Assembly (NCBI GenBank): GCA_947625855.1
Contig: CANQPW010000002.1
Span: 3,472 to 67,471, forward strand
Direction: 5' to 3'
Origin: an uncultured Clostridia bacterium
GTDB taxonomy: Bacteria > Bacillota > Clostridia > TANB77 > CAG-465
Length of the DNA stretch: 64,000 nt
In this document: positions 1-64,000 of the stretch, in pieces
Position numbering within the stretch: the first letter of the stretch is position 1
Layout: each line of letters begins with the position of its first letter
The notes under the pieces: model-generated
What the model saw: only the letters and a program-made list of their open reading frames with translations
What the model was told of the DNA's origin: nothing
Database searches by the model: none
Translations under genes and position numbers: made by a program

Positions 1-331
1 CTTCATAATTACTTTTTTTCTTTTTTCTAGTATTTTGTCTAATTTTATTAGGATTAAAATACAAAATATTTTTATTAAGTATTATACCATTTTTATAATA
101 TATTTCTGCAATAACAGATATTAGTTCTTCATAAAATGTATAATTAGAGTCATTTCTAATAACAATATTATAATTTTCAAATTCAATATTACAATCATAT
201 TGTTTTATTACTTTATGATATCTTATAATATTTCTTAATACTTTTTTGTTTTTACTCAATCCAATTGTATTGTCTAATTTACTTAAAATTTCTTCATTTT
301 CTTTATCTAGTAAATCTTCATTTAATTCCAT
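1..331 (-). CDS. Partial CDS (first 110 codons, runs off the window edge): AAA+ SpoVK/CbbX-like N-terminal region with an ablated P-loop
   Basis: ATG at 329-331 (minus) lies 7 nt after AAGGGAG, and the frame is open to position 1. MELNEDLLDK...IGLSKNKKVLRNIIRYHKVIKQ...NIVIRNDSNYTFYEELISVIAEIYYKNGII follows the SpoVK-type pattern, but the Walker A slot (GnPGTGKT) reads RNDSNYTF. It is not in the ORF track because it is truncated. Confidence 0.4.
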   Translation of the reverse strand, partial: MELNEDLLDKENEEILSKLDNTIGLSKNKKVLRNIIRYHKVIKQYDCNIEFENYNIVIRNDSNYTFYEELISVIAEIYYKNGIILNKNILYFNPNKIRQNTRKKKKSNYE

Positions 332-462
332 AATAAAACTCCCTTCTTAATACATAATCTATTATATAATATTAATAGGAGATAGAAAAGATTGGTGGTC
401 ACATATTGCATTGCTAAAGTTTGGTATTTATAGTAATAAAATATATTATATAAGTAGTTTTT

Positions 463-1506
463 TTAATCCTCATTATTATTTAATTTCATTGTTGAAATAT
501 TTTCATCACTAAAACCTAATAGTTTTAAAGTATCCTCTTCATAATAATAAAATTTAGGTTTTTCGAAATCCATTTTAAAATATTCATAAGTATTTATAAA
601 TACTTCAAGATTTTCAATTTTACCTTTTAAGTAATTACTAACTAATTTTAATATACGATTATTTTCTTCTAATATTTCATCATAATATTCAAAACAATCA
701 TAATCCCATATAGTTCCATAAGATAGTTCTGCATTATTTTTAGGTAAATAATAGCACATTCCTGCCATAGATATTTCTCCTAAGTTTCTCATATTAGAAT
801 TTTGTATAGCTTTTTTGTCCCAAATAGTTAAATCATCTAGTACAAATATTGGATTTTCTATGTATTTTAACATCATCTCATTTATTAAAATATCACCTTT
901 TTTAAAAGGAACTGGTAAATTAATAAATAGTTCTCCAATATCACATAAATCATTATGATTTTTTTTAATTTTCGTTAGTTTAATTTGTTGGTTTATAACT
1001 ACATAATCTGCGGAAATTTCCTCATCATTATATAGATATTTTTTTGTAATAGTAAAAAAGTCTATTTCATTATCTTCTTTTATTAAACATTCTACTTTTG
1101 TAAAAACATCTTTATATGTATTATTTGAATATTCTATTACTTTATTTAAAAAGCTATAATGTTTACTATATGTTTCCAATATATATACACAATTTTCTTC
1201 AAATTTTATCATATCACTATATATACATCTTACTCTATCTATCTCATTTTGAATCATTGCTTTTACGCTATAATAATGCTTACAATTAATTCCTTCTCTA
1301 ACTTCCATATCTTGATAATTATATATTAAATCTTGATATTTTTTAATTTTTTCTTCTAAATCCATCTTTTTATTTCTATATACTAAAACTGCAAGTTCCT
1401 CTGTATTAAATTGATATTTTATCTTTCTACAATAATTACTTATTGCTTTTGAATTAATTAAATCGTAGTCATCTAACTTTTTTTTGCTATTTAAACTTTT
1501 ATCCAT
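463..1506 (-). CDS. Hypothetical protein (347 aa), last gene of the FtsZ-like/DnaJ-C/DnaB-C operon
   Basis: Long ORF, co-directional, 43 nt downstream of the DnaB-C-like gene. I recognise no family motif. Confidence 0.6.
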   Translation of the reverse strand: MDKSLNSKKKLDDYDLINSKAISNYCRKIKYQFNTEELAVLVYRNKKMDLEEKIKKYQDLIYNYQDMEVREGINCKHYYSVKAMIQNEIDRVRCIYSDMIKFEENCVYILETYSKHYSFLNKVIEYSNNTYKDVFTKVECLIKEDNEIDFFTITKKYLYNDEEISADYVVINQQIKLTKIKKNHNDLCDIGELFINLPVPFKKGDILINEMMLKYIENPIFVLDDLTIWDKKAIQNSNMRNLGEISMAGMCYYLPKNNAELSYGTIWDYDCFEYYDEILEENNRILKLVSNYLKGKIENLEVFINTYEYFKMDFEKPKFYYYEEDTLKLLGFSDENISTMKLNNNED

Positions 1507-1549
1507 AGTTTTTTATTCCTTTCTTATTATAATAATAAAAATTTTTACT

Positions 1550-2305
1550 CTATAAATCACAAAATCTTAAATGCTCTGGAATCCATTTAAGTTCAATACT
1601 TTCAGATATATTTTCTCTACTTTTAGCTATTATAATATCTGCAATATTTTTTCTTTTTGTTGATTTGTCAAAACAATCTTCTCTATGCAATAGTAAAATA
1701 ATATCTGTATATTTTTCATAATCTATATTATTAGAAGTTAAGTCTTCTAGTGTAGGAATATGATTTTTTCCATGATATACTTTTTTATATGATATATACG
1801 AAGTTACTAAAATTGGAATATTTAGCTCTTGTGCAAGATTTTTCAAGTTGCTTAAAATGCTATTTGTTTCTGCAATTTTACTTTCACCATAACTTATTAA
1901 CTCCAAATAATCAATTATAACGCAAGCTATGTCTTTTTCTTTTTTCATATTTTTAGATTTCTTACAAATTTCTTTTATAGATATTCCAGGTGTATCATCA
2001 ATATATATACTTTCTTTATCTATTTTTTCGTTGATTTTTTTAACTTTAAGTAAGTCAAAATCTTTTAAATCTAAAATATCAGGAGCTTCCATTTCTCCAG
2101 TGATACTAGCAATTTTAGATAATATACTTTCTTTTGAACATTCCAAGCTAAAAAATAGAGCTGACTTTTTATCATTTATAGCAATATTATTCAGTACATT
2201 TAACACAAAACTTGTTTTTCCAACAGAGGCTGTCCCAGCTAATAAAACCAAATCTCCCTGTTTTATTTTTACCATCTCATCTATTTTTTTAAATCCTGTT
2301 TTCAT
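1550..2305 (-). CDS. DnaB C-terminal (RecA-fold) domain-only ATPase, no N-terminal helicase domain
   Basis: KTGFKKIDEM (TGF..lD), Walker A AGTASVGKTS, FSLECS, DDTPGISI and Walker B CVIIDYLELI are collinear with DnaB_C. The SQLSR and RESGxIEQDAD motifs are not conserved (SYISYKK; LTSNNIDYEKYTD). Only 251 aa. Confidence 0.7.
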   Translation of the reverse strand: MKTGFKKIDEMVKIKQGDLVLLAGTASVGKTSFVLNVLNNIAINDKKSALFFSLECSKESILSKIASITGEMEAPDILDLKDFDLLKVKKINEKIDKESIYIDDTPGISIKEICKKSKNMKKEKDIACVIIDYLELISYGESKIAETNSILSNLKNLAQELNIPILVTSYISYKKVYHGKNHIPTLEDLTSNNIDYEKYTDIILLLHREDCFDKSTKRKNIADIIIAKSRENISESIELKWIPEHLRFCDL

Positions 2306-2333
2306 TCTTTATCACTCCTTTCAATAAATACAT

Positions 2334-2678
2334 TTATTTTATAATAATTTCTACAATCAAATTTCCTTCTTCACTATTTTTCCTTGTAGTACTACCAGAG
2401 TTTCTAATAATTATTCTATTGCCACTTTTTACTTTAGGTGGTATTTTTACTGTAATTTCATTACACACTTTGATTTCGGTATTAGAGTTTTCATCATACT
2501 TAATATATTTATACCTGATTTTTTTATTGCATCCATTCAAAGCTTCTTTTTCAGTTATTATACATTTGATATAAATATTATTTTGGTTGCCAAGTAGTTC
2601 CTTTGTACTTTTTTCCTTTATGTTCTTGCCTACAATTTCTTCTAAATCAATATTATCAAACATATTTAAAAACCTCAT
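2334..2678 (-). CDS. DnaJ C-terminal (substrate-binding beta-sandwich) domain-like protein, no J domain and no Zn finger
   Basis: CIITEKEALNGCNKKIRY...ITVKIPPKVKSGNRIIIRNSGS...EEGNLIVEIIIK matches the DnaJ/CbpA CTD pattern l..EA..G..k.i...v.IP.G...G..ir..g.G....GdL.v.i. The same pattern occurs in the CbpA-like gene at 42878-43822. Confidence 0.5.
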   Translation of the reverse strand: MRFLNMFDNIDLEEIVGKNIKEKSTKELLGNQNNIYIKCIITEKEALNGCNKKIRYKYIKYDENSNTEIKVCNEITVKIPPKVKSGNRIIIRNSGSTTRKNSEEGNLIVEIIIK

Positions 2679-2687
2679 CCTTGTAAC

Positions 2688-3266
2688 CTAAATATTTTTA
2701 TCTAATACTTCTTTTATCTTTTTAGCTGCCTCTTTATCTGAAAGTTTAAATGCATTCATTATACTTCTTGAATAACTAAAAGCTTTTTGCAATATTTCTT
2801 CATTTTTTATAACGATTAATTCATCCACACTATTTTGTATTTTTTCGATACAGTTTTTTGCGACATTCATTCGCTTTTTTCCTTCAAATAGAGAAGGGAA
2901 GGTGACAATTGCAATAGTTTTTATTTTTAGCTTATTAGTCAATTTGGCAATTTCTTCAATTTCACCTGTGCCAGTTCCACCACCCAATCCTGCTACTAAT
3001 ATGACTAAGCTTACATCTTCAACTACTTTTTCTATTTCATCTTTACTTATTTCTACAGCTTTTTTTCCCATTTCGGGATTTCCAGAACAGTCTAAACCAT
3101 TTGTAATATTATCTCCTATTAACATTTTCGTGCTACAATTAGAAAAATTAATATCATCTTTATCAGGACTAATAACAAATGTATTTATATCCTCGTAATT
3201 TTCTATATAATTATTAACTATACTAACTCCAGCACCACCTAATGCGATTATTTTAAAATCAACCAT
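2688..3266 (-). CDS. FtsZ-like N-terminal GTPase domain-only protein (192 aa)
   Basis: Collinear with the FtsZ N-domain: IIALGGAGVSIVN (T1), GLDCSGNPEMGKKA (T3), VAGLGGGTGTG (T4 tubulin signature), VTFPSLFEGKKR (T5), ELIVIKNEEIL (T6). It ends inside helix H7, so there is no T7 NxDxxD loop and no C-terminal domain. Start placed at ATG 3266, 7 nt after AAAGGAGA; the track start at 3293 lacks an RBS. Confidence 0.8.
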   Translation of the reverse strand: MVDFKIIALGGAGVSIVNNYIENYEDINTFVISPDKDDINFSNCSTKMLIGDNITNGLDCSGNPEMGKKAVEISKDEIEKVVEDVSLVILVAGLGGGTGTGEIEEIAKLTNKLKIKTIAIVTFPSLFEGKKRMNVAKNCIEKIQNSVDELIVIKNEEILQKAFSYSRSIMNAFKLSDKEAAKKIKEVLDKNI

Positions 3267-3303
3267 TTTTTCATCTCCTTTTTTATATAACATTTCTATA
3301 TTT

Positions 3304-3332
3304 ATTATAATAATTAAATTTCAATATTTCAA
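3304..3332 (-). promoter_or_regulatory. Sigma-A-type promoter of the FtsZ-like operon
   Basis: Minus strand reads TTGAAA, a 17-nt spacer, then TATAAT, about 40 nt upstream of the ATG at 3266. Confidence 0.5.
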
Positions 3333-3360
3333 AGTATTTGGTCATATAATGTATAGCCAT

Positions 3361-3394
3361 AAAAAAATAACTAATACATAAACAATATTAGTTA
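3361..3394 (-). terminator. Rho-independent terminator ending the PD-(D/E)xK/WYL/222-aa unit
   Basis: Minus strand reads TAACTAATA, loop, TATTAGTTA, followed by TTTTTTT, just after the stop at 3417. Confidence 0.6.
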
Positions 3395-3416
3395 CTTTTA
3401 TACAACATAAAAAATT

Positions 3417-4085
3417 TTAACATCTCCAATTTGCAAATGGATATTTATATGATTTACGTTCATCACTGTTTTCAGATACTCTTTTATTATATTCTTGTAG
3501 AAGTAAAGTCTCTAATTTACCTGCCTTCTCATATGCTTTATCACCATTTACATATATCCAAAAAATATATAAATCTTTTCTTTTTTTTTCGTCTATTTGC
3601 CATATAGCTCTTCCACCTTTATGGTTTTGAGCATTTCCAACTCCATATTTCATATATAGGCCTAACCTATTATATAAATCTGAATTTTTTTCTCCACCAG
3701 CTTTACCAATATATAATATTTTTTTCAAATACTCATCTAAATCATTTAAAGTTTTTAATTTTCTTTCCAATTTATCTATACCATATTCATTTCCTATCAT
3801 AAATTGAAATTTAGAATAATTATTCTCATCTTTATAAATATTCTCTATTTCATCTACTACTATATTATCATCTCCAGCATTTATTATAAAATATACCCCA
3901 AATTTTTCACTTTTTTCTTTAAATTTTTCATTAAACTTATTAATTTTAAAAGTATATTTATCTTTTTCTTTTACAATAATATCTGTTAGTTTACATACAT
4001 TTGATTCACCAAGCTCTATATTATTATCTTTTGCATTTTTTTCTATAAACCCTTTTATATTTTCCATAATTTCTTCATGTATCAT
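3417..4085 (-). CDS. Hypothetical protein, possible divergent GIY-YIG-like nuclease
   Basis: FGVYFII ... ILYIGKAGGEKNSDLYNRLGLY ... GGRAIWQ ... KLETLLLQEY resembles GIY / YIG / R / E elements, but about 60 aa separate GVY from YIG. Weak call. Confidence 0.3.
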   Translation of the reverse strand: MIHEEIMENIKGFIEKNAKDNNIELGESNVCKLTDIIVKEKDKYTFKINKFNEKFKEKSEKFGVYFIINAGDDNIVVDEIENIYKDENNYSKFQFMIGNEYGIDKLERKLKTLNDLDEYLKKILYIGKAGGEKNSDLYNRLGLYMKYGVGNAQNHKGGRAIWQIDEKKRKDLYIFWIYVNGDKAYEKAGKLETLLLQEYNKRVSENSDERKSYKYPFANWRC

Positions 4086-4100
4086 TTTAACATTCCCCTT

Positions 4101-5090
4101 TTATTTATATTTTTCATAAGCATTTTTTATTATATCTTTCATTTCTTCTCTTAAATTATCTGGTTTTATAATCGTTAACATATCAAGATTTCTCATAGCC
4201 CATAGTTTAAAACCTATTGGATTAGCATTCAAACTCATTTGAAATGTATCAGAATTTACTGGCTTAATTTTTACTTTTTTGCCAAATCTTTCAATAACTT
4301 CACCTAACAAACACTCATCACATCTTGCTTCTATTTGGACTTCATTTCCACTAAATATTTCAACTGCTGTGTCTGTATATTCTTCAATTTCCTTTTCTGT
4401 TTTGTGTATAGCAATCTTTTGACTTGTTTCTTGTAAATTTTTGATTCTATCTAACCTATAATGAAAAAACTCGTTATTTCCATCTTTAATAGCAAGCATA
4501 TAAAACTGCTGTTTATCATAAATAATAGCATAAGGAGATACTGTTGGTATGCTTACAATTTTCTTATCTATTCTGTCTCCATTTATATAATACTTCCAAT
4601 ATTCAAATCTAATTTTATTTTTATTTAAGATACTATTACTTATATCTTCAATATTTTTTATAACTTCAACATTATTAGTTCTTCCTTTAGGAGAATATAC
4701 TCTATAATTTTTTACCTTTTCATTTTCATATATATTTTGAAGATTTTTACACTTTTTTATTATACCTTTTGCAATTCTTTCTTCTATAAATGTTGAATAA
4801 CTAAATGTATCTATTATTGCTCTGATTTCACCAGGCTCAAAGTCTGTTTCTGGATCATTAGTAATATAATAACCTATTTTATTGTCATTGTATGTACTAA
4901 TATCATAACCAAACTTTTCCTTCAGCAAATTGATATTTCTTCTTATAGTTCTTGGATCAATATCTTCTCCATATACTTCATTTATCTTTTCTTTTAATTC
5001 TGATATAGATAATTTATGTTCTTCATCACTATATTTTTTTAATACATTTAATATGTATAATATATTTCCATTCTTTTCGTATAAATCCAT
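4101..5090 (-). CDS. HTH + WYL + WCX-type transcriptional regulator (BrxR/CapW-like architecture)
   Basis: N-terminal wHTH (ILYILNVLKKYSDEEHKLSISELKEKI...DPRTIRRNINLL). Central WYL region (VSPYAIIYDKQQFYMLA...FFHYRLDRIKNL). C-terminal extension. Confidence 0.8.
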   Translation of the reverse strand: MDLYEKNGNILYILNVLKKYSDEEHKLSISELKEKINEVYGEDIDPRTIRRNINLLKEKFGYDISTYNDNKIGYYITNDPETDFEPGEIRAIIDTFSYSTFIEERIAKGIIKKCKNLQNIYENEKVKNYRVYSPKGRTNNVEVIKNIEDISNSILNKNKIRFEYWKYYINGDRIDKKIVSIPTVSPYAIIYDKQQFYMLAIKDGNNEFFHYRLDRIKNLQETSQKIAIHKTEKEIEEYTDTAVEIFSGNEVQIEARCDECLLGEVIERFGKKVKIKPVNSDTFQMSLNANPIGFKLWAMRNLDMLTIIKPDNLREEMKDIIKNAYEKYK

Positions 5091-5117
5091 ATTACCTCTC
5101 CTATATATTCTTTTAAA

Positions 5118-6590
5118 TTAATTATTTTTTTCACTTTTTATTTCTGCATCTAAAATATTTGAGTCCTCTCTACTTTTTATTACTATTGTATTATTTTCTA
5201 ATTTTCCCTTTATTATCTCTATTATTCCTTTTATAACGTCAAAAGATTTTTCTTCTTCAGCTGGTATATTTATAGTAAAAATATTAATTTCAGGTTGTGT
5301 TTTTGTACTTCCATCACCTGATGGGTTTATTTTATATTTTATATTATTTAAAATTATATTTTCATCTTCAAACAATTTTACAACTTCATTATATATATTT
5401 GTTTGATCAAATTTTTTTGCATAATACTTATTATACAATTTATATACATATTTATTTTCTTTATCATAATATGATATTGGATGATTATCATTTCTTACCT
5501 CAAACTTTTTACCATTTTCTTGTTTGAAATTTTTATTTGATTGTAAATTTTCATACTCTTCTTTATCACTTATCGGTTCCTCTTTTTTTGAAATTCTTAA
5601 CATTATTGTATAATCATTTTTTTTATTATAATATTCTTTTTCATAAAAATTTATTTTTATAAAGGCATAGTTGTTGAACAAATCTGACTTAATTTTTAAA
5701 TTTATTGGTATATTACACCACCATGTTGGTTTATTTCCAGAAGTTGATTTTCCAAAATATACTCGCTTACCACTTGGTACTGATATTTTAATTTTTTTCC
5801 AATCATCTTCTTTTTTCTTTTCTTTTTTTACTCCTATATATTCTTTTTCTACTTCTTCGTCAGAATATCCTTTTTCTTTTAAAAATTCGGTTTCTATTTC
5901 TTTAAAAAAGGAAAAAAATATAATATCCTTTTTTCTTTCTTTATAATCAATAACACTATTTACTATCTTTTTACTTGCACATTCTTCGATAGCCTTTATA
6001 TACTCTAAATAGTCTTTAAAATATTCTTGATTTATATCTTGCTCATATTTTTGTAATAATTCATATATTCCATATATTTTATCATCATCAGCAGATTGTC
6101 TTTTTCTTACATATATACAATCAACTTTTTTTAGATTTATTCCGCACTCATCATAAGGTTTATAATAACAAGTTAATATATCATCTAATTTATCCTTTTC
6201 TATTATATCTTCCTTTTCTATATCATTTTTAAAATTATCTGTAATGCTATCTTTATACCTATCAATTTGTGAATCATGTTCTAATGATTGTACTTTATCC
6301 TCAATTATAATAACCAAATATTTATCTGTTTTTTTGTTATGTATAGATACTAATACATCAATATGATAATATTGTACATCGCACTTTATCTCTATATTAT
6401 CTTCATCACTATCTAAAAACTTAACCCATTCTTCTTTTTCTTTTATAATATTTCGTACAAATTCTTTTGCTAAATTCTTTATATCATTATTTTCCTTATT
6501 TCTTGGAATATTTATCCAATTTACTAACCAAGCTAAAAAAGCATCTTGAGATAGTTCTTTTGTAGCAAATTTAAAAATATTATTTTCCAT
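5118..6590 (-). CDS. PD-(D/E)xK nuclease-superfamily protein with an uncharacterised 250-aa C-terminal region
   Basis: N-terminus FKFATKELSQDAFLAWLVNW, then HIDVLV...YLVIIIEDKVQSLEHDSQIDRY (D...ExK plus Q..RY), typical of stand-alone PDDEXK families. Confidence 0.6.
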   Translation of the reverse strand: MENNIFKFATKELSQDAFLAWLVNWINIPRNKENNDIKNLAKEFVRNIIKEKEEWVKFLDSDEDNIEIKCDVQYYHIDVLVSIHNKKTDKYLVIIIEDKVQSLEHDSQIDRYKDSITDNFKNDIEKEDIIEKDKLDDILTCYYKPYDECGINLKKVDCIYVRKRQSADDDKIYGIYELLQKYEQDINQEYFKDYLEYIKAIEECASKKIVNSVIDYKERKKDIIFFSFFKEIETEFLKEKGYSDEEVEKEYIGVKKEKKKEDDWKKIKISVPSGKRVYFGKSTSGNKPTWWCNIPINLKIKSDLFNNYAFIKINFYEKEYYNKKNDYTIMLRISKKEEPISDKEEYENLQSNKNFKQENGKKFEVRNDNHPISYYDKENKYVYKLYNKYYAKKFDQTNIYNEVVKLFEDENIILNNIKYKINPSGDGSTKTQPEINIFTINIPAEEEKSFDVIKGIIEIIKGKLENNTIVIKSREDSNILDAEIKSEKNN

Positions 6591-6818
6591 TTTCTACTTT
6601 TCCTCCTATTCTTTTTATTTTTCAATACTTTAACCATAGCTAAAATATTTAAAACTTATTTCAAATACTTTTTTAATATTATATCATATTTTTATTTATT
6701 TCAACATTATTGGTCATAAGATGTACTGTTTTATATGATAATAGGATAACTTTTACATTAAAAAAGATTACTAATATCTAATATGTAATTTATATATAAT
6801 AAAAATATAAAAAATTTG

Positions 6819-6925
6819 CAAAAATGTGATAAAATATCAAAAATGTGATGCAAAAATGTGATATATTTTATAATTTTTATTGTAAAAGTGTGATTTGCGT
6901 GATATAATATAGATAAGGGTGATAT
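6819..6925 (+). promoter_or_regulatory. Operator-like direct-repeat array overlapping the promoter of the DUF4143 ATPase gene
   Basis: CAAAAATGTGAT occurs three times exactly (6819-6830, 6838-6849, 6851-6862). Degenerate copies follow: AAAAGTGTGAT (6884-6894), GCGTGAT (6898-6904) and GGGTGAT (6917-6923). TTGTAA-17-TATAAT (6880-6909) has GTGAT copies in its spacer. Confidence 0.6.
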
Positions 6926-6927
6926 TT

Positions 6928-8235
6928 ATGCATAGATATATAAAGGATAAATTAATAGAATGGAAAAATAAAGAAAACAGAAAACCATTAATATTAAAAG
7001 GAGCAAGACAAGTTGGAAAAACATATATATTAAAAGAATTTGGAAAAGAAGAATATGAAAATATTGCATATTTTAACTTTGATCATGATGAAGCATTAAA
7101 AGATTTATTTAAAAATACAAAAGATCCAAAAAGAATACTAGAACAGCTAACTTTTGCAAGTGGAAGTGTGATAAAACCTGAAAAAACACTCATCATTTTT
7201 GATGAAATACAAGAATGTCCAGATGCTTTAAATTCATTAAAATATTTTAATGAAGATGCAAATGAATATCATATCGTTTGTGCAGGTAGTTTGCTTGGAA
7301 TCAGACTTTCTCATACTTCATTTCCTGTTGGAAAAGTAGAATATCTTGAAATGTATCCTATGACATTTACTGAGTTTCTAATTGCAGATGGTTGCCAAAA
7401 TCTAGTAGAATATATGAATTCGATAACTACTATTGAAAAAATACCAGATATTATATTTAACCAATTAAACGAAAAATTAAAATCTTATTTCATAATTGGT
7501 GGTATGCCTGAAGTAGTTAATATCTGGATAAATACTAGAAATATTGAAATGGTAAATGAAATACAACAGCAAATATTAAAAGGATATGAAAATGACTTTG
7601 GAAAGCATACAGAAGGAATAAATAACTATTCAAAAATTTCTATTATATGGGAAAGTATTGTATCTCAGCTTTCTAAAGAAAATAAAAAATTTTTATATCA
7701 AGTAGCAAAAGAGGGAGCAAGAGCTAGAGAATATGAGGACGCTATAAACTGGTTAAATGATGCTAATTTAGTAAATAAAATATTTAACATTACTAAACCA
7801 GATTTTCCACTTAATGCTTATACGGATTTAAGTAGTTTTAAATTGTATATGTCTGATATTGGATTGCTTAGAAGAAAAGCTAATTTAGATTCAAGAATTG
7901 TAATAGAAGGAAATAAGTTATTTGAAGAATTTAAAGGTGCATTAACAGAAAACTATGTTCTAAATATGCTAATTTTTATAAACAACGAAATTCCAAATTA
8001 TTATGTATTTGACAGACATGAAATTGATTTTATAATACAAGAAAAAAATAAAATAGTACCAATAGAGGTAAAATCTGGTAATACTAATAGTTTAACCAAA
8101 TTTAATAGTACGAATGATAATGAAATATCAATTAGATTTTCTACTAATAATTTAGATAAAAGCGGTAAAATCTTAAATATACCATTATTTATGGTAGAGT
8201 ATACAAATAAATTACTTGATATTGCAAACAATTAA
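6928..8235 (+). CDS. AAA-type ATPase of the AAA_14 + DUF4143 family
   Basis: Walker A LKGARQVGKTY, Walker B LIIFDEIQ, typical length and C-terminal DUF4143-like region. Start moved to ATG 6928 behind AAGGGTGA. Confidence 0.75.
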   Translation: MHRYIKDKLIEWKNKENRKPLILKGARQVGKTYILKEFGKEEYENIAYFNFDHDEALKDLFKNTKDPKRILEQLTFASGSVIKPEKTLIIFDEIQECPDALNSLKYFNEDANEYHIVCAGSLLGIRLSHTSFPVGKVEYLEMYPMTFTEFLIADGCQNLVEYMNSITTIEKIPDIIFNQLNEKLKSYFIIGGMPEVVNIWINTRNIEMVNEIQQQILKGYENDFGKHTEGINNYSKISIIWESIVSQLSKENKKFLYQVAKEGARAREYEDAINWLNDANLVNKIFNITKPDFPLNAYTDLSSFKLYMSDIGLLRRKANLDSRIVIEGNKLFEEFKGALTENYVLNMLIFINNEIPNYYVFDRHEIDFIIQEKNKIVPIEVKSGNTNSLTKFNSTNDNEISIRFSTNNLDKSGKILNIPLFMVEYTNKLLDIANN

Positions 8236-8269
8236 AAAATATTAATTATATAATTATTACTTTAAGACT

Positions 8270-8305
8270 AAAAGACTTGAAATTTTGTATATTTCAAGTC
8301 TCTTT
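8270..8305 (+). terminator. Rho-independent terminator of the ATPase gene
   Basis: AGACTTGAAAT, loop, ATTTCAAGTCT, then CTTTT. Confidence 0.6.
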
Positions 8306-8414
8306 TAGAATTATTACATCATAAATAATTTTAAAATAGTCTAATTTACAAATATTCTTCTAAAAATAAACAAAGAAGCATCATATTTCAGAATACTTCT
8401 TTGTTTACTTTTAA

Positions 8415-9293
8415 TTAAGCTTTTACTACACCTGTTAATTTGCCAAGATGTTGATAGCCTTCCAGCCGAATATCTTTTAACTCCTTAGAATTATCAAAAG
8501 CATAAAAGTCATTTACCTCAGGATTGAGCCACAACTTAGGTGCTGGCAAAGCATCTTTTCTTCTTTCTAACATTTTTTCAATTTGCTCAATATGCTCCTC
8601 ATAAATATGTGTATCCACCATGTTATAATGCATTTCAGCAGGCTTAAGCCCAGTTACATGTGCTAACATATATGTCAAGGCTGCATACTGTGTAATGTTA
8701 AATGGAACACCAAGAAAGATATCACATGAGCGTTGCTCTACAAAAGAGTAAAGTTTTCCATCTAATACAAGGAATTGTACCTTATACACACAAGGTGGTA
8801 ACACTGCTTTGTTAAAAAACGGAGGCTGCCACATTGAGATAATATTGCGTCTATCCGCAGGATTGTGCAATATTTTGTAGATAGCTGCATCCATCTGATC
8901 TTCGGCACCTTTTTCACCACCATGAGCAATAATATAACCATAGCTAGTTCCTATGGTACCAGCCCATTCTTTTCCAAAAAAGGTTTCCTGACCATTATCA
9001 GGATTTCGATAAACACCATCTTCGCCGATTTCAAACTTATCCCAAATTTTAATGCCTCTCTTACGTAACCAATCAACATTGATACATTTCTGTTGATAAA
9101 TCCACATCATTTCTAAAATAGCCGTTTTCCAAGCTACCTGCTTAGTAGTGAGAATAGGGAACTCATATGCTAAATCAAAAATCCAATGGTTACCAGCAAT
9201 CCGGTACGTAACACCGTTTCTTGCTTGCGTTTTAACACCGTGATTCAAAATTTTCTCACAGGTATCTAAGTACATTTTGTCAAACTGTGACAT
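8415..9293 (-). CDS. thyA: Thymidylate synthase (ThyA family)
   Basis: PILTTK, LPPCVYKVQF (catalytic Cys), QRSCDIFLGVPFNITQYAAL, DTHIY. Start placed at ATG 9293 behind AAAGGAGAA. Own promoter (TTGACT-17-TATACT) and terminator (8367-8408). Confidence 0.9.
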   Translation of the reverse strand: MSQFDKMYLDTCEKILNHGVKTQARNGVTYRIAGNHWIFDLAYEFPILTTKQVAWKTAILEMMWIYQQKCINVDWLRKRGIKIWDKFEIGEDGVYRNPDNGQETFFGKEWAGTIGTSYGYIIAHGGEKGAEDQMDAAIYKILHNPADRRNIISMWQPPFFNKAVLPPCVYKVQFLVLDGKLYSFVEQRSCDIFLGVPFNITQYAALTYMLAHVTGLKPAEMHYNMVDTHIYEEHIEQIEKMLERRKDALPAPKLWLNPEVNDFYAFDNSKELKDIRLEGYQHLGKLTGVVKA

Positions 9294-9415
9294 ATTTTCT
9301 CCTTTCATTAATTAATGAATAAAAAAAAAGTTAATTGTTACAAAGCGAAGTATACTATAAAAATAGACGTAAGTCAACTAGATATATTAATTTTTGTAGA
9401 AATTTGAAACATAAA

Positions 9416-9484
9416 CTATTTTTTTGTAATTGCAGCATACCAAAATGATACAAATACTGCAGCTATAAACACCAATAAATACAT
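9416..9484 (-). CDS. Candidate 22-aa hydrophobic peptide MYLLVFIAAVFVSFWYAAITKK
   Basis: GGAGG lies 5 nt upstream of the ATG. Single predicted TM helix with a KK tail. Below the ORF-track size cutoff. Confidence 0.3.
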   Translation of the reverse strand: MYLLVFIAAVFVSFWYAAITKK

Positions 9485-9673
9485 ATTTACCTCCACAACA
9501 TATTACTTTTCTTAATTTTATCACATTTTTATCTATTTTTCATTATTTATACTTAATTTAAAATAAAATGACCTTGATAGTATAATATTTATATATAACT
9601 ATAAAAAGTCTTACAAAAGAATCATTTGAATTCTTTTGTAAGACTATCGTTATTATTAGAGTATATTTACATA

Positions 9674-10618
9674 TTATATAGTTAATGCTAAACTTTGATT
9701 CATACTACCTGTTAATTCAACATCTTGTATTTGCCCATCAACCACTTTAAACAATGTTTTAAAAAACTTTACTACGTTTTGTTTTGAAATATTATTTTGC
9801 TCTTTACTAATATAGTTTTCATTTAGTAAAAAGTCTAAATAGCTATATACATTATTTAATAACAATAGAAAAATTTGTTTTTCATATTCGTTTCTTTTAA
9901 TAACAGATAAATTGTTATAATCATTAAAAATCTTTTCTCTTTTTTCAAGTAAAATAATTACCATATTTTTTAAATTTTCTAAAGCATTATTATGTTCTGA
10001 TATAATATCTGAAATTTTTAAATAAAAATAATTTTCCATTAATTGCTTCCATGCATTTACTTCATCATCAAGAGTATTATCAATTCTATTTAAAACTCTT
10101 TCTAACATATCTTGTGACATCATTACTTTAAGATTTGCCCTATCAAATGAATCTTTTACAAGTTTTTTTAATTCATTTAAGCCAAACCCATATTTACCAA
10201 AAACTGATACTGTTACAAAATTTTTAGATGCATCTTTTACCGAAACATCATTTTCACCTATTAATAGCTCCCTATTGGTAATAGTATGGCATACACCATT
10301 TATCCCAAATATTATTCCACACCTCAATAAATCTTGAGGCGGGCAAAACTCCATAAGCCACTCTTTATACGAGTTTTGCTTTGCTACTAATATTTTATCT
10401 CCCTGACCATTCCAGCACCTACCATAATTTGCCCAGCATAAAGTCCGATCTAAAGACACTAAAAAGGCATGTGAATCATCTTGAACATAAGTACTACTGG
10501 GCATAGCATAAGCTTCAGTCATAAGAATAGAATATTTATCACGAAATGCAACATGATTTTTATTAATAACTATTTCACCAGGATTAGGATTTTTAACATT
10601 ATAAAAATTATTATTCAT
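9674..10618 (-). CDS. Hypothetical protein (314 aa)
   Basis: Long ORF with GGAGGTG before the ATG and a strong 16-bp terminator hairpin (9607-9645). Cys/Trp-rich N-terminal half, helical C-terminal half. No family recognised. Confidence 0.6.
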   Translation of the reverse strand: MNNNFYNVKNPNPGEIVINKNHVAFRDKYSILMTEAYAMPSSTYVQDDSHAFLVSLDRTLCWANYGRCWNGQGDKILVAKQNSYKEWLMEFCPPQDLLRCGIIFGINGVCHTITNRELLIGENDVSVKDASKNFVTVSVFGKYGFGLNELKKLVKDSFDRANLKVMMSQDMLERVLNRIDNTLDDEVNAWKQLMENYFYLKISDIISEHNNALENLKNMVIILLEKREKIFNDYNNLSVIKRNEYEKQIFLLLLNNVYSYLDFLLNENYISKEQNNISKQNVVKFFKTLFKVVDGQIQDVELTGSMNQSLALTI

Positions 10619-10898
10619 ATAGTCACCTCCAGTTTATATTTGCAATATTTCACTTTTTAAGTATTACTAATAAAAATTATATTAAGTTTTTTTAAAAGTA
10701 CTATAAATAATATTTTTTAATAACCATATAATAGAAATTTCTATTTAATTTTAAAATTTTATTTTCCTATTATTTTAACATAAAAAACTTAAAATATCAA
10801 CTATGTTAAATTTATATAACAAAAAAAGGTCCTATAATAACTGTTATAGGTTTAACCTAAACGTTATTATAGAACCAAATTGTTATTTTTTATATAAA

Positions 10899-12587
10899 TT
10901 AATTATTGCTTAATCTATCTTTCTTTATTAATAATACAGCAATAACAGCAATTGATACTAATGCTACAACAATTAATGCACTTAATGCTATATCACCAGT
11001 ACTTGGTGCTTCTGATTTTTCTTCTATTACAATTATTTCAGTTTGATCTTTAACACCATTTTTTGCTTTTACAGTTATTATTGCTTTACCAGCTTTATTA
11101 GCAACAAGTTTTTGATTTTCATCCACAGATACAATTTCTGAATCTGAAGATGTTATCTCATATTCTAAAGGTAAAGATGCATTTTCAGGAAGTACAGTTA
11201 TATCTATATTTGTAGTTTCTCCTACTTTTAATTCCTTTTTATCAACTTTTGCCTTTATTGAAGTAATATCAACAAATATAGCTGTAATTTCTATTGTTGC
11301 TTCTTTATCACCAACTATTGCAGTTATTGTAGCTTTTCCTTCTTTTAATGCCTTTACAACACCATTTTCATCAATTGAAATAATGTCTGGTTCTGAACTT
11401 TTCCAAGTTACATTAGAAACATCTATATTGTTACTTATAACACTCAATACTTCTGTGTGACCTATACTTAGCTCAAAATCATTTTCATTTATTAAAATTG
11501 TATCTTCTGGTAATGCTTCAACTTTTACATTACAAGTTGCAGTAAATGTATTACCATCTTCGTTTGCAGTTACAGTTATTACAGTTTCACCAGCACTTAT
11601 TGCTACGATTTCACCATTATTAACAGTAGCTACATTTTCTTCAGAAGATTCCCAAAGAAGTGTACCTTCATATATTACACCATCTGGTATATATCTTACA
11701 CTTAAGTTTTCTTTTTGACCTTCTGTTAATGTTACATCCACTTTATTAAGTTCTATTTTTTGTAATGCAACTTTTGGTTGATTTACAGTTACTTTACAAG
11801 AAACCTTAAAATCACCAACTTCTGCATATATATATGCAATACCTTTACTTAATCCTGTAACTGTACCATTATAATCTACAATTGCAACACTATCATCTGA
11901 TGTAGACCATTTTATAGTCTTATCCTCAGTAGTATCACTAGGTGTTATATTTACAGTTAAATTAAATACATCATTTACATCTATTTCTTTTTCTGTTTCA
12001 TTTAATTCAATCTTTTCTATTGCTACAACTTTTCTATTTATACTTGTAGTTAAAATATCAGTTGATTCAGTAATAACTTCTGCTCTATTATGTCCTATTG
12101 AAGCTATTGTTGTAAAATTCTGATCAGGAGCTATAACTAATTGTGATTCCATATTATCTGGAATATTAGCACTAATAGTTCCAAGTTCAACTACATCTAC
12201 ATCATTAGTGTTTAATTCTTTTGTTCCAACATAATAAAGATTTAATCTTTTATCTCCATTAGCTTCTTCACTAAATTCAGAATTTTTTAATATATCCTCT
12301 TTTAGACTATCACTCCACCTAAAATCTATATCTGCTGAATCAATTACATCTATGTCAAGTCCTACTTGAAAAGATGCAACACTAGCATCATCTGCCATTC
12401 CTAAACTTACATGTATTAGTTTTTCGTCATTTTCATCTTGTGTTAATATTACACTAGTTCTATCTCTAGATATATGAGGTTCACTAATATTATCAAATAC
12501 ACCACTTACAGCTAATACAAGAGTTGTAGTAGATAATAAAACGATAGCTAGAAGAACAACAATTATATATAATTTTTTCTTATTCAT
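10899..12587 (-). CDS. Cell-surface protein: signal peptide, possible cohesin-like module, about five Big_2 repeats, sortase-type C-terminal anchor
   Basis: N-terminal KKK plus hydrophobic signal. Repeats of the form V..I.L......l..G....L.v...P.......W.SS....A.V...G.V.a...G.a.ItA. C-terminus is APSTGD, then a 24-aa hydrophobic stretch, then KKDR. Confidence 0.75.
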   Translation of the reverse strand: MNKKKLYIIVVLLAIVLLSTTTLVLAVSGVFDNISEPHISRDRTSVILTQDENDEKLIHVSLGMADDASVASFQVGLDIDVIDSADIDFRWSDSLKEDILKNSEFSEEANGDKRLNLYYVGTKELNTNDVDVVELGTISANIPDNMESQLVIAPDQNFTTIASIGHNRAEVITESTDILTTSINRKVVAIEKIELNETEKEIDVNDVFNLTVNITPSDTTEDKTIKWSTSDDSVAIVDYNGTVTGLSKGIAYIYAEVGDFKVSCKVTVNQPKVALQKIELNKVDVTLTEGQKENLSVRYIPDGVIYEGTLLWESSEENVATVNNGEIVAISAGETVITVTANEDGNTFTATCNVKVEALPEDTILINENDFELSIGHTEVLSVISNNIDVSNVTWKSSEPDIISIDENGVVKALKEGKATITAIVGDKEATIEITAIFVDITSIKAKVDKKELKVGETTNIDITVLPENASLPLEYEITSSDSEIVSVDENQKLVANKAGKAIITVKAKNGVKDQTEIIVIEEKSEAPSTGDIALSALIVVALVSIAVIAVLLIKKDRLSNN

Positions 12588-12677
12588 TTTTTCCTCCTTC
12601 TAAATTTTATATCAATAAATTTTATTTATCTTGTAAAGTAATCTAACTTAATAGATTACTTTACAAATTTATTTTTT

Positions 12678-15600
12678 CTACTTAACAATATCTGCATTAG
12701 AATTTAAATGTATACTTGGTAATTCCTCTGGAACTTTAATACGATATGTATCACTTGTTAATCTTTCATTTTCTAATGTTAATGCATTGTCTACACGGTA
12801 TAATTCGGCCCTTACAGTTTTTATAGTTTTATCAGTAAATTGTTTATATATTGGATTTTCTATCTCATTTCCTTTTTCTGGATCATCGATTTGTTCACCA
12901 TTTTCATCAACTATTATTGTTGGCTCTATCCAATAAATCCAAATTCCACCAACTACTTCACCAAGTTCACCGCCATCTTCTACTGGATCTGCATAGAAAG
13001 TTTGAACTCCTGGAATTAGATTGTTATCTTGATCCCATAATTTTAATGCGTTATATGCAGGATTTCCTTTATATATACCTGTAAATATTATTGATCCTTC
13101 TGGAATAACTACTGTATTTCCAGATACATCACTCTTACCTAAAGTTAATTCTTCATCTAATATACCAATTGCATCTTCTAATAAATCAACATTATCACCA
13201 GTTTGACCTAATAAATCGATTTCAGAAATTGATATTTCTTTATCCTTGATAATGAATTTTACATATACAGTATCGTACATATATAACTTATCATCACCAT
13301 CTTTATTAAAGTAAACAGTTTGTGTATTATTTTCATCAAATCCATTACTTAATATATTAGATATTTTTTGTGCAATACCAGTTGATACGCTCTTTACCGT
13401 AGTCCATTCTGTACCATCTATACTTACTTGAACTTCATAATTTTCTAAAGTTTTCTTTGCAGAAGATGTATATTTGAATCCTACTAATCTCTTAGCACCT
13501 TCAAGTGTTATTATAATTTCACCATCTTCATCTTCTGGTTTATTTCCTACATAATCAGTTTTATAATTTCCATCAATTAAATCATCTATTCCTTTTTGTA
13601 ATATTTCAGCATCATCAGCTTTATATTTCGGATCTTCTTCAACCCATTTATCTGAATCAGAAGTTAAGTTAGTTTCAACTACCCAATCTTCTTTTCCACC
13701 TAATGTTCCATCATGTGAAACTTTAATTGGATCTAAAACATATTGTTCAGTTTTTTCTAAGTGTTTATCATAAGCTGTTATCTTGTATGTAAATACTCTA
13801 TTGTTTAATGTATCTATTGTATCAGTATAAGTTAATTTTTCTTCAGTACCATCAGCTGTTACAAAAGCTACTGTATCCGATTTTTCTTCATCATTACTCA
13901 TATATGTTCTTACAATTTCATAACCTAAAATTGCATCTTTATTTTCTGACATATGATTATTTCCAAAAGTAATTACTACTTGATTAGTATTTACTCCAAG
14001 ACTTCTTGTAGCTTCTACTTTTGTATCATCTAGCATTCCTTCTCCACCAGATAATACATATGCTCTTGCCTCATCATTTATATAATAAATTGCTCTATTT
14101 TCATCAGGCCATTGACTTGCATATTTTATAGTATCTTCATCTGGAACCATTCCCCATCTTCTAAAGAACTCTAAAACGTTTTTCTGTGTAGCAGCACAAG
14201 CAAGTCTCATTAAATTATTATCTTTATCATTTGCTGTTAATGTTAAAGCTACACCATCTACTTCTGCCTTTGGAGCTTTAGATGTATCTCTTGCATATGT
14301 ATCCATTCTTGCGAATACATAGCTATCTAATGTTTGTTTATATGTATCATATTTTTTGAAGTTATATCCATTCATATCATATGCTAAATGGAATTGCCAG
14401 TATAATCCTAATTGAGTAAATACATTTTGCGCTTTACCAACTTTACCTGAAGTTACTTTCTTATATACTTCTGGATAACTAAATCTTACAGAATCATTTG
14501 TATCTTCAGCTTGTGCAAGTACAGAGAAGAAATTGTTAGTTACCTCACCATGTACATATGCCTGTTGATTTATAACGTGTCCTATTTCATGGGCAATACC
14601 CCATCCAAAATAATTACCACTTTCGTATTTACCAAATTCATCTGTAACTATTGGATTTCCTTGTGAAAGTAATTGTACTTCTGGCCATTCAATTCCTATA
14701 TGAGCTCCACCAGCGTACATAAATGCTCTACCTGACATTCTCATATAACGTATATTCAATCTACTTCTTGGATATATATTTTTACTTCCTGCATCCTTTG
14801 CAGATTCACTTAAACCTTTATTTGCATAGAATAAATCAATCATATCATCCATAGCTTCTATTGAATCATATAATTTTTTAGCTTTATCTGCTGTATTACC
14901 GTTACCTAAACCTGCAAGAATTTGTTTTGCAGAAACAGAATACATAATATGATCCATTACTATTTCAGTTGCTCCAAGAATACAGTTAGTTTCATTATTT
15001 TCAGAACCTATTGTTCCATATTTTGCTTCGCCATATGATTCTCCTGCTTTAACGCAAATATCATCATGACTATCAGCAATAGTTGTCATTAAATCTTCTA
15101 CATTTTCAATATATTCAGTAATTGCAGACATTTTTGCGTCTTCTGTATTTTCAACTTTTGTTAAATCAAGAACAGGTATTTCATGTCCACCTTCAACTCT
15201 TACGCCATAATATTTTTCAAAGCTCTTAAATGGATCATCATCTTTAAGTCCTGTATAATTAATATATAATGAACCACCTTTTTCAACATCAAACTTAAAC
15301 AATTCAGGAATTGTAACTACATTTTTACCTACTTTTAGGTTCTTAACAAGAACTGTTTGCCAATTTGAAGCATATCCATGATATTGTGTTGCAATAAGTT
15401 GTAAGTTAGTTGATTGACCTACATCTTTATATTCATTACCTACATATATTGTTACTGTATCTCCTGCATGTGCAACAACTCCTAATGGTTGCCATGCATT
15501 CATACCACTATTTTTAAATTCTATATGATTATCATAAAATGCTGTTACTGCATCATCTATTTTAATAGTATTACACATTTTTGAACCATTTACATATAGA

Positions 15601-18362
15601 TTTTTTGCTTCATTTATTTCTACTAATAATTTTTCTCTTTCTGGATGATATTCACCAGTTGCTTCATCTACTTCATTTACTTTAGCTTCTAAAGCTTCTA
15701 TATCTGATAATAATACATCACTTCTTAATTTTACATGCATTTGATCTTCATACAATGCATTTATTTTATCTTCTAAATCATCATAATAGTAGAAATTAAT
15801 TTCTGCTATTGTTATTTTATTATTACCCATATCTGCCCTACCAACATTAACAGATATCTTTTTAGCATTTATTGGATTTGGTAATTTAATAACTGTATAA
15901 TTATGTCCATCTTTATCTTGTCTTGTATATACTTGAGATGCTCTTGATTCTCCTCTTTTACCATTATTGTCATAATATACAATATTTGCAAAATTTAAAG
16001 ATCCAGTCCACTCAGCTTGTGCTACTGTAATATAATCAATTTTATACTCATTATCAAATTCTACTGTTGGTCCTTTTTCTCCTGTATACCATCCACCTAA
16101 ATCCCAGTCATTTACTTGGAAGAATGAGAAGTAACTATTATCAACAATACCTTGAGCTGTTTCTTGACCTTCATCTAAAGGACTGTCTACCATAAATCTC
16201 TTAGCACCATCTTTATTAAATTTAACATTTAATATATGATCTGTTAATACTCCATCACCTTTTGATGTATTTATTAAATTACGTTTTGGCATATCTACTG
16301 GTAAAACTGCTGTTGTTTCAGCTGTACCTATATTAGATTGTGGACTTGAGCCATGATCATTTTTAGCTATTACATATGCTTGATATTTTGTTTTCTCTTT
16401 TAAATTACTAATTCTATATGAACCACTTGTTACATTATCTGCAGCAAGTATAAATTCTCCAGTTTCTTTTTCTCTGTACCAAACTTCATAAGTATCTGCT
16501 CTAGGATCTAAATCCCAAGAAACAATTACTTCTTTATATGCACCAACAACAGATACACCTGTTGGTTTATTAGGTACACCATTAGCAGTTGGTATAGCTA
16601 CAACTGGTGGTTCACTATAACCGCTAAACCATTCTCCATTTACTGAACGAACACTAATTTGATATTCAGTTGGATTTCCATTTGTTTTTAATAAATCTTT
16701 TATTGCTTTTCCGTTGAAGTTCTCAATTGTTAACATATGACCATCTACAAGATGAGTTTCTGATACACCGTTTGAAATAATTAATACTTCATATCCTGTT
16801 ACATTTGGAACATAATTCCAAGAAATTGTAATTTGTTCTTCTGTAACATCTGCTGTTACACCACTTGGAATACTTAATTCTGGTTCAGGAATTTTATCAC
16901 TCATTCCATTTAAGAATTCAACTTTTGCTATATCAGCTAATTTATTGCTTTTTGTTCCTGTTACTTTTATTGTTATTTTCTTTACAGCTACTTTACTACC
17001 TAAATTAACAACAATAGTACCATCAGCATTAAAGTTAACAACACCTTCTGGTGCAACTTCACTTGCTACATTTGCCATTGTAGCTAATCTATATGCAGCT
17101 GCTATATTATATCTATTTGATATAGCTTTAGCAACTGGTTGTTCTTCTTCTGTTTTATTTATAACACATTCTATTTCTTTTTCTTCGCCATCTACTATAC
17201 CAGTAACAATAATTGTTCCTTTTTCTATATTATTTTCAGGATGTATAGATGGAGCTATTGTAATTACTTCTGTTGGAACTTCTTGATTTTCCATATTTAA
17301 TGAAATTTCAACAGGATGTTCATCACTTATATCTTCACCACCTGCAGGTTGCAAAGTAACATAATTTTCATTATTTCTTAATATATCTTCTACTGTTGCT
17401 TCACCAACTAATACTGTTTCCTCTGGTACATCTATTTCTGTTTCCTCTATTACAATATTAGCTATATATGATGGCAAAGCACCAATAAATGTTCCGTTTT
17501 TGTTAATTGCTGCATATGATAAATCAACTATATCTACAAATCCATCCCCATTAAAGTCATATAAATAAGAGTCATTATTAGATTTTTCTTCTATCTTTTC
17601 TATTAATGCATTTACATCAATATCATCAACTGATTCATCATTATTAACATCACCAACTTGAACAATACCATATTTATCTCTTACATTGTTATCATTTAAG
17701 TTTAACATATCATAACCATTTGTAAAACTTAATTCAGTTGTTGTATGTTCTTTAATTATAATTTCTTTTTGACTATATAATACATAACCTTTACCAGAAA
17801 CAGTTAAAATATATTCACCTGGTTCTAGTTCTGTAAAAGTATAATAAAGTTTTGTGTCATTTCCTTCACCTTTAGAAAATACTGGAGCAAACTTTACACT
17901 TTCATTTCCTTTTTTTACAAGATAAACATTTAAATTTGCTTCTTTTTGTGGAAATCTTAAATCAATATTAATATATAATTTTCCACTTTTTGATGCATCA
18001 GACATTTCTAATTCATTTTCAGATACTGACATGATTGATACTGGTATTTGTTCTTCAAATTCTTCCGGCTCAACACTACTAGTATCATCATTTTCATTTA
18101 TTTCTTCATTTTCTGCATCAACATTTTCATATACTATGTTATCATCACCTGTAACAGTATTAGATGTTTCAATATCACTAATTTCTTCTTCAGCGTCTTT
18201 TATTTCTTCATATACCTCATTGTTTTCAGTGATTTCTTCTACTACTTGTTGTGTTTGATTTCCATCATCAGTCATCACAGCTGCTACAAGTACAGACATA
18301 TCCTGAAACATCATTGTAAATATAATACTAATTACAACAATAAGCTTTAGTGTTTTTCTCAT
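12678..18362 (-). CDS. Secreted 1894-aa multidomain M60-like (enhancin-type) zinc metallopeptidase with dockerin, FN3 and discoidin-like modules
   Basis: Signal peptide. Dockerin double Ca-loop GDVNNDESVDDIDVNALI...YDFNGDGFVDIVDLSYA (nt 17502-17654). FN3-like PSGVTADVTEEQITISWNYVPNVTGYEV. Zincin motif WGIAHEIGHVINQ (HEIGH at nt 14576-14590) with downstream GEVTNNF. Confidence 0.8.
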   Translation of the reverse strand: MRKTLKLIVVISIIFTMMFQDMSVLVAAVMTDDGNQTQQVVEEITENNEVYEEIKDAEEEISDIETSNTVTGDDNIVYENVDAENEEINENDDTSSVEPEEFEEQIPVSIMSVSENELEMSDASKSGKLYINIDLRFPQKEANLNVYLVKKGNESVKFAPVFSKGEGNDTKLYYTFTELEPGEYILTVSGKGYVLYSQKEIIIKEHTTTELSFTNGYDMLNLNDNNVRDKYGIVQVGDVNNDESVDDIDVNALIEKIEEKSNNDSYLYDFNGDGFVDIVDLSYAAINKNGTFIGALPSYIANIVIEETEIDVPEETVLVGEATVEDILRNNENYVTLQPAGGEDISDEHPVEISLNMENQEVPTEVITIAPSIHPENNIEKGTIIVTGIVDGEEKEIECVINKTEEEQPVAKAISNRYNIAAAYRLATMANVASEVAPEGVVNFNADGTIVVNLGSKVAVKKITIKVTGTKSNKLADIAKVEFLNGMSDKIPEPELSIPSGVTADVTEEQITISWNYVPNVTGYEVLIISNGVSETHLVDGHMLTIENFNGKAIKDLLKTNGNPTEYQISVRSVNGEWFSGYSEPPVVAIPTANGVPNKPTGVSVVGAYKEVIVSWDLDPRADTYEVWYREKETGEFILAADNVTSGSYRISNLKEKTKYQAYVIAKNDHGSSPQSNIGTAETTAVLPVDMPKRNLINTSKGDGVLTDHILNVKFNKDGAKRFMVDSPLDEGQETAQGIVDNSYFSFFQVNDWDLGGWYTGEKGPTVEFDNEYKIDYITVAQAEWTGSLNFANIVYYDNNGKRGESRASQVYTRQDKDGHNYTVIKLPNPINAKKISVNVGRADMGNNKITIAEINFYYYDDLEDKINALYEDQMHVKLRSDVLLSDIEALEAKVNEVDEATGEYHPEREKLLVEINEAKNLYVNGSKMCNTIKIDDAVTAFYDNHIEFKNSGMNAWQPLGVVAHAGDTVTIYVGNEYKDVGQSTNLQLIATQYHGYASNWQTVLVKNLKVGKNVVTIPELFKFDVEKGGSLYINYTGLKDDDPFKSFEKYYGVRVEGGHEIPVLDLTKVENTEDAKMSAITEYIENVEDLMTTIADSHDDICVKAGESYGEAKYGTIGSENNETNCILGATEIVMDHIMYSVSAKQILAGLGNGNTADKAKKLYDSIEAMDDMIDLFYANKGLSESAKDAGSKNIYPRSRLNIRYMRMSGRAFMYAGGAHIGIEWPEVQLLSQGNPIVTDEFGKYESGNYFGWGIAHEIGHVINQQAYVHGEVTNNFFSVLAQAEDTNDSVRFSYPEVYKKVTSGKVGKAQNVFTQLGLYWQFHLAYDMNGYNFKKYDTYKQTLDSYVFARMDTYARDTSKAPKAEVDGVALTLTANDKDNNLMRLACAATQKNVLEFFRRWGMVPDEDTIKYASQWPDENRAIYYINDEARAYVLSGGEGMLDDTKVEATRSLGVNTNQVVITFGNNHMSENKDAILGYEIVRTYMSNDEEKSDTVAFVTADGTEEKLTYTDTIDTLNNRVFTYKITAYDKHLEKTEQYVLDPIKVSHDGTLGGKEDWVVETNLTSDSDKWVEEDPKYKADDAEILQKGIDDLIDGNYKTDYVGNKPEDEDGEIIITLEGAKRLVGFKYTSSAKKTLENYEVQVSIDGTEWTTVKSVSTGIAQKISNILSNGFDENNTQTVYFNKDGDDKLYMYDTVYVKFIIKDKEISISEIDLLGQTGDNVDLLEDAIGILDEELTLGKSDVSGNTVVIPEGSIIFTGIYKGNPAYNALKLWDQDNNLIPGVQTFYADPVEDGGELGEVVGGIWIYWIEPTIIVDENGEQIDDPEKGNEIENPIYKQFTDKTIKTVRAELYRVDNALTLENERLTSDTYRIKVPEELPSIHLNSNADIVK

Positions 18363-18681
18363 AAATCTACCTTCCTTTCATTTTCATTTATATAGTTTAA
18401 CTTAATATATGCTCCAAATATACTAGTCAACTATATTTTATAAAGTTTGTAACATTTTAGTAACCTTATTTTAATATTTGCTTAATATTTACCTTTGCTG
18501 TTATATTATATCATTAAAAGAAAGCTTAGTCAATGATTTTTTAACATAATAGTGTTAAATTTTGAAATCTTGTATTTTGCAATATGATTTATTTATAAGG
18601 TAACATAAGTTACATAATCATTTACCAATATTTGAAAAAAAATAAAGATATCCCAAACGTCTTACCATTTAGGGAATATCT

Positions 18682-19701
18682 TTATATTAATATATCTTTC
18701 AAACTTTCTGCATATTTATATAAGCTTTCATAATCTTTATTTTTTATCATATTTCCGACTGTTTTTATATAAATATTAGTATCTGGAAATTCTACATCTT
18801 GTATCAACTTAGTAACATCTTTATCATATAACATCTGTTTTAATTTATCTAAAGACCACTTAAATTCATCATCTTTTTGTAATGACCTTATTGTATATTT
18901 TACTATCATAGTGGAATATATATAATTTACCTGCTTATATATTTTACTTTCAAACTTGTTTTCATCTAAAAATTTATTAACTAATTTTACAACCTTTAAA
19001 GTATCTTTAAAATTTCTTACTAATTTATCTCTACTTTTACTACTACTAGTATAGTGTAATACATAGTGATATGCATGATAATCATAAAAATATATATTAT
19101 CAACAGAAGATAGAACACCTAAATAGAAAAGCAAATCTTCCATCATATGTACTTCTTCGTTAAATTTTCCAACTTTTTTTATTATTTCTGATTTTAATAT
19201 CAGAAGGCTAGAATATGCTTCTATTTTATTTTCAAAAATGTATGGAATTACTTTTTCTTTTATTTCATTCTTATCTATAATTTTGTCTTTTAAGTCTAAC
19301 ATATCACCTTTTTTTAGTATACTTCCATCTTCTTCTTCTTTTATATAATTGTATCTTATAGCATCTGTATTTTTTTCTTTTATTTTCTTATATATTTTTT
19401 CATATGTATCAATTTCGATATAATCATCTGCATCTATAAAAGTAGTATATTTGCCAGTAACATATCCTATTCCAGTATTTCTTGCACTGCTAACACCTTT
19501 ATTTTGTGTATTAATTAAAATTATTCTTTTATCTTTTTTTATACATTTTTCTATTATATTTTTTGTATTATCAATTGAGCCATCATTTACTATAATTATT
19601 TCTAAATTTTTATAAGTCTGTTTATATAATATATCAAGTAACTTTTCTATAAATTGTTGTGCATTATATACAGGAATAACAATTGATATTTTGTCATCCA
19701 T
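18682..19701 (-). CDS. Family 2 glycosyltransferase
   Basis: ISIVIPVYNAQQFIEKLLDILYKQTYKNLEIIIVNDGSIDNT and the DADD motif region. Confidence 0.85.
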   Translation of the reverse strand: MDDKISIVIPVYNAQQFIEKLLDILYKQTYKNLEIIIVNDGSIDNTKNIIEKCIKKDKRIILINTQNKGVSSARNTGIGYVTGKYTTFIDADDYIEIDTYEKIYKKIKEKNTDAIRYNYIKEEEDGSILKKGDMLDLKDKIIDKNEIKEKVIPYIFENKIEAYSSLLILKSEIIKKVGKFNEEVHMMEDLLFYLGVLSSVDNIYFYDYHAYHYVLHYTSSSKSRDKLVRNFKDTLKVVKLVNKFLDENKFESKIYKQVNYIYSTMIVKYTIRSLQKDDEFKWSLDKLKQMLYDKDVTKLIQDVEFPDTNIYIKTVGNMIKNKDYESLYKYAESLKDILI

Positions 19702-21840
19702 TTAATATTTCTTCCTTTCATCTTTACTTTCAAGTACACTATGCACTAATAAATATCTTTCAGCAAGTCCAACTTTTTTACACACTCTTTTATCTATTTT
19801 ACTACCACTTCTTATAAGCTTTGTAAATTCTCTATCAAGATTTTCTACCATTTTATCAATAGTAAATTTGGCAAGTATTTTATTTCTGCAAATATCTTTT
19901 ACTTCTTCTTTTTTATATTCATCAAAAATCTCTAGTATTGCCATTGTATATTCTTCAAGTTCCTCATCAGAATAATTAAAATCAAATTGTTCATCAGGTG
20001 TTTGATAAGGTTTAACTAGTACACCACAATCAGATCCTATTAATTCAGATTGTCCACCAACATCAGAAGATACAATAGGTACTCCCATAGACAAAGATTC
20101 ATAAGTTGTAAGTGTAAGTCCTTCTCTTAAAGAACAAATTAAAGTTACATCTGCAATTTTATAAAATGGTCTTACATCTTGTTGCATGCCAAAACATGTA
20201 ACATACTTTTGCATATCATTTTGTACAATATATTTTTTTACATCTTCTAATGCTGCTCCATCACCAACTATTGCAAGTCTTACATCATCTCTTATCATTG
20301 ATATCTTCTTCATTATATTTATAGCAAATAATGGTCTTTTATAATGCACTATTCTGCTAGGAAATAATATTACTTTCTTTCCAGCATACATTTTTTGTAA
20401 TTCATCATCCATTTCATGTTTTATATTTGCATCATAAAATGATGTATCTGTACCGATATACACAGGTTTTACATTTCTTACATTTCTTTTCATAGTCTTA
20501 TACATTACATCTTTTAAATGCGCAGTACAAGTATATGTTGCATCTAAATAATCTGCAACAGCATTAGAGTCTTTTGGAAATCCACCATTTCTTAATGTCC
20601 AATTTTCTGCATGAATATAATCAACAAATGGTACATCTTTAAAATGACATTTTAGCCAAGGTAAAGCATAATAGCCATAATAACTATTACTTAAAAATAC
20701 TAATTTTATCCTTCTACTTCTTATAATATACTCAATAAATGAAGCCCAATCTTTTCTTTTTAAGAAACTAGTTAAATCAAAATATTCATCTACATACTGT
20801 TCTATTCCTTGTCTGAGAGCATAATCACATTTTTGTGTTGTTATAACACTTATTTCATAATTTTTTTGTCTTAATCCTTTGATTAGATTTAAGTTAAAAA
20901 TATCTGCTCCACCAACTACTGACCATGGTAATATGAAAAGTATTCTTTTAGTTTCATCATTTGGAACAATACTTTTCTTCTTTAAATCAATCTTTTCAGG
21001 TACATTTTTATAATCTACTTCATAGCTATCATCAAATTGAATTATCTCAGTTTTTGAATCAATTTTACTAGCTAAATCTTTTACTATATCCTCAGCATTT
21101 TCACAATTATTTTTCTTTTCTTTCTTTACTTCACTTTTTAGATTTCTATGCCAAAATCCATAAAAACCCATCTTTAATGGAATATATTTCTTTGATAGAA
21201 AATTTAACCATAAATACCAATCTTCATATGAATCACATTTAAGTTTTCCATATTCCTCTAAAAATTTATCCTTTCTAATGAAAGCTCCAGAAGATATAAT
21301 ATTTTTTCTTTTTTCTTCTGATATACTTAATTTGGTATTATTTAACTGTTCTTTTATTCCAAATTCTACTATTCTAGAATATGAAAATGTAGCTTCGTTA
21401 TTAAACATCATTGTAAAATAACCACATTCAAGCATTGTTTTATCAATTAAATTATTTTCATCTAAAATAAACAATAACTCAGTATTAGAACTGCTTGCAG
21501 CTAAAATTTTTGCTTCAGCTATGTTCTCATATTCTTTTTCAATTATTTTTATTCTTTTATCACTTTTTGATTTTTCTTTCAAAAAAGGTATTACCTTATC
21601 TATAACTATTATCCATTCCCAATATGGAAACGTTTGATTTCTTAATGAATTATATGTTTGATTTATATAATCAATATTGCTATTTTCATTATATACTGTT
21701 ATTACACTAATAAGCGGTGCCGACGAATTAATACTTATTCTTTTTGAATCTTCTTTACCAGGTTCAAAAGCAAAATTAAAATATTTCATTTCATCGATTG
21801 TTTTTGGTTTACGTGCCATTTTACGCCTCCTACTATACAT
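19702..21840 (-). CDS. Bifunctional glycosyltransferase (GT2-like N-terminal half plus GT4/GT1-type C-terminal half)
   Basis: N-terminus ISVITVYNE...LRNQTFPYWEWIIVID. C-terminus PWSVVGGADIFNL..., EGLTLTTYESLSMGVPIVSSDVGG (E..G....EA.a.G.PvV). Confidence 0.75.
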   Translation of the reverse strand: MYSRRRKMARKPKTIDEMKYFNFAFEPGKEDSKRISINSSAPLISVITVYNENSNIDYINQTYNSLRNQTFPYWEWIIVIDKVIPFLKEKSKSDKRIKIIEKEYENIAEAKILAASSSNTELLFILDENNLIDKTMLECGYFTMMFNNEATFSYSRIVEFGIKEQLNNTKLSISEEKRKNIISSGAFIRKDKFLEEYGKLKCDSYEDWYLWLNFLSKKYIPLKMGFYGFWHRNLKSEVKKEKKNNCENAEDIVKDLASKIDSKTEIIQFDDSYEVDYKNVPEKIDLKKKSIVPNDETKRILFILPWSVVGGADIFNLNLIKGLRQKNYEISVITTQKCDYALRQGIEQYVDEYFDLTSFLKRKDWASFIEYIIRSRRIKLVFLSNSYYGYYALPWLKCHFKDVPFVDYIHAENWTLRNGGFPKDSNAVADYLDATYTCTAHLKDVMYKTMKRNVRNVKPVYIGTDTSFYDANIKHEMDDELQKMYAGKKVILFPSRIVHYKRPLFAINIMKKISMIRDDVRLAIVGDGAALEDVKKYIVQNDMQKYVTCFGMQQDVRPFYKIADVTLICSLREGLTLTTYESLSMGVPIVSSDVGGQSELIGSDCGVLVKPYQTPDEQFDFNYSDEELEEYTMAILEIFDEYKKEEVKDICRNKILAKFTIDKMVENLDREFTKLIRSGSKIDKRVCKKVGLAERYLLVHSVLESKDERKKY

Positions 21841-21916
21841 ATCAAAATGATTATACCATTATATTACATAAAAGTCAATTTATTTTTTTTAGACAAGCTA
21901 TCTCCCTTTTTTAGCC

Positions 21917-22131
21917 AAAAAAATCCATATCAAGTTATAACTTGACATGGTCCTTTTCGCATATAATAAGATAGAGTTAACAATAAATGATAAAACCCTT
22001 TGTGTAAAGGTGGGTATCTTGTCATAATCATTAGGATTCTCAAATTAATGAGCATTCAACACAGATTATACTATTCCTGATTCCCGATTAAATGCTTGTA
22101 GATTTTCATATGAATTGTTATTCTCTATCTA
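21917..22131 (-). ncRNA. Structured sRNA candidate (rod-like, 6S-RNA-like), unclassified
   Basis: Own promoter TTTACT-17-TACAAT (22137-22165). The 5' end GAUAGAGAAUAACAAUUCAUAUGAAAA pairs with UUUUAUCAUUUAUUGUUAACUCUAUC about 110 nt downstream. Own terminator CCATGTCAAGT-TATA-ACTTGATATGG plus T7 (21917-21950). No ORF. Locally higher G+C. Confidence 0.45.
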
Positions 22132-22205
22132 CATATATTGTAACATTAATTTTCTATTAAGTAAAGAGAATTTATATATTTTACAAAAAATTCCAAAAAT
22201 TTTCA

Positions 22206-22853
22206 TTATTCGTTATTATTTTGGTGTTTTGGTTTAAGTTTCAATTTTCTTATTGGTCTTTTTCCATATTCTACTGCTTTATTCTGTAACTTAAATATTT
22301 CTTTTTGCCATTTTATTCTATATTCCTCAATCTTTTCTCTATCTATTTTTCCATCTTTAGTTGCATCACTTAAATTCATTTCATCCCCATAAACAACACG
22401 TGTCTTTCTAAATATTCTTGGTTGTTCAATAAATACAGGAATTATTGGTACATTAGCCTTTGCAGAAATATAGAAAGCACCAGGTTTTATTCTAGTAATT
22501 TTATTTTTATTTATATCAGAAATTGTCCCCTGAGGAAATAGCATAAAAATTTTATTTTCACCATCTGCAAAATAATTTATTGCACTAAGTAATTCAGCTC
22601 CACTATGTCTATCTCTATCTATCTTAACAACATTTAATTTTTCTAAAAAAATAGCAAATAGTTTATTTTTAAAGCATTCTTTTTTTGCAAGTATACGTAT
22701 ATTATTATTATTTACCCACATAATAGGTCCGTCTGCATCACTTACATGATTTGGGCATAAAATATATGACCCATTTGATAAGTCTTTTTTATCATATTCG
22801 CTAACTCTATAAAGTATTTTTGATATTATAAAATGTCCTAAACTTTTAATCAT
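22206..22853 (-). CDS. 1-acyl-sn-glycerol-3-phosphate acyltransferase family (LPLAT/PlsC-like)
   Basis: HxxxxD box CPNHVSDADGP, and FPQGT. Confidence 0.8.
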   Translation of the reverse strand: MIKSLGHFIISKILYRVSEYDKKDLSNGSYILCPNHVSDADGPIMWVNNNNIRILAKKECFKNKLFAIFLEKLNVVKIDRDRHSGAELLSAINYFADGENKIFMLFPQGTISDINKNKITRIKPGAFYISAKANVPIIPVFIEQPRIFRKTRVVYGDEMNLSDATKDGKIDREKIEEYRIKWQKEIFKLQNKAVEYGKRPIRKLKLKPKHQNNNE

Positions 22854-22872
22854 TTTTTACCTCTTTTTTCAT

Positions 22873-23124
22873 TTATAGTTTATTTATTTTAGAATCAATA
22901 TAATTTATTAAATCCTCTACGGTATAAATTGTTTCTACATCTTCATCTTCAATCTTAATATCAAATATATTTTCAAGTTTCATAATAAGCTCAACAAAAT
23001 CTAATGAATCAGCTCCTAAATCTTCTGCTATATTACTTTCCTCTTTTATATCGCTATCATCATCTAAACCTATTATATCAACTAAAAAATCTTTTACTTT
23101 TTCAAAGATTTCTTCTCTACCCAT
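22873..23124 (-). CDS. Acyl carrier protein (stand-alone, not in a fab cluster)
   Basis: [17 protein letters not shown] (phosphopantetheine DSL motif). Start moved to ATG 23124 behind GGGAGG. Confidence 0.8.
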
Positions 23125-23270
23125 AATATAACCTCCCAATTTTAATAAAATCATATATATTATAATATACTTATTTTGTAAATACAATAAATAATATATT
23201 AAATATATTCAAATTTTATCCACTTAATAACAAAAATATATAATTTACATATTATATAATAATAAAGTAG

Positions 23271-23726
23271 GTGATTTTTTTGGGATTTGATGATAGAGAA
23301 CTCCTAGCAAGAATTATTATGTGTGAAGCTGGTGGGGAAGGTGATAATGGTATGAGAGCCGTAGCCACAGTTGTTATGAATCGTGTAAATGCAAGTACTG
23401 GCGAATATTTTAGAGTTTCTGCCGGTGGAAATATACGAAATATAATATTACAAAAAGGTCAGTTTAACTGTGCAACAGATACACTATCTGGTTCATACAA
23501 TCCACAAAATATATATAATATGAATCCAGAAGAAATACATTATCAAATTGCAGATTGGGCATTAAGCGGAAATAAATTAAATGAAGCAGGTATTAGTTTA
23601 TGGTTTATGAACCCATTTAGAATTTCATGTCCTAAAGAATTTCCATATAATGGAACTGGTACACTACACACAAGAATTGTTAATCATTGCTTTTACATAC
23701 CTACACCACTTTATGATAATACATAA
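23271..23726 (+). CDS. Cell-wall hydrolase of the SleB/CwlJ (Hydrolase_2) family
   Basis: LLARIIMCEAGGEGDNGMRAVATVVMNRV...GQF. Followed by a gerQ-like gene, as in the B. subtilis cwlJ-gerQ pair. The true start may be TTG 23280. Confidence 0.8.
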   Translation: MIFLGFDDRELLARIIMCEAGGEGDNGMRAVATVVMNRVNASTGEYFRVSAGGNIRNIILQKGQFNCATDTLSGSYNPQNIYNMNPEEIHYQIADWALSGNKLNEAGISLWFMNPFRISCPKEFPYNGTGTLHTRIVNHCFYIPTPLYDNT

Positions 23727-23744
23727 ATAGAAAGGATAGATTTT

Positions 23745-24074
23745 ATGTCAGAAGATTTAAACAATCAAACTCAGTTAAATAATAACACAACAACTCCATC
23801 TAATATGCCAGAAACTCTTACTAACTCTATTTATACCCCAGCATTTCTAAGAAATTATATAGGTAAACTTATGAAAGTAGAATTTTTAATAGGAAATAGT
23901 GGTTTACAAGATAGAATTGGAATTTTATTAGAGGTTGGAGCAAGCTACATAGTACTTCGTTCAGTACAAGATAATAATTTACTATATTGTGATATTTTTT
24001 CTATTAAATTTGTCACAATATCAAATAATTCCTTTGTTTATAACAACTTTCCATACGGATATCAGACTAAATAA
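23745..24074 (+). CDS. Spore coat protein GerQ-like
   Basis: N/Q/T-rich N-terminus, then FLRNYIGKLMKVEFLIG...GILLEVGASYIVLRS...LLYCDIFSIKFVTI, matching the GerQ C-terminal pattern. Synteny with the CwlJ-like gene. Confidence 0.6.
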   Translation: MSEDLNNQTQLNNNTTTPSNMPETLTNSIYTPAFLRNYIGKLMKVEFLIGNSGLQDRIGILLEVGASYIVLRSVQDNNLLYCDIFSIKFVTISNNSFVYNNFPYGYQTK

Positions 24075-24182
24075 GGCTTTTTTGACTTTCTGTACTTCTG
24101 TATGTGTTACTATAAACACACACTAATTGTTTATTTTTTGACTTTTTTAGTGTATATTATTAATGTATACGGAGGGATTTCA

Positions 24183-24503
24183 ATGAGTAATAATACAATT
24201 AATAAAAAGGCTTTTGGAAAAAGATTAAAAGAAGCTAGAGAAAAATGTGGACTTACCCAAGCTGAACTTGCAGAGGAAATTGGCGTTTCTCAAAATTTTC
24301 TTGGTGATATTGAAAGAGGAATAAAACTTCCTAGTTTAAATAAATTGATTTCATTATCTAATACTTTAAAATCAAGTCTTGATACTATGTTTGCAGAATC
24401 ACTTGACAATCAAATTTTAGAACCAGAAGAAATTTATTATACTAGCAAACAGTTATCTGTAATGAGAAATGTAATCAAAGCAATTAACGATAACTTTAAA
24501 TAG
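24183..24503 (+). CDS. XRE-family HTH transcriptional regulator
   Basis: FGKRLKEAREKCGLTQAELAEEIGVSQNFLGDIERG. Start placed at ATG 24183 behind GGAGGGA. Confidence 0.85.
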   Translation: MSNNTINKKAFGKRLKEAREKCGLTQAELAEEIGVSQNFLGDIERGIKLPSLNKLISLSNTLKSSLDTMFAESLDNQILEPEEIYYTSKQLSVMRNVIKAINDNFK

Positions 24504-24526
24504 AGGTATTCATTTTTTGAACACCT

Positions 24527-25297
24527 CTATTCTTTTATATTAAAAAATCTCTTAGAATTTTCATAAACTATTTTTGCTACTTGTTCTACATCCATTTCTT
24601 TATATTCTGCAAGCTTATTACAGATTATAGGCAAATTTAAAGATGTATTTATTGTACCCCTATATGGTTCAGGTGGTAAATATGGTGAATCTGTTTCTAT
24701 AACTATTTGCTCAATTGGTATTTCTTTTACATATTCTGCAAATTTCTTTCCTCTTTTATATGTTATATTTCCACCAAATGCAACAGTATATCCATTTTCT
24801 TTTACTAGTCTTACTAAATCATCATTTGGATGAAAACAGTGAAATAAAGCTCCATATAATGGCTTATGTTCCTTTATAACATTATATGTATCTAAGTAAG
24901 CATCTCTTGAATGGATTATAATAGGTAGTTTTAATTTATTTGCAACCTCTATTTGATTTATAAACAAATCAATTTGCTCAGCTTTATTATCACTAACAAA
25001 AGCATAATCTAGACCTATCTCACCTATTGCTACAATTTTTCCATTAGCATTATCCTTGTATAAATTGTAAAGCTCATTATAATCAGCATTATTTACATCA
25101 TGTGGATGTATACCAATAGCAGAATATATAAAATCATATTTTTTTGCAAGCTCTATTGCATCTATTGAGCTTTTTATGTTATAGCCTACATCAATTATAT
25201 ATTCAATTCCATTTTCCTTACATTTTTTTAATATTTCTGATTGATTCTCTAAGAATGCCTCATCACTATAATGTGCATGTGTTTCAAAATATTTCAA
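24527..25297 (-). CDS. TatD-family metal-dependent hydrolase/DNase
   Basis: FETHAHY, GEIGLDY, IIHSRDA, ETDSPYL. Confidence 0.9.
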   Translation of the reverse strand: MKYFETHAHYSDEAFLENQSEILKKCKENGIEYIIDVGYNIKSSIDAIELAKKYDFIYSAIGIHPHDVNNADYNELYNLYKDNANGKIVAIGEIGLDYAFVSDNKAEQIDLFINQIEVANKLKLPIIIHSRDAYLDTYNVIKEHKPLYGALFHCFHPNDDLVRLVKENGYTVAFGGNITYKRGKKFAEYVKEIPIEQIVIETDSPYLPPEPYRGTINTSLNLPIICNKLAEYKEMDVEQVAKIVYENSKRFFNIKE

Positions 25298-25307
25298 TGT
25301 ATTCCTC

Positions 25308-26696
25308 CTATTTTACTGTCATTTTTGTAGGTAATGTGATAACGACCTCTGTTCCTTCATTTACCTGACTCTTAATATCAATAGTTCCATCCATTCCCTC
25401 AATTATTTCTTTTACAATTGAAAGACCAAGTCCAGTTCCACCCATTTTTCTTGATCTAGTCTTATCTACTCTGTAAAATCTTTCAAATATTCTATTTAAA
25501 TCTTGTTCTGGAATACCTATTCCATTATCAATAACTTTTATAAATATACTTTCATTTACAGAACCTACATATACTCTTATATTTCCACCATCCGGTGTAT
25601 ATTTAATACTATTACTTAAAATATTCATAATTACTTGTTCTACGGCATCTTTATCAGCATAAACGCTAGGAAGCTTGTCCGCACATATACACTCTAGTGT
25701 ATGATTTTTTTCTTCTGCTTCAAATTTCATTTTTTCGCATACTTTTAAAACTAAATCATTAATTGGGAATAACATTTTTTTCCAATTTACTTTTTTATAA
25801 TCAAACCTTGATAATTGCAATAAATCTGATACTAATCGTCCCATTCTATTAGCTTCTTGATTTATTACTTTTGAGAATTTAATTACTTCTTGATATGTTA
25901 AATCACCATTCATCATTGTTTCAGAATATCCTTTTATAGAAGTTAGTGGTGTTTTTAATTCATGAGATACATTTGCAACAAATTCTTTTCTCATATTATC
26001 AAGTTTTACATTTTCTGTTATATTTCTTATCATCATAATTACACCCATAGGTGTCAATTTATCACTAAAAAAAGGTGCAAATACTATATTTAAAACATTT
26101 TCTTCAACATTAGTTTTTACTTCAAAAGTTGTATAATTTGGTAAATACATTATTTTATCAAAATCTAAATCTATTTTTAATTTTTGAGATATTTTCTCAA
26201 AACTATCATCAGAAGAAGAAATATTTAATAACCTCATAGCTGCCTTATTCATATGCACTACCTGTTTTGATATTGAAAACGCAACTACACCATCTGCCAT
26301 ATGTTCTAGTATTATTTCTGTTTTACTTTGTTGACTATTTAAATCAAAATTATTCTTTTTTATTAAACGCATCATATCAGTATATGCATCTATTATATCA
26401 TTTAGTTCACTTAAATTAGTATATTCTTTTAAATGTTTTGTATCTGGAACTTTACCATCAGCAACAGTTCGCATTCCCTTTTCAATCTTTTTCAATGGAA
26501 AGGTTATAATTCTTGAAACTATAAAACTTAAAACATATGCTATTACAACTATAACAACTAAAAATATAATATTAGATAATGAAAAGATATTTTCATTATC
26601 TAATACTCCTTTAGACATAAGTATAGTAGCTATATATACTATAACTACCATACTTATACACAAAATACTTATACTTTTTTTAATAGAATTGTTCAT
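25308..26696 (-). CDS. Sensor histidine kinase (TM-HAMP-PAS-HisKA-HATPase; PhoR/WalK-like)
   Basis: H-box FVANVSHELKTPLTSIKGY, N-box NSIKYTP, G-boxes DNGIGIP and GGTGLGLSIVK. Confidence 0.9.
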   Translation of the reverse strand: MNNSIKKSISILCISMVVIVYIATILMSKGVLDNENIFSLSNIIFLVVIVVIAYVLSFIVSRIITFPLKKIEKGMRTVADGKVPDTKHLKEYTNLSELNDIIDAYTDMMRLIKKNNFDLNSQQSKTEIILEHMADGVVAFSISKQVVHMNKAAMRLLNISSSDDSFEKISQKLKIDLDFDKIMYLPNYTTFEVKTNVEENVLNIVFAPFFSDKLTPMGVIMMIRNITENVKLDNMRKEFVANVSHELKTPLTSIKGYSETMMNGDLTYQEVIKFSKVINQEANRMGRLVSDLLQLSRFDYKKVNWKKMLFPINDLVLKVCEKMKFEAEEKNHTLECICADKLPSVYADKDAVEQVIMNILSNSIKYTPDGGNIRVYVGSVNESIFIKVIDNGIGIPEQDLNRIFERFYRVDKTRSRKMGGTGLGLSIVKEIIEGMDGTIDIKSQVNEGTEVVITLPTKMTVK

Positions 26697-26713
26697 AATT
26701 CATTCCCCATAAT

Positions 26714-27415
26714 TTAATTTGAAACGTAATACCCCATTCCTCTTTTAGTTTGTACATATTGAGGTTCGGCAGAATTCTTTTCAATTTTTTCTCTTAATCT
26801 TCTAACAGTTACATCAACTGTTCTAGCGTCACCATAAAAATCATATCCCCATACGCCTCTTAAAATCTGCTCTCTTGTAAATACCTGATTTGGAGCTGTT
26901 GATAACATTTTCAATAATTCAAATTCTTTTATTGTAAGATCAATTGTTTTTCCTCCAACAATTGCTATATATCTTTCTGGATCTATTGTCATATCTTTTA
27001 TTTTTATTTTGTTTTTAGAAGAATCTTTTTCTTCATCATTTTCTGGAAGTACATGTTTTCTTAGATTAGCTTTTACTCTAGCTATTACCTCTCTAATACT
27101 AAAAGGTTTTGTCATATAATCATCGGCGCCAAGTTCTAATCCAATTATTTTGTCAACAACTTCTTCTTTTGCAGTAAGCATAATTATTGGACATACAAGA
27201 GTTTTTCTAAGCTCTTTACAAACATTAAAGCCATCAATTTTAGGCAACATTAAATCTAGTAATACTAAATCAGGATTAACAGAAGCTGCAATTTTTATCG
27301 CTTCTTCTCCATCATATGCTACTGCAGTAACAAAGCCTTCTTTCTCTAAATTAAACTTTAATATATCAACTATAGGCTTTTCATCATCAACGATTAAAAT
27401 CTTTTTATCATTCAT
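26714..27415 (-). CDS. OmpR-family response regulator
   Basis: KILIVDDEKPI..., LDLMLPKIDG, LTAK, GADDYMTKPFS, and a winged-helix C-terminus (RRLREKIE...VQTKRGMGY). Start placed at ATG 27415. Confidence 0.9.
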   Translation of the reverse strand: MNDKKILIVDDEKPIVDILKFNLEKEGFVTAVAYDGEEAIKIAASVNPDLVLLDLMLPKIDGFNVCKELRKTLVCPIIMLTAKEEVVDKIIGLELGADDYMTKPFSIREVIARVKANLRKHVLPENDEEKDSSKNKIKIKDMTIDPERYIAIVGGKTIDLTIKEFELLKMLSTAPNQVFTREQILRGVWGYDFYGDARTVDVTVRRLREKIEKNSAEPQYVQTKRGMGYYVSN

Positions 27416-27531
27416 ATACATACACCTCATAAACTTTATACTTAAAGCTAGCCATATTATATCATGTATAAAATTTTTTTGCCATATATTTTTTAAATAT
27501 TTTTAATTTTTTTGTAATTTTATTGTAACAA

Positions 27532-28323
27532 TCATGCAATTGAATTACTTATAATTTTACACCTCATATCTTCTTTTTTAAGCTCTAAAATATTAGTTGC
27601 TTTTTCAAAGAAATATTCATCTGGTTTGGTAATATTTATTTCAATATCCATATTGTTTTTAAAATTCATATCTTTAGCATGTGATATAACATTATTTACA
27701 ACACCTTTTGCACTATCTATTATTTCTATATAATTTGGTACATTGTTTTTAAATTCATTTTCAAATATTGGAAAATGAGTACAGCCAAGTACAATACTAC
27801 TATATTCTTTAAAATTGATTTTTTCTAAACTTTCTTTTATATAGTTATTTGCACTTAGATAGTCAATTTTATCCCCATGTTCTGCAAATTCAACTAATTT
27901 ATCCATAGGAAGCAACTCAAAGTTATTCTTTACGTCTAATGCATTCATCAAATTTTTAAGTTTTTCCTCTTTTAATGTAAGTGTAGTTGCAGTTACTAAT
28001 ATTTTTTTATTTGGATTTTTTACAATTGCAGGTTTTATAGCAGGCTCAGTACCAATAAAACAAATATTTGAATACATTTCTCTTAAATCATTTATACAAA
28101 TACTTGTTGCTGTGTTACAAGCAATAACAATTAATTTACACTCACAATCTATTAAATATTTTATACACTTAAAAACATACTCTTTAACTTCTTCTTTAGA
28201 TTTTACTCCATATGGTGCATGTCCATTATCTCCCAAATATACATAATTTGCTTTATAACTATTTATAGCTTCTTTAAATATAGTTAGTCCACCAAGTCCT
28301 GAATCAAAAAAACCGATTTTCAT
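27532..28323 (-). CDS. murI: Glutamate racemase
   Basis: IGFFDSGLGGLT, YLGDNGHAPYG, ACNTAT, GCTHFP. Confidence 0.9.
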   Translation of the reverse strand: MKIGFFDSGLGGLTIFKEAINSYKANYVYLGDNGHAPYGVKSKEEVKEYVFKCIKYLIDCECKLIVIACNTATSICINDLREMYSNICFIGTEPAIKPAIVKNPNKKILVTATTLTLKEEKLKNLMNALDVKNNFELLPMDKLVEFAEHGDKIDYLSANNYIKESLEKINFKEYSSIVLGCTHFPIFENEFKNNVPNYIEIIDSAKGVVNNVISHAKDMNFKNNMDIEINITKPDEYFFEKATNILELKKEDMRCKIISNSIA

Positions 28324-28454
28324 TTTATTTTCCTTTCCTTGTATAATTTAATTTTATTTTCTCATAATATTATTAAACTATGTTCATAGTTTTTATATAT
28401 TTATTATTATTTTTCTGTATATAGAAAAGGTGAAGATTAAGTCTTCACCATTTT

Positions 28455-29048
28455 TTACATTTCTCGTCTTCCTTCTAATGCTTTTATAAGAGTTATTTCA
28501 TCAGTATATTCTAAGTCGCCACCAACTGGTATACCATGTGCAATTCTAGTTACAGTTATACCTAGTGGCTTTATAAGTCTTGAAATATACATAGCTGTTG
28601 CCTCTCCCTCAACAGTAGGATTAGTTGCAAGTATAACCTCTTTAATTTTATCATCACTTAATCTTTGAAGCAACTCTTTTATTTTTATATCTCCTGCCGT
28701 AATATTGTTCATAGGAGATATTGAACCATGAAGTACATGATAATACCCTTTATATTCATGTGTTTTTTCCATAGCTAACACATCTTTTACGTTTTCAACG
28801 ACACAAATAACACTTTCATCTCGGTTACTATTAGAACATATATCACAAGGATCATTTTCTGTTATATTAAAACACTTTGAGCAAAATTTTACTTTCTCTT
28901 TTGCCATAACCAAAGCATTAGCCATATCTTCAGCTACTTCTTTTGGAGCTTCTAAAATATAAAATGCAAGTCTAACAGCAGTTTTGTGTCCAATCCCAGG
29001 TAATCTTTCAAATTGATTTATAAGCTTTTGTACTGTTTCTGAATACAT
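28455..29048 (-). CDS. recR: Recombination protein RecR
   Basis: [16 protein letters not shown]4 zinc finger CSKCFN...CDIC, Toprim region. Synteny dnaX-ybaB-recR. Confidence 0.95.
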
Positions 29049-29050
29049 AA

Positions 29051-29383
29051 TTAAAACATCCCTGGAATATTAAATTGTCCCATTTCAGATTGCATCATTG
29101 CATCAGCTTTATTTAAAGCTTCATTTACAGCTGTAAGAATAAGATCTTGTAGCATTTCAACATCTTCTGGGTCTACAACTTCTGGTTTTATTATTATTTC
29201 TTTTATAACTTTATCACCTGTCGCTTTTATAGTAACTGCTCCACCACCTGCAGATGTTTCAATTTCCTTTGCTGCAACTGCCTCTTGCTTTTCTTGCATT
29301 TCTTTTTGCATTTTTTGAGCTTGCTTTAAAATATTTTGCATATTGCCCATTCCACCGCCTGGAAAGCCTCCAAATTTACTCAT
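29051..29383 (-). CDS. Nucleoid-associated protein YbaB/EbfC
   Basis: [17 protein letters not shown]...[12 protein letters not shown]...DPED.EMLQDLI..A.N.A. Synteny. Confidence 0.9.
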
Positions 29384-29452
29384 TATAATCATCCTTTCTT
29401 AACATAGATATTTTACCATATGCATATTACTATTTCAATAAATATGTATTAT

Positions 29453-30964
29453 TTAATCTAAATCAGTATAACTAATATTATTTTCATTTAATATTTCTTC
29501 TAATTTAGATTTCCTATCTTCATTTTTTTCTTGTAATTTTACAATAACATTACCATTTAAGTTAAACTCATCACTTAATACACTTTGTAATGTAGAAATA
29601 CTATCTTCTAATTTTAAAATATTATATGCAAATTCATTTGTTGTAATAACAATAACTTTACTATCATTTGCATACATACTTGCCTTTGCAAGTGCAGAAA
29701 ACAATTTTATTTTTCCCTTTTCAAGAACCGACTTTTTTATATCCTCAACATTTTTTATCTCTTTTACAGGTAAATCTTCATTTACTGTATTTTCTGGTAA
29801 TTTTTCTTCTAGCACTATATTTGATACTTTTTTATTAACAACACTTTTATTATTTAATTCTTTTTTTAAATTAGTTATTTCATTTTCTAAAGCATTTATT
29901 TTTGAAAAAACTTCACTTAAATCAACATTTTGATTACTGCTATTTTCATTTAATCTACATAGCTCAATAATTGTAGACTTAAATATAATAGAAGGATTTG
30001 AAGTTAGTCTCAAATAATTATCTAATTTTGAAAATCTATCAATAATATATATTATTCTTTCCTTATTTGCATCTTTATCATTTATTAATAACTCTAAAAA
30101 TTCTTCTAATATTTGAGTACAAAGTTGCCTTAAATCTCTACCTTTTACAATGATGTTATCCACATTATTCACAGCAGATACTGCATCATATTTTAGAATA
30201 TCATTTACAATTTCTTTAACAATTTGTTTATCAACAGCACCAACAATTCGTAAGACATCATCATATTTTAAAACATCTTTACTTTCAGATATACATCTTT
30301 CTAATATGCTTAATGCATCTCTTACTGCTCCATCAGCAATTTTTGCAATATATTTACAAGCTTCTTCTTCATACTTTATTCCTTCAGATTCCAAAACATA
30401 TTTTATTCTACTACATAAGTTTTCTTCAGACAACCTATTAAATTCGAATTTCAAACATCTTGATAAAATTGTAATCGGTATCTTATGCTGCTCAGTAGTT
30501 GCTAGTATAAATACTACATTTTCTGGAGGTTCTTCTAAAGTTTTAAGTAATGCATTAAAAGCACTTGTTGTAAGCATATGGACCTCATCTATTATATACA
30601 CTCTATACTTTACATCAACAGTTGCATATACAACTTCCTGCCTTATTTGACGTATATTTTCAACACTATTATTTGAAGCTGCATCCATTTCTACGACATC
30701 AGTTGTATTTCCCTCAAGTATGTTCCTACAAACCTCGCATTCATTGCATGGTTCACCATCTTTTGGATTTAGGCAATTTATTGCTCTAGCAAATACTTTA
30801 GCAGCACTTGTTTTTCCTGTACCTCTTGTTCCACTAAATAAATATGCATGAGAAATCTTACCTGTTTTTATCTGATTTTTTAATATTTTTGTTACGTTTT
30901 CTTGACCAATTATATCATCAAAAGTATTAGGTCTATATTTTCTATATAAAGCTATATATGACAT
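29453..30964 (-). CDS. dnaX: DNA polymerase III subunit gamma/tau
   Basis: ALYRKYRPNTFDDIIGQ, GTRGTGKTS, Zn module CLNPKDGEPCNECEVC, IIDEVHMLT. Start placed at ATG 30964 (GAGGTG RBS). The upstream 105 nt of the track ORF is the SRP RNA. Confidence 0.95.
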   Translation of the reverse strand: MSYIALYRKYRPNTFDDIIGQENVTKILKNQIKTGKISHAYLFSGTRGTGKTSAAKVFARAINCLNPKDGEPCNECEVCRNILEGNTTDVVEMDAASNNSVENIRQIRQEVVYATVDVKYRVYIIDEVHMLTTSAFNALLKTLEEPPENVVFILATTEQHKIPITILSRCLKFEFNRLSEENLCSRIKYVLESEGIKYEEEACKYIAKIADGAVRDALSILERCISESKDVLKYDDVLRIVGAVDKQIVKEIVNDILKYDAVSAVNNVDNIIVKGRDLRQLCTQILEEFLELLINDKDANKERIIYIIDRFSKLDNYLRLTSNPSIIFKSTIIELCRLNENSSNQNVDLSEVFSKINALENEITNLKKELNNKSVVNKKVSNIVLEEKLPENTVNEDLPVKEIKNVEDIKKSVLEKGKIKLFSALAKASMYANDSKVIVITTNEFAYNILKLEDSISTLQSVLSDEFNLNGNVIVKLQEKNEDRKSKLEEILNENNISYTDLD

Positions 30965-30975
30965 AGTTATCACCT

Positions 30976-31062
30976 CAAAAAAACCAAGCACATAGAGTAT
31001 AATGCTTATTGCTGCTTCCTTCCGGATCTGACAAGGTTCACACCTCTCTATTGCTTGGCATA
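30976..31062 (-). ncRNA. ffs: Signal recognition particle RNA, short 4.5S-type hairpin
   Basis: The minus strand contains GUCAGAUCCGGAAGGAAGCAGC (SRP domain IV). The ends GCCAAGCA..UAGAG pair with CUCUA..UGCUUGG. T7 run at the 3' end. Promoter TTGAAT-17-TATAAT immediately upstream. Classic position before dnaX. Confidence 0.85.
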
Positions 31063-31105
31063 TGTACATTATACATTATTAATTTAATAAATTCAAGATA
31101 TTTTC

Positions 31106-31795
31106 CTATTTTAATTTAAAAACATATTTTGATATATCCTGTCTTAAAATACTAATTCCATTATTTAATAATTCTTCTGATGGAAATCTAAAATTAAATT
31201 TACAAGTACAAATTTTACCAGTCACATCTACAATATTTAAATTTCCTTCAATACTCATTTCAATTTCTTCAGTTTTTATATCTATATCTTTAAAAAACGT
31301 ACCATCAAATGTTATTTTGTTTGTATTTGAAGGGGCTTTTACGTCTTTTATAAATTCTTTATTATCTATATTAAATTCAACAAAATATTGCTCATCTTTT
31401 ATTATTGGTTTTATTTCAATAACTTCCTGTGGTACAGATAAATCATAAGTTTCTTCTGAGTCGGTTTGATATAAAATTAAGCTTCCGCATCTTACAGGTC
31501 CATTAAATTTAATGTTATCTATATATATCCTATCTGCATCAATATTTTTTGCTATTAAAAAAGTAATTTTATTATTCTGACTTAAGTTAAATAATAAATC
31601 AGATATATTTTGAGCATTTTTATTTTCTTCATTTTCTCCAATTGTTGCATATGAATTTATTACCAAATCATTTACTCTAAAACTACCTTGATTTACTTCA
31701 TCTGATATATCTAATAAATTCATTGCAATAAATATAGTTATGACAATTGATATTGTTAATACAAAAAGTAATAATCCAAAATTTTTCTTGTCCAT
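31106..31795 (-). CDS. Membrane-anchored hypothetical protein
   Basis: N-terminal TM (FGLLLFVLTISIVITIFIAM). No recognised domain. Confidence 0.6.
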   Translation of the reverse strand: MDKKNFGLLLFVLTISIVITIFIAMNLLDISDEVNQGSFRVNDLVINSYATIGENEENKNAQNISDLLFNLSQNNKITFLIAKNIDADRIYIDNIKFNGPVRCGSLILYQTDSEETYDLSVPQEVIEIKPIIKDEQYFVEFNIDNKEFIKDVKAPSNTNKITFDGTFFKDIDIKTEEIEMSIEGNLNIVDVTGKICTCKFNFRFPSEELLNNGISILRQDISKYVFKLK

Positions 31796-31891
31796 ACATC
31801 CTCCCCATATTCTTAAATATATTGCTATTATACTACAATACTCATAAAATTACAACCTAAAAAATATACATTTATATAGGAGGGATTACAT

Positions 31892-32056
31892 ATGAGTGAT
31901 ATATTTTCAGGAATAAATAATTGTAATTTTGATAACCTAGATATTAATAAATTACTTGTAATTCTTCTCCTTCTTACAGATAAATTAAATATAGAAGCTA
32001 TACACGTTTATAAGAACAATTTTGTTGTATCCCTTGGTACCTTCACAGAAGATTAA
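31892..32056 (+). CDS. Small hypothetical protein (54 aa)
   Basis: ATG 31892 lies 7 nt after AGGAGGGA. Below the track cutoff. MSDIFSGINNCNFDNLDINKLLVILLLLTDKLN... Confidence 0.35.
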   Translation: MSDIFSGINNCNFDNLDINKLLVILLLLTDKLNIEAIHVYKNNFVVSLGTFTED

Positions 32057-32091
32057 AAAAGAAACCTTCAAAAAGAAGATTTCTAAATATT

Positions 32092-34146
32092 TTAATGTGC
32101 ACTTTTTCCAAATAGCTCATCAAACTTTTTTTCTAACTCTGCTTGCAAATCAACATCTGACATACTTGCCTGTTTAGCCGTACCAGAACTTGCTGTGTTT
32201 GTTGATGATGTGCTACTTGTTGTAGTATTATTATTCTGTGATGTTCTAATTATTGGTCCTGTAACACTTTCATTTGTTGTATTATTATTACTATTAAATG
32301 TAAGTGTATCAACTTCAGGTGTTGACATATCAATATCTACATCTACACTTCTTTGTCTCATATTTTCTGATATTCTTCTACTTCTTTCTGCAAGATGCTT
32401 TTGAACATCTAAAATTTTAATTGGAAGTACTTCTGTTTTAGGCATTTCTGTTATATCATGTATTTCATATTTTTTAATATTTTCTCTTTCTGGATGATAT
32501 TTATAATACCATGCTTTTTTAGCTCTAATAGGTCTTAAACCTCTAACAAGAATTATCTCCTCATTTGGATCTAAACGTTTTAATTCATCAACAGTCATAA
32601 GATCCCTACCTTGACGTTGTTCAGATATAGATACACCTTGTTTAGTTTTCCCATCTTTATCTTTACTTATTGATTTACTTTGTGTCTTTATAGTTTTTTG
32701 ACCCAAGCTTTTTGAAAAATATTCACAAGTCTTTATAGACTGACTTCCTAAAAATAGTTGTGTATCACAGTTACCAACAATAGTTTCAAAATTATCTTTA
32801 TATAAAGATTCTAACTGATCTAATGCTTGTATAATTATAGAAATACTAATACCCATACTTCTTGTTACACTAAGTTTTCTTTCAAAATCAGGTATCTGAC
32901 CAATATTTGCAAACTCATCAAGTAAGAAATATACTTGATTATTTAATGTTCCACCATTTCTATCAGCTTGTAAAAATAATTTTTGAAGCATTTGTGAGAA
33001 AAACATTGTAGATACGAAATCATATGTACTATCAGATGTTGAAGTTATAACATAAATTGCCATTTTTTTCTTTCCTAATGCATCAAAATTAATATTATTT
33101 GATGTTGTAATTCTTTGCATTGCTGGTGTATCAAATGTGCTAATTTTTGAAATAGTAGATATGATTATACTTTGCATTGTTTTATCTGCAGAAGTAGCAA
33201 AGTTTTCATATTCTTTTCTACCAGGATGTTCAGGTTTTAATCCTTCTAAAAATAATTTTTTAAATACTTCACCATCTGCACCACCTGCACGAATTATATT
33301 AAGACAACTTGATATATTTCTTTCTTCTGGAGGCAATACAGAAATAACATAATAAATACAAGCTTTTATTAACATTTTAGCAGTATCATCCCAGAATGTA
33401 TCACCACCTGTTGGAGCATTCTTTTTAGCACCAACAACTAATGTCTCAGCTAATACATCAACGCTAGTATTATCTACTATATGCTCTAGTGGATTATATC
33501 TATCACTATATTGTGGATTTACAAGATTAAATGCTTTTACTTCATATCCTCTTGACTTTAAAAATCCTGATGTTTCCCTGTATAATTCACCCTTTGGATC
33601 AGTTATTACATATGAACCTAAAGTTTGTAAAATATTTGGTTTTACATAACAAGCAGATTTACCAGTACCAGAACCACCTATTACAAGTATATTTTTATTT
33701 ATTAATACCTTTTTTAAATCAGTTCCTAAATAATGATCTTTACTTAAAATAAATCCACTTTTTTTATTCAATACTTCTTTTCCATCAGATAACTTTTTGA
33801 ATTCTTCACCATTTTTACTCCAATCACTAGACCCACTTTCTACTCCTTCATAATCATCACTCTCTTTTTTATTTAATTTATATGCTATATAAATACCAAA
33901 TAAAATTACAAGTGTCCATAACGATGCTTTTAAAAAGAATCCAAAATCTGAAAATATCCCACCAAAAAAGCTAAAGCTTGTTAAAGCAGGTATAAAATCT
34001 TCAACGATTGCAGAAATTATATTATCATCTTCTGTCATATTACTTACGACATACGTCAAAGCGCCTATGAATACTATATCAAATATTACATAGACGACTA
34101 ACAAAATCTTTATATCTTTTTTTAAACTTTCTATCAAGTTATTCAT
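32092..34146 (-). CDS. Type IV coupling protein (VirD4/TraG/TraD family ATPase) with an N/T/S-rich C-terminal tail
   Basis: Two N-terminal TM helices, Walker A VIGGSGTGKSA, ITDPKGELY, NPL, Walker B YFLLDEFANIG, IIQALDQL. Start placed at ATG 34146 behind GAGGAAAG. Confidence 0.85.
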   Translation of the reverse strand: MNNLIESLKKDIKILLVVYVIFDIVFIGALTYVVSNMTEDDNIISAIVEDFIPALTSFSFFGGIFSDFGFFLKASLWTLVILFGIYIAYKLNKKESDDYEGVESGSSDWSKNGEEFKKLSDGKEVLNKKSGFILSKDHYLGTDLKKVLINKNILVIGGSGTGKSACYVKPNILQTLGSYVITDPKGELYRETSGFLKSRGYEVKAFNLVNPQYSDRYNPLEHIVDNTSVDVLAETLVVGAKKNAPTGGDTFWDDTAKMLIKACIYYVISVLPPEERNISSCLNIIRAGGADGEVFKKLFLEGLKPEHPGRKEYENFATSADKTMQSIIISTISKISTFDTPAMQRITTSNNINFDALGKKKMAIYVITSTSDSTYDFVSTMFFSQMLQKLFLQADRNGGTLNNQVYFLLDEFANIGQIPDFERKLSVTRSMGISISIIIQALDQLESLYKDNFETIVGNCDTQLFLGSQSIKTCEYFSKSLGQKTIKTQSKSISKDKDGKTKQGVSISEQRQGRDLMTVDELKRLDPNEEIILVRGLRPIRAKKAWYYKYHPERENIKKYEIHDITEMPKTEVLPIKILDVQKHLAERSRRISENMRQRSVDVDIDMSTPEVDTLTFNSNNNTTNESVTGPIIRTSQNNNTTTSSTSSTNTASSGTAKQASMSDVDLQAELEKKFDELFGKSAH

Positions 34147-34188
34147 ATACTTTCCTCGCATTCTAAAATATTATAAAAATATAATATT

Positions 34189-34404
34189 CTACCATTCAAT
34201 TGGTTCATCTTCACCAGGAATTTTCGTTTTTTCTTCGTTTGTCACATTATCTTTTAATTTATCATCTTGTTTCTTTTCAGAAATTTCTTTATTTATTACA
34301 TAGGATCCTACTAATATTTCTTTCCCATTAATATCTGGATTTTCTTTTGATAAAGATTCACCTAAACAAACGCCACCACATACTTTTATAGTTATACTAC
34401 TCAT
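34189..34404 (-). CDS. Small hypothetical protein (71 aa, acidic C-terminus ...EDEPIEW)
   Basis: ATG 34404 behind GGGAGGA. Sits directly upstream of the T4CP gene. Confidence 0.45.
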   Translation of the reverse strand: MSSITIKVCGGVCLGESLSKENPDINGKEILVGSYVINKEISEKKQDDKLKDNVTNEEKTKIPGEDEPIEW

Positions 34405-34471
34405 AATAAATCCTCCCAAATATTGTATCACTATTACTTCTAATCAACATATATACAATGTTTAAAAAAAA

Positions 34472-34999
34472 TTAATCAACAACCTCATATTTTAATTCAA
34501 GCACTATATAAGGTTTTTGTGGTAATAATTTGCATCTACCCTTTATCTCTCCACTAACCTCATCCCTATATAAAACAGGGCGCACTTCTTCACCAGTTTG
34601 TGTATCTATAATTGAAAAATGTCGTTTCATATTTGGTGTATATTCAACTTCTTTGTACTCGACACCTTCTTGATTATATATTGAGCCATATTGTAATGGC
34701 ACATTTGTCTCAGTTGGGCTAAAGCCTTGATCTGATAACTCTCCTGTACTAAGTATTGCTTTTGAATTTGTAAGAGTGAGTAACACAATTAATTGTTTTT
34801 CTTCATTACCCTTAATTACATTAAATACTTTCTTTACTTTTCCTTCTTCTTCAACATCAAGACAATCTATTTTTTGTAAGCAAAGTAAAGCATTACCTTT
34901 TTTGTACTCCTCTTCATTTTTCTCAACCAAGAATGCAATTGTATTCATTCCTGGTAAATCAATAATTTCAAATTTATTCATTTGCATTAAAGGTTCCAT
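34472..34999 (-). CDS. Hypothetical protein (175 aa)
   Basis: ORF co-directional with the T4CP gene. No recognised family. Confidence 0.55.
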   Translation of the reverse strand: MEPLMQMNKFEIIDLPGMNTIAFLVEKNEEEYKKGNALLCLQKIDCLDVEEEGKVKKVFNVIKGNEEKQLIVLLTLTNSKAILSTGELSDQGFSPTETNVPLQYGSIYNQEGVEYKEVEYTPNMKRHFSIIDTQTGEEVRPVLYRDEVSGEIKGRCKLLPQKPYIVLELKYEVVD

Positions 35000-35083
35000 A
35001 AAATTACCTCTTTCTCAGATGTTCCATCTGGCCTATATCTATTATACAACTTTTTAAATCAATTTTCAATATATAACTTATAA

Positions 35084-35779
35084 TTAAGCTTTTCTAATTA
35101 AAACTATTGGTGTTAAAGTTTTAGTCTGTCCTGCTGGGTTATCCTTTACCATTTGTTTTAATTCTTCATCAGTATTTGTTATAACGTCACTTTTTCCAAG
35201 TATTTCAACATTAAAATCATTAGCATCAACTATCATTGCCTTAACGCCTGTTTTTTCATAAATTTCATTACAAACACCTGTTGAATTATCAGGTATTCTA
35301 ATTCCAAAATCAGCATAATCTGTAAATACATTTCCATAAAATCCATCTAATCCACTAATTTCTGGTCCTACTATTTCATAAAATACGCCTTTTTTACCAA
35401 ACAGTTTACAAATACCACCTGCTATTGCAGCATATAAAACTTTAAATCTACCACATAAGTTAATTGCAAATTGCATTTTGTATGGATTATCAACACCAAC
35501 ACCCGCATCACTTTTCATAGCAAATTTTGATAAAAATTTTGCAAGTCTTGATACTTTTACATCCTTTTTATATATTATTCTTTTTTGACATAAGCTAATT
35601 ATCTTCTCACTTATTGATATTATATCTCCTTCTTGATATATAGGTTTTACATACTTTTCAATTATATCTATATAATTTTCACCAATTTGAATATAGTGAG
35701 TTTTAATTGCATGTCTTAAATACTTTTCATCATTTACCATTATCTCAACATTTTTTCCATCTAACGCTTTAAACTCCAT
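35084..35779 (-). CDS. CofE-like (F420-0:gamma-glutamyl ligase family fold) protein
   Basis: GDIISISEKIISLCQKRII, IVDAND, GQTKTLTPIVLIR resemble the F420_ligase family pattern. Moderate call. Confidence 0.4.
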   Translation of the reverse strand: MEFKALDGKNVEIMVNDEKYLRHAIKTHYIQIGENYIDIIEKYVKPIYQEGDIISISEKIISLCQKRIIYKKDVKVSRLAKFLSKFAMKSDAGVGVDNPYKMQFAINLCGRFKVLYAAIAGGICKLFGKKGVFYEIVGPEISGLDGFYGNVFTDYADFGIRIPDNSTGVCNEIYEKTGVKAMIVDANDFNVEILGKSDVITNTDEELKQMVKDNPAGQTKTLTPIVLIRKA

Positions 35780-35867
35780 AAATATACCTCTTTTCCATAT
35801 GATTTATTTAGAATTAGTATAATATAAATAAAAATAAATGTCAATTGATTTGACATTTATTCTTAAT

Positions 35868-36195
35868 GTAAGCATTTCATAAGCCGGATTCTGTTTTAAA
35901 TAGTCATTTATCTAGAATATATATCACTATATATTTCAAGCCACCAACCACGAAAGATGACGGGCCGTCTTAGCCTTTCTATATTTGGTGTTGCACCAAG
36001 TGGGGTTTACACCATTTCTATGTCTCCATAAAAATTTGTGAGCTCTTACCTCGCATTTTCACCCTTACCATAAATGGCGGTTATTTTCTGTTGCACTTTC
36101 CTTAGGATTTCTCCCACTAGACGTTATCTAGCACTATTGCCCTACGGTGTCCGGACTTTCCTCTTGAATAATTCAAGCGACTATTAGAAATACTC
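35868..36195 (-). ncRNA. rnpB: RNase P RNA (bacterial type B)
   Basis: The minus strand contains AGAGGAAAGUCCGGAC, ACAGAAAAUAACCGCC, GGUAAGGGUGAAA, GGUAAGAGCUCACA and ACAGAAUCCGGCUUA. P1 is GUAUUUC/GAAAUGC. A terminator hairpin (35837-35859) follows. Confidence 0.9.
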
Positions 36196-36292
36196 TTTTA
36201 TTATTATAACACAAAAATAAAAAAAATAAAACAATTTTTGAATAAAAATTACTGTAATTTCCATAATAAAAATAAGGAGATATATATAATAT

Positions 36293-37885
36293 ATGGAAGA
36301 AAATAAAACAATAAATTTTAAAACATCTGAAGAAATTATAAACTATATAAAAAATAGTAGTTTCAATTCTCCAGATATGATATACAAAAAAATTACTATT
36401 CAAAATGAAATAATATATTTAATATATAACGAATCTGTTTCCGATGAAGACATTATATCTAATTTTGTTATAAGAAGTTTAAAAAACAGTCTTAGTGAGA
36501 AATTAATTGAAAATATAGATTACAATATTGAAACGTTAGATCAAAAAAAAGATGAAAAGAAACAAACTTTAAAGGAAAAAATAGATTTAAAGATTAAAGA
36601 TTTAAAAAATGATAATAAAAAAGAAATCAAAAAAGTTATTGAAAATTTAGAAGATATAATATCTATTGGAAAAGTAAAACAAATAGATTTATCAAAGGAG
36701 GATATTTTTTATTATATTTTCTCTGGATTTTCATGTCTAATATATGACACATTAATTTATGCTTTAAATACAAAAGCTGATTTAAATAGAGCAATTAGTG
36801 AACCTACAACTGAGAAAAATATAAAAGGACCAAAAGATGCTTTCAATGAGAACTATTCTAAAAATATTGGGCTTATAAGAAAACGTTTAAAAACAGAAAA
36901 ATTAGTCCTTGAAGAAAGTAAAATTGGAAGAAGAAGTAAAACAAAAGTAGGTTTAATGTATATACAAGACATAGCTAGACCAAGACTTGTAAAATACATA
37001 AAAGATAAACTTAAAAAGATTGATATTGATGCAATACTTGATAGCAATTATATAATGGAAATTTTAGAAGATTCCAATAAAACAGATTTTCCAACTATGA
37101 TAAGTACAGAAAGACCAGATTTAACATCTAATTTATTACTTCAAGGAAGAATAGCAATTATTGTTGAAAATAGTCCTTTTGTACTTGTTATGCCAGCATT
37201 TATTACCGACTTTATAAACAACATTGAAGATTACTATCAAAAAGATATAAATGTATCTGTAACTAAATTTATAAGGTACATTGCTTTTTTTATAACAATT
37301 TTTACACCAGCAATATATGTAGCTTTAACAACTTTTGACCAAGAGTCCATTCCAACAGAGCTACTTTTATCCTTTGCAACACAAAGAGAAGGTGTTCCGT
37401 TTCCAGCATATTTTGAAGCATTTTTAATGATTATATCATTTGAGATTCTAAGAGAAGGTGACTTTAGAATTCCAAACATTGGTGGTAGCACACTTTCAAT
37501 TGTTGGAGCATTAATACTTGGAGATGCAGCTGTAAATGCAGGTATTGTATCCCCTATAATGATAATAGTTATAGCAATAACTACAATATCTGGTTTAATG
37601 TTTAATGATCTTAATATGTCAAACGCACTAAGAACGTGGCGTTTTATACTGTTAATCTTTGCAAGTATAGCAGGGCTTGTTGGTGTTGCAATTGGACTTG
37701 TTTTACTAATTATAAAACTTGCTAGTACAACTAGTGCAACTAAACCATATACATATCCTATTGCACCATTAAATTTTGATTCTCTTAGTAAATATTTATT
37801 TAAAAGAGAAAATATATCTAAGGATTATAAAAGGCAAAAAATTCTTACTGATAATTTAACAAAATATACAAAGGTTAAGGAGTAA
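36293..37885 (+). CDS. Spore germination protein, GerA family A subunit
   Basis: GPKDAFNE..., LIRKRLK, RIAIIVENSPFVLVMPA, and a C-terminal TM bundle. First gene of an A-C-B operon. Confidence 0.9.
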   Translation: MEENKTINFKTSEEIINYIKNSSFNSPDMIYKKITIQNEIIYLIYNESVSDEDIISNFVIRSLKNSLSEKLIENIDYNIETLDQKKDEKKQTLKEKIDLKIKDLKNDNKKEIKKVIENLEDIISIGKVKQIDLSKEDIFYYIFSGFSCLIYDTLIYALNTKADLNRAISEPTTEKNIKGPKDAFNENYSKNIGLIRKRLKTEKLVLEESKIGRRSKTKVGLMYIQDIARPRLVKYIKDKLKKIDIDAILDSNYIMEILEDSNKTDFPTMISTERPDLTSNLLLQGRIAIIVENSPFVLVMPAFITDFINNIEDYYQKDINVSVTKFIRYIAFFITIFTPAIYVALTTFDQESIPTELLLSFATQREGVPFPAYFEAFLMIISFEILREGDFRIPNIGGSTLSIVGALILGDAAVNAGIVSPIMIIVIAITTISGLMFNDLNMSNALRTWRFILLIFASIAGLVGVAIGLVLLIIKLASTTSATKPYTYPIAPLNFDSLSKYLFKRENISKDYKRQKILTDNLTKYTKVKE

Positions 37886-37890
37886 TTTAA

Positions 37891-39132
37891 ATGAAATCAA
37901 AAATAATATTTTTATTAATTGTTATGTTTTTGCTAAATGGTCTTAAAAATTCTCGTGAGCTTACTGATCTTGCAATAGTATCTGCAATAGGTATTGATTT
38001 AGATGATAACGGTAAATATATAGTTACATCTCAAATATTAAATACCAAAAAGGAAAATAGTTCTGGAAGTGGTGCTGGTAGTTCTAATAGTTCTAGTGAA
38101 ATTGTTGTTCTCTCTACATCAGAGGAAAGCATACAAGCAGCATTAAGAAATAGTATTGAAGAATCACCAAAAAGGCTTTATCTTGCACATATGGAGCTAC
38201 TTTTAATATCAGAAAAAATAGCAAGAGAAGAAGAAATATTAGACATTTTAGACTTTTTTATAAGAGATAATGAAGGAAGTAATAATTTTATGTTAGTTAT
38301 AGCAAAAAATGCTACTCCTGAGGAACTTTTAAATATTATAACTCCACTTGAATCAAGTCCTGCACAAAATATAAAAGATAGCATTCTTACAACTCATAGA
38401 TATAGAGGAATAAGCACAAATAATACACTCAGTGAAAATGTTGCAATGTTTAAAAAAGAAAGTCAAACCTCAGTAATTGCAAGTATAGAGTTAAATAAAG
38501 AAAACAAAAACTCAGATGATAATACATCTAAAAAAGAAGATATACAGGAAAGTTCAGCAACATCATCAAGTGAAAAAGAAAAAACTAGTAATAATGAAGA
38601 TGAACAAATAAAAGTATCAGACCTTGCCTATTTTAAATATAAAACATTAACTGGATATTTAACACAAAAAGAAAGTTATATATATAACATTCTTACAAAT
38701 GATGCTTCTGGTGGAATTTTAGAGGTTGGAAAAGATGATGATCTTTTGGTTGTAGAGCAAATTAAATCTAATGCAAAATTAACGCCTAGAATTGAAAATG
38801 ATGAGTATTTTATTGATATTTCAGTAAATATGAGCTGTAATATAACAGAAACAGGTAAAAATGTAACTTTTGATACACAAGAAAATATAGAAAATTATCA
38901 AAATGAAGTAGCAAATACTTTAAAAAATCAAATTGAAACACTAATTGAAAAATCAAAAAATGAATATGATTGTGATATTTTAAGCTTTGGTAATGTCTTT
39001 TATAAATATAAGAATAAAGATTATAATAAAATGAAAGAAAAATATGGTACAGAATATTATAAATATATTAATACAACTGTTAATGTAAAAGTAACATTTC
39101 CAACAGAGGGAGGTGTTGATAATATATGGTAG
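37891..39132 (+). CDS. Spore germination protein, Ger(x)C-family lipoprotein
   Basis: Signal/lipobox-like N-terminus, RELTDLAIVSAIGID, with typical position and length. Confidence 0.8.
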   Translation: MKSKIIFLLIVMFLLNGLKNSRELTDLAIVSAIGIDLDDNGKYIVTSQILNTKKENSSGSGAGSSNSSSEIVVLSTSEESIQAALRNSIEESPKRLYLAHMELLLISEKIAREEEILDILDFFIRDNEGSNNFMLVIAKNATPEELLNIITPLESSPAQNIKDSILTTHRYRGISTNNTLSENVAMFKKESQTSVIASIELNKENKNSDDNTSKKEDIQESSATSSSEKEKTSNNEDEQIKVSDLAYFKYKTLTGYLTQKESYIYNILTNDASGGILEVGKDDDLLVVEQIKSNAKLTPRIENDEYFIDISVNMSCNITETGKNVTFDTQENIENYQNEVANTLKNQIETLIEKSKNEYDCDILSFGNVFYKYKNKDYNKMKEKYGTEYYKYINTTVNVKVTFPTEGGVDNIW

Positions 39133-40262
39133 AAAATAATGAAAAGACTTCAAATGATGAAAGTAACAGGCTAACTACTTGGGGATATTCAAGTTTTATT
39201 GTTACATTAACTAAAAGTGGTTTTTTAGGAATGGCATCATATATAATGTTTTCATACAGTAATATAGATACATATATTTCAGCAATCCTTGGTACAATAA
39301 TTGGAATTATTCCACTATTAATATTTATTTTTTTAATGAAACATAGTGAAAATAAAGATATTATAGACTTAAATAATTCTTTATTTGGAAAAATATTTGG
39401 TAATATATTAAATGTAATATTAAATCTTGCAGTATTATTTATGGCAATTATGGCATTATACAATATTTCCCAATTTATGGATATACAATATATGCCTGAT
39501 ACTGATACAAACTACTTAAGAATTTTAATACTTGTTCCAATAGTATATGCTGCAAGTAAAAATATAAATGTAATATCTAAAATAAGTCAAATTATTTTAA
39601 TGATTAATCTTAGCATATTTTTATTAACATTATTTGGAACTATTGGTGGTGGAAAGATAGATAACATATTTCCAATACTTAAAAATGGTATTCATCCAAT
39701 AATTAATAGTACATTGGTTTATGTTATATTTACTACATTTCCTATTTTTCTTCTTACAATAATTCCTCAAAGTGATGTTATGCAAGAAAAACATAAAGCT
39801 AGAAAACTATTTTTTATGTATTTACTTGGAAATATAATGCTAATTATAATAATAATCTTAACTGTAATTATACTTGGTGAAGATTTAATTCCTATGTTTA
39901 GATACCCAGAATACATTGCACTAAAAAAATTTAAACTTTTTACAATAATTGAAAGAATAGAAAATACGTTATCACTACAATTTGTTTTTAATTCAATTAT
40001 GTACTTAATTGTATCCTTTCATTTTATCATACGAAGTATTAAGAAAATATTTAAACATACACAAAGAGAAAATTTATTTCCTTATATTTTAGCAATAATT
40101 GTACTAATTGGTTCAAATTTATTCTTTAAAAATACAACTCAATCAACTAATTTTATAAAACAATTTGTACCATATATTATTTGCATAGGTATATTTATTC
40201 CAATGGCAATTACTTTTTTTGGTACTTTAATAAAAAGTATAAAGAAAAAAAATGAGAGTTAA
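39126..40262 (+). CDS. Spore germination protein, GerAB-type (APC-like) permease
   Basis: About ten TM segments, overlaps the C-subunit stop, typical length. Confidence 0.8.
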   Translation: MVENNEKTSNDESNRLTTWGYSSFIVTLTKSGFLGMASYIMFSYSNIDTYISAILGTIIGIIPLLIFIFLMKHSENKDIIDLNNSLFGKIFGNILNVILNLAVLFMAIMALYNISQFMDIQYMPDTDTNYLRILILVPIVYAASKNINVISKISQIILMINLSIFLLTLFGTIGGGKIDNIFPILKNGIHPIINSTLVYVIFTTFPIFLLTIIPQSDVMQEKHKARKLFFMYLLGNIMLIIIIILTVIILGEDLIPMFRYPEYIALKKFKLFTIIERIENTLSLQFVFNSIMYLIVSFHFIIRSIKKIFKHTQRENLFPYILAIIVLIGSNLFFKNTTQSTNFIKQFVPYIICIGIFIPMAITFFGTLIKSIKKKNES

Positions 40263-40286
40263 CCTCCCATTTTTTTATTTTTATTC

Positions 40287-42758
40287 TTATTTTTCTTCTT
40301 CTTCATCTTCTGGTGGTATTTTTGCTATATTTATTACTTTTCCACCATCAGATGTTCTCATAAGTGTAACACCTTGTGTATTTCTACCTAAGACACTAAT
40401 ATCCTTTACATTTATTCTTATGATAATTCCAGTATCTGTTATCATCATTATATCGTCATCATCATCTACAATTTTTATTCCTATTATATGTCCTGTTTTT
40501 GGAGTAGTTTTATATGTTAATACACCTTTTCCACTTCTTCCTTGTGTTCTATACTCTTCTATCTCAGTACGTTTTCCAAATCCATTTTCTGTAATAGCAA
40601 GAATGCATCCATTTTCATTGTATATTGGTTCCATTCCTATTACTTTGTCTTCTTCTGATAATGTAATACCTTTAACACCCATTGATGTTCTTCCAACAGC
40701 TCTTACATCTTCTTCATTAAATCTTATTGAAAGACCTTTTTGTGTAGCTATTACAATATCATTTGTACCATTTGTAAGTCTTACATCAATTAACTCATCA
40801 TCTTCTCTTAAAGTAATACCTTGTATTCCTGTCTTCCTTATATTACTATATTCAGCAAGTTTTGTTTTCTTGATTAATCCATTACATGTTGCCATAAGTA
40901 CATATAAATCATCTTCATAATTTTTTACAGGAATTACAGCAGCAATTTTTTCACCTTGAGCAAGTTGTAATAAATTAACTATTGCTGTACCTTTAGCTGT
41001 TCTTCCACCTTCTGGTAATTCATAAGCTTTTATTCTAAATGCTTTACCAGTATTAGTAAAGAACATTATATAATCATGTGTTGATGTTATGAAAAGATGC
41101 TCTACAAAATCTTCTTCACGTGTGTTCATTGCTGTAAGTCCTTTACCACCACGTTTTTGACTTCTATATACATCAGCAGCTATTCTCTTTACATATCCAA
41201 AATGAGTTATAGTAACTACATTTGTTTCCTCTTTTATAAGACTTTCTACATCTATATCACCTTCGCCGTGTGTTATAGATGTTTTTCTTTCATCACCATA
41301 ATTATTTTTTATTTCAGTTAATTCTTCTCTTATAATATCTTTTACAAGTTGCTCAGATTCAAGAATTTCTTTTAAATGCTTTATTAATGCAATTAAACTA
41401 TTATATTCTTCTTCTATTTTTTCTCTTTGCAAACCTTGTAAAGTTCTAAGTCTCATTTCAAGTATGGCATTTGCTTGTATTTCAGAAAGTCCAAATGTTT
41501 CCATAAGTTTTTGTTGTGCATTGTCATATGATTGCCTTATAATTCTTACAATTTCGTCTATATTATCAATTGCAATTCTTAAGCCTTCTAAAATATGTAA
41601 TCTTGCCTCTGCTTTGTTTAAATCAAATCTAGTTCTTCTTACTATAACACTTTCTCTATGTTTTATATACTCTGCAAGTATTTCTCTTAAAGTAAGAACT
41701 TTTGGTTGACCATCAACTAAAGCAAGCATTAACATACTTATTGATGTTTGTAATTGTGTATGTTTATAAAGTAAGTTTAAAACAACATTTGGATTTGCAT
41801 CCTTCTTTAATTCTATAACTATTCTTAAGCCTTCTCTATCTGATTCATCTCTTAAATCAGAAATGCCTTCAATAGTTTTTATTTGTACTAATTTTGCTAT
41901 ATTTTCAACAAGTGCAGCTTTATTTACTTGATATGGTATTTCAGTAACAATAATTCTATATCTTCCTCTATTATCTTCTTCAATTTCTGCTTTTGCTCTA
42001 ACACATACTTTACCTCTACCAGTAGTATATGCTTCTTTTATTCCTTCTTTACCTACAATAATACCAGCAGTAGGGAAATCTGGTCCTTTGATATATTCCA
42101 TTAATTCTTCATTTGTAATATCTGGATTATCAAGTTGTGCAATAGTACCATTTATTACTTCTGTAAGATTATGTGTTGGAATATTACAAGCCATACCAAC
42201 AGCTATACCATAAGATCCATTTATTAAAAGATTTGGTAATTTTGCTGGTAATACAGATGGTTCTTTTAATCTATCATCATAGTTTGGTACAAAATCTACA
42301 GTTTCTTTGTCAAGATCGGCAAGCATTTCTAATGCTATTTTATGAAGTTTTGCTTCTGTATACCTCATGGCAGCAGGTGGATCATTATCTATTGAACCAA
42401 AGTTACCATGACCATTTACTAATGGATATCTTAAAGAGAAATCTTGAGATAAACGAACTAACGCATCATATATAGCAGCATCACCATGAGGGTGATAATT
42501 ACCCATAACGTCACCAACTATACTTGCTGATTTTCTAAATGGTTTTTCAGGCCATAATGCTAGCTCATTCATTACGTATAATATTCTTCTATGTACTGGT
42601 TTTAAACCATCTCTTACATCAGGCAATGCACGTGATACTATAACACTCATAGCATAGTCAATGTATGATTTTTTCATTTCTTCCTCTATTTTTACAGGTA
42701 CAATTTTTTGTGCCGATAAAAAGTTTTCATCATTAATGTCCATTAATTCTACCTCCAT
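40287..42758 (-). CDS. gyrA: DNA gyrase subunit A
   Basis: [31 protein letters not shown], catalytic AMRYTE, GyrA box QKRGGKG, beta-pinwheel repeats, acidic tail. ATG 42743 is an alternative start. Confidence 0.9.
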
Positions 42759-42877
42759 TATTTACCCCCTTATTATACAAGAAAAAAAATAAAAAAGCAA
42801 GTCAAAGTTCTTGAATTTTCATCTAAATATGATATAATGTAAAAAAGTTGAAATATATTGTTTTTAAGGGGTAACTT

Positions 42878-43822
42878 ATGAAATACAAGAACTATTATGA
42901 AATACTAGGAGTAACTAGAAAAACTCCTATTCAAGAGATAAAGTTAAATTACAGGCACCTTGCAAAATTATATCATCCTGATACTAATAAAAGTCCTGAA
43001 GCTGAAGAAAAATTTAAAGATGTTAATGAAGCTTATGCTACATTAACAAATGAAGAAAAAAGAAAAAAATATGATAGACAAGTTGCAAGACTAGGATATG
43101 GATTTACTGATTCAAACTCTAGTCTATCAAATGTAAAATATGAATTCAAATCTGGTATGAATGCTTTTAATGATTTACTTACAACAATACTTGGATTTAA
43201 GAAGGAAAATCCTGAAGAAGAAAATAAAAATGAGACTTTAGATTCTAGTCAAGAAAATACTCAAAATAAAAAGAAACCTATAAAAGGTACTGATATTATA
43301 ACACATCTTGATGTAAGCCTTGAAGAAGGATATTTTGGTGTAGAAAAGAAAATTGCAATAAAAGCTTTTAAAGCTGGTATGAGAACTTACTCTGTTAAAG
43401 TACCTGTTGGTATTAAAAGTGGTGATAAAATACGTTTAGCCGCTCTTGGAAATCCTGGTAAAAATGGTGGAAAAAATGGTGATTTAATCATAAACGTAAG
43501 ACTTATAGACGATAGTGATTTTAGTTTAGATGGTGTAGATTTACAAAAAGAAATTGAAATTACACCTGCTGTTGCTGCTTTAGGTGGAAAATATAAGCTT
43601 CAAGTTATGGATGAAAAACTTTTTGTTTCACTTCCAAAGCATTTAAGAGATGGTGAAATAGTAACTGTTCCAAACAAAGGATATATTGATGAAAATGGTG
43701 AAAGAGGTAACTTAAATTTAAAAATACATATAGATATGCCAATTGATATTTCAGAAAAAGAAGAAGAATTATACCAACAATTGCTTAATATTGAAACAAA
43801 AAAAGATAATATTTATTTATAA
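42878..43822 (+). CDS. J-domain co-chaperone without Zn finger (CbpA-like DnaJ homologue)
   Basis: NYYEILGV...LAKLYHPDTNK...EAYATL...KRKKYD, plus two CTD repeats (KVPVGIKSGDKIRLAALG...NGDLIINVRLI). Confidence 0.85.
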   Translation: MKYKNYYEILGVTRKTPIQEIKLNYRHLAKLYHPDTNKSPEAEEKFKDVNEAYATLTNEEKRKKYDRQVARLGYGFTDSNSSLSNVKYEFKSGMNAFNDLLTTILGFKKENPEEENKNETLDSSQENTQNKKKPIKGTDIITHLDVSLEEGYFGVEKKIAIKAFKAGMRTYSVKVPVGIKSGDKIRLAALGNPGKNGGKNGDLIINVRLIDDSDFSLDGVDLQKEIEITPAVAALGGKYKLQVMDEKLFVSLPKHLRDGEIVTVPNKGYIDENGERGNLNLKIHIDMPIDISEKEEELYQQLLNIETKKDNIYL

Positions 43823-43852
43823 AAAGCACACTATAAAAGTGTGCTTTTTTCA

Positions 43853-44323
43853 CTAATCATTATATAATTTTATCTTTTTTCTAAAATGATTTTCAATACA
43901 ATTAACAAATTTATCTCTAAAAAATAAAACTACACACATAAAAACTGCATATATACAAACAATTATGATATTAATATTATTATTTGATAAATTTAACGTA
44001 TAAAATAAGGCTATAAATACCATTAAAAATGATAAGAATAATGTAACTGATGTTTCTAAAAAATAATTATCACTAAGCAAAAAATATATTATTTTATTAT
44101 TAATAACAGTATTTATATTATATTTTTTTAGATTACGAAAAATTGAATACATACTTATATAAAAATATGCAATAACAAATAACAAAAGTGCTATTAGGAT
44201 ATTTTCATATAATATTAATAGTAAAATACAAAAAAACATAAGTAACAAAGTAATTAAACTAGCAATTAAAAAAATGCTTTTTTTATTACTCATATTAAAT
44301 AACATTTTTTTGAATCTTTTCAC
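43853..44323 (-). CDS. Integral membrane hypothetical protein
   Basis: Four hydrophobic segments. No family recognised. Confidence 0.5.
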   Translation of the reverse strand: MKRFKKMLFNMSNKKSIFLIASLITLLLMFFCILLLILYENILIALLLFVIAYFYISMYSIFRNLKKYNINTVINNKIIYFLLSDNYFLETSVTLFLSFLMVFIALFYTLNLSNNNINIIIVCIYAVFMCVVLFFRDKFVNCIENHFRKKIKLYND

Positions 44324-44335
44324 ACTTTGTCCTCC

Positions 44336-45145
44336 TTAAAATATTTTATACTCATCATCAATTTTTGTAAGTAAAACATCATAATCATTTGGAAAAACTT
44401 TTAAGTAATCTTCTTCTTTTAAAGATGCTTTTATATGAGAAGCAAGTATTCTTTTTACTCCACAATCAATTAAATCTTCAATAACATCCTGTGTTTTTCC
44501 ATGATACCCTGGTAGGGTTTTAGCACTATCCTTATTTGGATGTCCTGAATCAATTAATGTGCATATTGAGTTTTGGCAGAATTGTTTTAATTTTCTTGAA
44601 ACATACGCCATATCAGAAGTATATATAAAATTAATATCATTTTTTTCTATTTTTGTTGCATAACATTCCCCTCTATGTTCCGTTTGACAAAAGCTAAACT
44701 TATACTCATCAATAAAGAAAGTAGTGTCTTCGTTTATTATATAAACATCAAAAATCTTACTAAATATTTTTATATATGTATACATTAAACTTCTCTTTGG
44801 TAAATAAACTTTTAAATGCGTATTTTTATTTCTTTTTAAGGCTTTTTTTACTAATAAGTACATACTTAAAGGAATCATATCAAAAGAATGATCAATATGA
44901 TTATGAGATAAAATAATAACTACATCATATATATCTTTATTATTAGTACTTAATTCTTTTAATAATCTAGGTAAAACACCCATTCCTAAATCTAATACAA
45001 CAATTTTTTTCAATCCTTTTATATAATAACCAGAACATGGATAATTTTTTATACTTCTAAGATTGGGAGCATAATTTCCAAGAACTTTTATTTTTATTTC
45101 AGACAATTTGTACTCCTCCTTAAAAATTATTTTTTCCAGATTCAT
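44336..45145 (-). CDS. MBL-fold metallo-hydrolase
   Basis: ILSHNHIDHSFD (HxHxDH), and a downstream H and D. Confidence 0.75.
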   Translation of the reverse strand: MNLEKIIFKEEYKLSEIKIKVLGNYAPNLRSIKNYPCSGYYIKGLKKIVVLDLGMGVLPRLLKELSTNNKDIYDVVIILSHNHIDHSFDMIPLSMYLLVKKALKRNKNTHLKVYLPKRSLMYTYIKIFSKIFDVYIINEDTTFFIDEYKFSFCQTEHRGECYATKIEKNDINFIYTSDMAYVSRKLKQFCQNSICTLIDSGHPNKDSAKTLPGYHGKTQDVIEDLIDCGVKRILASHIKASLKEEDYLKVFPNDYDVLLTKIDDEYKIF

Positions 45146-45192
45146 AACAAAAATTCCTATTTATTATATCATATTTTAACTTTTTTTCAACG

Positions 45193-45225
45193 AAAAAAAA
45201 ACAGACCTTAAATTTCAAGATCTGT
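45193..45225 (-). terminator. Rho-independent terminator of the GC-rich orphan gene
   Basis: Minus strand reads ACAGATC, loop, GGTCTGT, followed by T8. Confidence 0.6.
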
Positions 45226-45297
45226 TTTTGTTTCTGAAACCTTGCATTTGCATTTCCTTAATTTAGGAACTATCGCAAATACATGTTTCAGTCCGTC

Positions 45298-45999
45298 CTA
45301 TGACAACTTTGGAAGTCCAACCAACTTCATTGGATCTTCCAACGTGTAGAGGATGCTGAAACAATTGTGACAGTCCCTCTCGTGCTGGGTCTGCTTATGA
45401 ATTGTCCAGCTTGCCCCAGAAACATTTACATACTCATCCTGTTCGTATGCAGATGTCATCGGGAACTCCTCCTGCCAGTTATTAGTTCTGCCGGTATCAT
45501 ACCCGGCATCGGCCTTATTCCCATCCGTGAGTAGCAGCGACTCACACTCGCCACCACCATATCTAGCATTACGGATGTAAAACAAGCCATTGGGATCCTT
45601 ATGCTTTACAGCAGAGATCCCATGCTCCTTAAGGAAGTTCTCGAAACTGCTATCCCTAAAATAGGCATAGCGCTCGTCTATATATCCTCCGGCAAGTCCA
45701 ATGACTCCGTCAGATAACTTCCTTCCTCTCGGAAGCACATAACCCTTTTTCAGGGTTACGACCGGTTGGTATGGCACCCTTAAGGTTAGCTTAGCTAACC
45801 CATTCTCCGTGATGGTATACCGTACAGAATGCCAACCATCCGAGTACTCACGCTCGGAAAGACATTCTATGCTACCATCCTCGTTAATGGTGCACGTCCA
45901 ACCATTACCAATAGCTCTAGTCGGCCCTACTTCATAAATATACCGCCCTTCGGCCTTTACAAAGAAGCCGTTTTCCAAGTACAATTTCATCGTTGCCAT
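45298..45999 (-). CDS. Hypothetical protein (233 aa) in a GC-rich foreign cassette
   Basis: Clean ORF with AGGGAAAGGA before the ATG. Codon and G+C composition differ strikingly from the flanks. No family recognised. Confidence 0.7.
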   Translation of the reverse strand: MATMKLYLENGFFVKAEGRYIYEVGPTRAIGNGWTCTINEDGSIECLSEREYSDGWHSVRYTITENGLAKLTLRVPYQPVVTLKKGYVLPRGRKLSDGVIGLAGGYIDERYAYFRDSSFENFLKEHGISAVKHKDPNGLFYIRNARYGGGECESLLLTDGNKADAGYDTGRTNNWQEEFPMTSAYEQDEYVNVSGASWTIHKQTQHERDCHNCFSILYTLEDPMKLVGLPKLS

Positions 46000-46268
46000 A
46001 TTATCCTTTCCCTACTACCCATTTAATGGCGTTCGTTCCCAAAATGTGAGTTTGGCAAACTCGCATTCCTGCTTCTTTAGCGGGGCTTACATTTTTTTAT
46101 TTTTTATTATTTTTCCCGCACTTATAATTATAGTGCGGTTTTTATTAACTACAATTTTATTATAAATCATTTTAAGAATTATGTCAAGTAATATAACATA
46201 CGTTTTAGTTATATACTGTATAAGTTAAAATTATACACAAAGGACATAGCAATTTTTGCTATGTCCTT

Positions 46269-47285
46269 TTATCCAAACATTTTTTTCTTTTTTAATCTTA
46301 TATCCTCACCAATAAACTTACATATAGTAAAACTTCCAATAAGCCTTGACATTACTCTTTCATCATATTCTTTATATAACTCTTTTAAAGTCAAATTCGT
46401 AGAAATTATCATCTTTTTATTTTTTAAAAGTCTAGTATTTATAATATTAAACAACTCCGTAAATTTATTATTACTCATAGTTTCTGTTCCCAAATCATCA
46501 ATTATTAAAAGATCAACATTAAATATTTTATCATATTGTTCTTTTTCTACACCTGTTTTATTATATGAGAACTTATATTCAATAACCTTATCCATAAGTA
46601 TAGGTGCTGTTTGATAAACAACTGTTTTTCCAGATTTTATAACTTCACTTGCTATACAATTTGCAAGAAAAGTTTTTCCAAGTCCAGTATTACCAACAAA
46701 TAATAAATTCTTTTGTGTTGCACTATCAATATTTTCTACAAAACTTAATGCAATATTTCTTATATTTTCAATATTTTCCATTGGAGATTTATCTATTCCG
46801 TATTTTTCTTTATTAGCAACTTTAGAATAAAATCCTATATCAAAAGTTTCAAAATTTTCTTCATCTAGTTTATAAATATTAACTTGCTTATATGTTTCAT
46901 TTATCATAGCTTGTGAAAAACAACTACACGTTTTGGTATTACCATTATATGAAACTACTCCTGTATCATTACATTTTTCACATTCAAATTTTGGTTCTAA
47001 ATCTTTTCTTGTTAATCCTATTTTCTTTAACTCATTATCATATTTTTTTTCAAGTTTTTGAAGTTTTAAAGATAAATTGTCTTTTTCAATTTGTTTTGTT
47101 AATTCGTCAGACATTAAAATTGCTTTTGTTGTTCTTATCGCTAGCATATTTATTTCATCTTCTATTTCACTGAGAACAGGATACTTGTTATATAATTCTT
47201 CTTTAAATTTTTTTGATTTATCGATGGCTATCTGCCTTTTTAAGTCATATTCTCTTTTTATATCTCTATATATGCTACCATCCAT
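46269..47285 (-). CDS. DnaI/DnaC-type helicase loader (AAA+)
   Basis: N-terminal Zn module CEKCNDTG...CSC, Walker A LFVGNTGLGKTFLA, Walker B LLIIDDLGTE, ISTN. Confidence 0.85.
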   Translation of the reverse strand: MDGSIYRDIKREYDLKRQIAIDKSKKFKEELYNKYPVLSEIEDEINMLAIRTTKAILMSDELTKQIEKDNLSLKLQKLEKKYDNELKKIGLTRKDLEPKFECEKCNDTGVVSYNGNTKTCSCFSQAMINETYKQVNIYKLDEENFETFDIGFYSKVANKEKYGIDKSPMENIENIRNIALSFVENIDSATQKNLLFVGNTGLGKTFLANCIASEVIKSGKTVVYQTAPILMDKVIEYKFSYNKTGVEKEQYDKIFNVDLLIIDDLGTETMSNNKFTELFNIINTRLLKNKKMIISTNLTLKELYKEYDERVMSRLIGSFTICKFIGEDIRLKKKKMFG

Positions 47286-47302
47286 AGCAATTTCCTCCTA
47301 CT

Positions 47303-48253
47303 TTAAACATTATCATAAAATGATTCTATATCTTCATATTCTCTTTGCTCATAATTTTGATATTTTGGCTTTGGCTTTTTGGTATCTTCTTTTTCTTCTA
47401 CATTTACTTTATCTTCATTATTTATATCATCTAAAGTTTTAATTCCTTTTTTATACCAATTAGAAAGTATCGCATCAACATACTTTAATGAAGGATTAGG
47501 CTTTGCTACTGTTCTTTTTAATGCTTCTTCTATTATATTAAACTCATATTTATACTCTTTAACCCAAGTATCAATATATTGTTCTTCATACTTTGTAAAG
47601 TTTCTATTTAACCTTAATGCTTTTTGAATTTTTTGTTTTATTTTTTGTATATTATCATAATTTTCTAAGAATTCCTCTAATTGCTCAAATGTTTTTACTC
47701 CACCCTTATACCAATTTTCTGCCACAGCATATACATACTTTCTATTTAGGGCTTTTCTTTCCATACAATAGTGAAATAGTGCAATCATAACCTCCTCAGA
47801 AAATGAATAGTTTTTAAATAATGTACCAATATCTGTATACCATCCAAGTGACATAATTCCTTGAAAAAAGCTTTCATTTATTGCAGATGCAGCAGCCATT
47901 CTCTTTCTTTCTAACTCTGATTGTACTCTATTTACTTTTGGCTCCATTTTAGGTATATATGATTTGTTTATTTCTACTTCTTTTAAATCAGTTACAATAA
48001 ATCCTTGTGAGTTTTTAATTAAAAGTTCTTCTGCTTGCAAAACATCTAAACTATTTGAAATTTCTGCTTCTGTAACGCAAAGTTGTTTTGAAAGTGAAGA
48101 CACATCTACTTCTAAATTGTTTTTTAATGCAAATAGAATGTATAAATATAATTTGATATCTAACCCCTGTAAAGAATTCATATAATTAAGTATAAATAGG
48201 TCTGGTATATTAGTATCACTCAATTCCATTTTATTTTTTACTACAAATTTCAT
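47303..48253 (-). CDS. DnaD-domain replication initiation/membrane attachment protein (B. subtilis DnaB/DnaD-like)
   Basis: Two DnaB_2 repeats ending in AENWYKGGVKTFEQLEEF and ILSNWYKKGIKTLDDIN. Confidence 0.8.
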   Translation of the reverse strand: MKFVVKNKMELSDTNIPDLFILNYMNSLQGLDIKLYLYILFALKNNLEVDVSSLSKQLCVTEAEISNSLDVLQAEELLIKNSQGFIVTDLKEVEINKSYIPKMEPKVNRVQSELERKRMAAASAINESFFQGIMSLGWYTDIGTLFKNYSFSEEVMIALFHYCMERKALNRKYVYAVAENWYKGGVKTFEQLEEFLENYDNIQKIKQKIQKALRLNRNFTKYEEQYIDTWVKEYKYEFNIIEEALKRTVAKPNPSLKYVDAILSNWYKKGIKTLDDINNEDKVNVEEKEDTKKPKPKYQNYEQREYEDIESFYDNV

Positions 48254-48313
48254 ATAAATTACCTCACCATATGATACAGAATTATATCATTATTTTCTTT
48301 TTTTTACAATATA

Positions 48314-48652
48314 TCAAATATTATTTTTCTTATACCTATTTTCTCTATTTTTATTGTTTCTTTTAAAAGTAAATATTTTTCTATTTAGAAAAAATTTAAA
48401 AATATAAAAAATAACAGTAATTGCACTTTCTTGATTTATATTTATAACTAAAATACAAATAACTGGAACTGTAAGGAATAAAAAAATATAAATAGATGTT
48501 TCCAAATTAAGATTTAGGAAATCTAATATATTTATTAGAATAAACATATATATTAGAATAAAACAAAGTGACTTATAATCTATAATACCTAACCATTTAC
48601 TATTTCTTTTATACATCGTATACATTATCTTCTCATTTATTTTCTCTCTCAT
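48314..48652 (-). CDS. Small two-TM protein, VirB3/TcpE-like candidate
   Basis: 112 aa, MYKRNSKWLGIIDYKSLCFILIYMFIL..., two TM helices. Overlaps the upstream gene by 4 nt. Confidence 0.35.
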   Translation of the reverse strand: MREKINEKIMYTMYKRNSKWLGIIDYKSLCFILIYMFILINILDFLNLNLETSIYIFLFLTVPVICILVININQESAITVIFYIFKFFLNRKIFTFKRNNKNRENRYKKNNI

Positions 48653-49473
48653 TTTCTTACTCTTTCTGATACTCTTGAAAATATATTATTTATAAAAGAA
48701 TTTAATTTATAAAGTAAATAAAGTGAACCTAAAATAATAACTTTATATATTGATGATTTTGTATCTTTATAAGTGATTGGTATTATAAGAATTAGTTTTA
48801 TAAATATTTGCATAGATAAGTTAATCAAAAGTGTTTTAAACCACATTTTTGAAAATCCACTTGTACTATCACTACAAAGTGCAAGTATTGCAATTGGAGA
48901 AATAAGAATTAAAAGTATTACTGTTACATATCTTATGGATAAAGTTATAAGCATGGATATAGAACCAAATGAAATCATACCTTTTATTAATCCTAAAACA
49001 CTTAAAAAATCACTTTTTTCTATTCCTTTTATATTATATATATTTTCTTTCAATGTAGTAAAATTTAAGTCTTTTTTTACAAATTCTTTGCAAAAAATAT
49101 CTACTCCATAAGATAAACTATTAAAGATTTTTAAAATAATTTCACATATAAAGTGACTATTATTAACAAGAATACCTATTACTATGATTTTAAATATAAA
49201 CTGATATACATTTTCTATATTTTTACCATTATAAATACTTATCATTTGTAATACTATATAATGTAGAACGTAAAATAAAATTAAAGCATTAGCAATCATT
49301 ATTATACCATTTGACTTATTACTTACAAATAATGTTTTTAAGGGTTCATTATTTAATATATCTGGTGTTATATTTATTATTTTATCAAGTATTTCATATA
49401 CTTCTGCTTCTAAAACTTTAAAAATCTTTTCAGATAATAAGTTTAAATTACCAACTATATTACTACTTTCCAT
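48649..49473 (-). CDS. Polytopic membrane protein, VirB6/TrbL-like candidate
   Basis: 274 aa, 5-6 TM helices. Lies between pilin-like and VirB3-like genes with overlapping stop and start codons. Confidence 0.4.
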   Translation of the reverse strand: MESSNIVGNLNLLSEKIFKVLEAEVYEILDKIINITPDILNNEPLKTLFVSNKSNGIIMIANALILFYVLHYIVLQMISIYNGKNIENVYQFIFKIIVIGILVNNSHFICEIILKIFNSLSYGVDIFCKEFVKKDLNFTTLKENIYNIKGIEKSDFLSVLGLIKGMISFGSISMLITLSIRYVTVILLILISPIAILALCSDSTSGFSKMWFKTLLINLSMQIFIKLILIIPITYKDTKSSIYKVIILGSLYLLYKLNSFINNIFSRVSERVRK

Positions 49474-49802
49474 TAACTAAGGACTGTTTCTATAAATTTT
49501 ATTATCAAGTTTAATGACAAAATAATTCCATAACAAACTATAGCATTTACTATCACTCTTTTACCTATACGCATTTTTTCTTCATCACCGAAACTAAATT
49601 TTCTTATCAAAGCTCCGGCAGCAATTGCAACTCCAGCTGCTGGTGTTGCAAGCTTTACTAAATAGCTTTGAATTTCTTTTAATGCAGTATTTAACTTATT
49701 AACAAGTGTTGGATCAGTTTTTGCATAAACATTATTACCAAATACTATTAAAAGAAATATGAGCATTAAACAATTTACAAAAATTATACCTTTCTTATTC
49801 AT
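49473..49802 (-). CDS. VirB2/TrbC-type pilin-like protein
   Basis: Signal peptide (..NVYA/KTD), then two hydrophobic helices separated by RKFSFGDEEKMRIGKR. 109 aa. Confidence 0.45.
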   Translation of the reverse strand: MNKKGIIFVNCLMLIFLLIVFGNNVYAKTDPTLVNKLNTALKEIQSYLVKLATPAAGVAIAAGALIRKFSFGDEEKMRIGKRVIVNAIVCYGIILSLNLIIKFIETVLS

Positions 49803-49806
49803 TGCA

Positions 49807-51639
49807 TCACTCCAATCTCTTTAAATTACACATTTTATATAACTTTACATTTTGACCATCTGATAATAAACATACTGCCTGAAAAGTTTTTAAACCAGTA
49901 GAAAAATAACTTTCATTAAATATATAATCTTCTTTTTCCGAAAAAGAAATTCCTTTTGCAATAGCAGAATTATAATTTTTAAAATAACTTCTAAATATAT
50001 TATATCTTGTCTTTTGTGCATTTTCAGAATAATTTGTAGTTTTATAATCCTTTAATTCCTTACCTATTTGCTTTATTATTTCACTAATTGTGTAGCTATC
50101 ATCATTTCTAAACCAGATTTTATTTACTAAATTTTGAATTATAACGCGAGTAGCGTTTTCATTATTTAATGTATTTAGTAATGATGTATAGCTTTGTATA
50201 CTTACTATACTGATACATTTATATTCTCTTGATAAAGAAAAAAAGTTTGCATCTTCAACATTTACTATTTCTTGATATTCATCACATATGAAAAAAACTC
50301 TCTTTTTTAAATAAATATTTGATAAAATTTGCTTTTGAAAATCTAATTTTAAATACGTTGCTATTGTTTTTAATAACTTCCTATTTTCACCAATGTTTAT
50401 TGATAAAACATAAATATTGTTATAAAAGTCTAATGTATCACTTTTAGTACAAAACTTATCATATAGATTTTTATCAGAAGAAAATATACTTGTTATTCTA
50501 GTAATTTCAGATTTTATAATTCCAATCGTTCTATCATCTAAGTTAAAAAATTCATTTTTAATATTTGAAAAAGCAGAATTAATATTAAATAGCTCATAAT
50601 CATTAAATTTATTATTTAATACCTTTTTCTTTATACTTTCTAATAACTTTAAAAGATAATCCTTATCAGTAACTAACCTATGTATTTCATAAAAACTTAC
50701 TATTTTTCCTTCAGCTCTAATTAAAGTTATAAAATCTCTAATATACTCCTCTACTTTATCTAACCAATATGAGTCAGACATTTTGGTATCTGATAATAGT
50801 GAAAGAACAAGTTTCATTTGATTTGCAATTTCTATACTTGACATATTTGGTTTATCTATTGGATTATATCTAAAATTACTATTTAATGATAATTCAATAA
50901 CATTTAACTTAATTCCTTTTTCTTTTACAATTCTTCTTAAGGATTTTATATAATTTCCTTTAACATCAATTATCAAGCCACAAATATCATATTTCATAAG
51001 TGATAATACAATATTTGATATTGCAGAACTAGTTTTTCCACTTCCTATACTTCCAGTTATCAAAACATTTTGAAAAATCCCGTCATTTTTTATGCAAATA
51101 TCATTATTATTTTCATCTTTTCATATAAATATATCTATATCATTCTTTTGTTTTGGAATTTCTCTTTCTCGTTTTTTATCAATATAATTTGAAACAAATT
51201 TATAAATAAAATTTATTATAAATATAGAGTAAAATATGAAATAAAAAATTTTAAAAGAAACAAAATTTTTATTTAACATTGAAGAAATATCTATATTTTT
51301 AGAAAAAATATTTATATATATGAAATTTGATTTTATAAAATTATAGCTAAAAGCAAATTTTATCATTAAAAAGTTTATATATATTAATAATGTAATATAT
51401 ATTTTTTTTGGTGATATCTTTGAACATATAGAATTTAAAGAATAAAAAAATTTAGAATTATTTTTTGAAACTTTTTTTATGTTATTATCAAGGTTGCAAG
51501 TTATATTTGGCAAATTACTATCTACATACTTATCTAATTTTGCTCCACTTCTATTAAGTATGTATAGCTTATCAACAAGAGAATATAACTTAAAGAAAAT
51601 GAATATAATATAAAGAAAAAATTCTATAATGTAAACCAT
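49807..51639 (-). pseudogene. Second T4CP-like (FtsK/HerA-superfamily) gene split by one in-frame TGA (N-terminal TM part 51121-51639, ATPase part 49807-51120)
   Basis: Both track ORFs are in the same frame. The upstream ORF ends at TGA 51121-51123 and the frame continues as KDENNNDICIKNDGIFQNVLITGSIGSGKTSS (Walker A), IIDVKGNY, and Walker B FFICDEYQ. The ATPase part has only a TTG start and no SD. Confidence 0.6.
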
Positions 51640-51837
51640 ATATCCATCACCGTTGACATTTTAGCACCTTAATTTTACATTTTCAACTATTTTCTATATT
51701 TCTTACAAAAAATAACAAATCTTGTTCTTTTTCGACATTGCAATTATCATTTTCTCATCATATTTCAATAAAATATTTTTGAAATTATCAATTTTTTTAC
51801 TTTAGATAATTTTTTTCAAAAAAATTTCTAAAACCTA

Positions 51838-51866
51838 TTGACAATGTCTGAAAAATATTGTATTAT
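51838..51866 (+). promoter_or_regulatory. Promoter of the tRNA operon
   Basis: TTGACA, 17 nt, TATTAT, about 25 nt before the first tRNA. Confidence 0.6.
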
Positions 51867-51891
51867 ATATGAGCAAGCAACATTAGTTTAT

Positions 51892-51967
51892 GGGCTATTA
51901 GCTCAGTTGGCAGAGCACTTGACTTTTAATCAAGTTGTCCGCAGTTCGAATCTGCGATAGCTCACCA
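51892..51967 (+). tRNA. tRNA-Lys (anticodon UUU), CCA encoded
   Basis: Cloverleaf: acceptor GGGCTAT/ATAGCTC, AGCTCAGTTGG D-loop, anticodon loop CTTTTAA, GTTCGAATC T-loop. Confidence 0.9.
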
Positions 51968-51974
51968 TAAAATA

Positions 51975-52049
51975 GGCCCGTTGGTCAATCGGTTAAGACA
52001 TCGCCCTTTCACGGCGGAGTGAGGAGTTCGACTCTCCTACGGGTCACCA
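51975..52049 (+). tRNA. tRNA-Glu (anticodon UUC), CCA encoded
   Basis: GGCCCGTTGGTCAA...CGCCCTTTCACGGCG...GTTCGACTC...ACGGGTCACCA. Confidence 0.9.
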
Positions 52050-52061
52050 TTAATGTTGTAT

Positions 52062-52137
52062 GCTGGAATAGCTCAGCTGGTAGAGCAACTGTCTTGTAAA
52101 CAGTAGGTCCTCAGTTCGAATCTGAGTTTCAGCTCCA
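52062..52137 (+). tRNA. tRNA-Thr (anticodon UGU), CCA encoded
   Basis: GCTGGAATAGCTCAGCTGGTAGAGCA, anticodon loop CTTGTAA, GTTCGAATC, acceptor TTTCAGC plus TCCA. Confidence 0.9.
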
Positions 52138-52151
52138 ATAAATATATTGAA

Positions 52152-52183
52152 ATCAAGCTTTTTATTAAGCTTGATTTTTTTTT
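52152..52183 (+). terminator. Terminator of the tRNA operon
   Basis: ATCAAGCTT, loop, AAGCTTGAT, then T8. Confidence 0.7.
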
Positions 52184-52198
52184 AAGCATCCTAAGTTA

Positions 52199-52855
52199 TT
52201 AATTTAACTTATTTAAAAATATATTTTTAAATGTATAAAAAAACTTTTCATCTTCAACTTTTTCTGGATGCCACTGAACTCCTATTATGTTATTATATTC
52301 AATAGCCTCAATTATTCCATCTTCACTTACTGCAGATACCAAAAAATTATTTGCAACATCTTTTATTGCTTGATGATGATAAGAATTTACTTGTTTTTTA
52401 TCATCTTTATACACCTCGTATAAAAATGTATCTTTTTTTATTTCAATTTCATGTGTTTTTCCATTTAGAGCATGATTTTTAATATCTTGATACAATGCAC
52501 CACCAAAGTAAACATTAATTGATTGCATTCCTCCACAAATTCCTAAAATTGGTTTTCTTAACTTTGAAAATTTATCAATTAACTTTTTATCTAAATAATA
52601 TTCATCAACATCATACGTTAAATCTTTATTTGGCAACTCGTTATAATATTTTGGATTTATATCATATGATGTACCACCTAAAATTAATCCATCACAAATT
52701 TTACAAACTTTATCTATATTCTTATCTGATATAACAGGAAATAACAATATGTCTAATTTATCAAAGCATTCCTTAAAGTTATCTGTTATATAATATCTTT
52801 TTTGATTAGAACAAAACTCTACCCTTCCGGCTATTGCTAATATCATATCTTTCAC
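52199..52855 (-). CDS. Class I glutamine amidotransferase / peptidase C26 (gamma-glutamyl hydrolase-like)
   Basis: GICGGMQ (nucleophile elbow), HHQAI, GVQWHPE. Confidence 0.8.
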   Translation of the reverse strand: MKDMILAIAGRVEFCSNQKRYYITDNFKECFDKLDILLFPVISDKNIDKVCKICDGLILGGTSYDINPKYYNELPNKDLTYDVDEYYLDKKLIDKFSKLRKPILGICGGMQSINVYFGGALYQDIKNHALNGKTHEIEIKKDTFLYEVYKDDKKQVNSYHHQAIKDVANNFLVSAVSEDGIIEAIEYNNIIGVQWHPEKVEDEKFFYTFKNIFLNKLN

Positions 52856-53112
52856 CTATTATATTATATTTTTCACACGACAAAAAAGAACCACATTTAA
52901 AAATGCAGTTCTAGTTCACTATTTAATATGTTTTTAAAATATGTAAATTACTAATTTTCAATATATAGTAATTTACATTTTCGAAATTTTAATCTAACAA
53001 ATAGTTCTAATTATATTTTTTTATAAAGATTTTAAAGTTATATGACAAATCAAATAAGAATACTAACAATATATGAGTGAATTTTAAAGGGCTTAAACTA
53101 GAAGAATTCCTC

Positions 53113-53877
53113 CTAGCTATTTAATAGTAAATACAAATTAGCTTTTTCCCATTTTTTATTTATATTAACTAAGTTATTTTTTAGATCATATTCAAAAAAA
53201 GGATAAACACTAGTATTATCTATATAATATTTACTATTTTTTAATTTTAAACAAATTATATAAGTCTTTCCTTTTTGTGGAAAAGGTAAATTAGCAACCG
53301 CTTTATTGCTAACTATTCTTATATCAGAATTACTATCAAATTTTTCATTTAACTTAAAATTCTTAACAAAATCAATATCTAACTCTGAAATTTTAGCTAC
53401 ACATTGATTTATATTAAATTCTATTGTATTGTCATTATATGTGCCACTAATTAATCTTTGCACATCTGCTTCTATTTTTGTATTTGGTATATTTTCAACT
53501 ATTTTATTATCTTTTACTTCATTTATTTTTACAATCATTACTAATGGTACTGCGTCAACTTTATCATAATTATCTTTTACATCTAATATAACAGTATTTG
53601 CATAATTTCTTTCTTCTTCAAATATTTTTTCTTCAGTATTTGCCCTCTCTATACTAAGTTTATACATTGAAAATTTAATAGCACCAATTGAAACAATTAA
53701 TAAAAAAGTAAAAGCAGTGACAAGTTTTATATAATTAATTTTCTTTCTATGATTTGCTTTTTTTATTATTTCTTCTACTTCACTACTAGTATATTTTTTT
53801 ATCTCTATCTCCTCCATCTTTCCACTCATTACATCATTAAGCACCTTATTTTTCATTGTTTTCATATCCCCTCTCAA
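53113..53877 (-). CDS. Membrane-anchored protein, probable anti-sigma factor partner
   Basis: Overlaps the ECF sigma gene stop. Short cytoplasmic N-terminus, single TM (LVTAFTFLLIVSIGAI), extracellular domain. The true start is probably one of the internal ATGs (53856-53865). Confidence 0.5.
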   Translation of the reverse strand: MRGDMKTMKNKVLNDVMSGKMEEIEIKKYTSSEVEEIIKKANHRKKINYIKLVTAFTFLLIVSIGAIKFSMYKLSIERANTEEKIFEEERNYANTVILDVKDNYDKVDAVPLVMIVKINEVKDNKIVENIPNTKIEADVQRLISGTYNDNTIEFNINQCVAKISELDIDFVKNFKLNEKFDSNSDIRIVSNKAVANLPFPQKGKTYIICLKLKNSKYYIDNTSVYPFFEYDLKNNLVNINKKWEKANLYLLLNS

Positions 53878-54376
53878 GCTTTATTTTATCTCTTGCTCTC
53901 TTAATTTTACTTCTAATTGTACTTTCATTTATCTTTAAGATTTTGGACATTTCTAGTGTCGTATATTTTTCTAAATAAAACATTGTTAATAACGTTCTTT
54001 CTTCAAGTTCCAATGCTTCAATTAATTTAAAAAAATCTAACTTATCAATTATATCTTCATATTCATTATCAATTATATAATTGTTCTCAATATTAGCTTC
54101 TTCATAAGATATATTTGAATTTTTATTCTTTTTAGCTAATCGATTACAGTTATTAATTAATACTTTTGTAATCCAAAATCTAAAACTTTCTTCATTTTTT
54201 AGTTTTTTAATGTTCAAATATAAAGCTATAAATGTTTCTTGTAAAGCCTCACTTATTATATACTCATCACTTATTCTAGATTTTGCGATTATATACAAAT
54301 GTGGTTTTAATTCATGAACTATCTCTTCAAAAGCTTTATTATCTCCATTTTTTATTTTTCGTACAAGTTCTTCCAT
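53846..54376 (-). CDS. ECF-type sigma-70 family RNA polymerase sigma factor
   Basis: Region 2 (FEEIVHELKPHLYIIAK...SEALQETFIALY) and region 4 HTH (YTTLEMSKILKINESTIRSKIKRARDKI). Confidence 0.85.
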   Translation of the reverse strand: MEELVRKIKNGDNKAFEEIVHELKPHLYIIAKSRISDEYIISEALQETFIALYLNIKKLKNEESFRFWITKVLINNCNRLAKKNKNSNISYEEANIENNYIIDNEYEDIIDKLDFFKLIEALELEERTLLTMFYLEKYTTLEMSKILKINESTIRSKIKRARDKIKLERGYENNEK

Positions 54377-54486
54377 ATCTTATCATCCCCATATAAATCT
54401 TTTTTATTATACCACCATAAAATTTTCTTAACTATATTTTAAAAATATAGTAGATTTACAGGAAAATATATGTTAAACCTCGCTAT

Positions 54487-55221
54487 TTATCTTTTTACAT
54501 TTATTATTTTATTAGAAATATCATTAAGATCTTCAAAACTATTTGTTACATTATTTTTAATTTGCATTGTTGTTGAATCATATTCTCTTAAACCGTATTC
54601 AAATCCTAAAATATTATATTTTTGATAATCTTTACTATATTTTAGAAATACTAAATATTGTTTTTGAGATTCTACTTCTATATCATTCATATAAAAATCT
54701 TTTACAAGTTTTTTTGAAATTTGTTCTGCTGTCATTTGAGATTTTGTAAATAAGTTTTGCTCTAACTTTGTTCTTTCAGCTTCTGTTAATCCTTTTAAGT
54801 ATTCTGAATATTCAATTTTTCCACCTAATCTAACATAATCAATGTTATCATTTACATTAATTGAAACATCAGAATTTTTTGAAATAATATTTTCAATATT
54901 TAATGTTCCAGTTGTATAAACAGGTACATATTTTCCACTAACTGGATTATAATTTAAACCTTTAGATGAGTTTATTTTGGCTATTGCAATTATGTCACTG
55001 TCTTTAACCAAATTTTGTATATTAGAATAGTCAACAATCATATCTGCTTCAGTTGTTTTAGTTAAAATAACATCTTCATCTAATACTTCTATTTCATTAT
55101 CTGCCAAATTATTATTAGAATTATTATCTTTAATAAAATAAACACTTAGCATAACAGAGATTGCTAGTACTAATACCAAACAAAATGATATTACATATTT
55201 TTTTATACAATATTTTTTCAT
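54487..55221 (-). CDS. Secreted/membrane-anchored hypothetical protein
   Basis: N-terminal signal anchor. No recognised domain. Confidence 0.55.
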   Translation of the reverse strand: MKKYCIKKYVISFCLVLVLAISVMLSVYFIKDNNSNNNLADNEIEVLDEDVILTKTTEADMIVDYSNIQNLVKDSDIIAIAKINSSKGLNYNPVSGKYVPVYTTGTLNIENIISKNSDVSINVNDNIDYVRLGGKIEYSEYLKGLTEAERTKLEQNLFTKSQMTAEQISKKLVKDFYMNDIEVESQKQYLVFLKYSKDYQKYNILGFEYGLREYDSTTMQIKNNVTNSFEDLNDISNKIINVKR

Positions 55222-55233
55222 TACCCTTTCCTC

Positions 55234-55815
55234 CTAATTATACAGTGTATTAATAGCATTATGTGATATTTCATCAACTCTATGCATTTTTCTACCACAA
55301 CTAAATTGACACATTATACTATTAATATTTTTGTTTTGATGCTCTAAGCCAAAAGCATGTCCTAACTCATGTGCAATTGTTCCTTGTTGTACTTCCTCTC
55401 TTAAAGTATTTATTACTTTAACATTTATCTCTATCTTAGCAAAGAACCAATCTGATTCACTTGCAGATACTCTACCTTCATTTATATCATAAAAGCTAGT
55501 TTTAGCTATTGTTGTAGCTTCTAATTCATCACCAAATCTTGCATAAAAGTCTACATCTGTCGCATAATTTGATGCTACTGGGCTCATATAAATTGGATTC
55601 CATCCATATCCTGTATCTACCCAATTATCCACTGCATTATTAATCAAATAAGTATAACCTTCTGCTGAAGAATCAACATAATAATACATATTACTTACTC
55701 CTCTTTGTAATTTGCAACCAATAAAAAGAGGTTCATCAGCAAATACATTTTGATTTAAACCTAATGTTAAACTGATTACTAGTATTAATGCAAAAATTTT
55801 CTTTTTTATATTCAT
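55234..55815 (-). CDS. Secreted zinc metalloprotease (matrixin/M10-like HExxHxxGxxH)
   Basis: Signal peptide. AHELGHAFGLEH with a downstream Met-turn candidate (SIMCQ). Confidence 0.7.
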   Translation of the reverse strand: MNIKKKIFALILVISLTLGLNQNVFADEPLFIGCKLQRGVSNMYYYVDSSAEGYTYLINNAVDNWVDTGYGWNPIYMSPVASNYATDVDFYARFGDELEATTIAKTSFYDINEGRVSASESDWFFAKIEINVKVINTLREEVQQGTIAHELGHAFGLEHQNKNINSIMCQFSCGRKMHRVDEISHNAINTLYN

Positions 55816-56029
55816 TACTAATTCCTCCAAACATAATACAAATTAAATACAGCATTTAACTATATAAATGCCTCCTTTCAGAAGTTAAAATACCGTATAA
55901 TTATAAAGAGTAAAAACAATATATTTTTTGTTGCGAGCCTGTAAAAAATTTCCAAAATATTTTTATTAAAAATAGTGGATATTGACTTATTATTCAACAA
56001 AATATATAATGAAACTAGGAGGTTATAAT

Positions 56030-56425
56030 ATGGAAAATCAAGAAAATCAAAATCAAACTGAAAACCAAGCTGAAAATCAGAATCAAACTCAAACTACTAG
56101 TAATTCTAGTGATAGCAAAAGTAAAATTGTTTTATCCTATATTTTTTCTTTCTTAGGACTTATATTTGTTTTTACTGAAAAAAATGCAACTGATGCAGAA
56201 AAAAGAAATTATGCACAAGCAGGAACAATTTTTATAATTACTTTAATAATATCAGTTGTTACTGGTATAATTAATTTAATTGGAATACCTTTTGTTGGTG
56301 CTATATTATCTTTATTACCAACAGTATTATTTGTTTTTTGCATAATAGCTGCTGTAAAATCTAGTAGAACTGAAGTTTATCAAATACCATTAATATTTGA
56401 TTTATCAAAGAAGTTCTTTAAATAA
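56030..56425 (+). CDS. Small membrane protein (DUF4870-like) with an (E/T)NQ-repeat N-terminus
   Basis: ATG 56030 behind AGGAGGT. MENQENQNQTENQAENQNQTQTT, then three TM segments. Confidence 0.6.
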   Translation: MENQENQNQTENQAENQNQTQTTSNSSDSKSKIVLSYIFSFLGLIFVFTEKNATDAEKRNYAQAGTIFIITLIISVVTGIINLIGIPFVGAILSLLPTVLFVFCIIAAVKSSRTEVYQIPLIFDLSKKFFK

Positions 56426-56465
56426 AATTTGTACAAAAAAATGGAGAATTGTAAATCTCCATTTT

Positions 56466-57035
56466 TTATATACCAATATATTTTTTATAACATTTTCTAC
56501 ATACTGACTTATACGAATCATTGCCACCAATTAAAATCTTTTCACCTTGATTTGTTGCTTTACCATCAATCATTCGCATATTGCACGTTGCTTTCTCACC
56601 ACATTCACATATTGTTTTTATTTCTTCTATTTTATCTGCTATTTCCATTAAATGTAATGAGCCTTCAAAAAAATTCAATTTAAAATCTGCTCTTAATCCA
56701 TAACATATGACAGGTATATTTAATTTATCCACTACATCACTTAACTCAAAAACTTGTTCTTTATTTAAAAATTGAGCTTCATCAATTAAAATACAATCTG
56801 GTCTGTAATTATAATTTTTAACTAACTCAAATAAATTAGTATCTTTTTTAAAAACTTCTGCTTCTTTTTGCAAACCTATTCTAGTTGTAACTTTACCTAC
56901 ACCATATCTATCATCTATTCCTGCAGTTATTATAATTACTTTCTGATTTCTTTCTTCATAATTATATGCTACTTTTAATAAATCAATAGTTTTTCCTGAA
57001 CCCATAGCACCATATCTAAAATATAATTTTGCCAT
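56466..57035 (-). CDS. tdk: Thymidine kinase
   Basis: GAMGSGKT, IDEAQF, C-terminal Zn ribbon CECG...C..C. Start placed at ATG 57035. Confidence 0.9.
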   Translation of the reverse strand: MAKLYFRYGAMGSGKTIDLLKVAYNYEERNQKVIIITAGIDDRYGVGKVTTRIGLQKEAEVFKKDTNLFELVKNYNYRPDCILIDEAQFLNKEQVFELSDVVDKLNIPVICYGLRADFKLNFFEGSLHLMEIADKIEEIKTICECGEKATCNMRMIDGKATNQGEKILIGGNDSYKSVCRKCYKKYIGI

Positions 57036-57086
57036 ATTACCAATCACCAAAGATATTTTATCATTATGATTATAATATTTCAACAA

Positions 57087-58664
57087 TTAACTTTGAGTTT
57101 CAGTTTGTAATTCTTCAACAATTGATGCATTATCAGTACCTAAATAATTACCATCTAAATCAAAATACCAAGTACAATCTTTCATAGTACTTTGCATACC
57201 TTGATAAGGTTTCATTTCCCCATTAAACATTATAGGACCCGGTGCTGATTTTGGTGAACAACTTAAATATTGTAAATAATAATTCAAATTATTATATAAG
57301 CTCATAGACATTGTTGTAATGTCATATGTATAATTTACTTCAATATGTGGTATTATTGTTGCACCTGTATCATAATCATACCTTGGTTCTGGCTCATTAA
57401 TTATTGCATAACAACCTTGAAGGACATAACCTTTTGATTTATCTGAATCTGCTTCTTTTTTTATTTCATCTACAATCTCGTTTGCTAGTTCTTTAGCTTT
57501 ACTTCTTACCTTTTCATTATAGTTATCATTATTAAAATCATAATTTAATAATGTAACATCAACAAAATAATTATCAGAATAATCACCATATATTGTATCT
57601 TTTGCAAGAGATCCAAAATCATAACTTGAAGGTACAGTAAATACTTTTACTCCATGAAGCCTTACATTTTGATTTTCATATAAATCTCCTCCTAAGTATC
57701 TTTTATATATAGCAATATAATCTTTATATTTATATAATTCACAATTTAATGTATAAGCTCCTTCACTTATTCCTGGTACATCAATATTAAAAGTTTGAAA
57801 TTCATTTTCTGATATTACATAATCTATATTACCTTTTTTACTATTATATTCTTTTGCTATTTTTATAAATGTATCTTCATATTCAGAAGTATCTCTATTA
57901 TTCATATCTGATGCTTCTTTAAATTTTTCAAAATAATCCTCATCTTCAGTATAATCAACTTGTATATTAAGTGCTAAAGTATAATATGCCATATCAGCCA
58001 TTATTGAAGCTATTGGCGTAGATTTTATAAACAAATCTTCAAAAGGTATTTTATTACCTATATTCAAATCATAATTTAGGCCTGTATTCTTTGCATTATT
58101 TGATATTTTAATAGACAAAACATTAGAGAAATTTCCTTCAATGCTACAATATGTCATAACAAGCCCATCTTCATTTGGTTCATTTTTAGAATATGCTACA
58201 TTTTTAATCTCTTCATTAATTTTATTTTGAATATCTTTATTCTTTAGACCACTAATTTCTATATATTCAATGTATGTTTTAATATCAGTATATGGTATAG
58301 ACATATCATGAGCACTATACAATACTCCATTAACATCTACGTATTGTTTAAACTCAATATCATTGAAATTATATTTATCATCATCACTACATACATATTT
58401 TAAATCTGGATCTTCTTTTCTATTATCTGTATATATAAATTTATCTTCATTATCTACTTCATCATTATATTTGTTATTTATTGCTCTTATTTTAAGAAAT
58501 ATTAAAACAGAAGTTATAGCAATACAAATAACTAAAATCAAAATACCTATAATAACTAATTTTTTTGATATTTTATTTTTTGGTTTTGAATTTATGTTTA
58601 TATTTTTATCTGTATTTCCATTTCTCTTTAAATTAGTATCTTCTTGATTTTCCATATCAATCAC
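57087..58664 (-). CDS. Membrane-anchored protein with DUF4163/DUF3298-like (RsiV/PdaC-type) region
   Basis: Single TM. YIEISGLKNKDIQNKINEEIKN is typical of DUF4163. Weak call. Confidence 0.4.
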   Translation of the reverse strand: MIDMENQEDTNLKRNGNTDKNININSKPKNKISKKLVIIGILILVICIAITSVLIFLKIRAINNKYNDEVDNEDKFIYTDNRKEDPDLKYVCSDDDKYNFNDIEFKQYVDVNGVLYSAHDMSIPYTDIKTYIEYIEISGLKNKDIQNKINEEIKNVAYSKNEPNEDGLVMTYCSIEGNFSNVLSIKISNNAKNTGLNYDLNIGNKIPFEDLFIKSTPIASIMADMAYYTLALNIQVDYTEDEDYFEKFKEASDMNNRDTSEYEDTFIKIAKEYNSKKGNIDYVISENEFQTFNIDVPGISEGAYTLNCELYKYKDYIAIYKRYLGGDLYENQNVRLHGVKVFTVPSSYDFGSLAKDTIYGDYSDNYFVDVTLLNYDFNNDNYNEKVRSKAKELANEIVDEIKKEADSDKSKGYVLQGCYAIINEPEPRYDYDTGATIIPHIEVNYTYDITTMSMSLYNNLNYYLQYLSCSPKSAPGPIMFNGEMKPYQGMQSTMKDCTWYFDLDGNYLGTDNASIVEELQTETQS

Positions 58665-59636
58665 CTATTTTACCGGTACATATCCAGCTTCTTGTGCTAC
58701 TTTTTGTCCTCTATTTGATAACATTTGATTTGCTAACTTTCTTGCAGGACTATTTTCATCATCTGCTTTATTAATAACTATATAATAAGCTGTATTAAAT
58801 GGATATGTTCCATCTTTTATTGTTTGAGTATTTGGTTTAACACCATCTATACCTAAAAATTTTATATTACTTGCAACTTCTTTATCTATTGTTTCATACA
58901 TAGTAGTAGCATAATAATAATATGAATATCCTATTGAATTTACTCCATTATCATAAGATGAAACTAAGTTTATAATTTCTGCCATAGTTTGAAGTATATT
59001 TTCTTTTAAAGGTTCCATTAATCTTTTATCTTTCATAACAAGTGATAACATTCCAGTTTGACTACCAGAATTTACAGGTCTTTGATATGGTCTAATTGCC
59101 TCATCACTTCCTCCAACTTCTTTCCAATTAGTAATTTCTCCAGAATATATGCCCTGTATTTGATAAGTAGTCAAATTATCTACACTATTTTTTGCATTAA
59201 CATAAAATACAAAACCTTCTTTTACAACAGGTATTACTTCAAGTTCTACACCTTTTTGCTTAGCAAGTTCAAGTTCTTCTTCTGATGGTTCAGTAACTAT
59301 AATTAAATCTACTTCATCATTAATTAATTTTACATATGCTGGATGAGTATTAGAATAATCTAAATTTAATTCCTCAATTTTCTTGCCTGTAAAATTTGTA
59401 ATAAAAGCATCAGCAAGTGGTTGAGTTGCAAGAGATGCATCAACTTTAGGATAATTTTCTTCTGTATAAAGTGGATCATTTGTAATTTTATTTGCTTCTT
59501 CTTCTTGCCTATGTTCCTCATCTATTTTATTTTCATAAAATTTTGTTATTACAAAATATGAAGCTACACAAATTATAACGACTAAAACAAATATACAAGC
59601 AAAAATAATTATAGGCTTTTTATTACTTTTTTCCAT
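58665..59636 (-). CDS. PstS-like (PBP_like_2) substrate-binding protein, no adjacent transporter genes
   Basis: Signal anchor, DASLATQPLADAF, QRPVNSGSQ, GYSYYYY. Confidence 0.55.
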   Translation of the reverse strand: MEKSNKKPIIIFACIFVLVVIICVASYFVITKFYENKIDEEHRQEEEANKITNDPLYTEENYPKVDASLATQPLADAFITNFTGKKIEELNLDYSNTHPAYVKLINDEVDLIIVTEPSEEELELAKQKGVELEVIPVVKEGFVFYVNAKNSVDNLTTYQIQGIYSGEITNWKEVGGSDEAIRPYQRPVNSGSQTGMLSLVMKDKRLMEPLKENILQTMAEIINLVSSYDNGVNSIGYSYYYYATTMYETIDKEVASNIKFLGIDGVKPNTQTIKDGTYPFNTAYYIVINKADDENSPARKLANQMLSNRGQKVAQEAGYVPVK

Positions 59637-59706
59637 ACATATTCCTCCTTATAAATATAATATAAAATTTCAAAAAAAAAAGCAATAAAAAAACAATATA
59701 TAAAAA

Positions 59707-59943
59707 TTAACATATATATTGTTTTAATATTTCTTTCCCCTTGTTATAATCTTCTGTTTGAACATAAATGGTACAGTAAAAATTTTTATTTGAATTATTA
59801 GGATAATATTCAACCTGAGTTAGACATTCAATATTATTTCTTTTTAATATATCATAATATTTATTTTTATACTTATCACAATAATTAAAAACATTATATT
59901 TTTCTATCTCTATCCATTCAAATTCTTCATTTTTCTTTTTCAT
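59707..59943 (-). CDS. Small hypothetical protein (78 aa)
   Basis: ORF overlapping the upstream gene stop by 17 nt. Confidence 0.4.
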   Translation of the reverse strand: MKKKNEEFEWIEIEKYNVFNYCDKYKNKYYDILKRNNIECLTQVEYYPNNSNKNFYCTIYVQTEDYNKGKEILKQYIC

Positions 59944-60685
59944 AATTTTTCCCTTCTATAATATTTTTTAATTCTTCATAATTATCAAATATAAAAGAAT
60001 CACATATATCTTTATTATTAAAATATTCTTCTTTATTTTTTAAAGTCCATGAAATCACACTTATTCCTTTTTTACTGTATTTTTTATACATTTTTTCATT
60101 TAAATCAGAAATATTATAAGCTATAAAATCTGGTTTTGTTAAAAAATTAAATACCATTTTACTTAAAAAGAAGTTTAAAAATGAAGATATTGAATCTATT
60201 TTTTTAGCAGATAATTGCCCTCTTAATACATTATTTGCATTTTTTTTAAACCAAAGTAGTGATAATGGATTAAAAGATTCAATTAAATATTTTCCGTTAT
60301 AATTTTTAAGCATTTCATATAATTTTTCTTCAAGTTTTCCACATTTTCCACTATTTTTTATTTCTATTATCAATGGTACTTTTCCATCTATTACTTTTAA
60401 AACCTCAAAAAATGTTGGAATTTTATTTTCTGTTCCAAATAATTTAATTTTTTTTATTTCTTCTAAAGTCATATTTTCAACAGTAATATCTATATTTCCT
60501 ACATTTTTTAAATTACTATCATGCACTACAACTATATTTTCATCTTTTATTAAATGGACATCTAATTCTATTGCAATATTATTCTCTACTGCCAATAAAA
60601 AAGCTGGTATTGAATTTTCAACAATATCAGTATTTTTTATATGAAGACCTCTATGTGCAATAAATCTTAAATTTTCTATATTCAT
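59927..60685 (-). CDS. Glycerophosphodiester phosphodiesterase family protein
   Basis: IAHRGL, ENSIPAF, IELDVHL..D...VV.HD. Confidence 0.85.
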   Translation of the reverse strand: MNIENLRFIAHRGLHIKNTDIVENSIPAFLLAVENNIAIELDVHLIKDENIVVVHDSNLKNVGNIDITVENMTLEEIKKIKLFGTENKIPTFFEVLKVIDGKVPLIIEIKNSGKCGKLEEKLYEMLKNYNGKYLIESFNPLSLLWFKKNANNVLRGQLSAKKIDSISSFLNFFLSKMVFNFLTKPDFIAYNISDLNEKMYKKYSKKGISVISWTLKNKEEYFNNKDICDSFIFDNYEELKNIIEGKNYEKEK

Positions 60686-60725
60686 AATTTCACCTATATT
60701 AATTATATAATATCTTTTTTTATTA

Positions 60726-61586
60726 TCAAATAGAATTTACAATTTCCACATATTTATTAATATCAATTTCCTCTGCTCTAGCGTTTAAATTAACATTATT
60801 TTTTATTAATAATTCTTCAATTTCTTTTTTATTCATATTCATAAAATTTGTTGATTCTAAAGAATTAGATATTTTTTTCCTTCTTTGTGCAAAAGCAGAA
60901 TGAATTAATTTAAAAAATATTTCTTCTGAATTTACTTTATATTTTTTATTTTTTGTTAATTTTATAACAGCAGATGTTACATCAGGTGCTGGTATAAAAG
61001 ATGAATTTGGAACAATAAATTCAATATTTGCATCTGCTAAATAATCAACCATTAAAGTTAATATTCCATATTCTTTTGATTTTGGCTTTGCTATTATTCT
61101 TTCTGCAACTTCTTTTTGAACCATAATTATTATTTCATTAATTCTTTTGGAATCTTGCAAAAGTTTAAATATAATTGGTGTAGTTATATAATATGGTAAG
61201 TTTGCTACAACTTTTATATTTTCATATTTTTTATTATTTTTTATTTCAATATTTTCAATTAATTCATCTATATTTATTTTTAAAATATCATCATTTAATA
61301 ATAAATAATTATTATAATTTTTTAATCTATCGTTTAATATTTTTTCCATATTTTTATCAATTTCAATTAAAATAGCAAAATTAACATTATTTAAAATATA
61401 TTCAGATAAATTTCCTAGACCAGGTCCAATTTCAATTACTAAATCATTTTGAGCAATATTTGATGAAATAATAATATTTTTCAAAATATTATCATCTATT
61501 AAAAAATTTTGTCCTAATTTTTTATTCGCCTTAATATTATATTTATTCATAATTTTTTTTGTAATATTTAATGTATTTATTTCCAT
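60726..61586 (-). CDS. rsmA: 16S rRNA (adenine1518/1519-N6)-dimethyltransferase
   Basis: KKLGQNFLIDDNIL, VIEIGPGLGNLS, ANLPYYITTPI. Start placed at ATG 61586 behind AGGAGAA. Confidence 0.9.
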   Translation of the reverse strand: MEINTLNITKKIMNKYNIKANKKLGQNFLIDDNILKNIIISSNIAQNDLVIEIGPGLGNLSEYILNNVNFAILIEIDKNMEKILNDRLKNYNNYLLLNDDILKINIDELIENIEIKNNKKYENIKVVANLPYYITTPIIFKLLQDSKRINEIIIMVQKEVAERIIAKPKSKEYGILTLMVDYLADANIEFIVPNSSFIPAPDVTSAVIKLTKNKKYKVNSEEIFFKLIHSAFAQRRKKISNSLESTNFMNMNKKEIEELLIKNNVNLNARAEEIDINKYVEIVNSI

Positions 61587-61643
61587 ATTTTCTCCTAAGA
61601 AAATAATTGTCAGTAAAACTGACAATTATTTAATAATTTTTAT

Positions 61644-62777
61644 TTATTCGTGTAATCCACCAGTTGAAATTAATGTATTTCTTAAATTAATTACTGATGT
61701 ACTATAATCTCTATCAATTATACCTTTGCTATAACATAAGCTATAATATGCTCCTTCACCCATGTTATATGCATTTAATCCATAAACAATTGCAGTATTT
61801 GGATCATCAGGAACTCTTTTTCTACCTGCTTCTAAGTATGTAGAAAGTAAATAAGCACCTGCTGTCATATTATCATATGGATCAAAATAATCATTTATTC
61901 CAAGTCCTGCTCTCAAAGTTTCATGATTTGTAATATGTATCTGACAAAGTCCATATGAATTATTACCTCCAAAAGCTGTTGCAACAAATCTACTCTCTTG
62001 AAACATCATTGCAAGGAATAGCTCATATTCTATGCCATATCTTTTACAAATGTTATATGCATATTGTTGTTGATCAACTGGTAATGCTATATCATATTCT
62101 CTAAATCCTCCATCAACAGGAGATGATATCATTGATTGTACTAGTGCACTTCTTGATACAGTAACTCTTGTTCCAACTTCAACAACTTTATTTCTAGCTT
62201 GTGATAAAACTTCTGATGCTATTTCAGATCTATTTATTTCTTTATTATCACTATATCTTACAATATAACTAGTTGATTTACGTCCTTCAACACCTTCTTG
62301 AACAGTTTGAGTTGTTCCTTCATCTATATCAGGATTATCTTTTGTTTCTTCATCAAAAGGTATTGATTCTACGACTTCTTCGTATTTTGCAACCATTGGT
62401 ATATAATTTTCTTTCATAACATCTATATCAAGTTTTGCATATTCCTTCTTATCAGATATGTTTATTTGCATACCATCAACTATTTTATCGTTATATCCTA
62501 CTGATAAATTTGTATTTTCATCTATATATATTTTATTTTGTAATAAAAAACTATCTATTGTAGACGCAAGGGTTCTAACAGTTTTTGTACTACCATAGTA
62601 GTTCAAATTTACTGTCTTTGTTTGTGTTGTTATAGAAACTAAACCGATTGTAGTAAATACAAGTATTACAGCAATTATTGTTAATGCTTTTCTTACATAT
62701 TGCATTATACTTTCTACCACAAAAACCCCTCCAATCTTTGATGGCATAATTATACTATAATTAGGGCTAATTGTCAA
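61644..62777 (-). CDS. YabE-like protein: DUF348, G5 and lytic-transglycosylase (SLT)-like domains
   Basis: TM anchor. DUF348-like (TVRTLASTIDSFLLQNKIYIDE). G5 (DEGTTQTVQEGVEGRKSTSYIV...EVGTR). C-terminal FQESRF...YGLCQI. Classic position upstream of ksgA. The real start is probably internal (GTG 62720 or ATG 62705). Confidence 0.75.
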   Translation of the reverse strand: MTISPNYSIIMPSKIGGVFVVESIMQYVRKALTIIAVILVFTTIGLVSITTQTKTVNLNYYGSTKTVRTLASTIDSFLLQNKIYIDENTNLSVGYNDKIVDGMQINISDKKEYAKLDIDVMKENYIPMVAKYEEVVESIPFDEETKDNPDIDEGTTQTVQEGVEGRKSTSYIVRYSDNKEINRSEIASEVLSQARNKVVEVGTRVTVSRSALVQSMISSPVDGGFREYDIALPVDQQQYAYNICKRYGIEYELFLAMMFQESRFVATAFGGNNSYGLCQIHITNHETLRAGLGINDYFDPYDNMTAGAYLLSTYLEAGRKRVPDDPNTAIVYGLNAYNMGEGAYYSLCYSKGIIDRDYSTSVINLRNTLISTGGLHE

Positions 62778-63117
62778 TTTTAAAGCATTTAAAATGGCTG
62801 TAAAAATGAATACAAAATATGGTTTCTCCTTGAAATATAAGCATATAAATTCTAATATATTATTTTCATTACATTTTTACATTACGAAAAAATTACATAA
62901 AAAAATATCTTTTTATTTATTTTTCTTAATTTTAATTAATTTTTTTAATTATTTTTTATAATTAATTTTTATTTATTTTATATTTTTTCATTTATTATTT
63001 TTCTTTTTATTTTATTATTTTATTTTTATATTATAATTAAATTAATTTTAAATAAACAAAATTATTTGTATTAATATTTTTATTGTGTTATAATTTTAAA
63101 AAAATAAGGAGGAAAAT

Positions 63118-63627
63118 ATGAAAACAAGAGGATTTGAAATATGTAAAGGATTTGAAAATAAAAATATTAATTTACCAGAAAGAAAAACAAAAAATTCTGT
63201 ATGCTATGATATAGAGGCAGCAGAAGATACAATTATACCTTCAATTTGGAAAACGATTTTTGAAAATTTCAAAATATTTTTATCTGGCTCAAAAGATTAT
63301 AAAGAAATAAAACCTACTTTTGTACCAACAGGTTTAAAAGCATATTTTTTAGAAGATGAAGTTTTATTTCTTGCAAATAAAAGTTCTTTTCCAATAAAAA
63401 AAGGATTAGTTTCTGCAAATAGTATAGGAATTGTAGAAAGTGATTATTATGAAAATGAAACAAACGATGGTCATTTAATGTTTACCTACTATAATTTTTT
63501 TCCAACAGATACTTTATTAAAAAAAGGTGAACCATGTGGACAGGCTTATTTTCAAAAATTTTTAAAAACTGATAATGATTCAGCAACTGGTATTAGAAAA
63601 GGTGGATTTGGAAGTACATCAAAATAA
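63118..63627 (+). CDS. dut: dUTP diphosphatase (dUTPase/dCTP deaminase superfamily)
   Basis: LPERKTKNSVCYDI, GLVSANSIGIVESDYY, GGFGST C-terminal motif. AGGAGGA RBS. Confidence 0.7.
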   Translation: MKTRGFEICKGFENKNINLPERKTKNSVCYDIEAAEDTIIPSIWKTIFENFKIFLSGSKDYKEIKPTFVPTGLKAYFLEDEVLFLANKSSFPIKKGLVSANSIGIVESDYYENETNDGHLMFTYYNFFPTDTLLKKGEPCGQAYFQKFLKTDNDSATGIRKGGFGSTSK

Positions 63628-63775
63628 CAATATATTTTTTTAAAGCAAGTTTTTTCTTGCTTTTTTATTTTTTTAAATTTATTATTACAAAAATTACCAA
63701 TTTCAATTAAACACTTAACTTTTTATTAGTTTTATGTTATAATCTAAAACAGATATTTTAGGAGTGAAAATCATC

Positions 63776-64000
63776 TTGGAAAATTTATATATATATGTAG
63801 AAAATGAAAAGGTTGAAAATTGCTTAAAATATGGTATGAAGTTGTCTGAATATGCAAATAAAATAATTGCATTTAATAATATAGAAAAAAAAGGGATTAC
63901 TGCTTATTTAACACCTAAAGATAGTAATTTATATGATGATAATTTATTTACATGTTTAAGAATTTCTACCAAAGATTTACATGCAATAATTTATAATAGA
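63776..64000 (+). CDS. Partial CDS, hypothetical (runs off the window end)
   Basis: TTG 63776 lies 9 nt after AGGAGTG, and the frame is open to the window end (LENLYIYVENEKVENCLKYGMKLSEYANK...). Confidence 0.35.
   Translation, partial: MENLYIYVENEKVENCLKYGMKLSEYANKIIAFNNIEKKGITAYLTPKDSNLYDDNLFTCLRISTKDLHAIIYNR

Follow-up and report, generated by a model that had tools for sequence, protein, structure and literature searches.

The window analysed here, a stretch of 64,000 nucleotides, carries a set of minus-strand genes arranged in three transcription units: a PD-(D/E)XK nuclease, a WYL regulator and a GIY-YIG-like protein (unit 1); fragments of FtsZ (FtsZ_N), DnaJ (DnaJ_C) and DnaB (DnaB_C) followed by a 347-aa protein, ORPH (unit 2); and an AAA+ gene (unit 3). 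The genes and their regulatory elements are as follows, in the direction of transcription.

6706..6729, minus strand: box copy 1, GTACATCTTATGACCAA, PWM score 17.9 bits, about 115 nt upstream of the PD-(D/E)XK gene
5118..6590, minus strand: PD-(D/E)XK-type nuclease-like protein, 490 aa (Pfam PDDEXK_4, 4.6e-5), hypervariable slot of the locus
4101..5090, minus strand: WYL-domain transcription regulator, 329 aa (Pfam WYL, 1.4e-9)
3417..4085, minus strand: fast-evolving 222-aa protein, probably a GIY-YIG-type nuclease (motif pattern, weak Foldseek matches)
3360..3402, minus strand: AT-rich hairpin and T-run, probable intrinsic terminator of the nuclease-WYL-GIY-YIG unit (folding, orthologous loci)
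3334..3357, minus strand: box copy 2, TATACATTATATGACCAA, PWM score 26.8 bits, abutting the -35 of the operon promoter
3304..3332, minus strand: sigma-70-type promoter TTGAAA-17-TATAAT of the four-gene operon (11/12 matches)
2688..3266 (ORF to 3293), minus strand: FtsZ N-terminal GTP-binding domain only, 192 aa (Pfam, TIGR ftsZ, S. aureus alignment)
2334..2663 (ORF to 2678), minus strand: DnaJ C-terminal domain I only, 109 aa (Pfam DnaJ_C)
1550..2305, minus strand: DnaB C-terminal RecA-like domain only, 251 aa (DnaB_C match, Geobacillus DnaB alignment)
463..1506, minus strand: ORPH, 347 aa, core of the system, predicted new fold (homologue family, confident model)
391..414, minus strand: box copy 3, AATGCAATATGTGACCACC, PWM score 28.5 bits, upstream of the AAA+ gene
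1..331, minus strand: CbbX/SpoVK/EccA-type AAA+ ATPase, first 110 codons, pseudo-AAA N-terminal module; continues beyond the window edge

The four genes of unit 2 are co-directional (ORFs 3293..2688, 2678..2334, 2305..1550 and 1506..463) with intergenic gaps of 9, 28 and 43 nt, exactly as an earlier note on this DNA had read them. Shine-Dalgarno positions and orthologues favour internal starts for the first two ORFs, at 3266 and 2663, which leaves the FtsZ fragment with the 192 aa already assigned to it and shortens the DnaJ fragment from 114 to 109 aa. The four-gene order recurs in three orthologous loci (L007, L008 and L085), and intact ORFs of the same lengths and order were found in at least four genomes and about 10 protein clusters; the relatives compared are all MAG contigs, many of them truncated, with script-derived gene calls. 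The fragments end cleanly at domain boundaries, and the intergenic gaps are too short to hold remnants of full-length genes.

A shared box connects the three transcription units

The promoter that had been proposed for the operon, TTGAAA-17-TATAAT (3332-3304), is indeed the top-scoring one in 7 kb, and both of its hexamers are conserved across four orthologous loci. The proposed terminator fared less clearly. The hairpin at 3360-3402 has 17-nt arms that are 88% complementary, is followed by a T-run, is stable (dG -17.2 kcal/mol, z -4.35) and recurs in 3 of 4 orthologous loci, L007 showing a compensatory change; however, a consensus terminator scanner did not call it.

Whatever its effect on transcription, this element does not insulate the operon from the WYL module in terms of regulation, as had been suggested, since the same box is found on all three units. 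This 16-nt box (ATACAtTATrTGACCA), to our knowledge new, stands immediately upstream of the -35 of the nuclease-WYL unit, of the FtsZ operon and of the AAA+ gene. A PWM scan of both strands of the 64 kb returned exactly three sites, one per transcription unit. The core of copy 2 is conserved in the window, L007, L008 and L085, and the box, the -35 and the -10 are all conserved in the four orthologous loci. Across the related loci, a subset of which had served to train the PWM, 81 sites were found on the system strand and 0 on the other, against 4 in shuffled sequence. They lie upstream of AAA+ (19), DnaB_C (11), c5 (9; no Pfam or PDB match), DUF2779, DnaJ_C and DUF3846 (4 each), FtsZ, MBL nuclease, ORPH and PD-(D/E)XK (3 each) and PolC-like::ORPH genes (2), and in 57 of 76 distinct sites the -10 hexamer begins exactly 28-29 nt after the box. 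A box site was present in 32 of the 39 loci having a WYL gene versus 13 of the 39 without one, and some box-bearing loci showed no WYL gene within 10 kb. This co-occurrence suggests that the WYL protein may bind the box. All together, these results show that positions 6729..1 and the remainder of the AAA+ gene outside the window form one co-regulated locus, rather than an operon beside an unrelated WYL module.

Incomplete copies of FtsZ, DnaJ and DnaB are maintained by selection

Profile searches confirmed the FtsZ, DnaJ and DnaB assignments made in the earlier note. The FtsZ fragment matches the Pfam Tubulin/FtsZ GTPase domain (1.2e-32), covers positions 16-203 of the 353 of the TIGR ftsZ profile, aligns with residues 6-196 of S. 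aureus FtsZ and keeps the GGGTGTG signature whole. Its end point falls in what we take to be helix H7, so that it would lack the T7 loop, the C-terminal domain and the tail. The FtsZ_N family is narrow: it comprises about 10 clusters that share 69-84% identity, beyond which identity falls to about 40%. The DnaJ fragment matches positions 4-71 of the 152 of Pfam DnaJ_C (4.1e-9) and, partially, NCBIfam DnaJ and CbpA; neither a J domain nor a zinc finger was detected in it by profile search. The DnaB fragment matches the whole DnaB_C domain (3.6e-52) and aligns with residues 187-441 of Geobacillus DnaB, and profile search found no N-terminal domain. It keeps Walker A and B, has lost the arginine finger (DLRESG to DLTSNN) and carries SYISY in place of the SQLSR motif. 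Every fragment thus lacks elements essential to its parent enzyme, in line with the previous view that these are extra, non-working copies, and dnaX and gyrA were confirmed elsewhere in the window.

The fragments are nonetheless under purifying selection, with dN/dS of 0.2-0.5 (about 0.3 for FtsZ_N, 0.26-0.29 in most DnaJ_C pairs and 0.2-0.4 for DnaB_C; NG86 estimates, dS being unreliable at 25% GC). These pieces of essential proteins have all lost catalytic or assembly elements, yet they are maintained. Mosaic exchange between loci is also apparent: DnaJ_C dS was 0.017 where WYL dS was 0.75.

Unit 1 combines a conserved regulator with fast-evolving nuclease genes. The WYL regulator is 80-88% identical in L007, L008 and L085 (dN/dS 0.10-0.22), matches PADLOC WYL models (3e-21) and, weakly, a Pfam wHTH domain, and gave no sequence match among solved WYL regulators. 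The PD-(D/E)XK-type protein matches the PADLOC candidate family PDC-S26 (1.7e-9) and can be aligned to sister loci over its first ~100 aa only (38-39% identity). Indeed, neighbouring nuclease genes turn over fast and the slot is hypervariable, being occupied in other loci by conflict-type genes (PADLOC: dGTPase, 5e-56; PDC-S02; PDC-S26; Cas4-like) and by GmrSD and an ADP-ribosylglycohydrolase. The 222-aa protein has no Pfam match and only 7 homologues in 5.8 billion proteins. It carries an invariant G-V-Y ... L-Y-I-G-K-A ... R ... E ... N pattern, and the top six Foldseek PDB matches of its AlphaFold model (pLDDT 78) are all to the GIY-YIG enzyme R.Eco29kI, albeit weak (E 0.19-0.7); it is probably a GIY-YIG-type nuclease. 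Its dN/dS is 0.6-0.9, versus 0.2-0.5 for the fragments.

ORPH and a CbbX-type AAA+ protein form the core of the system

The 347-aa product had been described as an orphan. It has no match in Pfam, NCBIfam or PADLOC, and its sole PHROGs match is marginal (E 0.0046) and annotated as of unknown function. It is, however, no orphan: 147 homologues were found, in a family of about 1,690 representative clusters. The structure model is confident (pLDDT 87, pTM 0.84) and gave no structural match in PDB or BFVD; ORPH is thus a large uncharacterised family with a predicted new fold. In relatives it is fused to PolC-like, DnaB_C or DnaB_N domains (PolC-like::ORPH 28 times, DnaB_C::ORPH 3 times, and also ORPH::DnaB_N), usually as the C-terminal domain of a PolC-type polymerase paralogue, its ancestral position. 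The polymerases form a decay series: the PDIDLN motif is intact in forms of ~1,115 aa, lost in forms of 750-950 aa and absent from the window, and catalytic motifs are missing from many related polymerases. Full-length PolC-like forms keep the catalytic aspartates, so the ancestral system, at least, may synthesise DNA, an activity that suits repair or the replication of an element no less than conflict. No polymerase is left in the window, while sister genomes keep a remnant of one. In this lineage, decay of the polymerase was followed by its deletion, and the FtsZ_N and DnaJ_C fragments were added; the gene set of the window is a deletion derivative of a longer locus of sister genomes. Split or truncated genes are frequent, and in several related loci ORPH or the polymerase gene is split.

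The window gene at 331..1 had been noted as an AAA+ protein with an erased P-loop. This is true of the in-window part only, because its homologues carry intact Walker A (GNPGTGKT) and Walker B (ILFIDE) motifs further downstream, at residues ~295-380. The part in the window, 87% identical to its L007 counterpart (L007_12), is the P-loop-less N-terminal pseudo-AAA module of a 528-550-aa CbbX-type AAA+ protein, which consists of this ~270-aa degenerate AAA-like module followed by AAA and AAA_lid_6 domains (a homologue matches CbbX at 2e-52 and EccA1 at 5e-38 in PDB). ORPH, paired with this AAA+ protein, is the conserved core of the system.

Distribution and links to mobile elements

The families do co-occur in other genomes. 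Among 73 non-identical ORPH loci, 37 carry a DnaB_C-like gene, 32 the AAA+ gene, 38 a WYL gene, 10 a DnaJ_C-only gene and 7 an FtsZ paralogue. The locus family occurs in uncultured gut Clostridia with a recurrent core of ORPH, the CbbX-type AAA+ protein and a DnaB_C-like pseudo-helicase. DnaJ_C-only genes are found in 10 of 38 WYL-type loci versus 0 of 35 others. These counts and the family distributions show that FtsZ_N and DnaJ_C are accessory, lineage-restricted additions.

Residence in prophages or plasmids had been named as evidence against a defence system. WYL-type loci lie outside both: no ORPH occurs among 50,697 phage records, among 72,556 plasmids or in IMG/VR, no integrase, relaxase, capsid or partition gene recurs within 10 kb of WYL-type loci (the window included), no flanking tRNA was found at them, and they are surrounded by ordinary chromosomal genes, which differ between close relatives. 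Distant members, however, do reside in integrative mobile elements. ORPH homologues at 36-40% identity sit there beside DnaB_C-like genes and behind the same box, in the company of tyrosine integrases, DUF927 or D5 primase-helicases, TraG, ParA, resolvase, RadC, ToxN, DUF3846 and DUF6809, some of the elements lying at tRNA-Arg. The DUF3846-DnaB_C-ORPH arrangement is also found inside WYL-type loci, and a tail-less FtsZ was found on a conjugative element. The distant members thus lend real weight to the earlier suggestion of a replication or segregation remnant of a mobile element, as the origin of the module.

Discussion

We know of no described system with this gene content. Consistent with the same view in the earlier note, PADLOC assigned no known defence family to the four operon genes, apart from one marginal match of the DnaB_C protein to mad8 (E 0.001). 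We tentatively propose, at a little short of an even chance, that the locus is an undescribed conflict module, probably WYL-controlled, derived from a mobile-element replication module. The WYL protein would bind the box and switch the regulon on in response to ssDNA or another nucleic acid arising from phage or mobile-element attack or DNA damage, as in characterised WYL regulators, which are sensors of ssDNA with a division inhibitor or defence systems under their control (PMC9186387, PMC11804915, PMC11662680). The products would then act as structural mimics. FtsZ_N, which keeps the nucleotide face but lacks the T7 loop, would therefore cap FtsZ or sequester it and so arrest division; division is blocked when the truncated FtsZ paralogue FtsZ1 of Agrobacterium is overexpressed (bioRxiv 10.1101/2025.09.29.679267). 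DnaB_C, lacking the arginine finger, may join or occupy hexamers of DnaB, or bind its partners, stalling use of the replisome, and DnaJ domain I may compete for DnaK or clients. ORPH would link the AAA+ remodeller to such replisome-like parts, and DNA would be attacked by the two fast-evolving nucleases. The net function would be conflict, as a defence resembling abortive infection or as a means of excluding rival elements, and it would be exerted by a replication module that was domesticated from a mobile element.

A WYL-activated response to DNA damage, in which PolC-like::ORPH, the RecA-fold DnaB_C and the nucleases process damaged DNA, FtsZ_N provides a division checkpoint in the manner of SulA or DidA and stalled complexes are remodelled by the AAA+ protein, seems to us unlikely. 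The placement of the box, adjoining the -35 on its upstream side with a constant 28-29 nt to the -10, is typical of activators, and characterised WYL activators sense ssDNA, DriD inducing a division inhibitor (PMC9186387, PMC11804915). The PDIDLN motif of full-length PolC-like forms, the chromosomal surroundings free of recurrent integrases and adjacent tRNAs, and the sbcCD genes that adjoin ORPH and AAA+ in Lachnospiraceae also agree with repair. However, gene content turns over fast, with a hypervariable nuclease slot and cassette exchange between sister genomes; genes are often split or truncated; DnaB_C and many polymerases lack catalytic motifs, and the window holds no polymerase at all; the variable slot is filled by defence-type genes (dGTPase, GmrSD, PDC families); and flanks differ between close relatives. 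These are not features that one would expect in a housekeeping repair regulon.

The non-catalytic copies of FtsZ, DnaB, DnaJ and PolC could instead serve to bait those proteins of phages or plasmids which hijack or inhibit the host counterparts, engagement of a bait being read out by ORPH and the AAA+ protein, which would license the nucleases. Bait-like domains of different essential proteins have indeed been swapped or fused onto one constant domain, ORPH, next to a constant AAA+ partner, selection persists on fragments whose catalytic residues are gone, and fast-evolving nuclease genes belong to the same regulon. Against such an integrated-decoy or guard system, which we regard as rather improbable, the fragments sit behind a dedicated regulated promoter, while baits are normally constitutive; they are not hypervariable (dN/dS ~0.3), as arms-race bait surfaces often are; polymerase fusions with intact active sites resemble enzymes, not baits; and signalling by ORPH and binding of foreign proteins by the fragments are conjecture.

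We give the same low probability to a selfish module of a cryptic integrative element, i.e. a replication, establishment or host-takeover cassette that recruits or subverts the host replisome and pauses division during element replication or transfer, with defence genes as cargo. The ORPH homologues of integrase/primase/TraG elements, some at tRNA-Arg, the DUF3846-DnaB_C-ORPH arrangement within WYL-type loci, the differing flanks of sister genomes and the tail-less FtsZ of a conjugative element all point this way, but WYL-type loci have neither recurrent mobility, capsid or partition genes nor a flanking tRNA, ORPH is missing from the phage, plasmid and IMG/VR collections, and the window, having lost helicase and polymerase functions, cannot replicate anything itself. 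Lastly, the split ORPH or polymerase genes of several related loci, the polymerase truncation series and the deletion relative to L007 and L008 might suggest functionless debris left by replication and division genes that had once been duplicated or acquired, a reading that is very improbable given the intact ORFs of same length and order in several genomes and protein clusters, the purifying selection, the conserved promoter, box and Shine-Dalgarno sequences, and truncations that coincide cleanly with domain boundaries.

The conflict module that we favour resembles several known systems in part. Like the integrated decoys of plant NLRs, it has copies of pathogen-target domains fused to or beside a constant module; this likeness is one of concept, without homology, and sensing by the window system is drawn by analogy. 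Like ImuA-ImuB-DnaE2, the related loci pair a catalytically impaired RecA-fold ATPase-like protein with a C-family polymerase paralogue under a link to a stress regulator, but the polymerase is PolC-type rather than DnaE2 and the regulator WYL rather than LexA, no Y-family ImuB-like gene was found, ORPH and AAA+ are added and the window has no polymerase.

FtsZ_N would be expected to cap or sequester FtsZ as do SulA, MciZ and Kil, and like Agrobacterium FtsZ1 it is an extra FtsZ-derived protein unable to build a functional membrane-tethered Z-ring. It differs in being shorter than FtsZ1, since it presumably stops within H7, short of the T7 loop and of the entire C-terminal domain, and in being co-transcribed with DnaJ, DnaB and ORPH pieces in a regulated island. 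The AAA+ partner, by its matches and its AAA and AAA_lid_6 domains, belongs with CbbX, SpoVK and EccA, enzymes that remodel specific protein complexes; it differs in its degenerate N-terminal module and its fixed genomic partnership with ORPH, and has no conserved Rubisco, sporulation or ESX context.

As in the WYL modules DriD-didA of Caulobacter, mycobacterial PafBC and CapW/BrxR of CBASS/BREX, a WYL regulator encoded in the locus accompanies a promoter-proximal box on several units (PMC9186387, PMC11804915, PMC11662680); the regulon includes a candidate division inhibitor, like that of DriD, and nucleases or defence-type genes, like those of CapW and BrxR. Unlike in the described WYL regulons, the regulated genes are unrelated to theirs, the regulator matches no solved WYL protein in sequence and box binding is predicted. 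Finally, the accessory regions of integrative and conjugative elements of gut Firmicutes (DUF3846, DUF6809, RadC, DnaB_C-like) also bring together ORPH, DnaB_C-like and DUF3846 genes, with the same box before ORPH, whereas window-type loci, devoid of integrase and transfer genes, carry a WYL regulator, a nuclease slot and an AAA+ protein.

A four-gene operon with single-domain FtsZ, DnaJ and DnaB products

The window is AT-rich (G+C of about 25%) and chromosomal: it carries RNase P RNA, SRP RNA and tRNAs, and encodes dnaX, gyrA, thyA, glycosyltransferases and surface proteins. ORF calls on its minus strand delimit four genes, with intergenic gaps of 9, 28 and 43 nt:

3293..2688, minus strand: gene 1, FtsZ_N, a single-domain FtsZ fragment
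2678..2334, minus strand: gene 2, DnaJ_C, a single-domain DnaJ fragment
2305..1550, minus strand: gene 3, DnaB_C, a single-domain DnaB fragment
1506..463, minus strand: gene 4, ORPH, a 347-aa protein

Judging from Shine-Dalgarno positions and orthologues, FtsZ_N really starts at 3266 (giving 192 aa) and DnaJ_C at 2663 (giving 109 aa). The earlier note had claimed an operon of this composition, which the ORF calls and profile matches confirm, behind a promoter (TTGAAA-17-TATAAT, 3332-3304) that indeed scores highest within 7 kb. It had also placed an insulating terminator ahead of the operon. A hairpin followed by a T-run does exist at 3360-3402 (-17.2 kcal/mol, z -4.35), a possible terminator of the upstream unit; a consensus terminator scanner missed it because the sequence is AT-rich, but folding and conservation favour it. 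In a regulatory sense, the insulation attributed to it fails on the co-regulation described below.

FtsZ_N matches the Pfam Tubulin/FtsZ GTPase family (1.2e-32), covers positions 16-203 of the 353 in the TIGR ftsZ profile and aligns to residues 6-196 of S. aureus FtsZ, keeping the signature GGGTGTG (GGGTG(T/S)G in the family). Pfam found no FtsZ_C domain in it, and the stop codon lies 9 nt before the next ORF. The end point, around S. aureus residue 196, is presumably within helix H7, ahead of the T7 loop and the C-terminal domain, both of which the protein appears to lack. In FtsZ, the T7 synergy loop and FtsZ_C are needed for polymer-activated GTPase activity and filament growth, and the C-terminal linker and tail peptide provide membrane tethering. 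FtsZ_N, 192 residues long (201 when counted from the first ATG), also has no linker or conserved tail peptide. The family is narrow, with about 10 clusters at 69-84% identity and the next relatives at about 40%; other loci carry differing FtsZ truncations, for example 320-aa forms with both globular domains and no tail. A TubZ-like segregation role was rejected: FtsZ_N is an FtsZ-clade protein (Tubulin_2 matched only at E 0.032) and there is no partner centromere protein.

A further FtsZ, P0150 (313 aa, both globular domains, no C-terminal tail), was seen at loci L081-L084 (10001-10942 in L081). It was met on at least 24 contigs and immediately follows an AAA_15/AAA_21 ATPase, amid a relaxase, MobC/NikA, DUF3848/3849 and a 2,662-aa protein. 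The element looks conjugative, and P0150 would be one more case of a truncated FtsZ borne by a mobile element, with no relation to the ORPH system.

The DnaJ_C fragment matches Pfam DnaJ_C above the gathering score (4.1e-9, profile positions 4-71 of 152), partially matches the DnaJ and CbpA models and weakly matches the CTD region of RSP16. By these matches it retains the C-terminal client-binding beta-sandwich (CTD I); the profile search found neither a J domain with its HPD motif (PF00226) nor a zinc finger. The DnaB_C fragment holds a complete Pfam DnaB_C domain (3.6e-52, residues 1-249) and corresponds to Geobacillus DnaB residues 187-441. Pfam matches DnaB_C alone; the N-terminal domain (PF00772), which in DnaB serves collar formation and primase binding, is absent. 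Walker A (GTASVGKTS) and Walker B (VIIDYLE) align with the DnaB motifs. Where DnaB has DLRESGxIEQDAD, comprising the arginine finger and the DNA-binding loop, the window protein has DLTSNNIDYEKYTD: DLTSNN replaces DLRESG, and thus the arginine finger is gone, while SYISY replaces the SQLSR sensor motif. RESG is missing from every DnaB_C protein of the system. All together, the profile searches agree with the three domain assignments of the earlier note.

ORPH belongs to a large family with recurrent partners

The 347-aa protein had been taken for an orphan; it is instead the core of a larger system. We counted 147 homologues in a 90%-identity collection and 1,690 representative clusters (E <= 0.001, 50%-identity library), some fused to the DnaB N-terminal domain, DnaB_C or the Pol III finger domain. 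Searches of ORPH against Pfam, NCBIfam and PADLOC gave no match, and PHROGs a single marginal one (E 0.0046). An AlphaFold model built from 92 sequences (pLDDT 87, pTM 0.84) retrieved nothing significant from the PDB (best E 0.33) or BFVD with Foldseek, and a profile search of PDB sequences returned coiled-coil noise only.

A scan of 185,579 species genomes yielded 74 distinct ORPH loci, all from gut MAGs and nearly all from uncultured Clostridia. All relatives are MAG contigs, two distant members lying on contigs shorter than 3 kb, without gene context. ORFs were called, clustered and searched with cluster-built HMMs, the gene calls and clusters coming from our own script. Co-occurrence was scored within 10 kb; the counts are minimum values, since many contigs are truncated.

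Table. Families within 10 kb of ORPH at 73 non-identical loci (lower bounds).
WYL regulator: 38/73
DnaB_C-like protein: 37/73
PolC-like: 33/73
CbbX-type AAA+: 32/73
DUF2779 (Cas4-like nuclease): 21/73
c5, a family of about 280 aa: 18/73
DnaJ_C-only: 10/73
FtsZ paralogue: 7/73
222-aa family: 5/73

The association of DnaB_C, DnaJ_C-only proteins and FtsZ paralogues with the 347-aa family therefore recurs elsewhere. The core of the system is ORPH, the CbbX-type AAA+ and a DnaB_C-like pseudo-helicase; FtsZ_N and DnaJ_C are lineage-specific additions. A large uncharacterised family is thereby given a partner, the CbbX-type AAA+.

Loci L071, L075 and L077 (about 10001-16500; Lachnospiraceae, Roseburia and Eubacterium MAGs) hold a 325-aa ORPH and a 495-aa AAA ATPase followed by sbcD-sbcC, and none of them has WYL, DnaB_C or polymerase genes; they could represent a minimal ORPH-AAA pair.

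The c5 family (9156-9998 in L001, with members at 18 further loci) is a conserved gene of the system. In its C-terminal half it shares the PFKxGD...ILK motif region with ORPH, a weak resemblance to the C-terminal half of that protein (hhalign E 0.007, probability 5%), and it may be a diverged ORPH paralogue. Its identification as ImuB, a clamp or another known part was rejected, with no Pfam or PDB match.

Polymerase fusions and the reduced state of the window locus

ORPH forms the C-terminal domain of a larger protein, 750-1,340 aa long, in 28 loci; the N-terminal part of that protein consists of PHP, DNA_pol3_alpha and finger domains. The polymerase is PolC-type: the L018 fusion (L018_4) matches Geobacillus PolC 3f2b at 6.6e-121 and DnaE at 1e-25. 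Forms of about 1,115 aa keep the catalytic PDIDLN; neither the PHP domain nor the second PDIDLN aspartate survives in forms of 750-950 aa. The polymerases form a decay series. Pfam found no proofreading exonuclease, HHH_6 or OB domain in the fused forms, and the part of PolC beyond the fingers is likewise missing, an absence judged from Pfam, whereas the true DnaE of locus L024 matches HHH_6 and OB. ORPH lies beyond the last polymerase-matching residue (query about 766, equivalent to about 1385 of the 1474-residue PolC), and the idea that it is the diverged C-terminal end of PolC was rejected for want of Pfam or PDB support. In L024, a full-length DnaE (348-3959; PHP, alpha, finger, HHH_6, OB; 1,203 aa) and a 430-aa divergent double DnaB_C-like protein (4652-5944) lie directly upstream of the system.

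The window has no PolC-type polymerase. Its sister loci L007 and L008, whose proteins are 80-94% identical to those of the window, have the order WYL, 222-aa family, FtsZ_N, DnaJ_C, DnaB_C (intact in L007, not called in L008), ORPH-A (365 aa; two split ORFs in L008), a 753-aa fusion of a truncated PolC remnant with ORPH-B, and AAA+. Residues 9-347 of the window ORPH match residues 415-753 of this fusion, so both ORPH-A and the remnant of the polymerase have been lost from the window. The five-gene order of the window recurs at locus L085, where ORPH is longer.

The partial gene at 331..1 encodes the N-terminus of the AAA+ protein (87% identity to the sister-locus AAA+), which the earlier note described as having an erased P-loop. 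This holds only for the N-terminal module, of which the window covers the first 110 residues. Full-length orthologues match CbbX (2e-52) and EccA1; those of the sister loci and L085 (L007_12, L008_11, L085) have Walker A/B and AAA_lid_6, with GNPGTGKT and ILFIDE at residues of about 295-380. The module of about 270 aa that precedes these motifs resembles a second, degenerate copy of that AAA unit.

Selection and exchange among loci

Substitution rates were compared between the window, L007, L008 and L085, dS being rough at 25% G+C.

Table. dN/dS between the window, L007, L008 and L085 (dS rough at 25% G+C).
WYL: 0.10-0.22
FtsZ_N: about 0.3
DnaJ_C: 0.26-0.29
DnaB_C: 0.2-0.4
ORPH: 0.24-0.54
AAA+: 0.20-0.25
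222-aa gene: 0.6-0.9

The three fragments are maintained under selection, crippled though they are. DnaJ_C is near-identical between the window (2334-2663) and L007 (6516-6845), with a dS of 0.017 against 0.75 for WYL; likewise, it shows a dS of 0.035 between L008 and L085. Genes adjacent to it differ at dS 0.2-0.8. These values point to mosaic loci and recent cassette exchange between them.

Three transcription units share one regulatory box

Alignment of the regions upstream of the operon in four loci revealed a conserved ATACAnT..TGACCA beside conserved -35 and -10 hexamers. Of 92 loci, 40 contain the 9-mer ATRTGACCA, which nearly always lies on the system strand, a short distance upstream of system genes. 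A PWM of the 16-nt box (ATACAtTATrTGACCA), built from 31 sites, was run over both strands of the 64-kb window and found exactly three sites:

6729-6706: box upstream of the PD-(D/E)XK-WYL-222-aa unit
3357-3334: box upstream of the FtsZ_N operon
414-391: box upstream of the AAA+ gene

The operon, said in the earlier note to be insulated from the WYL module, is thus co-regulated with it. In 1.17 Mb of related loci, a subset of which had served to train the PWM, there were 81 sites on the system strand and 0 on the opposite strand, against 4 in shuffled sequence. Downstream genes were AAA+ (19), DnaB_C (11), c5 (9), DUF2779, DnaJ_C and DUF3846 (4 each), FtsZ, MBL nuclease, ORPH and PD-(D/E)XK (3 each) and PolC-like::ORPH (2). 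At 57 of 76 distinct sites, a -10 hexamer begins at a distance of 28-29 nt from the box; the box therefore spans roughly -56 to -41, abutting the -35.

The box is present in 32/39 loci with WYL, compared with 13/39 without. The WYL protein has the wHTH-WYL-WCX layout by Pfam and PADLOC: Pfam WYL matches at 1.4e-9, HTH_12 weakly at residues 12-59, and PADLOC WYL models align over residues 23-242 and 143-324. Regulators of this class bind operators in the promoters of neighbouring genes and respond to ssDNA or a nucleotide ligand. The box shared by three units and its association with WYL make the WYL protein encoded there the obvious candidate for its regulator.

Probable mobile-element ancestry

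A tblastn search with ORPH found no match in INPHARED phages or PLSDB plasmids, and there was no relative in IMG/VR. The WYL-type loci are flanked by ordinary chromosomal genes, with no recurrent integrase, transposase, phage or capsid family and no adjacent tRNA. On these grounds, a prophage or plasmid origin of the window locus was rejected.

More distant relatives do lie inside mobile elements. ORPH homologues at 36-40% identity adjoin DnaB_C-like genes within integrative elements that carry tyrosine integrases, DUF927 or D5 primase-helicases, TraG, ParA, resolvase, RadC, ToxN, DUF3846 and DUF6809, and there too the box lies upstream of ORPH. At L055 and L059, ORPH and a DnaB_C-like gene adjoin a 702-aa D5/DUF5906 primase-helicase in the vicinity of tRNA-Arg (191-267 and 2206-2283); these look like a small integrative element or satellite.

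A variable nuclease slot and defence-type neighbours

Even sister loci differ in the genes that lie upstream of WYL, and the nuclease genes turn over fast. At various loci, this slot matched PADLOC dGTPase (5e-56), the candidate families PDC-S02 and PDC-S26, and Cas4; other genes in it matched GmrSD, ADP-ribosylglycohydrolase, MBL nuclease and HD. The 222-aa protein, with no Pfam match, is a possible GIY-YIG nuclease, a class marked by GIY and YIG strands with conserved Arg, Glu and Asn. It has a GIY...YIG...R...E...N pattern invariant in 7 sequences; the six best PDB matches of its model (Foldseek) were all R.Eco29kI, and weak (E 0.19-0.7, TM about 0.3). In PADLOC-DB 2.0, FtsZ_N, DnaJ_C, ORPH, PolC-like::ORPH and c5 had no match, DnaB_C matched mad8 at E 0.001 only, and AAA+ matched IetA (1e-7) and TRIP13, a generic AAA similarity. 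Matches to PDC-S26, PDC-S01, PDC-S02 and dGTPase came from neighbours only.

One such neighbour is a plus-strand AAA_14 and DUF4143 ATPase (6919-8235), matching PDC-S01 over its full length (1.7e-171). It is absent from L007 and L008, and is therefore a separate neighbour. Upstream of it, at 6816-6894, are four direct repeats of TGCAAAAATGTGAT (spacings 19, 13 and 32 nt), distinct from the system box and a possible operator array. Elsewhere, a minus-strand 1,894-aa protein (12678-18362; peptidase M60, enhancin-like, with F5/8 type C, fn3 and dockerin) adjoins a Big_2 surface protein (10899-12587); its domains suggest a mucin- or glycoprotein-targeting, cellulosome-like surface enzyme.

Possible functions and comparison with known systems

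The locus is conserved, selected and co-regulated. We tentatively favour a function in conflict, that is, defence or exclusion of rival elements, at somewhat under an even chance. The WYL protein would control the box and, by analogy with DriD, PafBC and CapW (PMC9186387, PMC11804915, PMC11662680), could answer ssDNA-type cues. The fragments would then act as mimics, capping FtsZ, occupying DnaB assemblies and competing for DnaK or clients, with ORPH and AAA+ as a putative remodelling or tethering core. There is a precedent for a division block by a truncated FtsZ paralogue (bioRxiv 10.1101/2025.09.29.679267).

A WYL-driven damage-response cassette, which the same analogy would suit, we consider unlikely; defence-type genes recur in the slot beside WYL. 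Quite unlikely, in our view, is a decoy or guard role, a prokaryotic integrated-decoy immune system. The non-catalytic FtsZ, DnaB, DnaJ and PolC copies would be baits for hijacking phages or plasmids, placed beside or fused to the constant, new-fold ORPH working with the CbbX-type AAA+. Once a bait is engaged, the co-regulated nucleases would be triggered; an ssDNA-type WYL switch would prime the whole regulon. The crippled yet selected fragments fit such baits, and they fit the mimics of the conflict reading too. Just as doubtful is a still-selfish module, for which the mobile relatives speak and against which stands the chromosomal setting of the window locus. Inert debris is scarcely credible, pseudogenes having been rejected on intact ORFs that end at domain boundaries, recur in other genomes and show dN/dS of 0.2-0.5.

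If the mimics act as proposed under the conflict reading, this would be the first such system known to us: a cell, or a domesticated element, would use truncated copies of proteins from its own replisome, divisome and chaperone machinery, all under one dedicated regulator, to arrest or protect those machines. The loci also trace, step by step, how a mobile-element module with a polymerase became a set of non-catalytic fragments still under selection. They bear on WYL regulator wiring in Firmicutes and on bacterial decoys of essential proteins, and the box can be used for finding further members.

The gene content matched no PADLOC system, Pfam architecture, solved structure or publication that we found, and the literature on DUF2779/DnaE/PolC with WYL, on SpoVK in anti-phage defence and on DUF3846 gave no account of such a system. 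The ImuA-ImuB-DnaE2 mutasome combines a Y-family ImuB with a DnaE2-clade polymerase, whereas here the polymerase is PolC-type, and c5, the single conserved partner left unassigned, has no Pfam or PDB counterpart.

Follow-up and report, generated by a model that had tools for sequence, protein, structure and literature searches.

FtsZ monomers join a filament through their GTP-bound top face at the growing end, which is the bottom end that exposes the T7 loop, and FtsZ mutants altered in the bottom face are toxic (PMC8936486). As that paper recounts the work of Redick 2005 and Du 2018, such bottom-interface mutants are toxic by capping the growing end. SulA, MciZ and phage T7 Gp0.4 all inhibit FtsZ by occupying its T7 face (PMC13423816). 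Plants have an FtsZ-derived direct inhibitor of FtsZ ring assembly, ARC3 (PMC12232670), and Makarova & Koonin 2010 (PMC2875224) described FtsZl1 and FtsZl2, which belong to the FtsZ/tubulin superfamily but are divergent and lack the canonical C-terminal domain. On the side of regulation, the WYL activators DriD and DdaA turn on DidA and AciT, two division inhibitors of the DNA-damage response, by way of sites whose distance from the -10 element is fixed, and the WYL proteins BrxR and CapW are repressors of defence systems.

Here we describe a gene from an uncultured gut Clostridia bacterium that encodes half of FtsZ. It occupies positions 2688..3266 on the minus strand of the 64-kb stretch of DNA that was analysed (the window); its ATG is at 3266, with an AGGAG ribosome binding site 8 nt ahead of it, and it ends in TAG (2690..2688). 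Its 192-aa product, which we call FtsZ-N, is the N-terminal GTPase domain of FtsZ plus helix H7 and nothing further. The Pfam Tubulin/FtsZ GTPase domain (PF00091) covers residues 5-160 (E=1e-32, above the gathering score), the NCBIfam ftsZ model (TIGR00065) is matched at positions 20-203 of 353, which is its N-terminal half only, and phmmer against the FtsZ chains of the PDB aligns residues 4-184 to residues 11-191 of M. tuberculosis FtsZ (E=4e-34). When an AlphaFold2 model of the protein (pLDDT 89.8) was submitted to Foldseek, the top matches were all FtsZ, 1w5f among them with TMq 0.93 and an rmsd of 1.5 A over 191 columns. The initial annotation, made from the letters alone, had taken the protein for a homologue of the FtsZ N-terminal domain, and this is borne out.

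PF00091 and the G-box GGGTG(T/S)G place FtsZ-N in the FtsZ/tubulin superfamily. It is not a canonical FtsZ by score: it reaches 161.6 bits with the TIGR00065 equivalog, about half of the curated family cut-off of 295, and its identity to any full-length FtsZ is about 35-43% (35-37% to FtsZ structures). Nor does it resemble TubZ or PhuZ, the match to PF13809 (Tubulin_2) being below threshold (E=0.029); in the PDB sequence comparison RepX gives E=0.005 versus about 1e-34 for FtsZ, and there is no PHROG match. Canonical FtsZ (TIGR00065; PF00091 + PF12327) shares with FtsZ-N the Rossmann-like GTPase domain, loops T1-T6 and H7. Unlike it, FtsZ-N has no T7 synergy loop (NxDxxD), no C-terminal subdomain (PF12327, no Pfam match), no linker and no C-terminal peptide. 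The last helix of the model, residues 169-191, is H7, and the protein ends with that helix, about 5 residues short of where the T7 loop would be; the initial annotation had likewise put the stop in H7 ahead of the T7 loop. FtsZl1 is truncated in another way, since T6-H7 is missing there and its FtsZ-like domain is followed by a coiled coil and then an alpha-helical C-domain, whereas in FtsZ-N T6-H7 is present and nothing follows (PMC2875224).

Five loops had been listed at first as matching canonical FtsZ, and for four of them this stands: T1 GGAGVSI (residues 10-16), T4 GGGTGTG (95-101), T5 FPSLFEG (123-129) and T6 IKNE (153-156). It does not stand for T3, GLDCSGNP (57-64), where D59 takes the place of a Gly found in all of the 84 canonical FtsZ sequences compared. 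The T3 of the whole FtsZ-N family reads GL(G/D)C(F/S)(G/A)NP against canonical GLGAGANP, so that GAG has become C(F/S)(G/A), and T2 is SPD in place of NTD (SP(D/N) across the family). These are the loops that contact the T7 loop of the neighbouring subunit, and FtsZ-N has the canonical form of neither. The position of S. aureus FtsZ (SaFtsZ) D46 is N in 7 of the 10 family members and that of Q48 is D, N or S in every one; in SaFtsZ, D46A abolishes assembly and Q48A lowers GTPase activity 6-fold. With T2, the Q48-equivalent and T3 all changed, the T7-contacting 'crosstalk' region is remodelled.

FtsZ-N retains 36 of 54 canonically conserved positions; R132 (SaFtsZ R143), E128, N155, F173 and D177 are conserved, the window protein keeps the equivalents of R143, N166, F183 and D187 and the G-box, and most residues that contact base and phosphates remain FtsZ-like. 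The nucleotide-binding face, which the initial annotation had called the 'plus' face, is the 'top' face and in FtsZ not the kinetic plus end (PMC8936486); the changes at T2/T3 and at the D46 and Q48 positions weaken the claim that it is intact. Ten close relatives show private substitutions at six near-invariant positions, including T4 variants AGGTGTG and GGGNGTG, which suggests that GTP binding is under relaxed constraint in this family. A family motif GTGE(I/V)(E/T)EI stands in place of canonical GTGAAP. On the other side of the domain, the H7 residues that line the interdomain cleft of SaFtsZ (V189, Q192, G193, Q195, G196, D199 and L200; PMC8456036) correspond to E179, K182, K183, K185, E186, D189 and K190, nearly all of them invariant in the family. 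The face of H7 that would contact the absent C-terminal domain has become charged.

The truncation is not peculiar to this contig. About ten homologues (69-84% identity, 189-198 aa) stop at a single alignment column, all of them ending in ...IKEV(L/I)DKNI opposite canonical ...SITDLIT, directly past which canonical FtsZ continues with G-x-I-NVDFADV. They come from at least ten independent assemblies, and their dN/dS is 0.27-0.37 with dS of at most 0.42. The truncated form has been maintained under purifying selection, and we take it to be functional and long-established. A frameshifted full-length ftsZ is ruled out by the lack of an FtsZ C-terminal domain in all frames of the window (best tblastn E = 0.89). 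A sequencing or assembly error, named in the initial annotation as what might refute it, is not upheld, given this result and the common end point of the homologues. Stop codon reassignment or read-through yielding a fusion with the following gene, DnaJ-C, was also rejected, as all three stops are used in the long ORFs of the window; the two ORFs share a frame in the window, L006, L007 and L008 and do not in L002 and L003, so a fusion is not conserved.

Several other database proteins were set aside as relatives: P0042 (a frameshift-ridden assembly), P0021 (an archaeal 238-aa protein in unrelated context) and P0166, P0167, P0171 and P0185, whose long high-scoring matches are tandem double FtsZ. 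P0015 is the closest full-length FtsZ; it comes from other samples and could not be linked to the host, and it was not accepted as the host FtsZ. A scan of JGI metagenomes for relatives returned ordinary FtsZ only, at 37% identity or less. Other FtsZ families that consist of the N-domain alone and are constant in length do exist in public data, at least four of them; P0172 (117 members), P0178, P0222 and P0168 are such families, and one carries GGGFGTG.

The neighbours of FtsZ-N, all on the minus strand, are in part equally incomplete. Directly downstream in all loci, after a gap of 17-25 nt, lies DnaJ-C (2334..2663, ATG at 2663), a 109-aa fragment of DnaJ C-terminal domain I (Pfam DnaJ_C 4e-9, model positions 4-71 of 152; partial matches to the NCBIfam DnaJ/CbpA models) without J domain, Zn finger or dimerisation domain and with a dN/dS of about 0.26-0.3. 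The ORF at 2334-2678 had been said not to resemble a frame encoding the T7 loop, correctly. It is followed by DnaB_C (1550..2305), a 251-aa protein made of the RecA-like C-terminal domain of DnaB alone (Pfam DnaB_C 3.6e-52). Aligned to G. stearothermophilus DnaB 187-441, it keeps Walker A and B, the catalytic Glu and the Arg finger and has lost the DNA-binding motifs SQLSR and RESGxIEQDAD. Its gene is missing in L002 and broken in L011. Next comes X (463..1506), a 347-aa protein of a large family without a Pfam domain, whose members are found fused to DnaB_N, DnaB_C or PolC fingers. Related loci encode a 753-aa PolC-fragment fusion whose last 340 aa are homologous to X (88% identity to residues 415-753 of the L008 protein), and the AF2 model of X (pLDDT 84.5) matched no fold in the PDB or BFVD. 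In the PolC fragment of those loci the catalytic PDxD is PEIV, and about 190 aa of palm core and the thumb are deleted. DnaB_C and the PolC fragment vary in presence between loci.

At the edge of the window lies the 5' part of a gene for a SpoVK/CbbX-type AAA+ ATPase (1..331, ATG at 331), which extends beyond the window; its product shares 73-87% identity with the N-terminal ends of AAA proteins of 530-555 aa from related loci, of which the L008 orthologue matches NCBIfam spore_V_K at 2e-75. Upstream of FtsZ-N are three genes. The nearest encodes a 222-aa GIY-YIG-type nuclease (3417..4085) with readable GIY, YIG, R, E and N motifs; its L008 orthologue has matches to Pfam GIY-YIG (2e-4) and to the N-terminus of UvrC (1e-4), and the nuclease evolves fast (dN/dS 0.6-1.2). 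Then follow a 329-aa HTH-WYL transcription regulator (4101..5090; Pfam WYL 1.4e-9 plus an HTH; PADLOC WYL 3e-21), which adjoins the cassette in all cluster variants and has a dN/dS of 0.10-0.22, and a 490-aa PD-(D/E)XK_4 nuclease-family protein (5118..6590; Pfam PDDEXK_4 4.6e-5; PADLOC candidate PDC-S26 1.7e-9), the first gene of the regulator unit. In the direction of transcription the order is PD-(D/E)XK, WYL and GIY-YIG, then FtsZ-N, DnaJ-C, DnaB_C and X, then the SpoVK-like AAA. Comparison with PDB sequences gave no match for the WYL, PD-(D/E)XK, GIY-YIG and DnaJ-C proteins. FtsZ-N is one cargo of a WYL-associated cluster that contains further copies of essential proteins in truncated or dead form.

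Each of the three units has its own candidate promoter on the minus strand. P2, ahead of FtsZ-N (3304..3354), has a TGACCA box ATACATTATATGACCA at 3354..3339, a -35 TTGAAA at 3332..3327 and a -10 TATAAT at 3309..3304; it is the best sigma-70-type match in 7 kb (11/12) and is conserved in five of five related loci. P1 (6678..6726) is built likewise, with box GTACATCTTATGACCA at 6726..6711, TTGAAA at 6704..6699 and TATAAT at 6683..6678, and L002, L021 and L024 have an equivalent site ahead of the gene that opens the regulator unit. P3, upstream of the AAA gene (361..411), has box ATGCAATATGTGACCA at 411..396, then 29 nt and TATAAT at 366..361, with no good -35; this arrangement precedes the AAA gene in L002, L006, L007, L008, L019 and L021. 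The 16-bp box, 27-29 nt upstream of the -10, is common to all three. TGACCA-N27-29-TATAAT occurs 3 times in the window versus 0.25 expected, always in the cluster, on the coding strand and upstream of genes, and the layout recurs in related loci, including variants without FtsZ-N. Between the regulator unit and P2, an AT-rich inverted repeat with 17-nt arms (88% complementary) followed by a T-run (3360..3402, minus strand) is aligned in related loci and is likely the intrinsic terminator of the upstream nuclease-WYL-GIY-YIG unit. We assume that the HTH-WYL protein, which is encoded with the candidate regulated genes in all cluster variants, is the most probable regulator of the three promoters. 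As in the DriD-didA, DdaA-aciT, BrxR and CapW systems the regulator is encoded alongside, and as with DriD several promoters share a box that resembles a binding site and keeps a fixed spacing to the -10; a candidate division inhibitor is among the cargo. The TGACCA box is, however, unrelated to the DriD site, and none of the described regulons or defence systems has a matching cargo of mimic fragments, X and SpoVK-like AAA. (Mentions of 'DnaB' in the DriD paper are the abbreviation DNABD.)

What might half of FtsZ do? Without the T7 loop and the whole bottom face FtsZ-N should be unable to polymerise by itself. If it is produced, perhaps upon DNA damage or infection, which are the precedent triggers of WYL regulators, its nucleotide face would dock on host FtsZ, either at the growing filament end, where T7 is exposed, or on monomers. 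The docked protein would present no surface to the next subunit, and Z-ring assembly would be blocked. The outcome would be like that of SulA, MciZ and T7 Gp0.4, with which FtsZ-N would share both the target, the T7-loop face, and the effect, sequestration or capping; those are unrelated small proteins, whereas FtsZ-N is a half-copy of its target and would act by mimicry of FtsZ itself. As FtsZ grows at its T7-exposing end, capping is mechanistically sound. Isolated N-domains of FtsZ are reported to fold and bind nucleotide (Oliva 2004; Osawa & Erickson 2005). Engineered bottom-interface mutants resemble the proposed state of FtsZ-N in having an intact top face and a defective bottom face; they and isolated N-domains are laboratory constructs of the cell's own FtsZ, however, while FtsZ-N is a natural, diverged paralogue with changed T7-contact residues. 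ARC3 (FtsZ-like plus middle domain plus MORN) differs in being eukaryotic, multidomain and regulated by MORN and ARC6, and in not being a clean N-domain truncation.

By analogy, the truncated or dead copies of DnaB, PolC and DnaJ may be poison subunits or competitors of the replisome and the chaperone, and the two nucleases and the AAA ATPase may be the enzymatic part of the response. That FtsZ-N caps or sequesters host FtsZ as cargo of a WYL-controlled cluster, with neighbours acting as analogous poison subunits, is the reading that we favour, tentatively and at slightly less than an even chance. Several points count against it. The remodelled T2/T3 loops and the scattered substitutions at invariant GTP-site residues weaken it; identity to full-length FtsZ is only about 35-43%, and a dN/dS of about 0.3 seems far looser than a precisely tuned interface would predict. 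The near-consensus -35 and -10 of P2 also make strong constitutive expression possible, which would fit poorly with a toxic capper. We regard as doubtful, and less probable than the reading just given, the fullest version of the proposal: an inducible, undescribed system in which truncated and dead copies of FtsZ, DnaB, PolC and DnaJ act as poison subunits or decoys together with nucleases and an AAA protein under WYL-driven TGACCA promoters, with FtsZ-N as the first natural homologue-derived capper of bacterial FtsZ.

The fragments may instead be bait. FtsZ-N and its companions would then mimic host proteins targeted by phages or other elements and would either absorb the attacker's inhibitors or signal them to the nucleases and the AAA protein, as in effector-triggered immunity, here with decoys that stand alone. 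The cluster brings together a WYL regulator, an AAA protein and two nucleases, adjoining the PADLOC candidates PDC-S26 and PDC-S01. Every mimic is non-catalytic, the relaxed constraint on the GTP site suits a role based purely on shape, the fusions of X to DnaB_N, DnaB_C or PolC fragments resemble integrated decoys, and it has been proven that FtsZ in complex with a phage inhibitor triggers CapRel-Ebc immunity (PMC13423816). Yet the inhibitors whose sites are known (SulA, MciZ, T7 Gp0.4) bind the T7-loop/C-terminal face that FtsZ-N does not have, so that one would expect a decoy for them to consist of the opposite half of FtsZ. PADLOC-DB 2.0 has no match for FtsZ-N, DnaJ-C, X or the GIY-YIG nuclease, its matches in the cluster being the WYL protein, the weak PDC-S26 candidate and a weak IetA/TRIP13-like match for the AAA, and no phage trigger is known. 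We consider this bait role unlikely.

A third suggestion, to which we give the same low weight as to the bait, is that FtsZ-N has been exapted as the nucleotide-binding or scaffold part of a complex with DnaJ-C and/or X and the AAA protein; DnaJ-C, for example, might cover the surface bared by the absent C-domain. Every locus has FtsZ-N next to DnaJ-C, while DnaB_C and the PolC fragment are present in some loci and absent from others, and a new role would suit the remodelled T2/T3 loops, the GTGE(I/V)(E/T)EI motif and the other constant-length families such as P0172, P0178 and P0222. Against it, the H7 face toward the absent domain is charged and looks solvent-exposed rather than like a hydrophobic docking site, and most base- and phosphate-contacting residues are still FtsZ-like.

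It is improbable that the cluster is a remnant or satellite-type mobile element in which FtsZ-N would serve host takeover or partition. Phage counterparts do exist for the DnaB_C-only protein and the AAA (phrog_243, phrog_4339), X homologues of other Firmicutes lie in integrase-bearing elements, the site of the cluster varies (rpoBC in L002, thyA in the window, ftsX in L021) and a mosaic identity pattern suggests recombination. But integrase, capsid and conjugation genes are absent within 10 kb at any locus, searches of IMG/VR, INPHARED and PLSDB gave no relative of FtsZ-N or X, a partition filament is impossible for an FtsZ without T7, and with dead helicase and polymerase copies this is not a replication module. 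IMG/VR offers no phage or plasmid source for FtsZ-N, its INPHARED matches (about 35%) are ordinary FtsZ in contaminated records only, and X was absent from the phages and plasmids searched. A phage tubulin, which the initial annotation had suggested as a possible target, found no support either, nor did a phage origin (IMG/VR, PHROG, INPHARED). Finally, a decaying pseudogene or an artefact is very hard to credit: X' is split or missing in L002 and L007 and DnaB_C is likewise affected in L011, invariant GTP-site residues show scattered changes and the short database 'FtsZ' P0042 really is a frameshifted assembly, but the ORF is intact at 189-198 aa in at least ten independent assemblies with dN/dS of about 0.3, its promoter and ribosome binding site are conserved in related loci, H7 is adaptively polarised and no frame of the window holds a remnant of the C-domain.

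To return to capping: should FtsZ-N prove to cap or sequester FtsZ, it would be nature's counterpart of the engineered bottom-face mutants that defined filament polarity, and bacteria would have a new way of stopping division, by a half-copy of the target. The context carries more weight than FtsZ-N alone: beside nucleases and a WYL regulator, this conserved and co-regulated cluster consists for the most part of FtsZ, DnaB, PolC and DnaJ in crippled form. We found no description of a natural truncated FtsZ or of decoy cassettes of housekeeping fragments in the literature, and the cluster has no match in searchable catalogues of defence or DNA-damage-response systems. It suggests that this bacterium may have a switchable jam of cell division and DNA replication. 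The cluster allows one to test whether bacteria use fragments of their own core machinery, dominant-negative or decoy, as a regulated device for arrest or immunity, and the further N-domain-only FtsZ families in public data mean that the phenomenon may extend beyond this lineage.

The open reading frame at 3266..2688 (minus strand), which begins with an ATG preceded by AGGAG and ends with a TAG, encodes a 192-aa protein, FtsZ-N, that belongs to the FtsZ/tubulin superfamily. Its matches include the Tubulin/FtsZ GTPase domain of Pfam (E=1e-32) and all FtsZ chains in the PDB (at ~1e-34); in the PDB chain search its residues 4-184 align to 11-191 of M. tuberculosis FtsZ. The NCBIfam ftsZ equivalog is matched only at model positions 20-203 of 353, with half the cut-off score. 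An AlphaFold2 model built from an alignment of relatives (pLDDT 89.8) finds FtsZ without exception among its best Foldseek matches (TM 0.93, rmsd 1.5 Å), and its final element, helix 169-191, is H7. In a multiple alignment FtsZ-N and every close relative end opposite the canonical ...DLIT, immediately before the T7 loop G-x-I-NVDFADV. All these comparisons bear out the initial annotation, which described an FtsZ N-terminal domain ending before the T7 loop. By the defining tests for each group, FtsZ-N is neither canonical FtsZ, nor TubZ/PhuZ, nor FtsZl1. The motifs listed earlier are at their stated positions. Two loops are not canonical: T2 is SPD instead of NTD, and T3 is GLDCSGNP instead of GLGAGANP, with D59 replacing a Gly kept in 84/84 canonical sequences.

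What could such a protein do? Published structural work concludes that filament growth in FtsZ takes place at the bottom end, where T7 is exposed, that an incoming monomer docks via its pre-organised GTP-bound top surface, and that bottom-interface mutants are toxic (PMC8936486). SulA, MciZ and T7 Gp0.4 inhibit FtsZ by occupying the T7-loop face (PMC13423816). Hence a protein with only the top face would be a natural ligand of the T7 face. FtsZ-N would be expected to cap growing FtsZ ends or sequester monomers, and may be an inducible FtsZ inhibitor derived from an FtsZ homologue. Its nearest functional analogues would include engineered bottom-face FtsZ mutants and SulA/MciZ/Gp0.4; plant ARC3, an FtsZ-derived inhibitor of FtsZ assembly, is another. 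The nucleotide face, previously called the 'plus' face, is properly the 'top' face and not a kinetic plus end. The suggestion of a filament cap fits FtsZ growth mechanics as far as a top face without a bottom face is concerned, but sits less easily with the remodelled T2/T3 and the G-box substitutions.

Judged from the alignment, FtsZ-N is altered where it would contact the T7 loop of a neighbouring subunit. T3 is rebuilt throughout the family; the equivalent of D46 is Asn in 7/10 members (Asp in the window copy), and that of Q48 is Gln in none. S. aureus FtsZ carrying D46A no longer assembles; with Q48A its GTPase activity falls 6-fold and its polymers are stabilised. The T2/T3-region changes could therefore mean either a long-lived, hydrolysis-resistant cap or a destroyed interface. 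Within a set of ten close FtsZ-N relatives, private substitutions occur at six otherwise near-invariant positions, the G-box included (AGGTGTG in proteins P0002-4, GGGNGTG in P0005); this points to no strict requirement for nucleotide binding.

The cluster around FtsZ-N (1..6726 of the window, minus strand) is conserved; we reconstructed it from the window and related loci L002, L006, L007, L008, L011, L021 and L024. Unit 1 encodes a PD-(D/E)XK_4 (or DUF2779) nuclease, an HTH-WYL regulator and, adjoining the latter, a GIY-YIG nuclease (3417..4085, minus). The GIY-YIG gene evolves fast (dN/dS 0.6-1.2), being 29-69% identical between loci where the WYL genes are 80-88% identical. Unit 2 encodes FtsZ-N, a DnaJ fragment of 109 aa (C-terminal domain I), the C-terminal domain of DnaB lacking the N-terminal one, and one or two copies of X, a domain of ~340 aa; certain loci have a PolC fragment fused to one of the X copies. 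Unit 3 encodes a SpoVK/CbbX-type AAA+ ATPase whose gene runs past the start of the window; in other loci a small membrane protein is encoded after it. FtsZ-N and the DnaJ fragment are together in every locus; L002 lacks the DnaB domain and L011 has it broken, neither the window nor L006 has the PolC fragment, and the further X copy is split in L002 and L007. In L021, a variant without FtsZ-N, a 137-aa DnaJ_C fragment (4492-4905, plus) comes first behind the upstream TGACCA-box promoter, so the DnaJ fragment's place in the system does not depend on FtsZ-N. FtsZ-N and the DnaJ fragment share a frame with a single TAG between them (2688..2663, minus) in L006, L007, L008 and the window, not in L002 and L003; read-through is not supported and the shared frame is probably chance. 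The DnaJ fragment has 98% nucleotide identity between the window and L007/L008, the adjoining FtsZ-N only 88-89%; this mosaic suggests recombination between cluster variants.

Downstream of the GIY-YIG gene are a hairpin and T-run (3402..3360, minus) and then P2 (TTGAAA-17-TATAAT, 3332..3304, minus), which over 7 kb is the top match to a sigma-70-type promoter. P2 and the 16-mer upstream of it, ATACATTATATGACCA, are kept in all related loci. A 16-bp TGACCA box, RTRCAWYWTRTGACCA, lies 27-29 nt 5' of TATAAT at three cluster promoters. The 64-kb window has three instances of TGACCA-N26-31-TATAAT (0.25 expected), in each case within the cluster, on the coding strand and ahead of a different unit (6726..6678, 3354..3304, 411..361). 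All variants of the cluster share the box: L002 has three such sites, and the layout is repeated in L006, L007 and L008 and in the variants without FtsZ-N L019, L021 and L024. It also stands, on an unrelated contig, ahead of P0168 (a distant N-only FtsZ, 40% identity) and its downstream gene, and the box is present in locus L030. At P3 (411..361) there is no recognisable -35, and P2 alone resembles a strong promoter. The fixed distance from the -10, as in DriD-dependent promoters (PMC13004042), would fit an activator model.

The WYL protein of the cluster is the obvious candidate for the regulator of these promoters. The literature describes WYL activators that respond to DNA damage by inducing inhibitors of division (DriD-didA, DdaA-aciT), and WYL repressors that control phage defence (BrxR, CapW). 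We rank the inducible FtsZ inhibitor first, with a confidence that is moderate at best given the changed T7-contact region, the private GTP-site substitutions and the strong-looking P2.

By sequence, the other essential-protein copies are non-enzymatic. The PolC piece aligns only to PolC 853-934 and 1123-1389, with ~190 aa of palm core and thumb deleted, and has PEIV in place of the Pol III alpha PDxD that carries the catalytic aspartates; in L008 it forms a 753-aa fusion with X (12847-15108, plus). In the DnaB piece Walker A/B, the catalytic Glu and the Arg finger survive, but the SQLSR and RESGxIEQDAD motifs are gone; DnaJ is cut down to the substrate-binding CTD-I. X (window 463..1506, minus; L008 11718-12815 and 12847-15108; proteins P0073, P0077, P0088) forms a family of >147 clusters, standing alone or fused to DnaB_N, DnaB_C or PolC fingers. 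It has no Pfam model, and its confidently predicted structure (pLDDT 84.5) has no fold match in PDB or BFVD. On the first-ranked reading, the other mimics of the cassette would act as poison subunits or competitors of replisome and chaperone.

They might instead be decoys. For the whole cluster this is attractive, given non-catalytic mimics, X fused to replisome fragments, nucleases and adjoining defence candidates; it fits FtsZ-N poorly, since those FtsZ inhibitors whose binding sites are known act on the very half that FtsZ-N lacks. The divergently transcribed 438-aa ATPase at 6919..8235 (plus) matches the PADLOC candidate PDC-S01 (E=1.7e-171) and, with the PDC-S26-like nuclease, gives the region a defence-island flavour. 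A mobile-element origin of the components is plausible, and in other Firmicutes X lies within integrase-bearing elements; against it, no mobility genes flank the cluster, and both FtsZ-N and X are absent from the viral and plasmid collections searched. The DNA of the window is chromosomal and includes one or more conjugative-element genes: elsewhere it encodes a TraG/VirD4-type T4SS coupling protein, a surface protein of 1894 aa (M60 peptidase, dockerin, F5/8 domains), DnaX and thymidylate synthase (at 32092..34161, 12678..18362, 29453..31069 and 8415..9308 respectively, all minus). It is also possible that FtsZ-N is an exapted subunit working with the DnaJ fragment, X or the AAA+ ATPase.

That FtsZ-N is a pseudogene or artefact is contradicted by its homologues of constant length, its dN/dS, the lack of a C-terminal domain in the window and its H7. 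About ten homologues in a large protein database (69-84% identity) are all 189-198 aa long; pairwise dN/dS is 0.27-0.37, with dS up to 0.42. As for a downstream frame encoding the missing part, a search of every frame of the 64-kb window detects no C-terminal domain of FtsZ; G+C there is 25.7% and all three stop codons are in use. The most telling evidence is the change in H7. In S. aureus FtsZ, H7 lines the interdomain cleft with V189, Q192, G193, Q195, G196, D199 and L200 (PMC8456036). FtsZ-N has E179, K182, K183, K185, E186, D189 and K190 there, near-invariant across the family; the side facing the missing domain has turned charged and solvent-compatible, as expected of a protein that has long lived as a stand-alone N-domain.

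In an HMM scan of 1.84 billion cluster representatives the family is one 50% cluster, clearly apart from ordinary FtsZ; it is carried by MAGs of uncultured Clostridia from the rabbit gut. N-only FtsZ-like proteins of constant length form at least four more clusters: P0172 (222 aa; 117 members, on contigs of up to 373 kb; G-box GGGFGTG), P0178 (198 aa, stopping where FtsZ-N does in H7), P0222 (197 aa) and P0168 (213 aa, on a 1.4-kb contig). Neither a natural N-domain-only FtsZ nor a cassette of crippled essential-protein copies was found described in the literature searched or in PADLOC. The function is one that we infer, and the cluster may be categorically new.
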